A stretch of DNA of 55,625 bases from Prorocentrum cordatum (lineage: Eukaryota). The notes under the pieces were generated by a model. That model searched no databases. It saw only the letters and a list, made by a program, of their open reading frames with translations, and was not told the origin of the DNA. The stretch lies in contig CAUYUJ010000146.1 in the NCBI GenBank assembly GCA_963575745.1, forward strand, positions 62,001-117,625, in the 5' to 3' direction. Both the position numbers and the translations under genes were made by a program. Shown piece after piece: positions 1 to 55,625 of the stretch (position 1 is the stretch's first letter; the number at the start of each line of letters is the position of its first letter).

Positions 1-187
1 TCCGAAAAGCCCTCTTCTCGCCGACGCGGCATCGTCCCGTCCTTGTGTCGGGTTTCCTATTCCTCTTCTCGCCGATGCGGCATCGCCCGATCCTTGCGTC
101 AAGCTTCCTAACCTTCATGGCTGGCGATCTCGAACCCAAACGGCACGGCAGAGATCGGGGGCGGGACAAAGAACTGACACATGGAGC

Positions 188-393
188 GGGACCGGGACCG
201 GGAGCCCGGGACCGGGACCAGCACCGACACCGGGACCGGGACCGGGTCCAGCACCCCCGTTCCCGGTCCCGGTCCCGGCCCCGGTCCCGGTCCCGGTCCC
301 GTGGTCGGTTCTGCTGCTCGTCCAGGGCTCCCCGTCCCTGTCCCGCTCCCGGTCCCGGTCCCGCTCTCCCCCAGGTCCCGGTCCCGGTCCCGG
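188..393. repeat. Hexamer arrays in inverted orientation: (GGGACC)n then (GGTCCC)n
   Basis: GGGACC units at ~188-250 are followed by GGTCCC units at ~260-393, so the arrays could fold back on each other. Confidence 0.8.
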
Positions 394-644
394 TGTCGGT
401 CCTGGCCCCTGCAGGACCCCTCCTCCTCCTCCTCCTCTTGCTCGCCCTCCTTTCCCCCCCAGCAAAAAGCAAACGACGACGACGAGCACGGCGACAACGA
501 CCACGATTTCTTCAGCCGCTCAATGCGAGCGCCTGCCTCCTCGCGCGCGCGCGCGCCGAGCCCGCGCCTCAGATCTCTTATGATAACCCCCGCTGCTGCG
601 GAGACCGCCCCCGCTGCTGCGGAGGTCTCCGCAGCCGCGCGCCG

Positions 645-2994
645 TCAGCTGGAGTCGCTTGAAGGGCTGCGGCGCCGCGACAATGCCTCGAACGCGTCAC
701 TGTTGAACGCAAACGTGTCCGCAGGAAGCGGCGACTCCCTGGAAAGGAGCTGCGGCGGGGGAGGCTGCGGCGGCGGCCTCGGGACGAGCGGCGCTGCCAG
801 AGGGCGGGGCGTCTGCGACTCTCTTGGCAGGAGCCGCTTTGGCGGAGGGTGCGGCGGCTGGCTCGGGACGAGCCGCGGTGGCGCAGGGTGCGGTGTCTCC
901 TCCAGCGGGGGGGCCCCGCGGCGTCCTCCTCCACGCGGGGGAGATGGCGGTGGTGGTGGCATCATTGGCGGCATGCCTGGCGGACGGCATATCTGGCCTG
1001 GGAGGAGCGGGCGCCATGCCCTCGGCCTCAGCATCGCCTGGCCTGTGTGGGGTGGGTGCGCGGGCGGCGTGGGCAGGAACCGCCCTGCCCACGCCGCCCT
1101 GCGGTCGCCGCCCTCCACCTGCCCACTGCGTCTGGAGCGGCTGCGCCCCCTCTGCTCCTGCCCTCTGCGTCTGGAGCGGCTGCGCTCCCGCTGCTGCGAG
1201 GGCACTCTCCTCATTCGGTCTTTGCTCCTCTGCTCCCGCTTTCTGCGTGTGGAACGGCTGCCCCCCCGCTGCTGCGAGGGCTTCGCCCTCTTTGGGGTTC
1301 TGCTCCTGATATCTTTCTTCTTGTTTTTCTTCTTCTTCTTCTTCTTGTTTTTCTTCATCTTCTCCTTCTCCTTCTTCTCCTCCCTCTCACCTCTGTCAGG
1401 GTTGCTCTGTTCGTCCTGGGGCGGCGTGGGGCTGCAGAGGCCGACGGCGTCGCGCCCGTCGCCCTCAAGCTCCTCCTGGGCTCCGTGCGCCCCCGCTGCT
1501 GCGGAGGCTGCTGCTTCAGATTCTGTCTCCGCCTCCTCCTGGTCTCCGTGCGCCTCCGCTGCTGCTGAGGCTGTTGCTTCGGGTTCTGTCTCCGCCCACT
1601 CTCCCCGCTGTTTTTTCCCACTTGGCTTCCCGCTTCCGATCCTTCTTCCTGGCCGCGGCGCCTTTGCCAGACTTCCTGTTCTTGGCTTCTATAAAAACGA
1701 ACAATGTGTGGCAATGTTCCGTGAGGCGGTTCGCATCCTGGGCCTTGTGGATCACCCTGTGCAAGTGCGGCCAGTCATATGCATCCTGCTCCTTGCGCTC
1801 CGCGTCCGTGAGCCTGACCCAGGTCGGACGCGCCACCCAATCCAACTGGCGGTACTGCAGGCTGGTGAGGAGCCCCCAATGCTGCGGAGGCTGGGAAACC
1901 TGATTCAACCAGTGCGGCAGATCAGGCTGCCCGCCCGCAGGGCACTCGCGAACCTGAGCGGGGCCAAGAATCACGATGTAGTGCGGGTGCGTCACGTGAT
2001 AACCTTTTGTCGGACACCACAAAGCCAAGCCGAGTACGCCTGTACCAGACGCGCCGCAACTTCTGAGCAGCTCCGAAAGATCCTCCCTGTCTGCGTCAAA
2101 GATCCCAGCGAGAATACGCACTCGGTGCCACAACGCCAGGTTCCGCAGCCCGTTGCGGAAGTTTTCGGGCCACGGGTGCCCCGCGAGGCTCGTCTGGTGT
2201 CGGAAGAACACGCCCCCCACTGCTATGGAGAGTTTGCCTTCCTTTGCTTTCGGATTGTGAGCCACCGCTGCCAGGGTCACCGACCAGGCCTGAACCAGGA
2301 ACCTCCCGTGGCAGTGCCAGCGAAGCACCTCGCACTGCTCGACGCGCTCGGGAACCCAGAGGAGAGCCCCGACGCACTCGCGCGCGACCTCCCCGTGGAA
2401 GCCACTTTGGCGGATGAGATCGTCGAGATGTTGCTTCCGCCGATCGCGATTGATGCGTGCACCAGGCTCGAAGGAGACTAAGACGACCCCTTCGCGCCTG
2501 TCCCTGACAGCTGCGACCCAATCCGACAGGGGGGCGCCCGCGCGCAGGACGAGGGAAGCGAAAGCCAGATTCACGCGCGCCTCTGTCTGCCCCTCCTGCA
2601 CCTGGTCTTCGTCGTCGTACAGCAGGGGCACAAGAGGCTTGGAATGGCTCGGGCCGCGCTCTTCCGATGGGAAGTGCGGGCGGCCTTCCTCTGGGAAGCC
2701 CTCATGGACAGGAAGCGCTGGCGACCGAGCCTTCGAGGTCAAGGCGAGAGTCTTGATCACGCGGGCCCCCGCTGCTGCGGAGGAGCTTTCACGCAGATTG
2801 CGCGCTGCGATCAGAGCCTGCCGTTGTCGCCAATTAGTCGTGCAGGGAGATCTCGGTCTCGGGTCATCGGAGCCACCCTGTCCAGGCTCGATTACCACTG
2901 TGGCGGCGCCTGGCTCCACGGATGCCCCCGCTGCTGCGGACAAAAAAAAAGAAAAAAAAACAAAAAAGAAAAACAAGAAAAAAAAAAAAAAAAA

Positions 2995-3037
<43 letters not shown>

Positions 3038-3162
3038 AAAAAAAAAAAAAAAAAAAAAAATAAAAAAAAAAAAAAAACACAACAATGAGAAAAAAAAAAA
3101 AATAAAACAAAAAAAACAAAAAAAAAATATAAACAAAAAAAAAAAAACAAAACAAAAATAAG

Positions 3163-3202
<40 letters not shown>

Positions 3203-3603
3203 AAATAAAAAAAAAAGAGCGCCTCCTTAGCCGTTATGACTACAAGGCGGTTGGCGGCGGCCGTTAACTTCCGCGCCTCTTCGATCCGGCCATTCTCCAT
3301 CATTTCCTGAGCAACCAGCAGGCTCTGCGAAACGCTTTCCTGGGCACCAGACATCAACGAAAACAATGACCGAAGTTTCGTTGCAACCTCCCCCCCCGCT
3401 GCTGCGGAGGCCGGTGCTGGATCTGCCATTCCATGCGGAACTGCATCAGGGGCCTCCTCTGGCAGCCCCCGCTGCTGCGGAGACTTCGGCAGAGGTTCCT
3501 GCGCGGCTCCAGTCGCGCCAGGCTGCTCCATGCCCTGGGCCGCCCCCGTCGCGGAGGCGGGCGGGCGCGGCGGGGGGCGGACCTGCAACGGCTGCGGATT
3601 CAC
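645..3603 (-). pseudogene. Intronless gene of unknown function (cassette gene 1): globular core plus Lys/Arg/Ser- and Pro-rich tail; probable frameshift and A-rich insert
   Basis: ORF 1516..3603 has a globular-looking core (LYDDEDQV...HCHTLFVFIEAK). A shift in the T6 run at 1611-1616 joins it to the frame of ORF 645..1358 (KQRGEWAETEPEA...KKNKKK...RSRSRR...PPMMPPPP). An A-rich tract at 2941-3216 interrupts it without breaking frame. Start codon uncertain. Confidence 0.55.
2941..3216 (+). repeat. A-rich low-complexity tract
   Basis: About 275 nt of almost pure A with scattered C/G/T. Confidence 0.95.
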
Positions 3604-4493
3604 TTTATCGCAATGCCATCCCTCCCTGCGCTCAAATGACTTTTCCCCTTGCGCCAGTCTGCTGCTCCCACTTCTGAACTACCTCATCCCTTCTACCTCT
3701 GCCTGCTCCCTCCTCTTCCTGTTCAGTCCTCCCTCCTCCCTCCACCGCGCTCATTTCTCCTTGCTCCCTTCTCTGCTCCTCCTACGTGGGGCGTTTCACG
3801 ACAGCGACGACGACGACGACGCCGACGAGAACGATGACCACGACGGCGACAACGAGGGCAACGACGACCACGACGACGACGACGAGGACGATGACCACGA
3901 CGGCTACCAGCGACGACGACTAGCGACGACGACGATCGACGACGACGACGCCGACCACGACGACGACGGCGAGGACGACAACGAGCGACGACGACGACGA
4001 CAATCGACGCCGACGAGGAACGACGACGACGAACGAGGACGACGATTACGACGACGAGATGACGAAGGATCGAAGATCGAACCTCGAAGTGCGAAGCTTC
4101 GAAATTCAAACTTCGATCTTCGAACTCCGAACTTCCAGCTTCTAACTGCGAACGTCGCTGGGGTGCCAGGGATGGACTGGGATGGAGGGAAAATGGGAAG
4201 GAAAAGCGAGGAAGCGGGAGAGGAAGTTGGAGGAGAACGAACAGGCGTGGAGCGACGAGGAACGGGCGGCGAGGAGCCGACGTTGAGGGCGGCGGGATGG
4301 GGGGACAGGGAGGAGAGGGGGACTTCAAAACGAAAATCGCGCCACGGCGCCTGCACGCGCGCCCCCGATCTCGGCGGCCGACGCGCGCGCCCCTGCAGAA
4401 ATGCAACGCGCCCTTCATTCGAGCCCCGCTGCTGCGGAGCCACCTACTCCACAACCAAATCGTCTGGGGAGCTGTTCGGACCCCAAACTACTA
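3448..4493. repeat. ~1-kb direct repeat, copy 1 (intergenic spacer module)
   Basis: Aligns by eye with 5338-6331 from AGGGGCCTCCTCTGGCAG to CCCAAA(A)CTAC. Contains a CT-rich block, (GAC)n, 7-nt TTCGAA-type repeats and a GC-rich block. Confidence 0.95.
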
Positions 4494-5318
4494 GTTCTTC
4501 AGCCACTCGGCTCTTGCGAGTCCGCCCTCATGACAAGGGCAACCTTCACATGGGGACACTCAATGGGGTGTTGATTGAGAACGCCCCATGTGGCTGGTGG
4601 CAGGAACGGACGAGGGGGGGCGGATAGAGGAGCAGGACGAGCACTGGCAGGGGATATGCACCAGGAGAGAGATCTCATGGAGGAAGAGGAGGGGAGGGGA
4701 CGAGAGCCACTCATAATTAAGCGCACGCAGGCCCACGCACGTGCTCCATTTCTCAGCGACCGCCGCGCCGCCATGAGAACTGTCGTACCACCGCCGCTAC
4801 TGCGGCGGATGCGTGACCTCTCCCATCCCTGTCCTGCGCTGTTTCTGCTACCGCCCTCCCCCCTTCCAGCCAAGCTCGGGTTTCATGCTCGGAGACGGGC
4901 GCGGCTGGCGGCTCTTAGTGCGGGTGCGCGTGCTGCCTCCAACTCCTCATCCCCCTCCTCCTCCTCTCCTCATCCCCCCTCCTCTTCCTCCTCATCCTCC
5001 TCTATCGGCCCAGCTCCGATCGCCGCTCAGCTCTCCTGGTGCGGCTGGCGGCAAAAGTACCGAAAATTGCCTGGGGTGTCCTTCGCCGTCTTCTTCGACA
5101 TCTCAAGCATCATCTTGCCCTTCTCCTCGGTACGGCGCGCCTCCTCCATCATCTGCCGCGCCTGGTCGACGAGCATCTGGCCCTTCACTCCAACGGCGCG
5201 TGCATGGCGGCAACGATTGCGGCAACGATTGCGCCGTGGTCGCCCAGTGCCAAACGCTGCCCTCCGTCGCGATGAGCTCGAAGTCATCGACGTCGCACTT
5301 GCCCGCGATGCTCGCCAT
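4491..5318 (-). pseudogene. Degenerate small gene between the two spacer copies (coiled-coil-like segment, Cys-rich end)
   Basis: Fragments MASIAGKCDVDDFELIATEG, GQMLVDQARQMMEEARRTEEKGKMMLEMSKK and CEGCPCHEGGLARAEWLKN-TAG(4491-4493) lie in different frames. Confidence 0.3.
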
Positions 5319-5337
5319 AGCGGCGCAAAAACCGCGA

Positions 5338-6331
5338 AGGGGCCTCCTCTGGCAGTCCCCGCTGCTGCGGAGACTTCGGCAGAGGCTCCTGCGCGGTTCC
5401 GTCGCGGAGGCGGGCGGGCGCGGCGGGAGGCAGACCTGCAACGGCTGCGGCTTCACTTTATCGCATTTCCATCCCTCCCTGCACTCACGTGGCTTTTCCC
5501 ATTGCGCCAGTCTGCTGCTCCCACTTCTGAACTACCTCATCCCTTCTACCTCCATCTGCACCCTCCTCTTCCTGTTCAATCCTCCCTCCTCCCTCCACCG
5601 TGCTCATTTCTCCTTACTCCCTTCTCTGCTCCTCCTACGTGGGGCGTTTCACGACAACGACGACGACGATGACCACGACGGCGACAACGAGGGCGACGAC
5701 GACCACGACGACGACGACGAGGACGATGACCACGACGGCGACCAGCGACGACGACTAGCGACGACGACGACCGACGACGACGACGCCGACCACGACGACG
5801 ACGGCGACGACGACAACGAGCGACGACGACAACGACAATCGACGCCGACGAGGAACGACGACGACGAACGAGGACGACGATTACGACGACGAGATGACGA
5901 AGGTTCGAAGATCGAACCTCGAAGTGCGAAGCTTCGAAATTCAAACTGCGACCTTCGAACTCCGAACTTCAAACTTCGAACTGCGAACTTCGCTGGGGTG
6001 CCAGGGATGCAATGGGATGGAGGGAAAAATGGGAAGGAGAGAACGAGGAAGCGGGAGAGGAAATTGGAGGAGAACGAACAGGCGTGGAGCGACGAGGAAC
6101 GGGCGGCGAGGAGCCGACGTTGAGGGCGGCGGGGTGGGGGGACAGGGAGGAGAGGGAAGACTTCTTAACGAAGATCGCGCCACGGCGCCTGCACGCGCGC
6201 TCCCGATCTCGGCGGCCGACGCGCGCGCCCCTGCAGAAATGCAACGCGCCCTTCATTCGAGCCCCGCTGCTGCTGCGGAGCCATCTACTCCGCAACCAAA
6301 TCGTCTGGTGAGTTATTCGGTCCCAAAACTA
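5338..6331. repeat. ~1-kb direct repeat, copy 2
   Basis: Homologous to 3448-4493 with small indels. Confidence 0.95.
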
Positions 6332-7475
6332 CTGTTTGCCACCCGCTGCTGCGGACGCCGAGGGCCTGGTGCTGGACGCCGCGGCCCCGCTGCTGCGGGG
6401 CCCCTGAGAGGGCGTCGGCCCCCCCTTCTCTCTGGCGGCGTCGAACTTGACCTTGCGCTCCACACCGAGGTCCTTGTGCCAGCGAAAAGTTCCTGACCCG
6501 TCGCTCCCGCCCAAACCCGCGGTTGGTGGCCTCACCGTGTCCGCGTGGGGGGACGAGGGGCAGAGCTTCGACCTTCCTGTCGCCCCAGTGCGGGTGTAAA
6601 CGGACGCCTGTCCCGTCGTCGCGGTGCAACACGAAATCCCACATCGGCAGCTTCACTTTCACCCGCTGCCCCGCGAACTGTCGCGCGCGCACAATACTCT
6701 GACGCATGTGGTCGTAGCTGTTTGGCCGGACTTCGAGGGAACAGCCGATCAGAGCCCCGCTGCTGCGGGGCCCCTCCACGACCTCCCTGATATCTTCCTC
6801 CCTGAGCGTCGCCACCATCTCTTGCCACCGCCAAGGGACTTCCTCGTCGCTTTTGAAACCAAAGCTCGTCCTCGCACCGTGGTCGCAAACAGCGACCATG
6901 GTGGGCTCCGCATTGTCAAACCACTTGGCTTCTCACTCGAACGGGGCAGTTGGGTCTTCATTCAGATGGCGCCACCATTTCAACGCTTGATTGTGTTGCT
7001 GAAACGCCGTGCCGGGCCTCTCTTCATAACTCAAAACATAATTAACATCAAACTTCTCAAAATCCTGGGGCCCGCGCGCCGCCGCCGCTGCGGTGGCGCG
7101 GGGCTCCTGCGCCGCAGGCGCGGCTCGGGATCCCGACCCCTCTCCTGAAACTGTGTTCCCAGGTTCTGGTACGTTTCGGAGGGCAGCCCTCACGAAATTA
7201 TCGAATTCGGGCATGCCGAGACCAGGGGCGCGGGGGCTCACAACGCCAAGCGCGGCGAAGCGAGACGGCCGTTGAGGCGAGACCGCCGCCGCTGCTGCGG
7301 CGGCAGGGCCATCGCGCCATTTGGCGTCCTCCGTTGGCGTGTGCCCGTCTTGTCGCCAGTCTCTCCAACCCCTCGCTGACCAATCATGGCCGTCCTCCCA
7401 GCCACGCCAGCCGCTGCTGCGGCTATCCCACCATCCTCCCGCGCCATCCCATGTGTATCCGCCTGCATCGCCCAT
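6329..7475 (-). pseudogene. Intronless gene of unknown function (cassette gene 3) with an in-frame TGA and one frameshift
   Basis: ATG at 7475 gives MGDAGGYTWDG...QHNQALKWWRHLNEDPTAPFE, then TGA (6933-6935), then continues in frame EAKWFDNAEPTMVAV...PWRWQEMVATL...WDFVLHRDDGTGVRLHPHW. A probable shift near 6545 leads to PPTAGLGGSDGSGTFRWHK and TAG at 6329-6331. Confidence 0.65.
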
Positions 7476-7900
7476 TGCAAGACGATGGCGCAGGCGCGCG
7501 TTAGGCCGCGACGGGCCCAGCTGCACCGGTGCTCGCGGGCGATCCCACGGGCGCGGGATGGTTTGAGCATAGCGGCGACGGACGACGCGACGTGATTGGA
7601 CGGCGGAGAACTTGAAAGGAAGGGGGGTTGGAAACGAATGAACGAAGTGGACGAAGAGCGGAAATCGAACCAGAGGGGGGGCGAAAAAAGAGCGGAAAAG
7701 AATAAGGACATGCAGACGAAGGAGAGTGACGAGGTAGATGGCGGGCCAGAACGGCAACGGAGGATAATGTGGTGGAAATTGTGAAAAGGACGCATGGAAA
7801 AACACGACGAGGATCACAGACGCAAAGATGATGAGCGCAGTGGTAGCATGACATATCCGAAATCAAGAAGCAGGATGACGAGGAACGGGATGACGAGCAA

Positions 7901-8012
7901 CTCTGTCGCAGAGAGCCTCCGAACGCACCCCCTCTGTCACAGAGGGCCTCCGAACGCACCCCCTCTGTCACAGAGGGCCTCCGAAAAACACCCCCTCTGT
8001 CACAGAGGGCCT
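7901..8012. repeat. 3.5 tandem copies of a 30-31 bp unit containing the palindrome CCCTCTGT-C-ACAGAGGG
   Basis: Unit CTCCGAACGCACCCCCTCTGTCACAGAGGGC read directly. Confidence 0.9.
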
Positions 8013-8269
8013 CAATGATCACTTTAATGCGGCTTCTGGATTAGCATGGCCCCATGCATGCACTAGGACCGCATTAAACATAGCACCCTCCAGAAACCCT
8101 AAGATCGCCCTGATCCTCCTCCCCGCCCTCTCTGCACCTCTCATTAATCGCTTCGCTCATTCCGCCAGTCCATATGATTGCCTCGCCGCTGTCGTTTGTC
8201 GGGGTGTCGCTGTCAATGCGGTGCGGTTGGGCGGCTGCCAGTTTTCGGTGGCGGTGGGTGGCGGCTCAG

Positions 8270-8560
8270 AGGCCTCACGGATGTTGGTTGGGCTCGCGCG
8301 GTTGGCCTCTCAGGGGCCTTTGGGAGGCAAGTTTGAGGCCTCTTGTGGGCCGTGTTGGGGCCTCTTGGGGCCTCCTGGGGCCTCTTGGGGCTGAAGGCTG
8401 GACTTTGCGGTTCCTGGTCCCCTTCTTGGGCCCCTCTTGCGGCCGTTTTGGGGCTTTCTTGGGCCGTCTCGGTCGCCTCTTGGGCTGTCTTGGGGCTATC
8501 TTGGGCCGTCTTGGGGCCCTCTTGGAGGCTTCGTGGGCGGTCTTGGGGCGGTCTTGGAAT
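8270..8560 (+). repeat. Degenerate ~11-bp (GGGCCTCTTGG-like) tandem repeat of a dispersed family
   Basis: Same family at ~9860-10090, 10480-10790, 12570-12660, 12980-13620 and 34040-34200, and reverse-complemented at 31620-32235. Confidence 0.8.
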
Positions 8561-8669
8561 CCATGTTTTTCTTTTTGGAACGGCACGGCGTCGACTTCGA
8601 CATGGTGCCGACCTGCTCCGCAAAATGAGGCGTGAAAACAATGGTTGCCTTCAGCGTCCTAAATTAGTA

Positions 8670-8707
8670 CTAGAACCACGCGCGCGCTTCGCGCGCTTAG
8701 GTTCTAG
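8670..8707. mobile_element. Helitron-like terminus: GCGCGC-TTC-GCGCGC hairpin ending in CTAG
   Basis: CTAGAACCACGCGCGCGCTTCGCGCGCTTAGGTTCTAG; related copies at 10405-10433 and 12938-12978. Confidence 0.5.
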
Positions 8708-8754
8708 CAAGTTCTGGTTGTAGTCTCAAGTGTTCGGCGTCGGAGGACACTCAG

Positions 8755-9300
8755 TGTCACACGGATCGTGCAGCTCAGGGAGCTCCACCGATGGCATACA
8801 GGCTTGGCTTAAGAGTCCCCTCCTCCAGTGCTGGTACACCCCTGAAAGGGATCACTCCCCACAGGGACATCCAACTAAGTCCCCAGAGACAAGGCTCGCA
8901 CAGTGGTACGCCCCTCACGCGGATCGTGCCCAGCAAGTAACTGCATGTGCGGCACCAGAGGGGAGCTTCATAGCGTCGCCTGGCTTACTTCGGCACACCT
9001 CTCGCACGGATCGTGGCCCGCAGGGACTTCAACGGACGGTCCCAGAGGCAAGGTTCGCATGCCGCCCCCCGGCACACCTCTCGCACGGGTCGTGGCCCAC
9101 AAGGATCTCCACCCATGGCCCCAGAGGCAGGGTTCGCATTACGCCCCCCCGCCCACCGCGGCACACCCCACCACGCAGATCGCGCACGGAAGGAATGCCA
9201 CCCAAAAGCCCACATACAAAGTTCGTATGGCGCCCCCCCCCTTATGCCGGCACGCCCGTCACGCGAATCATGCCCCAGAAGGAGCTCCACCTATGGTACA
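8755..9300. repeat. Degenerate ~80-bp tandem repeat
   Basis: Recurring CGCACGGATCGTG...CCCAGAGGCAAGGTTCGCA, clearest at 9001 and 9080. Confidence 0.7.
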
Positions 9301-9490
9301 GTCGGCGCGTTGACCTAAGGAACGATACATAAATAAGGAACGAGGCCCCTTTTTCCCATAAGTTAAACTCCGATGTTCCATGGAAAACCTGGGGAGAACC
9401 CAAGGAGCGCTGTAAAACAACTAAAGGAACACGGAGCCCCTCCCAAACGAAAAGGGTTCCTTCTTCAGCGGCCCGACTCCACCGATGGTA

Positions 9491-9672
9491 CTCCAGATTT
9501 CGTAATAAAAGGGAGGGGGGGTCTGGACCCTCCAAGACAAGCCATTTCAGACCTCGCCCGTGGGAGAACCCTCCAAAACATAGTCCCCAGACCCCCCAGG
9601 CCCTCCAAGATAGCCTGGAAGAGACCCCCCCCCCGAAATGAGACCCCCCTCCCTTTATTACGAAATCTGGAG
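9491..9672. mobile_element. MITE with ~30-bp TIR and TA target duplication (Tc1/mariner-type), copy 1
   Basis: TA|CTCCAGATTTCGTAATAAA...TTTATTACGAAATCTGGAG|TA; second copy at 47337-47516. Confidence 0.9.
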
Positions 9673-10952
9673 TATGAAGAAAGACCCGCGCCCCGCGCTG
9701 CACATGATTGCAAAGGGATGGATCCGTCGCCAAGCCAAGTGCTGGCTTATCTATGGCCTTCGACCCATATCGCTACTGTGCCTGAGTTTTGGGCTAGAGA
9801 TTCTCGGATACCTGTCTGTTGGCATGCTTCTCGGGCGCCTCGTGGAGCGATTTTTGAAGCTTCTTGGGGCCTCTTTTTGGGCCCTTTGGGGCCTCTTGGG
9901 GGTCTGCCACTTGGAGTGGAGGGCTCGAGTTGTCAGATTGAGTTCCCGCTCTTGGATCCCTCTTGTGACCCTATTGGGCCGTCTTGGGTGCCTCTTGGAC
10001 CGTTTTGGGGCTGTCTAGGGCCGTCCTGGGGCCCTCTTGCCTCTTGGGCTGTCTTGGTGTGATACTTGGGGCCTCTAAGCCGTTTGGACGCTGTTAAGAC
10101 CCAAAATGCGAATATGCTAAAATGCGTGTTTCCCGTAAGGATGGGACAACTTTTGCCTCTCTCGGGGCGCAGGAGCCTTCTTAGGACGTCTCCGGAACCT
10201 CTTGAGCAGTCTTGAAACAATATTCGGGCGTCTTTGAGCAGGCCGCTCTGGTCGTTTTGTTGGTGTCCTCCGGAGCTATTTTGAACGGCGGGGGGGGCCG
10301 GGACGCCCCGGAAGGGGTCAAAATGTTGTAGGCCACAAGGAGGGGGGAGGGTGGGGGGGGGCAGGTGGTGGGGGGGATGGGGGGGGAATTCCTGGACAAT
10401 CACTCGCGCGCTTCGCGCACGCTTAGGTTCTAGTCGGTCACAAGCAATCGGGCCAGCGGGTGCTGGCCGTTGCGGAGTCCTCTTGGGACTGTCTTGCAGC
10501 CTCCGTCAGGTCCCCTTGGTCATTCCTATGCCGTCTTCGAGCCTTCTTGGGACATCTCTGGGCGCTCTTGGGTCGTCTTGGGGCCATCCTGGCCCTTCTT
10601 GGGCTCCAATGGCGGCTATCTTGCGGTTGCCCTGGGCCGCCTTAGGACCCTCTTTCGGCCCTCTTCGGGCGCTACGTGGGACATCTTGGTGGCTGGGTGC
10701 CCTCGGGGAGCCTGTGATTGGTCTACGGGGGGTCTTCCAAGATCGTTGAGTCCTGGGGTGTGGTCTTGGGAGTCTTGGGGCCGTCTGAATTGCGCCTCTG
10801 AGGGGTATTGCGCACGCCGAATAGCGCTAGCACCAACGCTACGAACCCCGTGATCCCGAAGCTAACAAGACAAAGGGCGCGAAAAGGAGGGAAGATGGCG
10901 GAGGGATGGAGGGAAGGGTTGCGACAGGGATGGCGGATGCAAGCATAACATG

Positions 10953-11582
10953 TTTCGGCGCCGTGTGCGGTCATCTGTTGCTGGAAATTAACCGCAGTGA
11001 TGCTCGCTGGCGGCCTTACCCGTGCTCGAGGCGGCCACGAAAAAAGGTTCGGCGCCGCGTGCGAGCATCTAGTGCTGGAAATTAACCGCAGTGATGCTCG
11101 CTGGCGGCCTTACCCGTGCTCGAGGCGGCCCAACAAAAACTGATTCGGCGCCACGTGCGAGCATCTAGTGCTGGGAATTAACCGCAGTGATGCTCGCTGG
11201 CGGCCTTCCCCTTGCTCGACGCGGCCACGACAAAAGGTTCCGCGCCGCGTGCGAGCATCTAGTGCTGGAAATTAACCGCAATGATGCTCGCTGGCGGCCT
11301 TCCCCTTGCTCGACGCGGCCACGAAAAAAGGTTCGGCGCCGCGTGCGAGCATCTAGTGCTGGAAATTAACCGCAATGATGCTCGCTGGCGGCCTTCCCCT
11401 TGCTCGAATCGGCCACGAAAAAATGTTCGGCGCCGCGTGCGAGCATCTAATGCTGGGAATTAACCGCAATGATTGATGATCACTGGTGGCCTTGCCCGTG
11501 CTCGAGGCGGCCCAACAAAAACTGGTTCGGCGCCGCGTGCGAGCATCTAGTGCCGGAAAGTAACCGCAGTGATGCTCGCTGG
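10953..11582. repeat. 94-bp tandem satellite, ~6.5 copies
   Basis: CTGGAAATTAACCGCAGTGATGCTCGCTGGCGGCC recurs at 10981, 11075 and onward with 94-nt spacing. Confidence 0.95.
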
Positions 11583-12685
11583 AGCTCTTGAGGAGCTCAC
11601 GGCTCCAGTGAAGTAGTGGCCCAGAGACCGTTGCAACCTCTAGTGTTGAAAGCGATCAACGCAGATCGAAGAAAGACGAAATACCAGGAACAACGCTTCC
11701 GTATAATTCCGTGCGACACCCTGCAATGCAATGAATGTAGAAGCGCTACGATGCAACGCAGTTATACGGAAACCATATGTATGGTCAATGCAACGCAAAG
11801 CATTGCAAGCAGAAGTGAGGACAGCATATGCTAGACAATGCCACGCAATACAAGCCGAGGCAAAGCGCAGCCATGTGGACCAAAGACCGATGAAGCACGA
11901 GGTCGTCGTCGTCGGCGTCGTCGGCGTGGCCGTCGTCGTCGCGGTCGTCGTCGTAGTCGGGGTGGTGCTCGTGGTCGTAGCCGACGCCGAAACAGACATC
12001 CCTCGTCGATCCTGGAGGGTGGAGGCCCACTCTCACCAGGGCGGCGGCGGGCACTGCAGAGGAGAGCGGGAGCTGCAAGCAGCAGCCTCGATTCCGACTC
12101 CACTCGGACCGGGGCCGCGGGCCACTCGGACTTCGCTCTGAACGGATATTGGGTAACCCGACGCTGAATCGGGATGTTCGTTGGCATTGCGCGGGCACTC
12201 CTCCTCCAAATTCAGTTTCCTCGTCGGACTGGCGGTGACAATCATGTTCCCGGAATGATCTCCAGTAGCATGATGGTGTAGGCCGTGTCGGGGCCCTCGT
12301 GGGGGGGTCCAAGATTGCACACATGAAGGTGGACAACCGGAAGGACGGCCCAATGGAATCAGTCGAAAAACTTTGAGATGGGGAGTGGGGAAATGGAGCT
12401 TAGAACTGACATGTAGAAGGTATAAAGTGACAGAGCAAGTACGGCTGGAGCTGGGAAGGCCACGAAAAGGAGGGTGAGCAGAACTGGGGCTTACCACAGC
12501 GACCATAATGATTTTGGGCCCATCCCGCCGCCTTCCTGGGTTCGGTGGGAAGGCGACGGAGGCCGCGCGGGGGCCTCTTGGGGCTGTTTCTGGGCCTCTT
12601 GTCTTTGACCATCCTTGGCCGTCTGGGACGCCCCTGGGGCCGCCTTGGAGTCTGCGTGGGCGTCTGTTCGCCGTTTTCCTTTCCT

Positions 12686-12692
12686 TTCCTCC

Positions 12693-12724
<32 letters not shown>

Positions 12725-12731
12725 CTACATA

Positions 12732-12762
<31 letters not shown>

Positions 12763-12914
12763 ACATATCCTCCTCTTCCTCCTCCTCCTCCTCCTCCTCC
12801 TCCTCCTCCTCCTCCTCCTCCTCCACCTCCTCGCCCTCCTCCTCCTCCTCCTCCTCCTTCTCCTCCTCCTCCTCCTTCTCCTCCTCCTCCTCCTCCTCCT
12901 CCTCCTCCTCCTCC
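12686..12914. repeat. (CCT)n/(GGA)n microsatellite
   Basis: Read directly. Similar tracts at 14265-14388, 36217-36357, 37844-37905, 42790-43250, 46967-47017, 48240-48390, 49810-50147 and 55110-55245. Confidence 0.95.
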
Positions 12915-13769
12915 ATTCCTTTTCTTCAGAAATAACACTAGAACCATCGCGCGCGCTTTGCGCGCGCTCAAGTTCTAGCGAGCTTCTTGGGGCCTCCTCG
13001 GAGCATCCTGGACTGCTTCTTGAAGTCGTCATGGGACCTTCTTGGCATGTCTTCGGGGGCCTCTTAGAAAGGGTTTTGAAGCCTTTTGGGTGCCGTCTTG
13101 GGGCCTCTTGGAGCCTCTTTTGGGCTTCTTGGGAGCCTCTTGGGGCCTCTTGGGGGCCTCTTGGGGCCTCCTCGGCGCTTCCTGGCGGCATCTTGGGGCC
13201 TCTTGGGGGCATCTTGGGGCGGAGAGCTTGATTTTTGGGTTCGCGTTCCCTCTCTTGGGCCCCTTTTGGGGCCTTCTTGGGACCCTCTTGCGCCGTCTTG
13301 GGCGGCTCTGGGGCCGTCTCGGGGCTCTCTCGGGCCGTCTTGGGGCTCTCTTGGGGGCCTCTTGGGCCGTCTTGGAGCGGTTTGGGGAGCCTCTTGGACG
13401 GTGCTTTAGCGCCGGAAACACGAAACAGCGAGAATGCACAAAACATAAAAACAAATCAAAATCAACGATTTTGCCCTCTCGGGGCGCTCTTGAGCGGCAT
13501 CTTAAAGGCCTCTTGGGGCGTCTTGGGGCCTCCGGGGCAGTTTAAAACGCATCGTGCGTCGCCAAAGGCCCCTGGAAGGCGTCTTGGGGGTGTCTCGAGA
13601 CCGTCTGGGGCCACTGGGATTGCTGTCTGAGGGCTCCCCGGGGCGATTCTAGGCCTCCCAGAGGCGGGCCCGGGCCCCGGGCCCCACATTTGCGGTCGAA
13701 ACTCCGAGCCCTGGCCCCCGGACCCGGTCCCCCGTTATATGAATATTCTCCGCAGCGCGGAGGAGAGCT

Positions 13770-14130
13770 GCCGAGGGCCAGCCGGCGAGGGCCGAAATGC
13801 CAGACATCTGCAACTCGAAGTGCGGCGCACTGCATCGCGTCGCCAATTCGCCCGGGGAAGACGCGGCACTGAAACAACTTGGCCTGGCCTTGGTTCGGGC
13901 CAGATTACACAGCCCCTGCCTTTCTCGACAGTGGTGGCTGCAAGAGCGCCAGATCAATGATCGCCTCCTGCTTAAGTTTGCGGGGCGTCAGAAGAGAAAG
14001 AGGGCCGAAATGCCAAAATGCGAGGGCGTCAGGAGTTTGCCGGCGAGGGCCCAAAGGCAAAACAGCCCCAACTCGAGGTGCGGCGCTCTGCATTGCGTCG
14101 CCAATTCGCCTGGGGTGGACGTGGCACTCC
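13770..14130. repeat. Two diverged copies of a ~100-bp module
   Basis: CCGGCGAGGGCC...AACTCGA(A/G)GTGCGGCGC(A/T)CTGCAT(C/T)GCGTCGCCAATTCGCC at ~13781-13870 and ~14040-14128. Confidence 0.75.
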
Positions 14131-14831
14131 ACGTGGGGGACGGGCGCCCCGGTGAACCGGGCTGCTTTTTTTTCGCCCGGACGCGAGATCTAGACACCTC
14201 GACCGTAGGAAGGCGCCTCCAGAGTCTTCCCGGCGAGCAGAGAAGGCCGGCCGACCTCCGTCCCAGGAGGAGGAGGAGGAGGAGGGGGAGGAGGAGGAGG
14301 AGGAGGAGGAGGAGGTGGAGGAGGAGGAGGCGGAGGAGGAGGAGGAGGAGGTGGAGGAGGAGGAGGAGGAGGAGGAGGAGGAGGAGGAGCCCGGTGGGGC
14401 ATGCGGGCGCCACCTCGTCCTGGAGCGCGCGGCCCGCGCGCAAGTAACATCGGAACGCAGGAGCGCGGCCGGGTCCAGAGGGGGGAGCAGCTTGCCGGGG
14501 CAGCGAGGCAGACGCAGCGCTCGGACAGCGCGGCTCTTCTAGCCCGGAGGCGCTGCCGTGGCGGTCAGAGCAACCACCCGCCACTTCTGGGCGGTGGCCT
14601 CCGCCTCGCGAGTACAACCTACAACTGGGGGGCTGGTATGTGGCCAATGCATTGTCGATCGAAGCATCGGTGTCATATCCCTGGATCCCGACGACTCAGA
14701 AATAACAGTCGCATACAAAAGCGCAAGGCTTGGCATGAACCCCAATTTTCGGCGATCAAATGATCGGTGTCATACCTCGATGACGCTGTCGTCAACGTCG
14801 CCGCCATTCAACTGGACTGTGGCTCGGACTC

Positions 14832-15026
14832 TCGGGTCGGGCGAAAGGGGGGGATAGTAAAGGGGGGATTTGAGAATCAGCTCACGTAGCTGATTTTCCC
14901 GGCGCCTCCCGGCGCCAGAGGCGGCTATGTATCGAGGAATGGGCCCCTCGGTGAGGCCGAAACCAGCTGCACGCAGCAAATTTCGTAACCCCCCCTTTCC
15001 CAATCCCCCCCTTTCGCCCGGCCCGA
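14832..15026. mobile_element. MITE with TIR TCGGG(T/C)CGGGCGAAAGGGGGG (same family as the intron at 18266-19559)
   Basis: About 21-bp terminal inverted repeats; body nearly identical to 18269-18455; flanked by CTC on both sides. Confidence 0.9.
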
Positions 15027-15189
15027 CTCTCGTCGAAGGCTGCGGCGAGAACCCACAGATCTACGACCGCGCCCCGGCCATCGCCATCTGGGGCGGCATG
15101 GTCGGGGCCCCGATGCCGCGCGGCCCGTCGAGGTCCTCGAGGACGTGGCCCTCGTCCCTGCCAGCGAGCGACGTGCATGATGCCCCCTC

Positions 15190-15598
15190 TCGTAGGCCTA
15201 GAGGTTGACACCAACACCAATATCGGCGGTGTGCCTCCACCGAGGGAAGAAGATCCCGATCTCGGTGATGGTGGTAATATTCAGGCTTCCAAGGTGACCG
15301 AAATATTACCACCAACACCGAAATCGAGGATCATCTTCCGCCAATGGAGGCACACCGCCGATTTTGGTGTTGGTGCCCATTTCCAGGCCTTCAATTGGAG
15401 GCCTGGAAATTGACACCAACACCAGCACAGGGGGTTGCCTCCACATGGGCAAAATGATCCTAGATTTCGGTGTTGGTGGTAATATTTCGGTCACCTTGGA
15501 AACCAGAATATTACCACCATCACCGAGATCGAGATCGTCTTCCCTCGGTGGAGGCACATCGCCGATCTTGGTGTTGGTGTCAACCTCTAGGCCTGCGA
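15190..15598. mobile_element. 409-bp foldback element whose arms are themselves palindromic
   Basis: TCGTAGGCCTAGAGGTTGACACCAACACCAA...TTGGTGTTGGTGTCAACCTCTAGGCCTGCGA, centred on CCTTCAATTGGAGG at ~15394. Confidence 0.9.
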
Positions 15599-18500
15599 TC
15601 AAATCCAGGACCGCGCCCTGCGCCGCTCGATCAGCGGCCGCAGCATGTACTCGGGGTAGGTGCGGTCGGGTCCGCTCCGGCCGTGGATCGAAACGGTGGC
15701 CGTCGCGTGGCGCTGTGGGACGACGGCAATCTCGACCTCGGCGGTGCCGGCGCCGGGGCGGACGTCGACGCCGTGCGGGTCGTCGTTGTCGCTGGAGCGC
15801 AGGGGCGACAGCGAGGGGGAGGCCTCTGGGGACCTGATCCGCGAGCGGGTCGTCGGAGACCGCGGGCTCGGGCTCGGGCTCGGCGGCGGGACGATGTCCC
15901 TGGGCTCTGGCCCGCTCGCGGGCCCCACGACCGTGCCCGTGAGGAAGCCCTGCTCCGCTCCCAGGTACACCTGCACGGGAGTGCCGCGGTCGAAGCGCCT
16001 CCTGTGAAGGGGCCCCAGGACACACAAATAAATACACACAAATAAAAACATGCCCCATATTTTCCTATATCTTCTGGGTTTTTGTTCCCCCCCCAGTTCC
16101 CATACTTTCCCATATTTTCCTGGGAGTCGACGACTGATTGTGTCTGTGTGTTTTTCCCCTCCTGATCCTGAGGCGCTTGCCCGGCATGCTCTTGAGCACG
16201 GGCAGGTCCTCCTCCTGCATCGGGCTGCTCTCGGGGCTGCTGCTGGGGTTGCCGTCCTCCTGTCCGATGGGCAGCCGCGGGGCCTGTGCCGGCCCGCTGC
16301 TCGTCAGCGCGTCGCCGCCAAGCGGGGGCACCTGCGGCACCGAGCCGAGCTCCGCGCTGCCAGCGACGTCCTGATCGCTGCTCCTCCTCCTCCTCCTCCT
16401 CCTCTCCTCCTCCTCCTCCTCCTCCTCCTCCTCCTCCCCTCCTCCCCTCCTCCTCCCCTCCTCCTCCTCCTCCTCCTCCTCCTCCTCCTCCTCCTCCTCC
16501 TCCTCCTCCTCCTCCTCCTCCTCCTCCTCCTCCTCCTCCTCCTCCTCCTCCTCCTCCTCCTCCCCCTCCCCCTCCCCCTCCTCCTCCTCCTCCTCCTCCT
16601 CCTCCTCCTCCGCCAGCGACGTCCTGATCGCTGCTCCTCCTCGGCCGCCTGCGTCTTCCGCGGCCTGGTCTCTCCTCGTACTGGTTCCCCTGGAGCTCCT
16701 TCTGGGCCTTGAGCTGTCTGGCGTGCTCCAGCATCTCCGTCTTGAGCTCGCTGTGCTCCAGCGCGACGTCATACCCGAGCCTCGGGTCCCGCGCCTCCCT
16801 CGGCGCCGCGTGTATGATGGCCGGGTACCAGTCCCCGTGCTTCTTGGAGAACACGCTCACCTTCTCACTCACACTGAACGGCAAGCGCAGGTTCTTCATG
16901 TCCGCGTTGGGTACGCGCTGTCTGGCGGCCATGACAAAAAGGTCGTACGTGAAGACGTTCATGCCGTGCTCCTCGCTATGGTAAGGCTGGCCCCTGATGT
17001 CCATGACCCTCGCACCTAACCACGAGTTCGTGGTCTTAGACCAATACTCTACAACGTCGCCGACGGCGTACGCAGTCGCTGTGCCCTTCGGTTCGGGCGC
17101 TGCCTCCGGCTCTATCATGATCACGGTCTCATCCGCCCTGGGCGCCTTCGATGTCGCTCTCTTCACCATGGCATCCTCGGTATCTACGTGCAACCGGTAG
17201 GAGACCCACTCCATTTTGTCCAGACCCTTGATCCACTGGCGTTCCTTCCAGATGATCCGGTCGAAGTCGCCGTCGAAGAGGACCTCGTCCGACTGCTCCT
17301 CCAGCGGCAGCACCTCCACGCCGCAGACGCGCAGCTGGTCGAGGAGCGACAGGACCTCGTTGCACCTCTCGTCCCGGGGGGCGCTCGGGGAGCCCAAGAC
17401 GAGCTTGCACTCCGGGGCGTCTGGGGACCCCCGGAATCCCCTGGCGTCCTCCTCGCCGTCGACCTTCAGGACGTACTCGTCCTGCTCCGCGTCGTAGAGG
17501 ACCGAGATGTCGTGCGGGAGGCCGTCGGCCACGCGCGTGCTCCCTAGCAGGAACTCCTTGCCGATCTGCCAGGCGGCGACGCCCCCGCGGATCAGCAGGC
17601 CTTTTGCCTTCCCGACGGGTCGCATCGGCTCGACCTCGGAATAGACCTTGGCGACGAGCAGCGCGTTCGTGGCCAGGGTCCTCACTCGGACCTCGAGCTC
17701 GAACTCCACCTCGCCGCCCAAATTCAGATCCACGTGCTCGATGGGCTCCCCACTGCTCGGCGTCAGGATGGCGCGGCCCGCCTCCCGCTCGTGCTGGAAG
17801 AAGGCGAAGAGCCCATCGCCGAGCGAATACTTGAGCCTCGTCTTGGAGACGCCGTCCTCGGTGGAGAAGCCGTTGTCCCGGGTCCAGTCGATGGTGGTGC
17901 CCCTGCTCTCGCCGCCCTTCACCTGTACGCGGAACGTGCCGCCGACGGGCTGCCTGCACATGTTCCTGACGTACCAGATGGATAGGAAGCAGCAGATGGC
18001 GGATGAGAAGGCGATGGCCGCGGACACGCAACCCGCCTGTACCTCGCAGCCTTCGCCTGTCTCCTCGTCCGGGCCGCTGGGGCACGTCCAGTCGTACGGG
18101 CACTGGATGTACGACCTGCAGGGGAGCGAGCTTGGCTCGAACGAGTCCTGCGTGAAATCTGGGGGCGCGTTTGCGTTGCACAGGTTGGTGTTGCTGGTCA
18201 GGCAATCGACGTCGCGGGTGACTTCACCCTCGCCGCACGTCGTGCTGCAGACGGACCACTCTGTCCTGTCGGGTCGGGCGAAAGGGGGGGATAGCAAAGG
18301 GGGGGTTTGAGAATCAGCTCACGTAGCTGATTTTCCCGGCGCCTCCCGGCGCCGGGAGGCGGCCATGTATCGAGGAATGGGCCCCTCGGTGGGCCGAAAC
18401 CAGCTGCATGCAGCAAATTTCGTAACCCCCCCTTTCCCAATCCCCCCCTTTCGTCCTCCCCGCTCCTCGCTCCCTCCCCCCCCTCCCCCCTCCCCCTCCC

Positions 18501-21500
18501 CCTCTTCCTCCCCCTCTTCCTCCTCCTTCCTCCTCCTCCTCCTCCTCCCTCCTCCTCCTTCCTCCTCCTCCTCCCCTCCTCCTCCTCCTCCTCCTCCTCC
18601 TCCTCCTCCTCCACAATTACACAATATGAAAACACTCTCCCACTTCCCCTGATGGCGTCCCGAAGATATCCGACCCCCCCCCGCGTATTGTTTTTTACAC
18701 ACAAGATTCCCGGGAACGGGTTTTCGCTGGTGTTTTTTTCAAAATGCTGCTCTCGCCGAGGCGCCGGCCTCATTTTCGGGCCCCGCTCGTTCCGAATCGT
18801 GCTCCCGCTGCAGCGCTGGCCTCATTTCCGTGCTTCCGCTCGTTCCGAATCGTGCTCCCGCTGCAGCGCTGGCCTCATTTCCGCGCTTCCGCCCGTTTCG
18901 ACTCGTGCTCCCGCTGCAGCGCTGGCGTCATTTCCCGTGCCATGCCACAGCACACGCGCACACACACACACCACCACCACCACCACCACCACCACCACCA
19001 CCACCACCACCACCACCACCACCACCACCACCACCACCACCAGCAGCAGCAGCAGCAGCAGCACCACCAGCAGCACCACCAGCAGCACCACCAGCAGCAC
19101 CACCAGCAGCACCACCAGCAGCACCACCAGCAGCACCACCAGCAGCACCACCAGCAGCACCACCAGCAGCACCACCAGCAGCACCACCAGCAGCACCACC
19201 ACCACCACCACCTCCACCATCACCAGCACCAGCACCAGTACCAGCACCAGCACCAGCACCAGCACCAGCACCAGCACCAGCACCAGCACCAGCACCAGCA
19301 CCAGCACCAGCACCAGCACCAGCACCAGCACCACCACGCACACCACGCACGCACGCACGCACGCGCACCACCACCCACTAGTCCGCGGATAGAGAAAATC
19401 AGCGCCATGGTAAGGGATGGGAGGGTGGGGTAGGACGTCAGATATGACGCGCGCGCACCTAGCTTGTCCTCCCCCCCCCTCCTCCTCCTCCTCCTCCTCC
19501 TCCTCCTCCTCCTCCTCCTCCTCGATCCTCCTCCTCCCCCCCTTTCGTCCGGCCCGATCCTGGCAGCCCAGCGCGCCACGGGCAGGCTCTGGAGGGCGGT
19601 CGCGGGCGCCCCGGCGACGACCGCGGCCGTGCGGAGGCCCGCCGGCACCGCGACGCCGGCCTCCTCTGTGACTACCTACCAGACCACCCCAACCCAACCC
19701 GAAGACCCGAATTTCGGGCTGGGGGGGGGTAAGGGCTCCACATGTGTTTTTTCGATGTTTCCCGACCCCCCCCCCACTGGAAATCGAGGGTAAATCTGAG
19801 CCTTCGGGTTGGGTTGGGGTGGTTTGGTGGGTGGTGACTCTCGCCATCGCTCGGACGTCCATTTCCCGTGCATTTTTCGGTCTCGTGCGTGCTTTTTTCT
19901 TGCTCGAGGGTCCACGATCGTCCTCAATGGTTCTCGCCGAGGAAAAATGCACACGTCCGAGCGATGCCAGGTCCTGCAAGAAGCTGACGAAACTACGGGT
20001 GAAATTGCCCGTCCCGAGGCCAGCCAGGCCACCCTCGATTGCCGTGCGGTCGTCAATCGGGTACAGCTGGAGGCACAGTTTGACGAACAGCCCCTCCTCT
20101 CCTGTTGAAAGCCTCGCTGGAAGGCCAGACGCTGAGTCCGAGTTCAGGTCCTTCATCTCCAGCAAATAAACCTGCTCTGGGCGCAGGCCTAAAACGTCGC
20201 CGAACGCGCTCTGCATAGGAGCCCTGGTCCCGCCACCAGCCCACTCCGCCATAATGCCCGAGTTCGCCTGACCGGCAACGAACGCAATCTCCACCAGCAA
20301 GACCTCGACACGTTCGAGCGCCTCCGCGTCCGCATCGGAGACGCAGACCACCGGAATCATCTCAAACGAGCCCAAGGTGCAATTGATTGGCTCAACCAGC
20401 TGGTAACCGTCATCGCAAACTGGCGAGCACGACTCACGGCTTGCAATACCGATGCAAGACGAGCTGTCGGCCACGTTCAACATGCCAGGCGGCGAGAATG
20501 CGTAGCAACGCGATTCTGTGCAAGACCCGTCACCCTTTGACAGATTGTATGACGTGTCGGCTGTACACTGAACTGAGATGGAGGTCCCAAGTAGGTTCTC
20601 GTAGCCTTCGGAACAAGCTATGCGGCATGTCTCGGGGTAAAGCATGTTTCCGCAATTTGCATCCTCTGTCTCATAACCGGTCGGCAATGCTGGACTGCCA
20701 ACACATGTGTTAGGCACGCAGTCAGCACGTCCCTCGAACATCTCCGTCTCGTCGCTGCAGACCATTGTCCCATTTACAACATGCCCCACACCACAAACAG
20801 GCTCGCAAACGTCTCCATATTCAATGCCCGAACATTCGATGCATACTATGGTGTCCAACCCCGATGATGAAGTGAAGCTGGGTCCACTTATCCTGACAGG
20901 AATACCAGCGAACACAGGAAGAGCACATACACAGCACGTTGTGGACGCTGGCTGGCTGGCTAGCTAGCTGGTGGCTGGCTAGCTGCCGCCGCGCCGGGCC
21001 AGGAGCAACTGCTGCGACAGTGGCGACTGCGGGTCTCTCAGCAGGCGTGGTATCGAGGAGGCCGGCTTGTGATTGCCACGGACGGGGCGTGCTGGAACCA
21101 GCAGCTGGGATGGGCTCGCCGGGCCGGTCTGGGCATCTACGTGGGCCCTCGGTGCGGCAACCTCAGTGCAGCTCTCCCCGGCATGGATCAATCCAGTGGG
21201 CGCGCCGAGCTCCTCGCCATCATTCTGGTCTTCGCCGAGGCTGGCCGGCTGGGGCTGCAGGTGGAGATCTTGACGGACTACGAGTGCGCCGCCAAGGCTT
21301 GGGCAGCGTGGAGCGGAGGCCCGTCCTTCCACCCCAGGGAGCAGCTGGATCTTTGGCGCCGCCTGGAGCCCCTCGCGCGGGCGGCCCTCGCAGCAGGTTC
21401 CGCCCTCACCTGGGTCGCTGCGCACGGCCGTGCGGCGCACGAGCAGGAGCTGAGGTGGAACAAACTTGTTGACGACCTCGCCGTGCAGGGGTCCAAGCGG

Positions 21501-24500
21501 CACACGGGCCTCCAGCGCTTGACCCAGGCCATCCGCCTGAAGGAGGCCAACCAGGAGAAGGCCCAAGCCGTTCAACGGCACATGGTGCGCTGCATCGTCC
21601 TGTGGGGCCGCCAGGAGGAGGAAGAGGAGGAGGAGGAGGAGGAGGATGAGGTGGGCGAGGAGGAGGGCGAGGAGGACGCGCCAGGTGGGCCGGGCCCCGA
21701 AGACCTGGCAGCAGCTGACCCACCCAGTGGCGAGCCGGCCCCTTCTGGCGCTGCACTGGCGGCGGTGGCGCTCGAGCAGGCTGATTTCCCTCGGTACCCT
21801 TGGCAGCACCAGGCCAGGGCCACACGCCAGCTCATCCTGGGGCCCCCTGTGACCCTCCACAGTGGGAATTGGATGATGGGGAGCCACGACAGATACCACG
21901 CCATGCGCTGGTACCTGGGCCAGCTCCGGTTCGACGCTGCCGCCTCCGAGGTTGGCACCACATGGGCCGAGCTGGCCGTGGACTTCGAGCTCAGCACTGG
22001 CGTGGAGCTAGCTCCGCCTGGCAGCGCCATGGCCGCGCGGGCCCAGAAGTTTGCAGATGTGGCCTCTCGTGCCTGGCAGCTGTCCACGCCCAGGCAGCAG
22101 CGCCAACGCGGGGGCAACAGGCAACGGGCGCTCGGGGACCTCACAGTGGTCTCTCGGGTCACCGCCCTCGTGGCGCTCGGCTTCAAGCAGGGCCCGGGGG
22201 TGACCTCGCGTGCCATCTTTGTGCAGCCCTTCACGTATGAGGTGCTGCTGCGCGCGGCGCAGCGTGGACAGGCAGAGAGGCGCCATGCTCACCTCCAATG
22301 GCGGCCAGACTACGCAGGCGGCCCCGCACCGACCATGCCGGCAGCTGTCCGGCACGGACCGCCGGCGCCACCTGTGGCCGCTGCCAAGAGGGTGACGGCT
22401 GAGAGGATGGCTGCTGGGCACAACGCCGTCGCCGAGCGGAAGCGGCAGGAGCACAATGCCGTCGCGGACTCCCAGGGCCTCCACGTGCTTGGGCCCATTC
22501 CCCCGGGAGCTGACAACTCCCAGCCGGTCGTCTGTGAGCGGTGCGGGCGGCAAACGCAGAAGATGCGCCTGGCCAAGTTCAAGCGGGAAGCTTGCGCCGC
22601 AGCCTCGGGAGGCCGAGGGGGAGGAGGCGGGGCCGCGCCTGCGGCCCGGCGAGGAGGAGGCCGAGGAGGAGGAGGAGGCTGAGGAGGGGGCGGAGGAGGA
22701 GGGAGCCACGCAGATTCCCCACAACCCCAAGATGCAGCCAGCCGATGAGGAGGAGGTGGAGGAGGAGGAGGAGGAGGTAGAGGGAGGGTGTCGCCAGGCA
22801 GCTTGGCTACCACAACCGGGAGGTGCCGGGTGACGGTCGCCTTGCTGGGTGGCTGAATGGATGGTCTGCCGTTCCGTATTGGCAGAGCTTATTCTCTTTT
22901 GTCCTGCAGGTCAACACTGTGTCAGGTTCCTCGCAGAAGCACCGCCCCCGCCAGCACGTTGTGGACGTTAACGTGGGGGTCACCGTCGTGGAGGTCTGCG
23001 TCGACGTGGAAGTCAACGTAGCTGTAGTGTATATCCAAAGTTCCACCACGGGCACAGACGATTCCACCCACTCCACGATGTCACTAGAACCCCCTATCTC
23101 ATCGAGCTCATTCTCGACAAACTCATGGAACTGCGAAATCTTCTCATACAAACGAAGCAATGCCTCTTCGGTCTCATCCGTGTTTGTACCCTCAACTGTA
23201 ATTGTGTAGCCAATGTCCCACTCTTGACTGGCCAATCTTCGTTGAAACGACACGCGCCTTGACGTGTTTCTAACGACAACGGAGTTGATCGTGACCTTCG
23301 ACTGCGAAATGTTCAAGAAAGTTGCCATCGCTGTGCGCGCAACAGCTTCTACCGATGTTTTGTTTAGGGAGGTTGTGAAAGACATCGCGACATCAACCTT
23401 GACGAAGGAAAAACGCTCAGGAGTCGCTGTGGTGGTGGTGATCGTGCCAGTGGTTACCGTACCAGTGGTTACCGTCTCTGTCCTGCTTGATGCCGTTAGG
23501 CTGGAGGCGGTCGTTGAGTGAAACGTGGTGGAGCTGGTTAATGATGACGACTCGGTTGTAGAGATTGTTGTTGTGGACGTCACGGAGGTCGATATTGTGG
23601 TGCTGGATGTCATCGACGTCGTCTCAGTAGCAGTCGTGGTGGACGTCTCTGTTTTACTCGCGGTCGTGGTGGGCGTATCTGTGTAGCTCGCAGACGTGGT
23701 GGACGTCCCAGTGGTAGAGCTACTGGTGGTCGACGAGACCGTGGTTGAGGACAGCGTCGATGTTTTCGTGGCCGTCGTGGTGGACGACTGACTGGTTGAG
23801 CTGTCCGTGGTCGAGGTAGCTGAGGTTGTGGTAAACGTGGTTGTGGAAAGAGTCGACGTCTTGGTAAAAGTCGTAGTTGAAGTCCCCGTCGCAGACGTCA
23901 AAGTGGTGGTTGAGGAAGAACTCGTGGTGATCGAAGACGTTCCTGTAACCGAAGATAGAGTCGATGTAGAGCTGATAGTAGTTGCTGACACCGTGGTTGT
24001 AGACTGAGTCGTGGTGGAACTATCCGTGGTTGAAGACAAGGTGTTGGTCGAGGTCTGCGTCAGAGATGTTCGGGTTGTGGACGAAGATGCACTCGTGCTG
24101 GAAGTCCCAGTGGTCGACGTCGAACTTGTGCTAAAACTGATGGTGGTGGTGGTGGAACTCTCCGTCACTGAAGTCAAGCTTGTTCCCGAACTCAAAGAGG
24201 TAATAGACACACTACTGGTCGACGTCAACGTTGAAATTAAACTCAATGTGGTTGAAGACGTTCCGGTAAGCGAAGATAGAGTCGATGTAGAGCTGACACT
24301 GGTAGATGATAAAGACGATGTAGAAGTTACACTGATCGAGGTTAAGGTCGTGCTTGAACTAGACGTGGACGAACTCAAGGTTTGTGATGACGATGTTGCA
24401 CTTGAGCTCCCAGTAGAGGAAGACAAGGTCGTGCTAGAACTCTCCGTGATTGAAGAAAAGGTCGTGAGAGATGTTCGGGTTGTGGACGAAGATGCACTCG

Positions 24501-27500
24501 CGCTGGAAGTCCCAGTGGTCGACGTCAGGCTTGTGCTGGAACTGATGGTGGCGCTGGAACTCTCCGTCGTTGAAATGAAGCTTGTGCTCGAGGTTGTCCT
24601 GGTGGTTGAAATCGATGTGGCTGTCGAACTTGCACTGGTTGAAGATAAGGTTGAGGTAGAAGTATGCGTGCCTGAACTAACAGTTCTGGACGACAGTGTG
24701 GTGCTTGAACTTTCAGTAGTGGAGCTCGGTGTGAACGAAGAAAGAAAGGATAACGTAGATAAGGTAGTAACCGAACTGGTCATGCTGCTGCTGCTGAGGG
24801 TGGTGTTGCTGGTCTGACTGGTGCTGCTACGCGTGGTGCTGCTGGTTGCACTGGTGCTGGTCACTGTGGTGCTGCTGCGAGTAGTGCTGCTGGTTGCCGT
24901 CGTGCTGGTATCAATGGTGCTGCTGGTTGCGCTGGTGCTGGTGCGCGTTGTGCTGCTGGTGCTGGCAGTGGTGGTCACAGCAGTGGTGCTGCTGGTCACA
25001 GTGGTGCTGCTGCGCGTGGTGCTGCTGGTTGCGCTGGTGCTAGTGCGCGTGGTGCTGCTTGTTTCGGTCGTGGTGGTCGCAATTGTGCTGCTGGTCTGGC
25101 TGGTGCTGCTACGCGTGGTGCTGCTGGTTGCGCTGGTGCTGGTCACTGTGGTGCTGCTGGTGGCACTGGTGCTGGTGCGGGTAGTACTGCTGGTTGCCGT
25201 CGTGCTGGAACCAGTTGTGCTGCTAGTTGCGCTGGTGCTGCTGCGAGTAGTGCTGATGGTTGCCGTCGTGCTGGTACCAGTGGAGCTGCTGGTTGCGCTG
25301 GTGCTAGTGCGCGTTAGGCTGCTGGTGCTGGTCGTGGTGGTCACAGCAGTGGCGCTGCTGGTCACAGTGGTGCTGCTGCGCGTGGTGCTGCTGGTTGCGC
25401 TGGTGCTAGTGCGCGTGGTGCTGCTTGTTTCGGTCGTGGTGGTCGCAATTGTGCTGCTGGTCTGGCTGGTGCTGCTACGCGTGGTGCTGCTGGTTGCGCT
25501 GGTGCTGGTCACTGTGGTGCTGCTGGTGGCACTGGTGCTGGTGCGGGTAGTACTGCTGGTTGCCGTCGTGCTGGAACCAGTTGTGCTGCTAGTTGCGCTG
25601 GTGCTGCTGCGAGTAGTGCTGATGGTTGCCGTCGTGCTGGTATCAGTGGAGCTGCTGGTTGCGCTTGTGCTGGTCACTGTGGCGCTGCTGGTGGCACTGG
25701 TGCTGGTGCGGGTAGTACTGCTGGTTGCCGTCGTGCTGGAAACAGTTGTGCTGCTAGTTGCGCTGGTGCTGCTGCGAGTAGTGCTGCTGGTTGCCGTCGT
25801 GCTGGTATCAGTGGTGCTGCTGGTTGCGCTGATGCTGGTGCGCGTTGTGCTGCTGGTGCTGGTCGTGGTGGCCACAGCAGTGGTGCTGCTGGTCACAGTG
25901 GTGCTGCTGCGCGTGGTGCTGCTGGTTGCGCTGGTGCTAGTGCGCGTGGTGCTGCTTGTTTCGGTCGTGGTGGTCACACTTGTGCTGCTGGTCTCGGTCG
26001 TGGTGGTCACAGTGGTGCTGCTGGTAGAGCTAGTGCTGCTAAGCGTGGTGCTGCTTGTCCCCGTCGTGGTGGTCACAATGGTGTTGCTGGTAAAGGTGGT
26101 GCCGGTGCGAGTTGTACTGCTGGTAGCGCTGGTGCTGCTGCGAGTGGTACTGCTGGTTGCCGTCGTGCTGGAAGCAATTGTACTGCTGGTTGCGCTGGTG
26201 CTGCTACGCGTGGTGCTGCTGGTTGCGCTGGTGCTGGTCAGTGTGGTGCTGCTGGTGGCGCTGGTGCTGGTGCGAGTAATACTGCTGGTTGCCGTCGTGC
26301 TTGAAACAATTGTGCTGCTGGTTGCGCTGGTGCTGGTGCGAGTAGTACTGCTGGTTGCCGTCGAGCTGGTATCAGTGGTGCTGCTGGTTGCGCTGGTGCT
26401 GGTGCGCGTTGTGCTGCTGGTGCTGGTCGTGGTGGTCACTGTTGTGCTGCTGGTTGCGCTGGTGCTGGTGCGGGTTGTGCTGCTTGTCGCGGACGTGGTG
26501 GTCACTGTTGTGCTGCTGGTTGCGCTGGTGCTGGAACGCGTGGTGCTGCTAGTTGCGCTGGTGCTGCTGCGCGTGATGCTGCTGGACCCAGTCGTGGTGC
26601 TTATTGTGGCGCTGGTTGTTGCGCTGGTGCTGGTGCGGGTCGTGCTGCTTGTCTCAGTTGCGGTCGTCCCTGTTGTGCTGCTGGTTGCGCTGGTGCTGGT
26701 GCGCGTGGTGCTGCTGCTGCTGGTCGTTGTGGTCACAGTGGTGCTGCTAGTTGCGCTGGTGCTGGTGCGGGTTGTGCTGCTTGTGCCTGTCGTGGTGGTC
26801 ACTGTTGTCCTGCTGGTTGCGCTGGTGCTAGTGCGGGTTGTGCTGCTGTCAGTTGTGCTGGTCCGAGTGCTGGTCTTGGTGCTGCTGGTTGCGCTGGTGC
26901 TGGTGCGCGTTGTGCTGCTGGTGCTGGCCGTGGTGGTCACAGTGGTGCTGCTGGTTGCACTGGTGCTGCTGCGCGTGGTGCTGCTGGTTGCGCTGGTGCT
27001 AGTGCGCGTGGTGCTGCTGGTAGCGCTGATGCTGCTGCGAGTAATACTGCTGGTTGCCGTCGTGCTTGTATCAGTGGTGCTGCTCGTTGCGCTGGTGCTG
27101 GTGCGAGTGGTGCTGCTTATCACAGTGGTACTGCTGGTTGCGCTAGTGATGGTACGCGTGGTGCTGCTCCCGGTAGTGCTGGTCAGAGTGCTGGTCCTGG
27201 TGCTGCTGGTTGCTGTCGTGCTGGTATTACTGGTGCTGCTTGTTGCGCTGGTGCTGGAACGCGTGGTGCTGCTGGTGCCAGTCGTCGTCGTCCCTGTGGT
27301 GCTGCTGGTTGCGCTGGTGCTGCTGCGCGTGGTGCTGCTGGTTGCGCTGGTGCTGGTGAAGGTTGTGCTGCTTGTCGCGGTCGTGGTGCTCCGGGTGGTG
27401 CTGCTGGTTGTGTTGGTGCTGGTGCGTGTTGTGCTGCTGCCAGTCGTACTGGTCCCAATGCTGGTGCTGGTGCTGCTGGTTGCCGTCGTGCTTGTATCAG

Positions 27501-30500
27501 TGGTACTGCTCGTTGCACTGGCGCTGGTGAGCGTGATGCTGCTAGTCCCAGTCGTGCTCGTAATGCTCGTGGCGCTGGTGCTAGTGCGAGTGGTGCTGCT
27601 TGTCACAGTGGTGCTGCTGGTTGTGCTAGTGCTGGTGCGCGTGGTGCTGGTTGGTGCTGGCGTGGGCGCTTGTGTTGGTGCAGGCGTCGGTGCTGGCGCT
27701 GGTGCTGGCGTCGGCGCGGGAGTGGGCGCTGGCGTCGGCGCTGGCGTCGGTGCCGGCGTAGGCGCTGGCGTTGGTGCTTGCGTGGGCGCTGGTGTTGGTG
27801 CAGGCGTGGGCGCAGGCGTAGGCGCCGGCGTCGGTGCTGGGGTCGGTGCTGGCGTCGGCGCGGGAGTGGGCGCTAGCGTCGGCGCTGGCGTCGGTGCCGG
27901 CGTAGGCGCTGGCGTTGGTGCTGGCGTGGGCGCTGGTGTTGGCGCTGGTGTCGGCGCGGGCGTGGACGCGGGCGTCGGCGCGGGAGTTGGCGCGGGCGTC
28001 GGGTCTGGCGTGGTGCTGGTACCGGTCGTCGTCAGGACCCCCCTGCAGATGTACCGAAAGTTCGCCTGGGCGATGGCGTCTTCTGAGCTAGCGTCAGCGA
28101 AGAATATCTTCGTGTCCGCGGTCTGAAGAACGCATGTGAACGTTAAACCATGGTTTGAAAAATCATTTGTCGCAGCAGACTGATAATCGAAACGGCTTCT
28201 GGCAGGCCCGAAACACTCTGCACTGCTGGTGATATCTTCCATGCCAGCCTCGTAGCAAGTCTCTCCCGCTTCCAGAAGCGCGTATTCCTGGAAGGAGGTG
28301 GTCGTGGCTGTCGCTGTCGTGGCTGTCGCGGTCATCGTCGAGCTGAAGGTCAGGGAGGAGCTCGTAATCGAAGTGGACGTCGCCGTAGTAGTGTATGTCC
28401 CCATGCAGAGGAACTGGTAGTCGGCAGATCCCTCCGTTTGAGCGCCGGTTGCCTGCGAGAAGATCATGGTGTCCGAGGCGCTTTCGTAGACACAGCTGAC
28501 CTTGAAAGCCGTACTCGGGATGTAGCTCGTTGTTGCGGGCTCGATATTGAAATAGGGCGCTGCTATGTTGAAACAGTACTCGGAACTCGCGACTTCTTGC
28601 AAGCCCACATCGTAGCACGTCTGGCCCAATGGCACCAAAGTCATTGCCGGAGGCTCTGTGGCAGTTAAAGACGACGTGGACGTGGTAGAGGTCGACGTGG
28701 CAGAGGTCGACGTGGCAGAGATCGACACGGATGTGGAGATTGCCGTGGTCGTACTGGAGCCTGTCGTGGAGAATGAGCCTGGGCAAATGTATCTCCACTT
28801 TGAAGACGACATCGTGTCGGAGCCGGAGGTCGCGGAGAACAGAACCCTGTCCAGGTCGGAGTCGTAGACACAGCCGAATGTAAACAAAGAAGAGGTCCCG
28901 AAATCAATTGGATCTCCAGTTCCAGTCAATCCGACGTACGTGATCGCGGGGCCGAAGCACTCCGTGGAGTCCGACGGGTCTGGGAGGCCCACGTCGTAGC
29001 AGGTCAGGCCTGGATCCAAATAGCTATAGACTTGAACTTCCATGATGGCTGGCGTTGGTGCTGGCGTGGGCGCTGGTGTTGGCGCTGGTGTCGGCGAGGG
29101 CGTGGACGCGGGCGTCGGCGCGGGAGTTGGCGCGGGCGTCGGTACTGGCGTGGTGCTGGTACCGGTCGTCGTCAGGACCCCCCTGCAGATGTACCGAAAG
29201 TTCGCCTGGGCGATGGCGTCTTCTGAGCTAGCGTCAGCGAAGAATATCTTCGTGTCCGCGGTCTGAAGAACGCATGTGAACGTTAAACCTTGGTTTGAAA
29301 AATCACTTGTCGCAGCAGACTGCAAACCGAAACGGCTTCTGGCAGGTCCGAAACACTCTGCACTGCTGGTGATATCTTCCATGCCAGCCTCGTAGCAAGT
29401 CTCTCCCGCTTCCAGAAGCGCGTATTCCTGGAAGGAGGTGGCCGTGACTGTCGCGGTCGTGGCTGTCGTGGCCGTGGCTGTCGCGGTCATCGTCGAGCTG
29501 AAGGTCAGGGAGGTGCTCGTAATCGAAGTGGACGTAGCCGTAGTAGTGTATGTCCCCATGCAGAGGAACTGGTAGTCGGCAAATCCCTCCGTTTGAGCGC
29601 CGGTTGCCTGCGAGAAGATCATGGTGTCCGAGGCGCTTTCGTAGACACAGCTGACCTTGAAAGCCGTACTCGGGATGTAGATCGTTGTCGCGGGAAAGAT
29701 ACTGAAATAGGGCGCTGCTGTGTTGAAACAGTACTCGGAACTCGCGACGTCTTGCAAGCCCACATCGTAGCACGTCTGGCCCAATGGCACCAAAGTCATT
29801 GCCGGAGGCTCTGTGGTAGTCGAAGACGACGTGGCCGTGGCAGAGGTCGACGTGGCAGAGTTCGACGTGGCAGAGGTCGACATGGATGTGGACGTTGCCG
29901 TTGTCGTACTGGAGCCTGTCGTGGAGAATGAGCCTGGGCAAATGTATCTCCACTTTGAAGACGACATCGTGTCGGAGCCGGAGGTCTCGGAGAACAGAAC
30001 CCTGTCCAGGTTGGAGTCGTAGACACAACCGAATGCAAACGAAGTGGCCGATCCGAAATCAATTGGATCTCCACTTCCAGTCAATCCGACGTACGTGATC
30101 GCGGGGCCGAAGCACTCCGTGGAGTCCGACGGGTCTGGGAGGCCCACGTCGTAGCAGGTCAGGCCTGGATCCAAATAGCTATAGACTTGAGTTAGCCGGC
30201 GGTCCTCCTCACGTTGCGGACCTCCCAACGCCACATCCGTCGCCCCCGGCCATGCAGGCAGGAGTGCGACAGCCGTCGAGGCCTTGCTGTCTGCAATCGC
30301 GGAAAGCGCTCCGTTGCGGACGCGGCTGTCCGCGACGCCGCGGCTGGCGTCGAGCTCTGGCTGTGTGCCCCGCAGACCAGACCGCGCCACGGCCACCTCG
30401 CCAAGTGAGGTAGCAGAGGGCCACTTCGTCTCCACCTTCGCGTTGCCGTCATCGGCTGATGCCTTGGTGGCGTCCGCGCCGCCAACGCCAAGTGAGAGCA

Positions 30501-30600
30501 CGGCGATGGTGCCCAAAAGCAGTTTCACGAGCGTCAGGACAAAATGTTGACGCACGTGCGTGGCCGTGTGCGCCGAGGCTGGTGGCAAACCATCTGTCAT
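15599..30600 (-). CDS. Giant (~3,650 aa) mucin-stalked type I membrane protein: signal peptide, 6 Cys modules, PTPA and Thr/Ser stalk, Sushi-like Cys repeats, TSP1, TM, laminin-G-like and Tudor/SH3-like repeats
   Basis: Segments 30600-22952, 20931-19967, ~19845-19839, 19675-19560, 18265-16624, 16370-16168 and 16001-15599 join in one frame once the TSD-flanked insertions are removed (frames checked by coordinate arithmetic). Hydrophobic leader [24 protein letters not shown]1 motif [37 protein letters not shown]. May be inactivated by the LINE insert. Confidence 0.75.
16002..16167 (-). mobile_element. Introner-type intron (GA-AG) made by a 161-bp element (16005-16165) with 5-bp TSD TCCTG
   Basis: TSD at 16000-16004 and 16166-16170; removal gives KRLR|RRFDRG in frame; homologous free copy at 50174-50328. 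Confidence 0.85.
16371..16623 (-). other. Predicted GA-AG intron formed by a ~30-bp exon duplication flanking a (GGA)n tract
   Basis: GCCAGCGACGTCCTGATCGCTGCTCCTCCTC at 16359 and 16612; removing 253 nt restores the frame [14 protein letters not shown]. Confidence 0.7.
18266..19559 (-). mobile_element. Introner-type intron (GA-AG): TIR element 18269-19557 with 5-bp TSD TCCTG and a nested ~1.1-kb simple-repeat insert
   Basis: TSD at 18264-18268 and 19558-19562; TIRs match the MITE at 14832-15026; removal gives ARWAAR|TEWSVC in frame. Confidence 0.85.
18760..19335. repeat. Three ~55-bp tandem units followed by (CAC)n, (CAGCAGCACCAC)n and (ACCAGC)n microsatellites
   Basis: CGTGCTCCCGCTGCAGCGCTGGC occurs three times, then the simple repeats. 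Confidence 0.9.
19674..19835. mobile_element. TIR element (ACCAGACCACCCCAACCCAACCCGA family) inserted in an exon; probable intron
   Basis: About 30-bp TIR; direct repeat GTGACT at 19668-19673 and 19834-19839; second copy at ~44608-44785. Confidence 0.8.
19846..19965. mobile_element. 120-bp TIR element (CATCGCTCGGACGT) inserted in an exon
   Basis: 14-bp perfect inverted repeat, GCC duplicated on the flanks; removing 123 nt gives FLQDLARVT. Confidence 0.7.
20948..22951 (+). mobile_element. 5'-truncated non-LTR retroelement fragment (RNase H plus C-terminal CxxC) with 16-bp TSD
   Basis: TSD CAGCACGTTGTGGACG at 20932-20947 and 22952-22967. Confidence 0.85.
21069..22682 (+). CDS. RNase H1-like domain protein fragment (LINE ORF2 C-terminus)
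   Basis: Motifs [37 protein letters not shown] and VCERCG. Confidence 0.85.
   Translation: MIATDGACWNQQLGWARRAGLGIYVGPRCGNLSAALPGMDQSSGRAELLAIILVFAEAGRLGLQVEILTDYECAAKAWAAWSGGPSFHPREQLDLWRRLEPLARAALAAGSALTWVAAHGRAAHEQELRWNKLVDDLAVQGSKRHTGLQRLTQAIRLKEANQEKAQAVQRHMVRCIVLWGRQEEEEEEEEEEDEVGEEEGEEDAPGGPGPEDLAAADPPSGEPAPSGAALAAVALEQADFPRYPWQHQARATRQLILGPPVTLHSGNWMMGSHDRYHAMRWYLGQLRFDAAASEVGTTWAELAVDFELSTGVELAPPGSAMAARAQKFADVASRAWQLSTPRQQRQRGGNRQRALGDLTVVSRVTALVALGFKQGPGVTSRAIFVQPFTYEVLLRAAQRGQAERRHAHLQWRPDYAGGPAPTMPAAVRHGPPAPPVAAAKRVTAERMAAGHNAVAERKRQEHNAVADSQGLHVLGPIPPGADNSQPVVCERCGRQTQKMRLAKFKREACAAASGGRGGGGGAAPAARRGGGRGGGGG
27905..30190 (-). repeat. ~1.14-kb intragenic tandem duplication; each copy has three 4-Cys modules plus PTPA repeats
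   Basis: 27905-29036 is nearly identical to 29045-30190 ([16 protein letters not shown]... occurs twice). Confidence 0.95.
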
Positions 30601-30691
30601 ATGGCAGTTACCGCAAATGTCGATTCGGGGTAATGACCAAGGATCGTCGAGCTGCTTTGGCTCCCCGTGTGCACAGCGAAAACAGCCCAGG

Positions 30692-30708
30692 CTTGAGCCA
30701 TAATGGCT
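30692..30708 (-). other. Relic dinoflagellate spliced leader (DinoSL)
   Basis: Minus strand AGCCATTATGGCTCAAG versus the DinoSL 3' part AGCCATTTTGGCTCAAG (16/17), ~90 nt upstream of ATG 30600. Confidence 0.8.
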
Positions 30709-31098
30709 GGAACCAACATAACTACGGACGGTCTTGGAAGCCTCTTGGGCCGTCTTGGAGAACTGGTAAGCCGAAAAAGCGAGAATGCCAACAACCGTCA
30801 GACACTGAAGGAAGAACACGAATCCCACCAGCCCTCTGGGCGTAGGTCGTTTAGGGCGTTTTCTCTCCCACCCTTCCCTCTTCCCCGTCGGGGAAGGGTT
30901 TATCACTGTTCCCTATTCGTAAACACCCCTTCCCCCAGGCGACTGGGGGCCAACCAGGGTCCATGACGACACCCCCCCACCATTCCTTGTACAAAAACAA
31001 CGCGAACCACACTCTGCCTCCAAATTCGGAACATGCGCAGCCAACCCGGTGCGGCCCCCCCCCACCATCCCTGTCAAAAACAATACATCGTACACTTG

Positions 31099-31158
31099 GC
31101 GGCGGCGGCGGCGGCGGCTGCGGCGGCTGCTGCGGCGGCGGCGGCTGCGGCGGCTGAG

Positions 31159-31190
<32 letters not shown>

Positions 31191-31425
31191 GGCGGCAGCG
31201 GCTGCGGCGGCGGGCGCGGCGGGCGGCGCGGCGGCGCGGCGGCAGCGGCTGCGGCGGCGGCGGCGGCGGCGGCGGCTGGCGGCGGCGGCGGCGGCGGCGG
31301 CAGGCGGCGGCGGCGGGCGCGCGCGGCGGCGGCGGCGGCGGCGGCGGCGGCAGGCGGCGGCGGCGGGCAGCGGCGGCGGCGGCAGCGGCGGCGGCGGCGG
31401 CGGCGGCGGAGGCGGCGGCGGCGGA
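31099..31425. repeat. (GGC)n microsatellite
   Basis: Read directly. Confidence 0.95.
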
Positions 31426-31826
31426 TTGGCCCCCAGTAGCTGCCCATCCAAAGGCGATTGCTGAATATGCTCAGGCTCGTGCCACACATTCGGGTGCTAC
31501 GTATGTGTTGGGAGGGCGGTGGGAGTGAGCGAGACGGCTTGCGGGCGGGGAGGGGGTCTTGACCCCTCCCCCTAGCCTCTCCCCCTAGACTTGGACGGGG
31601 CGTTTCGCGAGCGGTCGGGGCGTCCAAGATGGCCCAAGATGGCTCCAAGAGGGCCTCGGAAAGCACAAAACGACCTCCCAAATGGATCAAGATAGCGCAA
31701 AGTCGCTCAAGCTGGTTCCCAAGATGTTCCAAGAGGTCCCACTAACGCTCCAAGGCGTCTCCAAGAAGCCTCCGAAACCTCCAAGGACACCCCGGAAATA
31801 CCAAAACCTGTCCAAACTTAAAAGAC

Positions 31827-31829
31827 ATA

Positions 31830-31880
<51 letters not shown>

Positions 31881-31893
31881 ATATATATATATG
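31827..31893. repeat. (TA)n microsatellite inside a dispersed repeat
   Basis: Read directly. Confidence 0.95.
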
Positions 31894-32615
31894 TTTTTTG
31901 TTTGCTCGGCTTTCCGCTTCCGATGGCCATCCGAGGCCTCAATATGGCCCCGACATGGCCCAAAAGGGCTCCAAAAGATGCCCCAGGGAGCTCTAAGACG
32001 ACCCAAAAAACACCCAAAAACGCCCGAAGAGGCGATTTTGGGGGCCCCCGAGGGGCGGAACTAATTGAAACTTTCCTCTTGTTTGATCCAAATCCTCCAA
32101 AATGGCCCCAAGAGCGCCCCCCAAACCCCCAAGAACGCCCCAAGGGCGCCCCAAGAGGCGCCCAGACGGCCCCAAAAGGCCTCCAAGAGGCTCCCAGGAG
32201 ACCCCCAAGAAACCTCAAGAGGATCTCCGAGAACAAGCATTTCAGAAGCTTCTGGCTCTCCGGTTCGCCGTCCTCCTCTTCCTCATCCACCTCTTCCTCC
32301 TCCTCCCTCCTCCCCCTCCCCCTCCTCCTCCCCTCCTCCTCCTTTTTCCTCCTTCTCCTCTTTCTCCTCCTTCTCCCCCTTCTCGTCTTTCTCGTCCTCC
32401 TCGTCCCCGCCCTACACAATCTCCTCCTCCTCGTTCTCCTCCATCTCCTCTTCCTCCTCCTCGTCCTCCTCCTCCTCCTCCTCAGACGACGACGGTTCCT
32501 CCTCCATCCTCCCCTTCTCGGGGTATGTGACAGTTTCCCCCGCCCTTTGTTTTTCTGCGTGCTCCCCCGCTTCCCTGATTATCTCAACTCCCTTTGGCAT
32601 CGTTTCTGGTTGGGC

Positions 32616-33900
32616 TGGTGGGGGTACTTTTTGATCGCGACCGCGGCGAAAGAGGTCGGGCGGCGTCCAGGAGCGATGCGCACGGGCAACGGTCTAAATC
32701 CGCGCACAGGTAGGAGGAGGGGCGACAAGGAACAAGAACAAGCGGGGAGGGGAACAAACAGGAGGCGAGCCTCGCTGCCGCTCACAGGAGGGCGCACGCC
32801 AGAAGGATCTTCCGGGCGAAGTGCAGCACCAAAACGGTGAAATTCAAGTTGGCCGAGAGCACGTACACGCCGAGGGGACAGCCAGCAGGACGAACGGCGA
32901 GTCCAGAGCCGAGCTGTGGAACCACGGATGCGTGTGACAGCGGTGTCGTACGTCTCGGAGGAAATCGACCAACGCCATGCGGGCGCTCAGCGGAGCAAGT
33001 CCGGATCGCCAAACACCGTCGGGGCGGGTGTCAGGAGTGCCGCCGGAGCGGGTGCGATCAGCACGCGTCGCCAGGATGGCTAGAGGTCTCAGCCTGAGGA
33101 CCGACCGGGATGCGCCTGCGCGGTGGGGGAGGACCGGGAATCCGTCGACCCCGTGCGGGGAGGGATGCCGTGGGCCCAAGGTGCCGGGCCGGCAGACAGG
33201 CGAGAGGCAGCCGGGGGCAGGCGGACGACGCAAGAGACGGTCCGCGCTGGCGGCCATGGGGGAGAATGGGTGGCACCGGAACAGGGCGAGGGCCGCTGGG
33301 CAGGGCGCCGGGGAGGGCAGGCCGTGGCAGTGAGCCCAGATGCCCCGCCCGGGCCCCAGGGCCAGAAAGGGGTGGGGCCGAGGGGGCCCCGAGCGCCCCG
33401 CGCAGGGCGGCGCGCAGGGGGGGCCCAGCGCCGAGAAGCGCAGGGTCACAAGAGACCCAGTGGCAAGGGCGCACTGGGAGACCGGGCGTGCGCCGACAGC
33501 CCCAAGTGGGCGCGGCTGGTGGGATTTTTTCTTTTGATCGCGACCGCGGCGAAGAAAAGGTCGGGGGGCGTCACTTGCGGTGCAGACTAGCAACGGCCTG
33601 AAGGCTGATGGGGGTACTTTTTTGTTCGCGAGCGCGCAGGGGTGCCAGGCGCCGTCCAGAAACGCGGCTAACAAGCAACGGCCTAAATCCCGCACCAGAG
33701 CGCACAGGAGCGGGCTACGCTGATGCTCAGGAAAGGCGGTGGACCAGGAACAACTGGTCGAAGTGCAGCGCCAAAGTGGCGAAATTCATGAAGTCCACGT
33801 ACTCGAAGACCGCCGTGACGCAGCTGAAGAGAACGACGAACAACGACATGCAGGCGCTCAGCGGAGTAGGCTCCGGATCGCCAAGCGCCGACCAGCGCCG
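32616..33900. repeat. Diverged duplicated module
   Basis: GGGGTACTTTTT(GAT)CGCGA...GCAACGG(T/C)CTAAATCC at ~32621, 33530 and 33611; CGAAGTGCAGC...GGCGCTCAGCGGAG...CCGGATCGCCAA at ~32817-33012 and ~33759-33885. Confidence 0.7.
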
Positions 33901-35094
33901 ACCAGGGTTATGGCAGGGGCGTGGAAGCGGCGGACGCGCTACCACGGGCGGGGGGACAGGGAGAAGGCGGCGCCGAGGCGGCCCAGAGGCAGCAGAGCTG
34001 GTGAGGATACGCGAAGCGTCAACAATTTCTGCCTCTGTGGGCCCTCTTGGGAAGTCTCTTGGGGGCCTCCTGGGGCGTCTTGAAGGCGCTTTGGGCTGTC
34101 TGGAAGCAATCTTTGGCGTCTTGGATCGCTCTTGGACCGTCTCGGACCATGTTGAGCTCCCTTGGAGGCCACTTGAAGTATTCCTGGAGCGCTCTGGGGA
34201 GCTTGCTGGGACCTGCCCCGGACCCGCCCCCGGGACCTTGCCGGGACTTGCGGGGGTACTTTTCGTCCAGGGACCCCCAGGGGCTTCCCCGCGCGCGAAC
34301 TAGACAAATTGATAACCAGTTACCGGAGATCTTAGCACGCCCGTGGCCCGTTGGGCTGGCGAATTTCCCATCTTGGGATCCAATTCAACAAGTCCTGGTG
34401 GAAACGGGCCTTAGAACCCCAGGCTTTCCCAAGGACGCGTTCCATCTTGAACATCTGCTTGACAACCCCAGGGTTTGGGAAGGGCCCCCGGAACCTGAAA
34501 GCGGTGAAAAGCAATCTGAGCGAGGAAAAGCAACGGGTCTCACGCGAGACGGCATAGCGACCTTACGCCGTGGCTTACGCGGGCCGCCAGCGCGGCACGC
34601 AACATTGGAATCGAGGGCGCTTACGCGCGACTTTACGCGAGCAACTCGCGCACTAACGTCGGCGAAGACGGTTCCTGTCCCTCTTTCTGTTCCTCCATGG
34701 CCGCTCCTGGCCGAGAGGCGCCAGATCGGCCCCCTGGACCCGTTCCGGGCCGCGCTCCGGCCAGCATGTACCGCGGCGGACCCGGCCGCCGCGACGAGAT
34801 GCCTCCCGCATGGGGCCCGCGCAGGAGGAGGAGGAGGAGGAGGAGGCGGAGGCGGAGGAGGAGGAGGAGGAGGAGGAGGCGACGCCGGCGCGGAGAACAT
34901 CGGGCTCCACGTTGAGCCGCAGCGGCGATGCGTCGGCGATGGCGGCGCGGCCCTGCGATAAAACAGGGCCATCATCGGGATAAATCGCTGCAGAGCGTTC
35001 CGCATCGCTCTCGGAGCGTTCCGGAACGCCCTGGAGCGGCCGCGGCGCCCAATACATCCTCCAAACCCGCCGATTCTCAGAGATTCCGAGTTCG

Positions 35095-35138
35095 TTGTCC
35101 CGATCCGATTTTGTCCCGATCCGATTTTGTCCCGATCT
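35095..35138. repeat. 16-bp tandem repeat, ~2.7 copies (TTGTCCCGATCCGATT)
   Basis: Read directly. Confidence 0.85.
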
Positions 35139-35684
35139 TCGCGTCGTTTTACGTCTGCGCGGGCCTCGTCGTCCGGGAGGCCCGGGGGGGTCGAGCCGCC
35201 TCCCCGCCGTGCCAGTGCCGAGGCCTCCCGGGGCCCCCTTGCGGGGTCGGGGGCTCTCGCGCGGCGGGCTCCCCGAGGTGCGCGCCGTGGATGCCTGCTC
35301 GCGCTCCCTTCGAACTGTGCCTGTTTCCATTATTCCCTGGCCCCCCCAGTGGCCAGGAAAACGCCCAGGATAGAACAATTGGGCATGAGAATGGGGTAGA
35401 TAATTAGAACGATGGGGTAGATAATGAGCATGGTGCGGCGGCGGTGCGGCGCGGCCCTGCGACCTCGTCTGCGCGGGCCTCGTCGTCTGGGAGGCCCGAG
35501 GTGCGCGTCGTGCATGTCTGCTCGTGCTCCTTTCTGAATTTGAGTCGGGCCTGTCCCCCATACAGGGGGATTTTCGACGACAAATAAAAGAAATACCCCT
35601 AAAAATGCTAATGTTTAAAAAGGTTCAAACATAATAGGGGGACTATGTTGTGAGTATCCCACTTAGACTTTCGAGTAATTTGGG

Positions 35685-35895
35685 TGTCCCAAAACCATGT
35701 GGTGACAGACCCGGCGGCGACCTCGAAATCCGCAAAGACCTCACCGCATGGTCCGTCACCACACGGTTTTGGGACCCTGGAGGCCCCAACCGCCCGAAAC
35801 GTCCTCGGAAAACGACCCGAGTCCCAGAACCGTGCGGTGACCCCGAACCCCCACCGACTCACCACACGGTGTGGTCACCACCCCGTTTGGGGGCC
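35685..35895. repeat. Dispersed repeat with internal inverted GTGGTGAC/GTCACCAC motifs
   Basis: Related copy at ~47555-47715 (CCTCGGAAAAC...GAGTCCC...GGTGAC...GACTCACC...GTCACCACC.CGTTTGGGG). Confidence 0.7.
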
Positions 35896-36810
35896 CCCGA
35901 ATAATTAGAAATGAGCCATGGGTACAGCTGGTGTTCTCAAAATTCAACAATTCGTTTGGGCTCTAGTATTTTTTCTGACCATATTCGATCTTATTCCCGC
36001 TCGCCATCTTAATCTCAGCTCGATCGGGTGAATATTTCTGCAAAAAAGCATCGCCGCGCGGACGGCCCACGGGAGCAGCGCCGGTATGGCGCCGGGAAGC
36101 AAGCGCTGCACGAGGGCGCACGGCCGATGGGCCTGGGCTGCTGCTCGCGGCAGGTTCTGTGCTCGGGGAAGGCTCCACTGCATCTCGGCTCCAGGCAGGC
36201 TCCCTCCTCCCTGCTCTCCTCCTCCTCCTCCTCCTCCTCCTCCTCCTCCTCCTCCTCCTCCTCCCTCTCCTTCTTCTTCTTCTCCTCCTCCTCCTCCTCC
36301 TCCTCCTTCCCCTTCTCCCCTTCCTCATCCTTCTCCTCCTCCTCCTCCTCCTCCTCCGCCTTTATTAGCGTCCAACCGACGCGTTTAAACATCAAAAGGA
36401 AGCTCCCGCCTGAGAGGTCTCAAACAAAAATCAAAATCAGGCTGTGCAATGGCTATGAGCCGAGCCTGCAGGTTGGAGGCGCCTTGCTTCGGCTTCGGCT
36501 TCAGCTGCGATGCACTTGCGCCGGGCCGTCGGTCCAGCTCACCCGAGCAGGTTTTCCGCTCGCACGGATGTCTCCTTCGCTTGTCGCGTCTGTGTCGTGT
36601 CGTCTTGCTCTCCCCGTCGGTGTGGTCTCCCACCCTTGCTGCTGCTGTTGATGCTGACCTCCTGGCGTGTTGGCCTCGTTACCTTCCTTTATAATTAACT
36701 CCTCCCTCTCTCACACCGAGGCCAGTCGGAAGGGCGGGCCAGGCATTTCGCCTGAGATTCCCTTACCGTTTCTGACCCTGCAACTTTTCAACTGGCAACA
36801 GTTTCAAATA

Positions 36811-37226
36811 TTGAGGGTGGGCCGCCTTCAAACTGTGGTTCTCGCCTTAGCGCCGCGCACATGCTATTCAACAAGTTGCACGAGCTTCGCATGTTGAGGG
36901 CGGGCAATGTTCAAACTGTGGCTCTCGCCGTAGCGCCGCGCACTCTCGTCTTAAACATTTGCAGGCATGTCACACGTTGAGTGTGGGCCAATTTCGGAGT
37001 GTGGCTCTCGCCTTGGCACCTCGCACATTCGTCTTAAACATTTGCAAGGGAGTCGCGGATTGAGGGCGGGTCATTCTCGAAATGTGGCCCTCGCCCTAGC
37101 GCCGCGACCACTCGTCTTAAGACATTGCGCGAGCTTCACGGATTGAGGGCGCTTCCTTTTCAAAATGTGGCTCTCGCCTTAGCGCCGCGCCACACTCGTT
37201 GTAAACATGTGCAAGAGTTTCACGGG
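36811..37226. repeat. 83-bp tandem satellite, 5 copies
   Basis: TTGAGGG...TGTGGCTCTCGCCTTAGCGCCGCG at 36811, 36894, 36977, 37060 and 37143. Confidence 0.9.
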
Positions 37227-37379
37227 TTCCCATGGTCAACGTACAAAAAATGGTTTTCGACTGCGATTCAGGGCTGCCAGGGCGCAGCAGTTACGTTGTT
37301 TCGTACTGTTGCAGTCCCACGAATAACTAGTCGCCTGGCACGACTTGGGGTCGACAAGACGTAACATGTTGATTCGTCG

Positions 37380-37541
37380 CGCTGATGATGATGGTGATGA
37401 TGGATGATGATGATTGATGGTGATGCTGATTGTGATTGTTCTGATGCTGACAACTCCGATGCTGTTTATATGATGATGCAGCCACTAAAGGTGATGATGA
37501 CGCTTCCGATGACGATGATGACAAATTATGATGATGATGCC

Positions 37542-37596
<55 letters not shown>

Positions 37597-37830
37597 ATTG
37601 TTTTGATGATAGTGGTGATCCCGATGTTGATTATGATGATGCTGCAATGCTGCGAAGGGTGATGAGGAATCTGAAAACGGTGATTATGATGCGGATGCTG
37701 ATGATGATTCCGGTGACGACGACGATGATGATGCTGCAAATGATGATGCTGATGCTGGTTATGTTGATGATGTTGCCGATGTTGATGTTGATGTTGATAA
37801 TGGCCTTGATGTTGATGATGATGGTGATGC
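37380..37830. repeat. (GAT)n degenerate microsatellite
   Basis: Read directly; a similar tract lies at 43770-44040. Confidence 0.95.
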
Positions 37831-38208
37831 ATTCCCATTCCCAAAGAGGAGGAGGAGGAGGAGGAGGAGGAGGAGGAGGAGGAGGAGGAGGAGGAGGAGG
37901 AAGAGGCCGGAATAGGAGGAAGACGAGGACAGGAGGCGGTCCTCCCGACTTGACGGCCGGCCGCAACGGCCACCCTTCCCAGGGCGGATCCGGGCACCAC
38001 CACAACACGCCGTCGTCCTGGTACCTGGGAGCGGGCACAATCCGTCGAGGAAGGAGGGAGGGTAACGGGGGAACCAGGAGGAAATACTGTTTTCTGGGGA
38101 TTCAGTGGCATCGCGGCTGCCGCTGCTGCTGCTGCTGTTCCTTCCACTCCTTCCCCCCTGTTTCTCATCTCGTCCTTCTCACTCTTCTTCTGCTCCTCCT
38201 CAGCTCTT

Positions 38209-38247
<39 letters not shown>

Positions 38248-38637
38248 ACTTTATTATTTTTTTTTTTCTCTCTCTCTCTCTCTTTCTTTTCTCTCTCGCT
38301 CTCTCTCTGTTCTGTTCTGTTCAGCTGATATGATGACCCCATTGAGGGGAGCAGCTCCGCACGCCACTCGAATGACTACACAATGCTCTGCACAGCGATC
38401 GAAAAAATGTAACCAAGGCGCTCAGTGCAATGTGTGTGACAGCAACAGCAGCGGCAGGAAGAGGAAGCAGACGGGGAAGAGAGAGCAGAGAAAGAGGACT
38501 ACAGAAACGAGCAAGAGAGCAGAAAGGAGGAGGCAAGAGAGCGAGCGAAAGAGAAGGCAGCACAGCAAACGGACAAGAACAGGGCGGCGCGGGGGCAGGA
38601 GCAAAACAAGGGGAGGGAGAGACAAGGACCAGAACAT

Positions 38638-41600
38638 TCAAGCATCAACGAAAGCCTCTTCAGAGCTTCGCCAGCCGGCTCTGTCTTGAGCGAACGCCGT
38701 CCATCCAACATTGCGGAATGGGTCCTCGCATTCGGACCCTCCGTAAACAATTGTTAATTGCGACTCCCAACGCCAGGCCTTGAACCTGGCCGGGTGGACC
38801 CCGCAATGCTTGCTGTGATGCCGTGCCTGCCGGTGCCTCCACCAGGCCAGACACCCCTTTCGGAGAGCGACGCGGCAGATGCCACTCATGCGTGCGAAGT
38901 GTCCTGCGAATCTGTGCGCTCGCAACCGCCTCATCCGGCTTGTTGGGCCGCCGCGCTCTTCCAGGAGTCGTTGACCACGACGATGCATTCGCCTCCAGTA
39001 GGAATCGATATCCTCGTCTGGTGCCCGGCGGACATTAGCCGCAGCAGCTGACGTGCGCTTTGCGCATGAATCAAAGGTTCACGTCTGGGCTTTGGTAGGA
39101 TACCAAGTCTCTGCTAGCCATAGCAGGGACGACGTCCGAACAGGAGCAGCAAGAGCGGACCGCCGTCGTAACGACGCACGTGGGCATTGCAATATCTTCT
39201 TTCACCGGTGGAACACCTTGTTCGCCTGCGCCATGCGGTATTCCATTGCGACCCCAGCGCCGCTGGACAAGTCGACGACGTTGCCAGCGAAAACAATTGC
39301 GGCGACCACGCCACCTGTTCTCCCCGCCAGCGTAAAGTCAGCAGCGGCGCCCGTGGCCACGAGCTCCACTGCGTCTCCCCCGCGCCAATCTCAAGGCCGA
39401 CCGCGGCAAAGGCTTCGATGATATCCCCCAACATGGGTTGAACCTCTCGGAGCGACGAGCCCGCGAGCAGAATGTCATCCGAAAAGGCCACCGCCGCGAG
39501 CCAGAAATCATCGACGACCCAGCCTTTCCCGTTTTCTCTCCACTTCCTCAGTAAACGGGCTGAGGACCATCTCTGTCACAAGTACGAACAGCAGAGGCGA
39601 CTCCGGAGCGCCTGGCGGGAGGCTCCTGTCCAGGCGCGCGGCCAGCCCGGCCGCGCGGCCCAGGGCGTAGGAGATCTCTGTTTTCAACGGCATCGTGCTC
39701 AGGACCGCCAGGCACTGAAGCGAGGTGCCCTTTAACTTCAGAGCTCGAAGAACAGCGGAATGCAATGCTTTATCGAAAGCCTTCTTCAGGTCCAGCTGCG
39801 CCGCGTGTAAGCTCTTCCCCCGTTCCTGGCACAAGTCGGCTGCGCGCTGAAGAGCACATGCGCCTCGCGGGGCATGGCTCCCAGGCGCAAAGCCCGTCTG
39901 GAAATGTTCGAATTTCAAAAGTGGTAACATGTGTATCCGCAGATGCCCGGCCAATTTCCGCGCAGTGGACAAGCGTGAAATCCCGCGGGAACTATTCAGT
40001 GATGCCGCGTTGCAGATCTTGGGGGTCAGCGCGGCCACCAGGTGCATCCACGCCACATGGAAACATAATGATGCGAAGACGCTCAAGAAGAACGCGGCTA
40101 CAGACACGATTGCCTGCGGGGGCAATATCTTGCACATCTCTGCCGCGCATCCGTCGGGGCTGGATTTGCCCGGCTTCAACTTCCCAATAGCGTTGCGTAG
40201 CCGTGCCTCGGAGCCCCGCCGGGGCGCCGCGTCTATCCGAAGATCCCTCCAAGTATTCGCATCTGTTTTTCAAGATGCTCTGATGTCTTGTCCGCGTCGC
40301 TCATGTACTGGATGGTGTTGCAATGGTCGTGCAAGGCCGGGGCCGGGTCTGAAGCGCCGAACAATTTGCTCCAGTTCACTGTCGCGTTCCTCTGGGGGCC
40401 CCGCGGCAAACGGCCTGGGCGGGCTGCCTCCTCTATAGATATCTTGGCGCGTTCGCGCCGCTGGCGCCGGCGGCGTCGGCAGATTTGCCCGTTCAGTAAC
40501 CGTTCCTCAACGGCTGGCGCTGCGGAGTGTCTGCCGAACAATTCTTGCAGATGCTCGCCCTTGTGGCAGCGCCGCCGCCGGCCATGGTCGTGTGCGAAAT
40601 CTCTCCATTCGTTTGCAAAGCTATCCCAGTCCTGCCACTGCCAGTTGAAAGTACCCAGTGCTTCAGTCCACGTTTCCCCGGGAGCCCATCCTCGGTTAGT
40701 TGGCGCAGACGTGCTCTTGAAGGGTTCGCGGTCCACTCGGAGCTCCGCAAACGCCATCTTGTGATCTGTGGGGAAATCCATGCACTGATCCACGCGCGCG
40801 TCGTCACAACAGACCCCCGTCGATACAACGATAACATCGATTTGAGTATGTCTTTGTTCCGGGAGACCTTTAACAATCCATGTCGCGCGGGTTGCGAGGT
40901 GCATGCCGGAATCGTTGGAGAACGCACTGGAGAGGTACAGGCCGTGCTCGGAGAGAAATTGATGGAGCAGCCCTGCTCGCTCGAGGTCCTGGGCGCGCGG
41001 TGCCCTCTCAGACGTAAGGACCCCATCGCCCGCGTGGCAAATGTCCACAATTTGATGCATGCAAGTGTTCGCGTCCATGCCGACTATGATCTTATTGCCC
41101 CTGAGTTGCTGGATGAGGTCCGTGATTTCCGCCGACGTGTCCGCGAAAACTTGGGCGGGCAACGAGCGAGAGCAATGCGGCAACTGCGCCGACATGATCA
41201 AGCACTGCGTTCCGAAGTGCGCTGCGACCCACCGCTGTCCATCCCCAACGAATTTGATACCATCAACTTTGTTGCGCCACATCTCGTTGATGATAACCGC
41301 CGGCCGCTTCAAATTCCCACGCCGTGGACCAGCAGCAACAAACGTAAGATGGTGAGCGTCCTGCTTGATGTCATCAACATGTGGGGAACCTTCTTGCAAC
41401 CAAATTATGTCCCATGGGTAGTGGTCAGATACCTGTTCAAAAGAAGTGTCCAAATCCTCCTCCCGGTCCCCCCGCCACGTTCCACGTGCTGACGTGCAGC
41501 GTGCCACCAGCCCCTCGATGTGCTCGCAAATTCCCTGGATCACCCTCCCAAGGTAGTCACTGGCGGCGCGTGGGTTAAGATTCTGCTTGTGTCTTGTCAA

Positions 41601-42342
41601 TGACAAGCCCTGAGTTTTGGATGACACCGTCGTCCCAGACGAACTCCTCCTCCTCCTCCTCCATATCCCACTTCACCACCTCCCAATCCTCAACCCAGAC
41701 ACTTCCCCTCTTAAAGTCAGCATCTCCCTGCTCGTCGGGAAAACTGCTCTGGAAGTACGAGGCCATGGAGAACGCCATCGAATTGGACTTACGCTGCTCT
41801 GGAGGCTTCTCCACCTTGGCGCGGATGGCGGCACCGTTGAACTTGATGTCCTTGCTCTTCCAAAGTGCGATGAAGTCGAAGACGGCCTGCTTCGAAGGAG
41901 CCCTGACCATAGCCACGGTGGAGCGCGCGTTGGGTGCAAGCGCCTGCAGGTTCTTCCAGCTCTCTCTCCTCCTTGGCGAGCTCCGTCTTCAAGAAATCCT
42001 CTATGTCTTCCGTGAGTTCGTGGGGAAACCGGCGAGAATCACCTCAGGCCTCGTCTCGTGAGCGCCAGCGGCAGGCCGGCGAGGTTTAGAACGTGCACGC
42101 TTTGCTGCATTACCCTGGTGTCTAACATCATTCTGGGCGTGTCCGATGCCCTCCCAAGCGTCCGCGCGCGCCTGCAAGGCTTCGAGCTTGCGGGTCAAGT
42201 CATCCTTGTGTTTCTTCAGCCTATTGTCGATCCTCTCCTCGATCAGCTATCCGACCTGGTCCATGATGTCCTTGTTTAGCTCCTCCTTCAATGATTTGTT
42301 GCACTTCGTCATGATTTGGCGGGTCTCGGATGCGGAAGCCAT
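38638..42342 (-). mobile_element. Degenerate full-length LINE (ORF1 plus APE endonuclease-RT, RTE-like C-terminus)
   Basis: ORF1 41575-42342 is a coiled coil then EVILAGF...IRAKVEKPPEQR. Endonuclease motifs DIIWLQE, IIVGMDAN, QIDVI, TDH. RT motifs KSSPDG, QTGF, DLKKAFD, GAPESPLLF, AFSDD. C-terminal W-x3-AQDR-x2-W. Multiple frameshifts and stops. Confidence 0.9.
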
Positions 42343-44607
42343 TGTGGGCAAACCTGGGCGCGGTAAATGGGCAAGCCTGCGGGCGCGCACGCGCGTACGG
42401 GCATGCTAAAGCTAAAGCTTACGCTTGACCCTTACCCTTACTCTGTGCTCTCTCTTGCTCTCTCTCTCTCTCTCTTGCTCTCTTGCTCTCTCTCTCTCTC
42501 TCTCCACGTCTCTCTCTCTCTCTCTCTTTGTCTTCCTCTCTCTCTCTCTCTTTCACTCTCGCGTTCCCTCTCTCCCTCCCTCCCTCTCGTCCTCCGCTTC
42601 TTCTTCCTTTTCTTCTTTCTTGTTATTCGAATTCTTAGCACTACTAGTATTATTGTTCTAATTATTATGATTGTTATTATTCGTGCGCGCGTGCTCTTGA
42701 CGCGCCGCCCGGCCGAGGCGAGGGATGGGAGGCGGCCGGGGAGAAGGGAGGAGGGATGAGAGGAGAGGAGACGACAGACGCGCGGAGCAGGCGGAGCAGG
42801 AGAAGGAGGAGGAGGAGGACGAGGAGGAGGGAGGAGGAACGGGAGGAGGAGGAGGAGGGAGGAGGAACGGGTGAGAAGGAGGAGGAGGAAGAGGAGGGAA
42901 AGGAGGAGGATGAGGGAGGAGGAAGAGAAGGAAGGAGGAGGAGGAGGAGAAGGAGAAGGGAGGAGGACGAGGACGGGGATGGGGATGAGGAGGGAGACGG
43001 AGGATGAGGAGGAGGAGGAGGAGGAAGGAAGAGGAGGAGGAGGAGGAGGGAGGAGGAGGAGGAGACGAGGATGAGGAGGAGGAGGGAGGAGGGAGGAGGA
43101 GGACGAGGATGAGGAGGAGGAGGGAGCAGAAGGAGGAGGGAGGAGGGAGGAGGAGGGAGGAGGAAGGAGAAGGAGGAGGAGGAGGAAGGAGGGGAGGAGT
43201 AGGGAGGAGGAGGAGGAGGAGGGATGAGGCGGGAGGAGGGAGGAGAGGAGAAAGGGGGTGGCGTGGCCGCTTGGTGTGAGGCCCCCCCCTCTCGTGAGGT
43301 GCTCCCGCCCTATACAGGAAGGGGGATCTCTCTCTCCTTCTCTCTCTCTCTCTTTCTCTGTCTCCCTCTCTCTCTCTCTCTCGCTGTCTCTCTCTCCCTC
43401 TGTCTCTCTCCCTCCCTCTCTGTTCCTACCTCTTTTTTTGTTTCTCTCTCTCTCTCTCTCTTTCTCCCTCCCTCCCTCCCTCCCTCCCTCTCGCTCCCTC
43501 TCTCCCTCTCTGAGGAAGGAGGCGAACGGGCAGGCGAAGTGGAAGCCAGAACAGTTGAGGGCGGATGAGGGGAGAGGGAGAAAGGGAGGTAGGACGGCAA
43601 GGAGGGAGGGAGGGATGATGCGGAGGAATAGGATTGTCGTCGGCACGACCATCACAACCACAACACCAAATCTCCACCAATACGAGACCACAAACACGGA
43701 ACACCACATCAAATCCACGGGAAATTCAGTTTCCACACGCACACACGTACACCACGTGATCGTCGTGAGGATGATGAGGATGAGGATGAGGATAAGGATG
43801 AGGATAAGGATGAGGATGAAGATGAGGACAAGGATGATGATGTTGATGATGCTGCTGATGATGATGAGGATGCTGATGATGATGATGATGATGATGAGGA
43901 GGATGCTGCTGATGATGATGATGACGAGGAGGAGGAATCTGATGATGCTGATGATGACGATGATGATGCGGATGTCGATGATGATGCTGATGATGCTGAT
44001 GAGGATACTGATAGTGATTATGATTACGATGATGATGAGGAGAGGGAAGAGAACGGCTTTGGATCCCTTCCCTGGGACCAGCGCGTCGTCCTGAGTGTTT
44101 TGTTTGCCGTCCCGAGGCCCAGTGAGGGCCAACATTGACAAACAAAAACTGCGTTCTGCCTTTTCCCCCACTCGAAGGGGTCTGCGGACGCTCCTCGGAC
44201 TTCAAGCCCTGCTGGCCGGGTTCCGGCGAGGGGCTGGGCCATCAGGGGAGGAGGAACAGGAGGAAGGGGCGACGGTTGCATGGCCCGCGCCCATACAGGA
44301 GCGGCCAACACCGCATCGGTAAGTCGACTCGGATCGGAGCAGGCATCGCATGCGGCCCCATCAGCACGGAGTCGGAACCGAAGCGGATCGGCCGCGCCAG
44401 GATGCACAACAGCGCGATGCAAACTCAGGGTCGCATCGGACCGTCGGGGGCTCGGAATCGAAGCGGACCAAGCCAACCGAAACCGACGTCGCATCGGATC
44501 GATGAGATCGAAACGGGCCCTGTCTGACGGTCGGGAACTTTTGATCAGCGTGTCGCGGCGGCGGCCCTGGCGACGCGCTGTGCCTTGCAAGCCGGGTTTT
44601 CTCTGAC

Positions 44608-44785
44608 TTACCTACCAGACCACCCCAACCCAACCCGAGGACCCGAATCTGACCTGAGTTTCGGGTTGGGGGGGGGTACGGGTTCCATGTCTTTTTCAAC
44701 GCTCCTCGACCCCCCCCCCCCTCACTGGAAGTGGAGGGCAAATTGAGGCCTTCGGGTTGGGTTGGGGTGGTTTGGTGGGTAGTGA
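44608..44785. mobile_element. TIR element, second copy of the 19674-19835 family
   Basis: TACCTACCAGACCACCCCAACCCAACCCGA...TCGGGTTGGGTTGGGGTGGTTTGGTGGGTA. Confidence 0.85.
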
Positions 44786-44916
44786 TTATCTGCTCCGCTG
44801 GGCGAGGAGGAGGAGGAGGAGGAGGAGCTCTTTCGAGCTCTTTCGAGCCGCCACGTCGTGGCAACCCGCGCGGCGCTGTCGGCGCGCGCGCGCGGGGGCG
44901 CCGCTCTCGGCGCCTC

Positions 44917-46965
44917 TCAGGCCGCCTCGGTCCTCGGCAACAGGGGGACGTGCCGAGCAACCGAGGGGCCTGCGGGCGGCTCCGCAGCCGAGCCCTCTCT
45001 CCGCGGGGCGGGGAGACCACATCGTCTGCCATCAGCTCCGCCTCGCGTGGTCCTCACCCGCCCCGCGGGCCGCTCGCCCTCGTCCAGCAGCCGACGCAGC
45101 GCGCCCAGCGGCAGCGGCGGGGCGGCGCTCGCCGCGCGGGCCCCTCTCGCCTCTGGCGGCGGGCGCGCCGCGCGCCACCGCTCCTCCTCCAGCAGCGCTC
45201 GCGAGGCGGCACGGCGTGCGGCCTCAGCTTCATCAGGTCGGTCTGCTGCTGCTGGCGGTGCTGGCGTCGGTGTCGGCGTCGGTGCTGGTGTGGCGGCGGT
45301 CGCGTCCAGCAGGCGTCTCACGATCGGCTCCTCAGCTCGTCGTCTTTCGCTTTCTGATCGCCGTGGCCTCTGCTCTCCTCTGTCTCCGCCGTCGGGTCGC
45401 GCGCCTGCTGCCTCGCTGCGCGCTCTCGCTCTGGCCGCCGCGGCCCGACGTGCCCTGTCCCGCGTCGCGGGCCCTCGGCCTGCTCCTGCAGCTGGTGGGG
45501 CGGGCAGGCTGCCAGGCTCCGCAGGCGGCGTAGCTCTCCTCGTCGCCTCCAGCGCGCCAGCAGCGTTGCCTCGGCACTTCACCCGCGGACGGCAGGGTGG
45601 CTCTTCCCGTTTGTTTCGCCAGGAAACACCACTTGTGCCCCCTGTCGTGTCGACCTCCGTGCTCTGGCTGCTGCTGGCCTCTGCAAGCTGCTCCTCGTCC
45701 TCCTCGTCCTCAGGGTCGCTCTGTGCGCGAGGCCTGTCGCAAGTGCCTTGCTCTCGCGCCGCTTGCCTCAGCCACCCCTGTAGCCTGTAGTGCCCGCTGT
45801 CGCATGCCGTGTGTCCACAGCAAGGCCCCTGCAGCTTCTTGGCGATCAGCTCAGTGGTGGCGCCGCCGCACTTCTTGCAGAACCACCTGTTGTGCCTCCT
45901 CAGCCGCCTCAGCTTGTGCGTGGGATGCGACTCGACGCCGAACTTGGTGACCGTGATCGCCGTCTCGGGCGGTGGGCCACTGCACTCCTGCGTCAGCCAG
46001 CTGTGGATGTTCTGCGCCGTCATCGTACTGGAGACCGACTGCCAGCAGCTCAGGCACGTCCAGCCTGTGCCTCGACGGTCTCGTGCCAGAACGTGTTGGG
46101 TGAGCGGCCGCCGCAAGTGGTTGTCCCCCAGCAGGTCCTTCTTGCGCACGGTGTCCTGCCGTCGCTTCTTAGCCTGAGCGCGGCGGGCCTCTCTCATCTC
46201 CTTCTCGTCTGGCGGCCTTCTGGTGATGACGTCCTTGGTGGTTGCAGCGATCCTGAGCCTCACCAGGTGCGCCGTCGCTCTCACCCACTCGTAGCAGCTC
46301 ATCTCGGTGTCGCTGATCGCGTGGGTCTTGGCGCCTGCGTCTGCGTACTGATCGGCTGCCTGGTTGCCTGCCCAGATGCGCCTCGTGATGCCCTTCGCGC
46401 GGGCCTCCTGCTCAGTCATGTGGCTGTTGAGGTGGTGCACGCTGATGTCGTTGCGGTCGCCTCCTCGCGCACGGATCGCCTCGCCCAGCTGGTGCCACAA
46501 GTCGCCGTTCGTGCAGCCGAGCCCTGTGGTCTCCTCGCGTCGCGCCGCCCAGCCCAGGCAGGTGACCTCGCTGTCGGTCCAGAAGCTGGCCTTGCCCTCC
46601 GTGGCGTTGACGAAGCTGATCAGGCTGAAGAGCTCCGCCCTGTTGTTGGTTTGCCTCGGTCCTGGCAGTGGGCCGAATCTGGCGCCCGCGATCCCGTCGG
46701 CGTCGTCGCCCTCCTTCAGCAGCACCCAGCCCCAGCCGCAGCGGCAGTATCTCTCGTCTGCGCTGTACTCGCCTCCTGAGCCGTCGCCGCAGCCCGTGAT
46801 CTCGCCGCCGTCGCTGGCGGAGAGCCTGTTGTTGGTGATGCAGGCGCCCACGGTGTGCTCGACGTGTTGGGTGTCGCACTTGGGCGGCGTGGTCCACTTC
46901 TTGGGCGTGATGCCTCTGAGCCAGAAGGCGGGGTTCTCCTTGGCCCCCTCGATGGCCCTGCATGC
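44917..46965 (-). mobile_element. 5'-truncated LINE fragment: RNase H plus two His/Cys zinc-binding motifs
   Basis: Motifs FWLRGI, GDGSGG, RCGWG, QTNNRAEL, WTDS, NGDLW, LNSH, GNQAADQYA, WTCLSC and HPTH...WFCKKCG; the upstream end abuts (TCC)n. Confidence 0.9.
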
Positions 46966-47336
46966 CGGAGGAGGAGGAGGAGGAGGAGGAGGAGGAGGAG
47001 GAGGAGGAGGAGGAGGAAGGCTCGGGCCGTTGACGCTTCGGGGCCGTGCAGCGGAGAGCGCGCCGCGCCGAAGCGTGGCGGGCCCCCACAGGCGTACACC
47101 CTGCGAAATGCTTAAGAAATCATGGGTTAAGAAATTCATAGTCTCTGAACTTGAATAAAAGCCAACATTTCTATGAAAATCTTGGGATGCACATTGAAAC
47201 GTTAAGACTACTCGAGACTCTGGCCGAAAACTTGGGTTTTCTTAAGCATCGCCTAGGGCGTAGCGACACGCGGGCCAGAAGTTCCCGACCGCCGGAGCGG
47301 CTTTCGCTGGGAACCCCCAAAGCGGGTGGTGAGATA

Positions 47337-47516
47337 CCCCAGGTTTCGTAATAAGAGGGAGGGGGTCTGGACCCTCCAAGACAAGCCATTTCAGACCTCC
47401 CCCGTGGGAGGACCCTCCAAAACATCGTCCCCAGACCTCCCCAGGCCCTCCAAGATAGCCTGGAAGAGACCCCTCCCCGAAATGAGACCCCCCTGCCTTT
47501 ATTACGAAATCTGGAG
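47337..47516. mobile_element. MITE with TA TSD, copy 2
   Basis: Homologous to 9491-9672; flanked by TA on both sides. Confidence 0.9.
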
Positions 47517-48702
47517 TACCAGGTGGCGACCTGGAATCCCCAAAAAGGTCACCGCTGGGTTTGTGGACACGGGGTCACCACCGGGTTCTGTGACTCCTCG
47601 ACCCACCAGTGCTCGGGACATCCTCGGAAAACCGCACGAGTCCCCAAACCGGGTGGTGACACCAAATCGCCCGAGACTCACCGCCAGGTGTTGTCACCAC
47701 CACGTTTGGGGACTACCAATTTCGGGGATTCACTGACCCGGGTCAATCCAGACCCGGGTTTGTCAGGCCGCATGCAGGATCCTGCAGGATCATGCACCCA
47801 AGCCCGGGTCAGCGCGCCCCTGGCTCTGCGGGATCCTGCAAGATCTGGCGCTCCGGCTGACCTGCGTTTGCATTGATCGAGTCGGGGGTGGGCTACAGAA
47901 TTGATTTACCCCGACACTGGTCTCTTCGTCGAATCCATAAGAAGATACTGCGCCTTTCTGGTAGATTCGACGAAAAATCAAGTTTGGCGTACGTGCATCA
48001 ATCCTGTAGTCTATCCCCTATTCGAATTGAAACCCGTCGCAATAGAGGAACAACAACGGCATAAGCATAAACTTTCGGCTCTCCGCACGGATTTCTTGGA
48101 TCTGCGCTGGACCCCCCTCCCAAGCGCGCGGAGCCCCTGGCGCCGCCAGGGTGGCCCAGCGCAGCTCCAAGAAAGCCGCGCGGAGCCCTGAACATTTATG
48201 TTTATGCTGTTTTGTCTTCTTCGGGGGGGGGCTGAGGATGAGGAGGGGGAGGGGGAGGGGGAGGGGGAGGGGGAGGGAGGAGGAGGAGGAGGAGGGGGAG
48301 GAGGAGGAGGAGGAGGAGGAGGAGGAGGAGAGGAGGAGGAGGAGGAGGAGAAAGAGGAGGAGGAAGAAGAGGAAGAGGATGAGGAGGAACTGCCGCCAGG
48401 GCGCCTGGTCCACCCTGGGCTGGGGGGCAGCTGCGGTGCGCCGGGGATGCCCGCTGGGTGGGCGGCGCGCGGGTGCACGTCGCGCGGCGGCGTGGTGACC
48501 TCCCCGGCGCGGCGGGGGCGGCGGCGGCGAGTTCCCGCTCCGGCCTCCTTCGTCCTGCCCTGCCTTCCTCCCCTGCCTCCTCCTTCCCCCTGCCCTCCTG
48601 TCCCCTCCTCCTCCTCCTCCTTCTCCTCCTCCACCTCCTCCTCTCCCTCCTCTCTCCTCCTCCCTCCTCCTCCGACCCTCTTCGCTCCTCGCTCCTCGCT
48701 CC

Positions 48703-49227
48703 TTGTTCGACATCAGCGTGTGCGACCTCTTTCAATGCGATGGGCTTGACTTGGACGAAGAGGACAACATGGATATTGAGGCGCGGGTGCAGCAGCTCAA
48801 GAAGGGCCTGTCGTCGATGGCGAGCTCACTCTTCGCGGAGGCCAAGCAGAAGGTGGACGCGCTCAAGAGCACGCACGCCCAGCACCTCAAGAGGCTCGCC
48901 GCCAAGCGCAGGCGCACCGACGACGAGCAGATGGACGGACTGCCTGAGGAACCCGATGTGCCAGCTGAACCTCCTGACGGAGCTGCTGCAGCGTCGGCTA
49001 CAGCTCCTCCTTCGGCTGCTGCAGCTGCGGCCGCCGAGTGCCCTGCTCCTGGTTCACCGCCAGCTTCAGGCAAGTACGCGGGCAAGGGCGTCCCGCTGCG
49101 TGCTGGAGCAGGCGATGAGGCCAAGGCGGCGCCAGGGTCACCAAGCACGGCTTCGGCACCACCAGCGGCTGCTTCGGCTCGTGAGCGCGCTGGCTGCATC
49201 GCAGGTGCACCCTCGAATCAAGATTAG
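48703..49227 (+). pseudogene. Probable ORF1 C-terminal fragment of the downstream LINE (coiled coil, KRRR basic motif)
   Basis: DIEARVQQLKKGL...QHLKRLAAKRRRTDD lies upstream of and co-oriented with ORF2. Confidence 0.5.
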
Positions 49228-50173
49228 TTTCCCCCTGGAGGCCAGCTTTGAGGAACGCCGTTCGCTCGTTTCGTCGGTTGATCGGGGTCCGCAGGTCCGT
49301 CGCTCGAGCAGCGGCCTTCAGGGGGGCTTTGAACCATGTTATACTTTTCTTCGCACGGAGCCCCGCTCCGCCGCGCAAGCTGCCCTACTGGCCAAGAGGG
49401 GAGCTCGCACCGTCCCGAAGCCAGGTCGGGATCCCGCCTTGGTCTCCAGCGCTGCGCTGGACTTCTCGCTGCCAAGGGCCTTGTGTCCTGTGCTCTCCCC
49501 TGGCAAACCATCGTGCAAGGCTGTCGTGGACGGGGCCCCCACCGCGTCTGCCGAGGCCGTTTCCCGCCCCCACGTTTCTTCCGCCGCGCTCGAGAACATG
49601 GCCTTAGTCGGAGCGTGAATTACCTATCCCGCTTTCGCTTCCAGGCAAAACCAAGTCATACCTCGCGCCTCCTCGTCAAGCGGCCTGACCAGTACAGGCC
49701 GTAGTCTGGCATCGTTTGGTATCTCTTGGAAGCGAGGGTGGTCAAAAACGAGGTAGGTTTGTTCTCCCCCGGGGGGGTTCGCTAGAGCTCAATCCTGAGC
49801 CTGGGAGAGGAGAGGAGGAAGGGAGGGAGGGAGGGAGGGAGGGAGGGAGGAGGGAGGAGGAGGAGGAGGCAGGAGGAGGAGGAGGAGGAGGAGGAGGCCT
49901 TGGAGCGCTCGAAGAGTGACGTGGGACGCTTGGAGTCGCAGGGCGGCCGCCGCTCTGCCTGTCTGACGCCCGCGGCGCACTCTGTCCGCAGGTGCAAGCC
50001 TTCCGCCGCCTGCTCCTCCTCCTCCTCCTGCTCCTCCTCCTCCTCCTCCTCCTCCTCCTCTCCTCCTCCTCCTCTCTCCCTCCTCCCTCCTCCCTCCTCC
50101 CTCCTCCTCCTCCTCCTCCTCCTCCTCCTCCTCCTCCTCCTCCTCCTGTGAGGTGCCGCTCACGATTCATACC

Positions 50174-50328
50174 TGAAGGGCCCCACAAACACACGAACGA
50201 ATACACACAAATAAAACTCTTCCCCCATATGTTCTGGGTTTCTGTCTTCCCCCCCACTTCCCATAGTTTCCCATATTTTCTGGGAGTGGGCGATGAATTG
50301 TGTCTGTGTGTTTTTGTTCCCCTCCTGA
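50174..50328. mobile_element. Free copy of the element that forms intron 16002-16167; 5-bp TSD ATACC
   Basis: TSD at 50169-50173 and 50329-50333; removal restores LTIHTASAK at the endonuclease start. Confidence 0.9.
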
Positions 50329-52239
50329 ATACCGCTAGTGCCAAGTAGTGGGGCACGTTGAAAGGTTTGTTGGTCGATTGCTCAGCCCACATTGTGCCCG
50401 CTCAGGAGCAGCGTCTGCTTTCCTCGGGCGACACTGAGCAGGCCAGAGCATGGTGTATCAGAAGGGGGTGGGCATCAGTCTGGGCTCCTGCTATTCCTAC
50501 CCTCGCGCAGGACACTAGTGGGGGGGGGGGTCGCTGTCTTCGTGCGTTCCTGGATGGGGCTTCTGGAGGTCGACGATGCCATCACGACGCCTGGGCGATT
50601 GCACTGCGTGCTCCGCGCACCTCCCTGGATCCCCCCCTATTCTGGTGGCGTCCGCTTACCGTCACCATTCCAAAGGTCTGAGCGACGCGAATCTTTCTCT
50701 GCTCGCCAAGCTTGGCGAGCAACTGTCCGCTGTTGGCCAGCCGTGGGTGCTCGGAGCCGACTTCCATTTCGACCCGACTGTGCTCGAGTCCTCTTCGTTT
50801 GCGTCGGAGTCGAGGGCCAGCCTCATCTTCCCGTCTGTGGCCGCGCACTCTCCTGCTGGTCCTCCCACCACCTTTGACTATTTTGTCTGCTCAGGGGGCT
50901 TAGCCAAAGGTATCAAGTCGGTCGATGCGCGATTGGACACGGAGCTCTCGCCCCATGGACCTGTGCAGCTGGTCTTCCACCCCCAACTTGCGGTGCTCAA
51001 GGCCCTGTCTTCCAAGAAGCCCCCCCCCCCTCTGCCTTCTCAGGCTGTGTTTGGGCCTGTTCCTAGGGGCAGTTGCTGGGAAGGGGGGCTGGCCTTGGCG
51101 GCCGAGGCCGAGAGATGCCTCAATGATGGGGGCCCGAGTGGGGCCCGTCGCCTCTTGGGCCCCTTGTACCGACGTTGGGCCGACCACGCCGAGCGTGATT
51201 TGACCCCCCTGGTTGGCGCCCCCCCCCCCAGGCTTGGCACGAGGGGCGTAGGTCCCCGGCTGGTCTGGAAACCGATCTTGACTGAAGACGGGAGTGCGCG
51301 TTACCCAGGCCACCGTGCTATCAGATGGTTAGGGCAGCAGCTTCGCGCCTTCATGCATTCTCGCTGCGGAGGCGCTTCGGTTTCTGCTGCGAGGCTCGGC
51401 CGCGTGCTGGTGGAGCCCCCGCCTGGCATCGCGTCCGCCATGGACGACTACGCCTTGCTCTTCGGTCGCGTGGCTCACGAGGTCTCCACCCTGCTAGCTA
51501 GATGGGGACGTGCAGTCGCTTGCCGATCTGTATGCTCAGGTGCACGCCGCTGTCCAGGCTGCCGGCGCCAAGTACGCAGCCAAGAGCAGGAGCGACTGGA
51601 ATGCCTGTTTACATGTTGGGGTGGACAAAGGAGCGAGGGGGGTTCATCAGTTCATCGAGGATCCGTCTCCTTGGGTTCCCTCGTCGACCCTCTCGACTGC
51701 GGGGCGCGCGGTCAGCGATCCTCTCTCTCTGCTCAAGGCTGAGGGGCGGAGATTCAACAGTATATGGGGAGAAGGTAAAAGGGGCCGACTTTGACGGTCT
51801 GGTCAGTAAGCCTGCCCCGCGTCTCACGGCTAGTGAAATCAGAAAAATTTCGAAGTCGTGCAAAGACTCGTCAGCCGTGGCGGTCGACGGATTTCATTGC
51901 AGGCACTTCTCGCTCTTGCCAGACGGGGCGCTTGGCTGCCCCAGCGTTTCTTTTTTTGTTTCCTTCTTCTTCTTCCTCTCTCTCTCTCTCTCCCTTTTTT
52001 TTTGTTTTGTTATGTTTTTTCTTTCAGTCATGGAAGCTTCAGGGCGTTTGCCGCCGCAGATCTCGGTGGTCACGTTGGCCCCCCTTCCTAAGCCGACGGG
52101 CGGATGCAGGCCGATTGGGGCGTTCTGCTCCTGGTTCAGGGTCCGGGCCCGCTGTCGGCGGCCCCTCGCCTTGAGCTGGGAGCAGGAACGCCCCAAAAGG
52201 CACTGGGCTGCTGGTCGGTTTCGAGGAGCGGCCGACGTT

Positions 52240-52307
52240 GTCTACTCTGTAAGAACGGTTTTTTGAAGGCAGATCTGCCTTCAAAACACCGTTCTTACAG
52301 AGTAGAC
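52240..52307. repeat. 68-bp near-perfect palindrome inserted in the RT
   Basis: GTCTACTCTGTAAGAACGGTTTTTTGAAGGCAGA|TCTGCCTTCAAAACACCGTTCTTACAGAGTAGAC, one mismatch. Confidence 0.95.
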
Positions 52308-55300
52308 CAGTCTTTCCTCCTTGCAGGTAGAGTGCGAATCCAGAGGCAGGCTGTTGCTGCTGAAACTGCCTTGGCTGTTGGGGAGTCCTCGTGCTCGGTG
52401 CCGTTTTTTGACCTTCGTATGCTCTGCGAGAACATGTGTCTTCAGGGACTTGAGGTTCGTTGCAGGAAGCATGGGTTCCCTTTGGCCATCGCCAGGCTGT
52501 GCATCTATGCCTGCAGGTGCGGTCGTCTCTTGCGCCTCGGAGGCTGGCTCGAGGGGCCCGGCGTCTGCCTTGGAGGAGTGGTGGCGGGCTGCTCGATGGG
52601 CACCGCGCTCATGCGGGTCTTTTGCCAAGATGGTTACGATTCCCTACCCATCCGTCCGAGGCTCGACCTCGATGTGTACATCGATGACCAGGGCCTGTCG
52701 CGCTCTGGATCGCATCGCTCCGTTGTCGGGTCGATCGTCGAAGGGGCCAAGTCGCTCCGCGTGGTTGTTGAATCTTGCTTCGGTTGCTCTTTCGCTCTCG
52801 GCAAAAAAAGGCCGCCGTTGCTTCCTCCAAGGCGTTGGGGGGGCGAAGTGTCTCTTGAGATCCCCCACCTCGGAGGACATTTTACTTCCAGCGCTGTCAA
52901 CTTAGGCGTCGACTGCACGGCGAGTCGAGCGCTCGGGGTCGCTGGCCGCCCAGTGAAGTCCAAAATGCGGATTGTCGAGGCCGCGCGCGCGGCCGGGAGA
53001 TTGAAACGCCAAAGCAAGGTTTTGTCTCGCCCCCAGTTGTTTTTGTTGTTTTTGCCGCGGGCCCGCTGGCTGGGGCCTCATGCGGCGCCGAGATCACTGG
53101 CGCGGGCGACTCCGAGCTTTTGCGTCTCCGTCGGAAAGTGTTTTCGGTGGTGAGGCCATGCTCTCAGCTGCGCTCTCTGACCGCGGCCGCTATTCTGGAC
53201 TATGGCCCGCGCTGGCGCACCTCCGCCGCCCCCATCCTCGGGTGGTCGAAGGAGTTGTGGCTGAGCCAGTTGGGGGCCTACTCCTGGGGTCTGTCTCTGC
53301 CTGCCCTCCGTCGTGCCTGGGCAGCTGCGTTCTCGAACCCTGCGTGCTCTTGGGGGTCGGTCGCGGGCCCAGTCTCGGCTCTTAGGATGTCCCTGGTGCG
53401 CTTGGGCTGGCGCATGGATAACTTCATGACGGTGCGAGATGATCGTGGCTTCCTTATCCCGCTGGGGATCTTCTCGCCTGCCCTCTTTAAGATGCCGCTT
53501 AAAGAAGGCGACTTCAGAATGTTAGGACGCGCGTCGGGAGAGAAGCAAGAGGTTCTTCCGAGGATATGCGATGATGTGCTGCGCGAGGCGTTGGCCCCCT
53601 CGAAATACTCGGCCCTTCAGAAGGCCCACGTCAGCGCCTTCGCTGCGGAGGCCATCTTTACGGGGGGGGGGGGGGCGAGCGCGAAGCTTAGGCTACCTCG
53701 TGGGCGGCCTCTGCCCCTTCTGCGGCGCCGTGGGCGCGATGTTCCACCGGCTGTGGGAATGCTGCCGCGAGCCCATCGCCGAGCCTAGATCGAGCTCAGT
53801 TGGGGCTAGCACTGTGGCGGAAGCTTTGGCCGCGAAGGACGACGACAGTGAAGCGGTCGTTTGTATTTCTGGAGCTTTCCACCACCCTGCCGACATCTAC
53901 CCTGGGCCCCTTACTGAGTCGGAAAATGGTCCGTTTCTTGTGTGGCACCATGAAGATATTCTCAACCGTGCTGGGGCTCAGCCTGGCAACGAGGTATGGG
54001 GTAATGTTTTCATCGGCGGCTCCCCCAGCCGCCATGCTGTTCGGGGGCTCTCGCGTGCAGCCTGTAGCGCTGTCATGGTGGACGACCAAGGTGACGCCAT
54101 CGCAGACTTCAGGGCCCCTGTTTGGGCTCCGTACCCCCAGACGCCCCAATCGGCTGAGACGCCCCAATCGGCTGAGTTTAGTTGCTGGACCTGGGCCAAC
54201 GTGCTCGCTTCGTCCGCCAGCGAGATTCTCTGATTGTAGCAACGTGGTGAAGCTTGCTGGTCGGCCTCGCGACGAGCAGCTGAGGGGTAAGAGGGCTTAC
54301 TCGGGGGCGTTCCTGCAGCTCTACGCTCAAGGTGTGCGGCCAGCCATCTGCACCAAGGTCGCAGCTCACAAGGAGCTGGACGAGGCGGGTATCGACCCTG
54401 CCGAGCGCTGGAGGCGCCTCGGCAACCATCTCGCCGATGCGGCCGCCAAGCACGCGGTCCACCTTCACCTTGCATGTCCAGACAAGCTTGCTGCTGCCGA
54501 CAAACTTGTCGCCCACGCGCGCCAGACCATTCGTTAGGCCGCGTATGTGCTGCATCTGTGGCCTGCCTTGGACCTCTCCGAGGCGGCTCGTGCCCCGTCT
54601 GTGCCCTCAGCCGCGGCCGCGCCTGCAGGACACCGCTGGGAGTCTTGGGCGGGCGTCTGGCGCTGCGCGGTCTGCCTTAGAAGCCGACGCTCGGCGGAGA
54701 AGCCTCCGCCTGGCGTCTGCCCGGTGGATTCGGCCTTGCACGCCTCTCGCCAGGACGCCCTCGAGCATCGTGCGATCGCGTTCGGCTGCTCCGACGGCTC
54801 CGTTCTTTTCATGTGCATGCGTTGCAAAGCTCATTCCAGCGGAGCGATGGTCCGCGGTTTGGGCGCCCAAGTGCCAGCCTCCTCCTTCGCGCGCTGCGAG
54901 GTGCGGCTGGAACGGTCTGTGCAAAGGTCGGCACCCGCATTATCAGCAGCAAAAGGCGGGAGTTAGCGTAGACCCTGGCAATCTCATGCGCTGTTTCAAT
55001 ACGTATGCCTGATTTATCTTTTTCGGCCCTCTGCTCGTCATCTTAGCAGGTGGGCGACTGGTCCTCTCAGTGAGGTCTTTGATGGAGCGTGGAGCTCAAA
55101 AAATGGCTCCTCGCTCCTCGCTCCTCGCTCCTCCTCCTCCTCCTCCTCCTCCTCCTCCTCCTGCTCCTCCTCCTCCTCCTCCTCCTCCTCCTCCTCCTGC
55201 CTCCTCCTCCTCCTCCTTCCTCCTCCTCCTCCTCCTCCTTCTCCTCCGTGCTCCCTCTGCCTCAGCGTGGAACGGGAGGCCTCCGAACACAACGAAGCCC

Positions 55301-55625
55301 TCTGATGGCCATAGGCTCGGCCGTTTGGAATCTGGCACCAAGTCGGCCCCGGTGGCGAGATTCGGCCGCGAGATCTTCGGGGCACCTGCGCCTCCAGGTT
55401 GCTCGTTCGACCGTGATGCTCCCCAGTGATACTCCCTCGTCCCCACCCGCTCCCCTCCCGTACTGTGAGGGCTTTGATAAAGCGCTGTTAGATAAGGAAT
55501 ACAGAATGTGGAAGCCAGGGGGCACCAACTGAGGCTTGAGGCTTGTGGCTTGAGAAGGAGGAGGAGAAGGAGGAGGTGGACAAGGAGGAGGAGGAGGAGG
55601 AGGAGGAGGAGGAGGAGGAGGAGGA

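Follow-up and report, generated by a model that had tools for sequence, protein, structure and literature searches.

Dinoflagellate genes commonly exist in multiple copies that form arrays, with conserved spacers between them, according to passages of two reports (PMC2488372, PMC6027434). The histone stem-loop and the iron-responsive elements are post-transcriptional tags to which a hairpin shared by several genes can be likened. The window analyzed here, a stretch of 55,625 nucleotides from the dinoflagellate Prorocentrum cordatum, harbors in its first part (positions 1 to at least 8330) three co-oriented minus-strand genes without introns, as the earlier note had described; these prove to be, in order, B, C, and A. 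We read this region as a decayed copy of an amplified, dinoflagellate nuclear three-gene unit, hairpin-tagged and probably selfish, and give this reading an even chance of being right.

Each of the three genes is disrupted in the window copy and is collinear with uninterrupted ORFs of relatives on other contigs; the genes, the start of the spacer, and the motif are thus more than a local duplication. A search of Pfam with genes A, B, and C returned no match for any of the three, in line with the claim that they could not be assigned to a family. A 9,123-base NCBI contig, probably one and the same, is listed for relatives of A and of B, and the relatives of these two genes seem to be arranged in synteny on a further contig. 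Three organisms and several metagenomes each contain roughly half of the stretch's 31-mers.

The product of gene A (~850 aa) consists of a helical N-terminus, a domain with an EEP nuclease-type fold, and a basic K/R/S-rich tail. The fold is strongly diverged (AF2 model with pLDDT 87.1 and pTM 0.83, and fold matches), with most canonical EEP catalytic residues seemingly substituted. Its relatives comprise 41 cluster representatives of at most 900 aa, and one cluster holds seven proteins of differing lengths with at least 90% identity. In the window the start codon is GTG, where the relatives have Met, and a 275-nt T-rich run abutting a hairpin replaces about 16 codons at a position where the relatives read ...SAAHSKASAPARPPQAA... 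The reading frame of the tail differs between copies (e.g., P0007 and P0008), and at position 1611 one base is absent in 87.4 of 128.2 depth in run X1, 153.9 of 192.9 in X2, and 5.5 of 5.5 in X7. P0003 is a mosaic, an unrelated N-terminus joined to a fragment of gene A.

In the product of gene B, a W-rich N-terminus precedes a beta-rich core (AF2 model with pLDDT 57.8 overall and ~80 in the core) that matches no known fold; its best PDB fold match had a Z of 5.3, and none was found among the viral folds of BFVD at E<=0.001. Fourteen relatives were detected. The base in surplus at 6547 is absent in 86.5 of 226.9 depth in X1, 244.4 of 553.4 in X2, and 7.44 of 7.44 in X7. Gene C, which shares 83% identity with P0065 and 66% with P0066, is disrupted by a frame shift and also contains a tandem duplication of 12 bp (5207-5233). 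The frame shifts of the window copy are carried by ~40-60% of the depth, and broken copies are therefore common.

Table 1. Coordinates of the features of the three-gene unit and its flanks.
Feature	Position	Strand	Detail
Hexamer microsatellites GGACCG then CCCGGT, downstream of gene A	183-402	.	long imperfect palindrome
Gene A 3' flank, loosely resembling start of duplicated block	420-644	-	shared elements in same order
Hairpin pair, cores 590 and 611	584-628	-	25-50 nt past gene A stop
Gene A, broken copy	645-3603	-	831-849 aa in relatives (P0004, P0008, P0010)
Hairpin pair, cores 1188 and 1266	1182-1283	-	in 78-bp tandem duplication, gene A tail
Hairpin pair, cores 1493 and 1556	1487-1573	-	in 63-bp tandem duplication, gene A tail
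Homopolymer with 1-base surplus, shifting frame of gene A tail	1606-1611	-	frame switch vs relatives
Decayed hairpin site, core 1876	1870-1893	-	
AGCA-loop hairpin, stem changed yet paired	2211-2234	-	encodes conserved LSIAVGG; covariance model E 0.018
Hairpin pair in gene A, cores 2769 and 2928	2763-2945	-	
T-rich run on sense strand (A-rich on +), in gene A	2940-3221	-	period 1, 275 copies, 79% matches
Hairpin pair, cores 3396 and 3469	3390-3486	-	gene A N-terminal leader
Duplicated block copy 1, precedes gene A	3448-4492	-	89.3% identity to copy 2, 1051 columns
Hairpin, core 4426	4420-4443	-	at block copy 1 start
Hairpin variant, AGUA loop	4788-4811	-	7-bp stem without mismatch; lies downstream of gene C
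Gene C, broken copy	5027-5318	-	98-99 aa in relatives; two-frame match to P0065, P0066
Leader hairpin, core 5359	5353-5376	-	38 nt upstream of gene C start codon
Duplicated block copy 2, after gene B, before gene C	5338-6333	-	37-bp deletion vs copy 1
Three hairpins, cores 6267, 6343, 6387	6261-6404	-	near gene B end
Gene B, ~345 aa, broken copy	6329-7475	-	both window ORFs covered by P0012 (345 aa)
Homopolymer with 1-base surplus, shifting gene B frame	6547-6552	-	C-terminal part aligns in other frame, 6332-6652
Gene B hairpin, core 6757	6751-6774	-	relatives' hairpin-type peptide at same site, other frames
In-frame stop in gene B, Ser in relatives	6933-6935	-	APFE*EAKWF vs P0011 APFESEAKWF
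Three hairpins, cores 7082, 7289, 7411	7076-7428	-	gene B N-terminal part
31-bp unit x3.6, 7-bp palindrome in each	7901-8013	.	93% matches
11-bp inverted repeat, 36-nt spacer	8032-8089	.	arms ~8032-8042 / 8079-8089

The ~1-kb spacer reported earlier as duplicated is indeed present in two copies, each containing a 3' flank with a hairpin, a low-complexity spacer of (GTC)n and a 7-mer, and a 5' leader with a hairpin, such that C and A, although different genes, are preceded by a common leader block. The gene B relative P0013 reads through into the start of this block, and one X2 contig diverges from the window sequence at 5328, the end of the block being at 5338. As for the similar block proposed to follow gene A (~420-644), a hairpin, a GC-alternating run, GCAGGCGC, and GAAGAARTC do occur there in the same order as in the duplicated block, the likeness being otherwise loose; the palindrome beyond it has 67-nt arms that are 84% complementary. 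The palindromic iterons and hairpin of the right edge were confirmed as 31-bp repeats, situated ~430 nt ahead of where gene B starts, and an 11-bp inverted repeat, but the fold of the whole 7880-8095 segment is unexceptional (z = -1.59; equalled or surpassed by 14 of 200 shuffles).

Read depth in run X2 ranged from 291 to 901 over positions 401-8000, two simple-repeat bins aside, and from 0.8 to 1.3 over 10801-11600; single X2 contigs inside the unit had depths of 119-220, and a 100%-identical contig at 11457-11638 one of 2.9. These values suggest that the unit is present in many copies, depth not being equal to copy number and tandem and dispersed copies being indistinguishable by it. None of the runs recorded as RNA contains the stretch. 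In the public runs the depth over 8208-8331 equals that of the unit; as there is no drop at 8080, no element boundary is demonstrated there, and a search for a terminal repeat or target-site duplication of the unit found neither, so that the boundary proposed near 8080 is not supported. The downstream end of the unit lies left of base 1, outside the window, as the earlier note had anticipated. The DNA to its right, previously taken for host-like, consists of satellite repeats and of relics of genes for reverse transcriptase and RNase H. Within the 55 kb the three-gene unit shows no tandem repetition, and no recombinase, transposase, integrase, reverse transcriptase, capsid, polymerase, or Rep gene belonging to it is visible in the window, as already remarked for recombinase and capsid. 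The proposal of a mobile unit built from interchangeable cassettes is supported in part, by the one leader before C and A, the relatives on other contigs, and the excess depth; its mobility remains putative.

The 12-mer CCGCTGCTGCGG occurs 14 times, always on the plus strand and within 590-7422 (chance expectation 0.02; count reached in 0 of 100 shuffles), which bears out its reported confinement to this region. When up to one mismatch was allowed, 24 matches were found in the window (chance expectation for the whole window, 1.17), 21 of them, at 20 sites, within 590-7422 and in one orientation. This 12-mer is the core of a hairpin, read on the sense strand, whose 7-10 bp stem is based on CCGC/GCGG and whose 4-nt loop is AGCA. 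There are 22 hairpin sites, and nothing scores comparably in the remaining 47 kb; hairpins that combine an AGCA loop with at least seven stem pairs number 15, all on the minus strand between 597 and 7418, and zero elsewhere in the 55.6 kb. A covariance model run over the window gave nothing below E 0.1 outside 584-7428. The hairpins occur within coding regions, where all three frames are represented, as well as in the common 5' leader and a short way past stop codons, with one soon after the stop of each of genes A, B, and C. Translation of the core gives SAAAG, PQQRG, or RSSG according to the frame, and no protein motif underlies the signal.

With G·U allowed, the sense strand forms stems of at least seven pairs at 15 of 21 sites and the antisense at 5 of 21, and the sense strand is the more stable at 20 of 22 sites (mean -13.95 versus -11.5 kcal/mol; mean of 500 control 24-mers, -3.8 kcal/mol). 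Among 26 hairpins, 81.5% of cells are paired versus 72.0% in shuffles, and the covariation score is 0.326 versus 0.157 (both observed values reached by 0 of 500 shuffles) and 0.08-0.14 with partners slid, a test that overstates independence because the copies are paralogous, not orthologous. Three pairs of sites come from local tandem duplication and two from the 1-kb duplication, and the independent sites are therefore about 17. Pair 4-21 is CG in 12 hairpins, GC in 7, UG in 5, UA in 1, and other in 1. The hairpin at 5359 differs from its twin at 3469 by a U-A pair in place of U·G, that at 6267 has CAG inserted in its loop, the one encoding LSIAVGG folds at -10.0 kcal/mol in sense versus -2.1 in antisense, and the decayed 1876 site has an intact core (1878 A>G, 1879 A>C) in all aligned depth of X1, X2, and X7.

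Close relatives of A and B contain four to eight hairpin peptide words each, versus 0.07-0.36 in shuffles. Distant relatives carry changed-loop words instead, both for A (P0035, 8; P0055, 4; P0057, 4) and for B (P0024, 4; P0019, 2; P0023, 2), the hairpins being deduced here from peptide words and seen as DNA in L001 only. This metagenome contig, with a gene A relative 37% identical, bears four sense-strand hairpins CCGC-AGU[CU]-GCGG and a fifth found by the covariance model. At the orthologous gene B site before AL[IV][GS]C, the window and P0012 read RSSG, P0024 PQSR, and P0023 RSRG, which on these peptide sequences would be one hairpin format in frames differing between relatives. As the hairpin is kept in relatives with a changed loop, it looks like a selected RNA tag.

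A motif without function, which would be a CAG-type repeat seed of GC-rich DNA that duplication and gene conversion distributed among the copies, would account for the (GCA)2 within the core, the several copies from local tandem duplication, and the CAG expansion of one copy. It is nevertheless very unlikely, given the strictly single orientation, the covariation in the outer stem, the lack of the motif in the other 47 kb, itself rich in trinucleotide repeats, the retention of the stem while loops change, and the conservation of orthologous sites in relatives 31-54% identical despite diverged flanking residues and a changed frame. We judge it similarly improbable that the region is an integrated virus- or plasmid-derived element, as had been suggested: the orphan genes, the tandem palindromic repeats resembling origin iterons, and the basic tail of protein A would fit, but IMG/VR contains no relative of A or B and only eight single matches to a 17-mer, no viral fold matched gene B at E<=0.001, and capsid, polymerase, and Rep genes are absent. 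Somewhat less remote, if still unlikely, is an action of the hairpin on DNA or during copying, as a break or template-switch site at which leaders, bodies, and tails are exchanged between copies, possibly with cutting by the EEP-fold protein; this would be the cassette idea of the earlier note. The T-rich run begins at the base adjoining hairpin 2928, the block ends at 6333 and at 3448/5338 are separated from hairpins by 4 and 15 nt, and X2 contigs diverge from the window at 1487 and 5328, 0 and 25 nt from hairpins; by rough estimate ~24% of positions are as near a hairpin, giving a probability of ~0.01 for four of five independent points, and both the leader shared by two genes and the fusion in P0003 would fit such exchange. 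These points, however, are few and were picked post hoc, de Bruijn graph contigs tend to end at repeats, the G·U-dependent strand asymmetry suits RNA better than DNA, orthologous-site hairpins are kept in conserved coding sequence where no exchange is seen, and a recombinase is absent.

The most serious competitor, which we regard as possible and yet clearly the less probable, is an ordinary multigene family of the host that belongs to a co-directional dinoflagellate array and is neither selfish nor mobile, and whose hairpin would be a regulon tag for a host RNA-binding protein. Arrays with conserved spacers of the kind described in the passages cited above, the post-stop hairpin of each gene, the apparent synteny of B and A relatives, and the lack of a visible mobility gene are all consistent with it. 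Against it, three of three genes are broken here and frame shifts are common to a large part of the depth, the copy sits among satellites and retroelement remnants without tandem repeats of the unit inside 55 kb, the frame of the gene A tail varies between copies (P0007 versus P0008), and mosaic relatives such as P0003 occur.

Under our preferred reading, that of a hairpin-tagged and probably selfish unit, the three-gene unit would have been amplified as a selfish element, and its putative transcripts would bear many copies of one small RNA hairpin, maintained by selection acting on the nucleic acid. We infer that the hairpin is read in its RNA rather than its DNA form, most likely as a tag by which a protein recognizes the RNAs of the unit. 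The unit may itself encode such a protein, for which protein B and the EEP-fold protein A with its basic tail are candidates. The tag could serve the handling, sorting, stability, or copying of these RNAs.

The window has a composition of 62% G+C, is rich in repeats, and contains all of the features named in the earlier note, which had described its left end as a cassette-like array of intronless orphan genes. The co-oriented minus-strand genes were confirmed, but they constitute three genes, designated here B, C and A, rather than an open set of orphans.

Positions of genes, duplicated blocks and neighbouring features in the window
Feature	Position	Strand	Description
Gene B	7475 to 6329	minus	relatives, 229-345 aa, are encoded on other contigs
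Gene C	5318 to 5027	minus	two relatives, 98-99 aa
Gene A	3603 to 645	minus	relatives P0004, P0008 and P0010, 831-849 aa
Block, copy 1	3448-4492		on the sense strand: 3' flank opening with a hairpin; spacer of low complexity, made of (GTC)n and a 7-mer repeat; second hairpin in the 5' leader
Block, copy 2	5338-6333		same layout
Imperfect palindrome, ~220 nt	183-402		ten GGACCG, then 24 CCCGGT units; just downstream of gene A
Satellite-like repeat	8333-8560, 9850-10060, 10500-10700, 12400-13500		10-11-bp unit (TTGGGGCCTC and variants)
High-depth repeat segment	9489-9588
Tandem repeat	10954-11582		94-bp unit, 6.6 copies, 88% matches
Open frame, 895 aa	15631-18318	minus	N-terminal thrombospondin type 1 domain, E 4.5e-6
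RNase H domain	20964-22682	plus	E 1.7e-7
Open frame, 2701 aa	22807-30912	minus	no Pfam match; overlaps long opposite-strand frames; region rich in GGCGCT/TGGTGC simple repeats
Reverse transcriptase domain	39511-40269	minus	E 3e-7
RNase H domain	44917-47241	minus	E 1e-4

The three genes are damaged in the window. Gene B, which has 14 relatives with identities of 31-96%, carries an in-frame stop at 6933-6935, a position occupied by Ser in the relatives, and a G-run near 6547 with one surplus base. The matches of gene C to its relatives are split over two frames, and the gene contains a 12-bp tandem duplication. Gene A starts with GTG, where P0004, P0008 and P0010 have Met, about 16 of its codons are replaced by a 275-nt T-rich run (2940-3221), and one surplus base is found in the A-run at 1606-1611. 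When contigs from public sequencing runs were inspected, the surplus base at 1611 was absent from 87/128 of the depth in run X1, 154/193 in X2 and 5.5/5.5 in X7, and that at 6547 from 87/227, 244/553 and 7.4/7.4, respectively, implying that intact and broken copies coexist. The ORFs of the relatives are uninterrupted and collinear with the window, which indicates that the genes have no introns. The T-rich run of gene A has a pyrimidine run and then CAG at its end; it was considered as an intron or trans-splice tract, and no frame-preserving donor was found by eye. A search for spliced-leader relics gave none in 1-8400, and two weak matches elsewhere in the window against 1.85 expected. Contigs of run X20, guessed to be RNA, map to 7241-7982 and to simple repeats, and none of the runs carrying the sequence of the window is recorded as RNA. 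For gene C, Pfam returned only a weak match to DUF4423, under the cut-off; by the appearance of its sequence, the product is probably a short helical protein. Homology of gene C to the N-terminus of gene A was rejected, as BLAST detected no similarity.

A short hairpin runs through these genes and their spacers. The 12-mer picked out in the earlier note is its core, and together with its flanks it gives, in minus-strand reading, the consensus CU-CCGC-AGCA-GCGG-GG. Copies are 18-24 nt in size and lie mostly inside coding sequence, with up to about 10 per gene; non-coding cores occur after the stops of A (hairpins at +25 and +46) and B (+47), in the leader, and downstream of C. With G·U pairs allowed, the sense strand forms stems of 7-10 pairs in 15 of 21 sites, whereas the antisense strand reaches at least 7 pairs in just 5 of 21. 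The mean folding energy of the 24-mers at the sites was -13.95 kcal/mol for the sense and -11.5 kcal/mol for the antisense strand, the sense strand being the more stable in 20 of 22 sites, compared to a mean of -3.8 kcal/mol for 500 24-mers drawn at random from the same region and strand. Covariation was analyzed in an alignment of 26 hairpins, 22 from the window and 4 from L001, a metagenome locus with a gene A relative. Paired cells amounted to 81.5% versus 72.0% in shuffles (observed value reached by 0/500), and the covariation score was 0.326 versus 0.157 in shuffles (0/500) and 0.08-0.14 when the partners were slid. The outer pairs vary yet stay paired, pair 4-21 being CG in 12 cases, GC in 7, UG in 5, UA in 1 and unpaired in 1. 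Since the copies are paralogous, the shuffle test overstates their independence; local tandem duplications (21, 63 and 78 bp) account for three of the site pairs and the 1-kb block for two, leaving about 17 independent sites.

Within the window the hairpin is confined to the unit. A plain scan for stems of at least 7 pairs found 15 hairpins with an AGCA loop, all on the minus strand between 597 and 7418, and none in the remaining 47 kb of the window, and a covariance model gave no match below E 0.1 in the window outside 584-7428. Other hairpin clusters (minus strand, 19.0-19.4 kb; plus strand, 27.7-29.1 kb) were discarded as artefacts, produced by G·U pairing in TGGTGC/GGCGCT simple repeats.

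Within coding sequence each of the three frames is used across the core, giving SAAAG, PQQRG or RSSG. Close relatives of A and B contain 4-8 such peptide words apiece, whereas shuffled sequences contain 0.07-0.36. Distant gene A relatives contain instead AAVAx, RS[CR]G and PQ[LS]R, the words predicted from a loop of AGU plus one base, with counts of 8 in P0035, 4 in P0055 and 4 in P0057; the corresponding counts for distant gene B relatives are 4 in P0024, 2 in P0019 and 2 in P0023. The changed loop was demonstrated directly in DNA once, at L001, where the gene A relative (37% identical) is accompanied by four sense-strand hairpins of the form CCGC-AGU[CU]-GCGG and by a fifth picked up by the covariance model. 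Further downstream, one of the L001 hairpins lies within a second ORF, unrelated to the first (L001:1552-2424, plus strand, at least 273 aa), which gave no Pfam or atlas lead; the ends of the L001 contig give the impression of sequencing-adaptor remnants.

Orthologous sites allow the hairpin to be followed across frames. At the gene B site preceding AL[IV][GS]C, the window and P0012 read RSSG, P0024 reads PQSR and P0023 reads RSRG, so that the hairpin format appears to be retained although the frame through it differs. In L001 a hairpin encodes the conserved LLRSCGA motif of protein A, and P0028, which otherwise carries AGCA-type words, reads LLRSSGA at this motif. The hairpin is kept at orthologous sites in relatives just 31-54% identical, while frame and loop change, and the only clearly decayed site of the window (core 1876) is intact in all of the depth of three runs. 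Judged from these sequences, the hairpin presents a clear case of apparent selection as nucleic acid, as an RNA or DNA shape, overriding protein coding. We found no description of the motif, the genes or the unit in the available text of the literature, including that of the review PMC12787238; the 12-mer string also turns up in publications which, among the matches listed, have titles on other organisms and unconnected subjects.

The two copies of the duplicated block are 89% identical. Copy 2 lies downstream of gene B and upstream of gene C; copy 1 comes after the stretch that lies 3' of gene C and stands ahead of gene A, whose longest ORF includes the leader. The gene B relative P0013 reads through past its stop into the start of the same block, and one X2 contig departs from the window sequence at 5328, near the leader end, both of which support that one leader stands ahead of different genes. 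The cassette idea of the earlier note therefore held to the extent that the same leader precedes two different genes, C and A. As for a tandem array, only the spacer-and-leader block recurs, with different genes following (C versus A), and the whole unit is not repeated anywhere in the 55.6 kb. A joint 1512>6385 in X2, considered as a deletion form, has 20-nt sides with 28 letters between them and was taken as a contig with two hairpin copies.

Three organisms and several metagenomes contained 46-60% of the sampled 31-mers of the window. In X2, depth was 291-901 over 401-8000 (two simple-repeat bins excluded) and 0.8-1.3 over 10801-11600, and single contigs in the unit had depths of 119-220 versus 2.9 for a perfectly matching contig at 11457-11638. 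This is a strong hint that the unit is present in many copies, depth being no copy number. The element boundary that the earlier note had suggested near 8080 was not found: positions 8208-8331 are covered as deeply as the unit, and 8080 therefore does not mark a change in copy number. The iterons and inverted repeat sit within repeated DNA upstream of gene B, and no inverted repeat links 7900-8090 to the rest of the window, which ends before the left (3') end of the unit is reached. A viral or plasmid origin found no support either, as capsid, polymerase or packaging genes were not found in the window. No transposase domain was found in the window ORFs, and no reverse transcriptase in 1-8400, the sole ORF of that type in the window lying 31 kb away. 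IMG/VR yielded no confirmed locus for relatives of A or B, and its 8 matches to a 17-mer were all single, so that no viral contig there carries an array of it. A sigma-70 promoter and terminator scan, not meaningful in a eukaryote, re-found 7-bp palindromes only.

To the right of the unit, host-like DNA had been proposed, but satellites of 10-11-bp units and then RNase H and reverse transcriptase remnants were found there; these domains are retroelement remnants unrelated to the unit. Public runs cover the satellite very deeply (up to about 40,000 in X1), and its minus strand would encode PKTAQEAP-type repeats. In those runs the 94-bp tandem repeat has near-zero depth and is therefore either rare or peculiar to this assembly. 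In one X20 contig the high-depth segment at 9489-9588 adjoins a putative spliced-leader stretch, which we take to be part of the dinoflagellate leader in reverse complement and which could be the relic of a leader within a retroposed copy. The thrombospondin type 1 domain is the only clearly host-type domain seen in the window.

The fold search suggested in the earlier note matched protein A to the EEP superfamily and gave no usable match for protein B. An AF2 model of the protein A core, built from 27 sequences (pLDDT 87.1, pTM 0.83), has the predicted EEP fold, a four-layer alpha/beta sandwich. In VIA-align the best match was 3l1w (Z 14.8; 198 aligned residues, rmsd 2.9), with TDP2 at Z 14.3, PDE12 at 14.4 and the L1 and TRAS1 endonucleases at 12.7-12.8, and with Nocturnin/CCR4 and neutral sphingomyelinase also among the fold matches. 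Z was at least 8 for 248 chains, and the best 50 entries had Z of 12.4-14.8 over about 200 residues and were EEP-type enzymes where titles were checked. The top Foldseek match was the L1 endonuclease (E 1.9e-5), with 60 matches at E<=0.001. Protein A shares this fold with the EEP superfamily but does not match its Pfam profile, and its sequence identity to solved EEP chains is 6-15%. Pfam gave no match for the window protein at E<=0.1, for six close relatives at E<=1, or for the 20 of 41 cluster representatives tested at E<=0.01, and a search of PDB sequences with the protein A profile gave a low-complexity match only. Motif order, taken from alignment A3 and the model strands without residue superposition, shows a conserved Glu (SFEPG) and His (CHTLF), whereas G-I-F-D stands in place of GDxN, and His and Cys occupy two of the catalytic Asp positions; of the canonical EEP catalytic set (Asn, Glu, Asp-x-Asn, Asp, Asp-His), protein A would thus appear to retain just the final His and the Glu that follows strand 2. 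Protein A further possesses a helical N-terminus and a tail rich in K, R and S. LINE endonucleases are normally fused to a reverse transcriptase within the same element, in contrast to protein A, all 41 cluster representatives of which are at most 900 aa long and hence free of such a fusion. The N-terminus of the relative P0003 was considered as a second, canonical EEP half and rejected, with BLAST similarity confined to residues 249-346 and no Pfam match.

Protein B gave a mediocre AF2 model, with a best structural Z of 5.3 across the whole PDB and no fold named, and no match in BFVD at E<=0.001. The protein atlas offered no usable match for gene B or the second L001 ORF, and Pfam none for the L001 ORFs, gene B, the ORFs of the 8.7-10.5 kb stretch, or six window ORFs. 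Three protein families without annotation are thereby defined, protein A being, on its modelled structure, a new and strongly diverged EEP-fold branch.

That the region is a decayed copy of an amplified three-gene unit with a selected sense-strand hairpin tag is well supported. We infer further that a protein encoded by the unit itself recognizes the tag on RNA, and that the unit is selfish or mobile. Packaging stem-loops of ssRNA viruses likewise occur in many copies of fixed format on the sense strand, through coding sequence and with covarying stems, but no reverse transcriptase, gag or capsid gene was seen in the unit, its loop is AGCA, not GNRA or UYCA, and its tag is common to three separate genes and to spacers, with a kept stem core and a lineage-specific loop. 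A serious rival is an ordinary host gene family marked by a regulon tag. RNA regulons marked by one hairpin are known from the histone mRNA 3' stem-loop with SLBP and from iron-responsive elements, and the present hairpin resembles these in its short GC-rich stem, 4-nt loop, position tens of nucleotides past a stop and presence in several genes; it differs in sequence, its copies are mostly in coding sequence, and its reader protein is putative. Dinoflagellate tandem arrays, described in the available parts of PMC2488372 and PMC5032977 as co-directional multi-copy genes with conserved intergenic spacers, are likewise comparable to the co-directional, multi-copy unit with its repeated spacer. 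Unlike in such arrays, spacer and leader precede different genes here, the window contains no second, tandem copy of the unit, and the window copy is a set of pseudogenes amid satellites.

It has also been suggested by the data that the hairpin acts on DNA, at rearrangement joints: five breakpoints lie near hairpins, but they are few and were chosen after the fact. The likeness to integron cassettes and attC, a strand-specific hairpin site at junctions of gene modules, is offered as an idea only; there is no integrase here, the 18-24-nt hairpins are mostly intragenic, and the host is a eukaryote. Beyond the decayed, tagged unit itself, we regard as improbable, though worth stating, an undescribed class of selfish multi-gene elements of dinoflagellates whose lineage-specific, self-read hairpin tags double as exchange joints served by an EEP-fold nuclease. 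All RNAs of such elements, coding sequence included, would be marked by a lineage-specific hairpin bar code read by the elements' own proteins, leaders, gene bodies and tails would be swapped between copies at the hairpins, and the diverged EEP-fold protein would be the structure-specific nuclease in this exchange.

Gene regulation in dinoflagellates is mainly post-transcriptional, and we know of few cis-acting RNA signals in these organisms. Here one short hairpin is written about 20 times through three unrelated genes and their spacers, and its 20 nt provide a directly testable bait for the reader protein. If the selfish class is real, it would be a eukaryotic, RNA-tagged analogue of cassette systems.

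Follow-up and report, generated by a model that had tools for sequence, protein, structure and literature searches.

A strand-polarised 12-mer as the core of a candidate sense-strand RNA hairpin in a multi-copy gene family

The 12-mer CCGCTGCTGCGG occurs in 14 exact copies at positions 590–7422 of the window (the whole 55,625-nt stretch of DNA that was analysed), all on the + strand and all within a single gene unit. On the sense (minus) strand of the genes in this unit, the 12-mer is the core of a hairpin whose 7-bp stem closes an AGCA loop, and the pairs of the outer stem covary. We propose, with moderate confidence, that the 12-mer belongs to an RNA hairpin acting in cis and kept by selection, which is confined to the multi-copy family of gene A and gene B and recognized by a putative reader protein. 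The folded molecule would be RNA rather than single-stranded DNA, and both the protein reader and the outcome of its reading are putative.

Results

The setting of the window is eukaryotic, with microsatellites, pieces of reverse transcriptase and RNase H, and a TSP1 domain; no reverse transcriptase was found in 1–8 kb. The ORFs with homologues in the 12-mer stretch lie on the minus strand, and every copy of the 12-mer is in their sense orientation. The unit, which is multi-copy, consists of gene A, a duplicated spacer of ~1 kb and gene B. Gene A (6329–7475, minus strand) combines an N-terminus rich in Trp with a conserved domain that has no known fold, and is broken in this copy by an in-frame TGA (6933–6935) and a 1-nt frameshift near 6547. 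The spacer is represented by unit copy 2 (5338–6333, minus strand), in which the decayed gene C begins, and unit copy 1 (3448–4492, minus strand), including the first codons of gene B, with 89% identity between the two. From our interpretation of the frames, gene C (5027–5531, minus strand) derives from a duplication of the 5' part of gene B and is truncated and decayed. Fold and homologue comparison indicated that gene B (645–3603, minus strand) encodes a nuclease-like protein of EEP fold whose tail is basic (Arg/Ser/Lys); the copy studied here has a GTG start codon, a frameshift near 1611 and an inserted poly(A) tract. This A-rich tract of ~277 nt (2940–3216, + strand) is found in this copy only and adjoins the core at 2928 without being part of the motif, and the homologous protein P0118 runs uninterrupted across that point. 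The present copy is a decayed pseudogene, ~98% like the contigs of run X7, and therefore its own 14 intact 12-mers show recency, not selection. None of the listed runs is recorded as RNA; in one run, guessed to be RNA, coverage was limited to 7241–7944 and simple repeats.

The initial annotation had listed the 14 exact copies with their positions and single orientation, and all 14 were found as listed. In 100 dinucleotide shuffles the chance expectation was 0.02 copies (largest 1), and Markov backgrounds of order 1–3, with the first 8 kb as training sequence, predict 0.005–0.044 copies. A one-mismatch search returned 24 matches in the window, 21 of which are in 590–7422 and all 21 on the + strand, including the four variants reported previously at 1188, 1266, 4794 and 6264. 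The three matches outside this interval (31124+, 38120+, 39039-) agree with the chance level of 1.15 ± 1.18, and no exact copy was found in the other 48 kb of the window, where minus-strand ORFs are present too; the initial annotation had noticed none there. A search with a structure model added ~7 decayed copies to the 14 exact ones, and the remaining 48 kb gave no comparable match: the 21 minus-strand matches with E < 0.6 are all inside 587–7428, and the top match elsewhere reached 15.1 bits (E 0.78). The conserved word measures ~17 nt, with the minus-strand reading C-U-CCGCAGCAGCGG-G-G-G, and information falls to background level past those ends. Among 150 unrelated public loci, chosen for holding the 16-mer, the 12-mer is present once in 147 and twice in 3.

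CC..GG flanks accompany the core GCTGCTGC in 14 of its 20 occurrences in 1–8000, in comparison to 0 of 41 in the remaining window. Based on these counts and the Markov expectations, GC content and Ala/Gln/Ser codon runs fail to explain the copy number. An origin of the 12-mer in a conserved peptide, or as a side effect of such codon runs, is very unlikely and the least probable of the explanations considered. Although the sites are in low-complexity Ala/Ser/Gln-rich protein regions, one of them (7289) in a poly-Ala run, a single nucleotide word yields three different peptides, SAAAG, PQQRG and RSSG (readings that the initial annotation gave correctly for the minus strand), and further copies are outside ORFs. 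In addition, GCA is used twice per SAAAG site, yet of the 125 Ala codons that are not in motifs just 24 are GCA. The earlier view that the word is maintained at the nucleic-acid level rather than for a peptide is thus upheld by its placement in three frames, in one orientation and in non-coding DNA.

The same annotation had likened the 12-mer to Chi, KOPS, HIP1 and uptake sequences, which in bacteria are spread over the whole genome as DNA words linked to replication, recombination or uptake, or else to a tiny mobile insert. The strict single orientation and strong over-representation of a short word are shared with such sequences; however, the 12-mer is located in a eukaryotic window, is local to one gene unit (7 of 55 kb), is missing from the other 48 kb despite the minus-strand ORFs there, and follows the sense of transcription, pairing best as a single-stranded minus strand with U.G wobbles. 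Its peptide footprints, moreover, track two gene families in other records. We consider a genome-wide polarised word or an insert highly improbable. At 6757, the only site to fall within a domain that aligns clearly, the insert reading was rejected: comparison with distant homologues revealed replaced residues and unchanged length (GPRSSGA vs GARGDGF), with no indel. Neither shared flanks nor terminal repeats nor target duplications were found around the copies.

The earlier description of an interrupted palindrome was confirmed, and on the minus strand it corresponds to the core of the hairpin. The consensus is 5'-(N)CUCCGC-AGCA-GCGGGG(N)-3', with a 7-bp stem, an AGCA tetraloop and the 12-mer as invariant core. 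Pairing and covariation were evaluated on the 13 non-duplicate exact sites. Across an 8-pair helix, 93.3% of the cells are paired, compared with 83.6 ± 2.3 in shuffled sets (0/500 shuffles reach 93.3%), and the covariation score is 0.319 vs 0.123 shuffled (0/500); positions in slid controls gave 44–62% pairing. The inner 4 bp and the loop are invariant across sites and are uninformative on structure because they never vary. Covariation is present in the three outer stem pairs: pair 5 is UG at nine sites, CG at two and GC at two; pair 6 is CG at ten, AU at one, GU at one and unpaired at one; and pair 7 is CG at six, UG at four and GC at three. It is carried mainly by four non-consensus sites (6387, 6757, 7289 and 7411), and for the nine consensus-type sites pairing past bp 6 shows no gain over swapped flanks (15 vs 14.2, p 0.40). 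In a flank-swap test with G.U allowed, the minus strand had 50 extra pairs vs 26.1 ± 4.9 for swapped flanks (p 1.4e-4), and the + strand just 13, its poor pairing being due to a C.A mismatch at pair 5 in 9 of 13 sites. No Rfam family matched the hairpin.

The hairpins occupy all three frames, the spacers and the 3' UTR, and keep off constrained protein, being mostly in low-complexity linkers. All sites described below are on the minus strand unless stated otherwise. In the 3' UTR of gene B, two exact cores form a tandem pair with 21 nt spacing: 611–622 (34.0 bits), 23 nt past the stop codon (645–647), and the second of the pair at 590–601, a partial match of 23.3 bits. A longer stem is predicted for each of the sites at 611 and 3469, with the site at its tip. 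The gene B tail contains a decayed or variant core at 1188–1199 (sense UCGCAGCAGCGG, U.G at pair 4; 17.8 bits, E 0.23), which reads PSQQR and is within a 78-nt tandem repeat where P0118 and P0124 have PSQQRG, and a variant at 1266–1277, also with U.G at pair 4 (22.8 bits, E 0.025), which reads PSQQRG and corresponds to PPQQRG in P0118. An exact core at 1493–1504 encodes SAAAG in the tail, with the same peptide aligned in P0118, P0124 and P0001. Two sites absent from the initial annotation follow. The one at 1556–1567, a decayed copy (18.6 bits, E 0.16), belongs to a 63-nt tandem duplication and lies in its second unit, and the one at 1875–1886 is broken by two bases in this copy. The latter is a perfect core in all covering contigs of X1, X2 and X7, the changes 1878 A>G and 1879 A>C being supported by almost the whole X1 depth and by the entire X2 and X7 depth; P0118 has PPQQRG there and P0124 SPQQRG, in what the predicted structure places as a low-confidence loop of the EEP domain (pLDDT block 62). 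Further exact cores in gene B encode SAAAG at 2769–2780 (PAAAG in P0118), 2928–2939, beside the poly(A) insertion, and 3396–3407, close to the N-terminus. The exact core at 3469–3480 encodes PQQRG, within PKPPQQRGLP in P0118 and P0124, and its predicted stem comprises 9 bp, an internal loop and 5 bp.

An exact core at 4426–4437 is located at the start of spacer unit 1. A variant at 4794–4805 (24.2 bits, E 0.013) has an AGUA loop on a 7-bp Watson-Crick stem; other copies lack this variant, and X2 and X7 have 4794 C>A and 4796 G>A. The exact core at 5359–5370 is the duplicate of that at 3469, with one stem change from a U.G pair to U-A, and 6264–6278 is a duplicate of 4426 with one additional CAG in the loop (21.4 bits, E 0.047). 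In gene A, exact cores are found at 6343–6354, encoding SAAAG in the last codons in the homologues' frame; at 6387–6398, with an 8-bp Watson-Crick stem and GPRSSGAAA in the same frame; at 6757–6768, encoding GPRSSGA inside the conserved domain; at 7289–7300, with an 8-bp Watson-Crick stem whose pairs 5 and 7 show double compensatory changes; and at 7411–7422, encoding RSSG(W) close to the gene start, where such changes affect pairs 5 and 6. A doubtful relative, CCGCCGCTGCGG, at 7082–7093 (strand unassigned; 15.8 bits, E 0.57) pairs better on the + strand.

Conservation in relatives was read at the peptide level, not from nucleotides. Homologues at 41–75% identity have matching SAAAG, PQQRG and RSSG peptides in the same places. 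At the eight coding sites of gene B, P0118 has a motif-type peptide in all eight (two as PAAAG) and P0124 in six (one as PAAAG, which appeared in one of the two comparisons), at a regional identity to P0124 of just 41–51%. In gene A, GPRSSG at 6757 and 6387 is present in 4 of 4 closer homologues covering those sites. Among 97 proteins of family B the three peptides occur 28 times vs 1.6 expected by composition, and among 12 hits of family A 20 times vs 0.38; the hits are interrelated in both families and the counts are not independent. This excess is 15- to 50-fold above composition in both families, and antisense-type peptides occur four times in family B and not at all in family A.

Some copies are plain duplicates. 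The site at 5359 duplicates that at 3469 because the two spacer units are 89% identical, and these two exact copies do not count as separate events; the other pairs are 4426/6264, 1188/1266, 1493/1556 and 590/611. These five pairs, the triplet slippage at 6264 and the decay of the 1556 copy, no slower than that of its surroundings, are in line with a functionless by-product, in which a CNG-type word (CCG-CAG-CAG-CGG) with a tendency to form hairpins entered an ancestral copy and was then spread and homogenised by segmental duplication, slippage and micro-conversion in a young repeat family. We regard such an origin as rather doubtful given that ~11 sites have mutually unrelated flanks, the outer stem positions covary, the matching peptides persist in place where surrounding identity is only 41–51%, and the peptide excess is found in both families.

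Discussion

Possible, though unlikely, is that the 12-mer serves as a DNA-level site of the gene family, either a hairpin or cruciform of the non-template strand or an asymmetric 17-bp protein-binding word, which may act in transcription, replication, recombination or gene conversion among copies and may be targeted by the EEP-fold nuclease that the unit itself encodes. The interrupted palindrome, its strongly conserved sequence core and the copy with an extra CAG are consistent with this possibility. Gene B shares its fold with enzymes that act on DNA, Tdp2, DNase I and LINE endonucleases among them, but its best EEP matches also include the RNA-acting PDE12, Nocturnin and CNOT6L. The eight X7 contigs listed have 16 ends, of which four (596, 3475, 4435 and 7423) are in or at a 12-mer copy. 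This may point to breakage or to differences among copies at these positions, although the pattern is small and is based on contigs after assembly rather than on reads. Against a DNA-level site, the double-stranded or + strand form would have the C.A mismatch at pair 5, a continuous stem is obtained from the sense strand only, and about twenty same-sense sites within coding sequence, in all frames, would be unusual for a DNA-binding site. G.T pairs form in single-stranded DNA too, which leaves room for a hairpin on the non-template DNA strand.

The RNA hairpin that we favour can be compared with known RNA elements. The stem-loop at the 3' end of histone mRNA, with a 6-bp stem and a 4-nt loop, is likewise a small GC-rich hairpin of comparable size and has a dedicated protein reader; unlike the 12-mer hairpins, it is single, terminal and U-rich in its loop. 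Cleavage by the yeast RNase III Rnt1p takes place 14–16 bp from the loop and hence needs a longer duplex, whereas most sites described here have 7 bp. As far as the cited account goes, Rnt1p reads AGNN-tetraloop hairpins located within mRNAs, in which the first 5–7 bp below the loop are stable, similar to the present hairpins with their loops beginning with AG (AGCA, variant AGUA), and its loop specificity is established there for budding yeast only (PMC4334505).

Dispersed packaging signals have been described for MS2, STNV, parechovirus and other ssRNA viruses (PMC6281560, PMC5699041, PMC5431903). In the outline given by these reports, many small stem-loops with a common motif are distributed over a single sense RNA, coding sequence included, and jointly tag the RNA for its cognate protein; the arrangement is alike in our unit, for which protein binding is proposed. 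In contrast to those signals, which are described as degenerate, the core is invariant over 12 nt, and its carrier is a chromosomal multi-copy gene pair, with no capsid, virus or packaged RNA in evidence.

The hairpin would act in the RNA of the unit as a repeated cis-acting mark, recognized by a putative reader protein that may be encoded by the unit itself or by the host. Candidate purposes of this mark in the gene A/gene B family would include RNP assembly or packaging, sorting, stability control and cleavage.

Distribution of the repeated word

The 12-mer CCGCTGCTGCGG is present in 14 exact copies in the window, all on the + strand, compared with 0.02 copies expected by chance. The initial annotation had located 14 such copies, and our count confirmed every one of them in position and orientation. 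Allowing one mismatch raised the number of matches to 24. The 21 that lie within 590-7422 all share the + strand orientation, and the three beyond this region are at chance level (1.15). Composition does not explain the word count, because only 0.005-0.044 copies are predicted by Markov backgrounds (order 1-3) for which the first 8 kb itself served as training sequence, and because GCTGCTGC has CC..GG flanks in 14/20 cases in 1-8000 and in 0/41 cases in the rest of the window. The word is real and strongly non-random. The conserved word spans ~17 nt; the flanks of the copies are unrelated, with information content falling to background beyond about ±3 nt.

About 11 of the sites are independent. 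The copies at 3469 and 5359 are one pair derived from an 89%-identical 1-kb duplication, and a few further copies lie within short tandem repeats. A word that arose as a functionless by-product of duplication, slippage or conversion would leave such traces, and we regard this explanation as quite improbable, given that the core appears to be kept in related proteins, as described below.

The word is restricted to 7 of the 55 kb of the window. The initial annotation compared it with Chi, KOPS, HIP1 and uptake sequences; these analogies are not supported, as the word is confined in this way and its footprints follow two protein families, termed here A and B. Orientation by replichore, independent of gene family, was not observed; elsewhere in the window, minus-strand ORFs have 0 exact copies. 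A 16-mer scan retrieved 30 IMG/VR loci and at least 120 metagenome loci, and among the 150 unrelated loci listed with the 16-mer, the 12-mer was found once in 147 and twice in 3, showing no clustering. The literature was also searched in full text for both strands of the 12-mer; among the papers listed, none deals, judged by titles and the starts of abstracts, with dinoflagellates or a sequence motif.

The gene unit that carries the word

Between 0.6 and 7.5 kb, the ORFs with homologues are all on the minus strand. They form a unit of gene A (7475 to 6329), a spacer of ~1 kb and gene B (3603 to 645). The spacer is duplicated along with the first gene B codons, and the extra copy forms gene C, which is decayed. 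The window is eukaryotic in character, based on its GC content (55-68%, in 2-kb steps), dozens of microsatellites and minisatellites, pieces of reverse transcriptase (RT) and RNase H, and a TSP1 domain. The RT/RNase H fragments and a thrombospondin type-1 ORF are located at 39511-40269 (-), 20964-22679 (+), 44920-47241 (-) and 15634-18318 (-), and all of them are without the hairpin word.

Gene A has 12 relatives, a Trp-rich N-terminus and a well-conserved domain. It gave no Pfam match, its structure model was too poor for a structure search (pLDDT 38.1), and the ESM Atlas provided no usable match. The first 55 residues of its N-terminus (7310-7475, minus strand) contain 9 W, mostly as GW or DW, a feature common to the homologous proteins P0098, P0101 and P0109. 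GW/WG 'Ago-hook' regions are a feature of Argonaute-binding proteins, and the N-terminus of gene A may be said to resemble them.

Gene B is a member of a protein family with 95 representatives, the full-length members of which have 831-849 aa, and it has an Arg/Ser/Lys-rich tail. Pfam, including its endonuclease/exonuclease/phosphatase (EEP) models, had no match to gene B. The model of the central domain (pLDDT 85.4) was matched by Foldseek to Tdp2 and the LINE-1 endonuclease (E 2e-5), and VIA-align placed it close to neutral sphingomyelinase (Z 14.8, rmsd 3.7, 213 residues), PDE12 (Z 14.5), Tdp2 (Z 14.4, rmsd 2.9, 197 residues) and the LINE-1 endonuclease (Z 12.8). On the basis of this model, the predicted central domain is of the EEP fold and the protein is nuclease-like by fold. 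The carrier has no reverse transcriptase within 1-8 kb; neither RVT nor any other Pfam family was detected in ORFs of at least 130 aa from this region or in 11 longer family-B proteins. By this search, the unit lacks the reverse transcriptase, joined or adjacent to the EEP protein, that a LINE (non-LTR retrotransposon) would carry.

Elsewhere, too, genes A and B probably occur as a pair. An identical longest-contig value of 9,123 nt is given for P0098 (family A) and P0124 (family B), and in P0100, a relative of gene A, the reading continues into the first part of the spacer. Searches of viral, metagenome and genome contigs returned no relative of gene B, and searches of genome and viral contigs returned none of gene A. 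The unit is multi-copy, with about 10 distinct contigs over single places in sequencing run X1 and protein clusters of up to 31 near-identical members; summed contig depths give no copy number for it. Contigs of run X20, the RNA nature of which is a guess, cover 7241-7944 and simple repeats. In run X2, an apparent joint 1512->6385 was rejected as a rearrangement; its short side is 20 letters long with 28 foreign letters between, and we read it as another copy that shares just the motif.

The window copy of the unit is decayed, being either a pseudogene or a copy that carries assembly errors. Gene A has an in-frame TGA at 6933-6935 where relatives have Ser, and gene B has GTG instead of a start codon at 3601-3603. 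Two 1-nt frameshifts, near 1611 and 6547, are absent from contigs of run X7 and from a large share of the X1/X2 depth. An A-rich insertion of ~277 nt in gene B (2940-3216), adjoining the hairpin at 2928, interrupts a region that is continuous in relatives; a retroposed poly(A) and a runaway microsatellite are possible origins. In a search for spliced-leader relics, which would point to retroposed mRNAs, the leader had 0 matches when as many as 3 mismatches were tolerated, and its 3' part had one chance-level match at 30692.

Several other repeats were noted in the window. An 11-nt unit, which is TCTTGGGGCC with one additional base, forms arrays at 8337-8558, 9950-10009, 13076-13397 and 32137-32197. 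The summed depth of bin 8121-8400, which covers only one of these arrays, is very high in X1/X2, lower in X7 and low in X20, and the 11-nt unit may therefore represent a short satellite of high abundance. A 31-nt unit with the palindrome CTCTGTCACAGAG is repeated 3.6 times in tandem at 7901-8013, a short distance upstream of gene A. Minisatellites include a 94-nt unit repeated 6.6 times (10954-11582) and an 83-nt unit repeated 5.2 times (36795-37223). An open frame of 2,701 aa at 22807-30912 (-) consists largely of ~84 copies of a 33-nt repeat (24867-27649), with extreme local GC/AT skews, and had no Pfam match in the scanned part, 28000-30912.

Reading frames and placement of the copies

Within the ORFs, the word is read as RSSG, SAAAG or PQQRG, depending on the frame. 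Non-coding copies are found in both spacer copies, and two are present in the 3' UTR just past the gene B stop codon. The proposal of the initial annotation that the word is a signal at the nucleic-acid level and not a peptide is borne out by the three frame-dependent peptides together with the spacer and UTR copies; this part of its reading stands, and the bacterial analogies do not. That the word reflects a peptide or a codon run is hardly credible: each SAAAG site uses GCA twice, whereas outside the motifs only 24/125 Ala codons are GCA.

The hairpins occupy linkers, tails, spacers, the UTR and, within the EEP domain, a loop modelled with low confidence. At 6757, inside the conserved domain of gene A, closer relatives have GPRSSGA and distant relatives GARGDGF in a gap-free alignment, which indicates that, at the one firmly aligned place, the word arose through substitutions instead of an insertion. 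The initial annotation had also considered a tiny mobile insert; no discrete indel is seen at 6757 in comparison with homologues, and the further sites fall in indel-rich, uninformative linkers. Around the copies, where flanks are unrelated, we found no shared ends, no terminal inverted repeats beyond the word and no target-site duplication. A mobile insert or a polarised word spread genome-wide is a very improbable explanation of the copies.

A hairpin on the sense strand

Read on the minus strand, the sense of the genes, the word is CCGCAGCAGCGG, with a CCGC/GCGG stem and an AGCA loop. Pairing outside this core was counted on the 13 non-duplicate exact sites. On the minus strand, pair 5 is U.G at nine sites, C-G at two and G-C at two; pair 6 is C-G at ten sites, with A-U, G.U and an unpaired position at one site each; pair 7 is C-G at six, U.G at four and G-C at three; and pair 8 is formed at 7/13 sites. 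In the 8-pair helix, 93.3% of cells are paired, compared with 83.6 ± 2.3 in shuffled data (0/500 shuffles reach the value), and the covariation score is 0.319 versus 0.123 (0/500). Sliding the partner columns gave 44-62% pairing. When flanks were swapped between sites, the minus strand with G.U pairs allowed had 50 extra pairs versus 26.1 ± 4.9 (p 1.4e-4), and with Watson-Crick pairs only 13 versus 4.5 (p 1.2e-4).

The loop and the inner four pairs are invariant across sites and contribute no covariation, which is mostly due to the four non-consensus sites at 6387, 6757, 7289 and 7411. The nine consensus-type sites have nothing past base pair 6 above swapped flanks (p 0.40), and a stem longer than 7 bp at these sites was rejected, being accounted for by composition in the flank swap. 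Longer stems are predicted at 611, 3469 and 5359 only; the other stems are 7 bp. The tetraloop is AGCA at 13/13 non-duplicate exact sites and AGUA at 4794. A separate 17-bp hairpin, capped by a CGGU loop and including one wobble pair, was noted at 1062-1099 (-) in the gene B tail region, where it is overlapped solely by a chance-level Rfam match.

At 9/13 sites, the + strand has a C.A mismatch in place of pair 5, so that an unbroken 7-bp stem can be formed from the sense strand only. A site acting in DNA that belongs to this gene family is the alternative to be weighed here. In its favour, the modelled fold of gene B is like that of DNA enzymes, and among the 16 ends of eight X7 contigs listed, four fall in or at a copy (596, 3475, 4435 and 7423); at these ends, the copies may differ through slippage, or coverage may drop. 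We consider such a DNA-level site unlikely. Our preferred reading, to which we give about an even chance, is that the motif would be a cis-acting hairpin in RNA that is private to the gene unit and has a presumed protein reader.

When the window was searched with a covariance model trained on the 13 non-duplicate exact sites, 21 minus-strand matches with E < 0.6 were obtained, all inside 587-7428, along with a single + strand echo at 7283, where the site is fully palindromic. Elsewhere in the window, no match exceeded 15.1 bits (E 0.78). Besides its training sites, the model recovered 5359, which is a duplicate, together with seven decayed copies (1188, 1266, 1556, 1875, 4794, 6264 and 7082). 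The match at 7082 was not counted as a motif member, because its pairing is better on the + strand. Site 1875 has two broken bases in the window copy and is perfect in every X1/X2/X7 contig that shows those bases. Rfam had 0 matches in the window at gathering score, and sub-threshold chance matches were the only ones in 1-8400.

Conservation in relatives

Conservation was seen in the proteins of relatives, that is, as peptides, and for gene B it concerns eight coding sites. A motif-type peptide occurs at 8/8 of these sites, two of them as PAAAG, in P0118, a family-B protein with 61-67% identity in the N-terminal and central segments and 46% in the tail. In P0124, with a regional identity of 41-51%, a motif-type peptide is present at 6/8 sites, one as PAAAG; its site matching 2928 was read from its sequence, outside any computed alignment. 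Provided that the Pro codon ends in C, PAAAG would correspond to pair 5 as C-G. For gene A, GPRSSG is present at 6757 and 6387 in 4/4 of the closer relatives that cover those sites.

In 97 family-B proteins, the three peptides were observed 28 times, compared with 1.6 expected from composition, 8 for reversed and 4 for antisense-type peptides. In 12 family-A hits, the corresponding values were 20 observed, 0.38 expected, 4 reversed and 0 antisense-type. These counts are not independent events, since the proteins are interrelated, and one antisense peptide control is lowered by Cys-poor composition. The peptide footprints of the word track families A and B in other records, and to judge from these peptides the hairpin core appears to be kept in relatives.

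Possible function of the hairpin array

The sense transcript or transcripts of the unit would carry an array of hairpins, spaced at ~1 per 350 nt and set where the encoded proteins tolerate them, and a protein would read the hairpins on the RNA of the unit. The multiple stem-loops of the same format on the sense strand agree with dispersed packaging or recognition hairpins, if this strand is indeed present as RNA. The nearest known way of working is that of the dispersed packaging signals of ssRNA viruses (PMC6281560, PMC5699041, PMC5431903). Like these signals, the one-format stem-loops described here lie along the sense strand, presumably in RNA form. The yeast RNase III, Rnt1p, cleaves 14-16 bp from the loop, and unlike its substrates most stems here (7 bp) are too short for the ruler of the enzyme. 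The loops of the unit nevertheless have A-G at positions 1-2, like the AGNN tetraloop class that Rnt1p reads (PMC4334505).

Our analysis defines two protein families without a Pfam match, an EEP-fold nuclease-like protein and its Trp-rich partner. The proteins of families A and B may read the hairpin or may be controlled by it. Gene regulation in dinoflagellates is thought to be mostly post-transcriptional, and hardly any cis-acting RNA signals have been described for dinoflagellate nuclear genes. The accessible text of a review of dinoflagellate RNA-binding proteins makes no mention of a signal of this kind. The exact 12-nt core across three frames, spacers and UTR, together with its apparent keeping in relatives, therefore makes the hairpin a concrete candidate for such a signal.

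A more doubtful extension, which we put forward as speculation, is that multi-copy units of this genome each bear a private hairpin of exact format, here AGCA on a fixed CCGC/GCGG stem, as family-specific RNA tagging. Under such tagging, the proteins of the unit itself or a host surveillance pathway would tell the transcripts of the unit apart by the hairpin, with the Trp-rich protein of gene A and the EEP-fold protein of gene B as candidate readers. If true, this would add an RNA identity layer, so far undescribed, to genomes in which control is mostly post-transcriptional.
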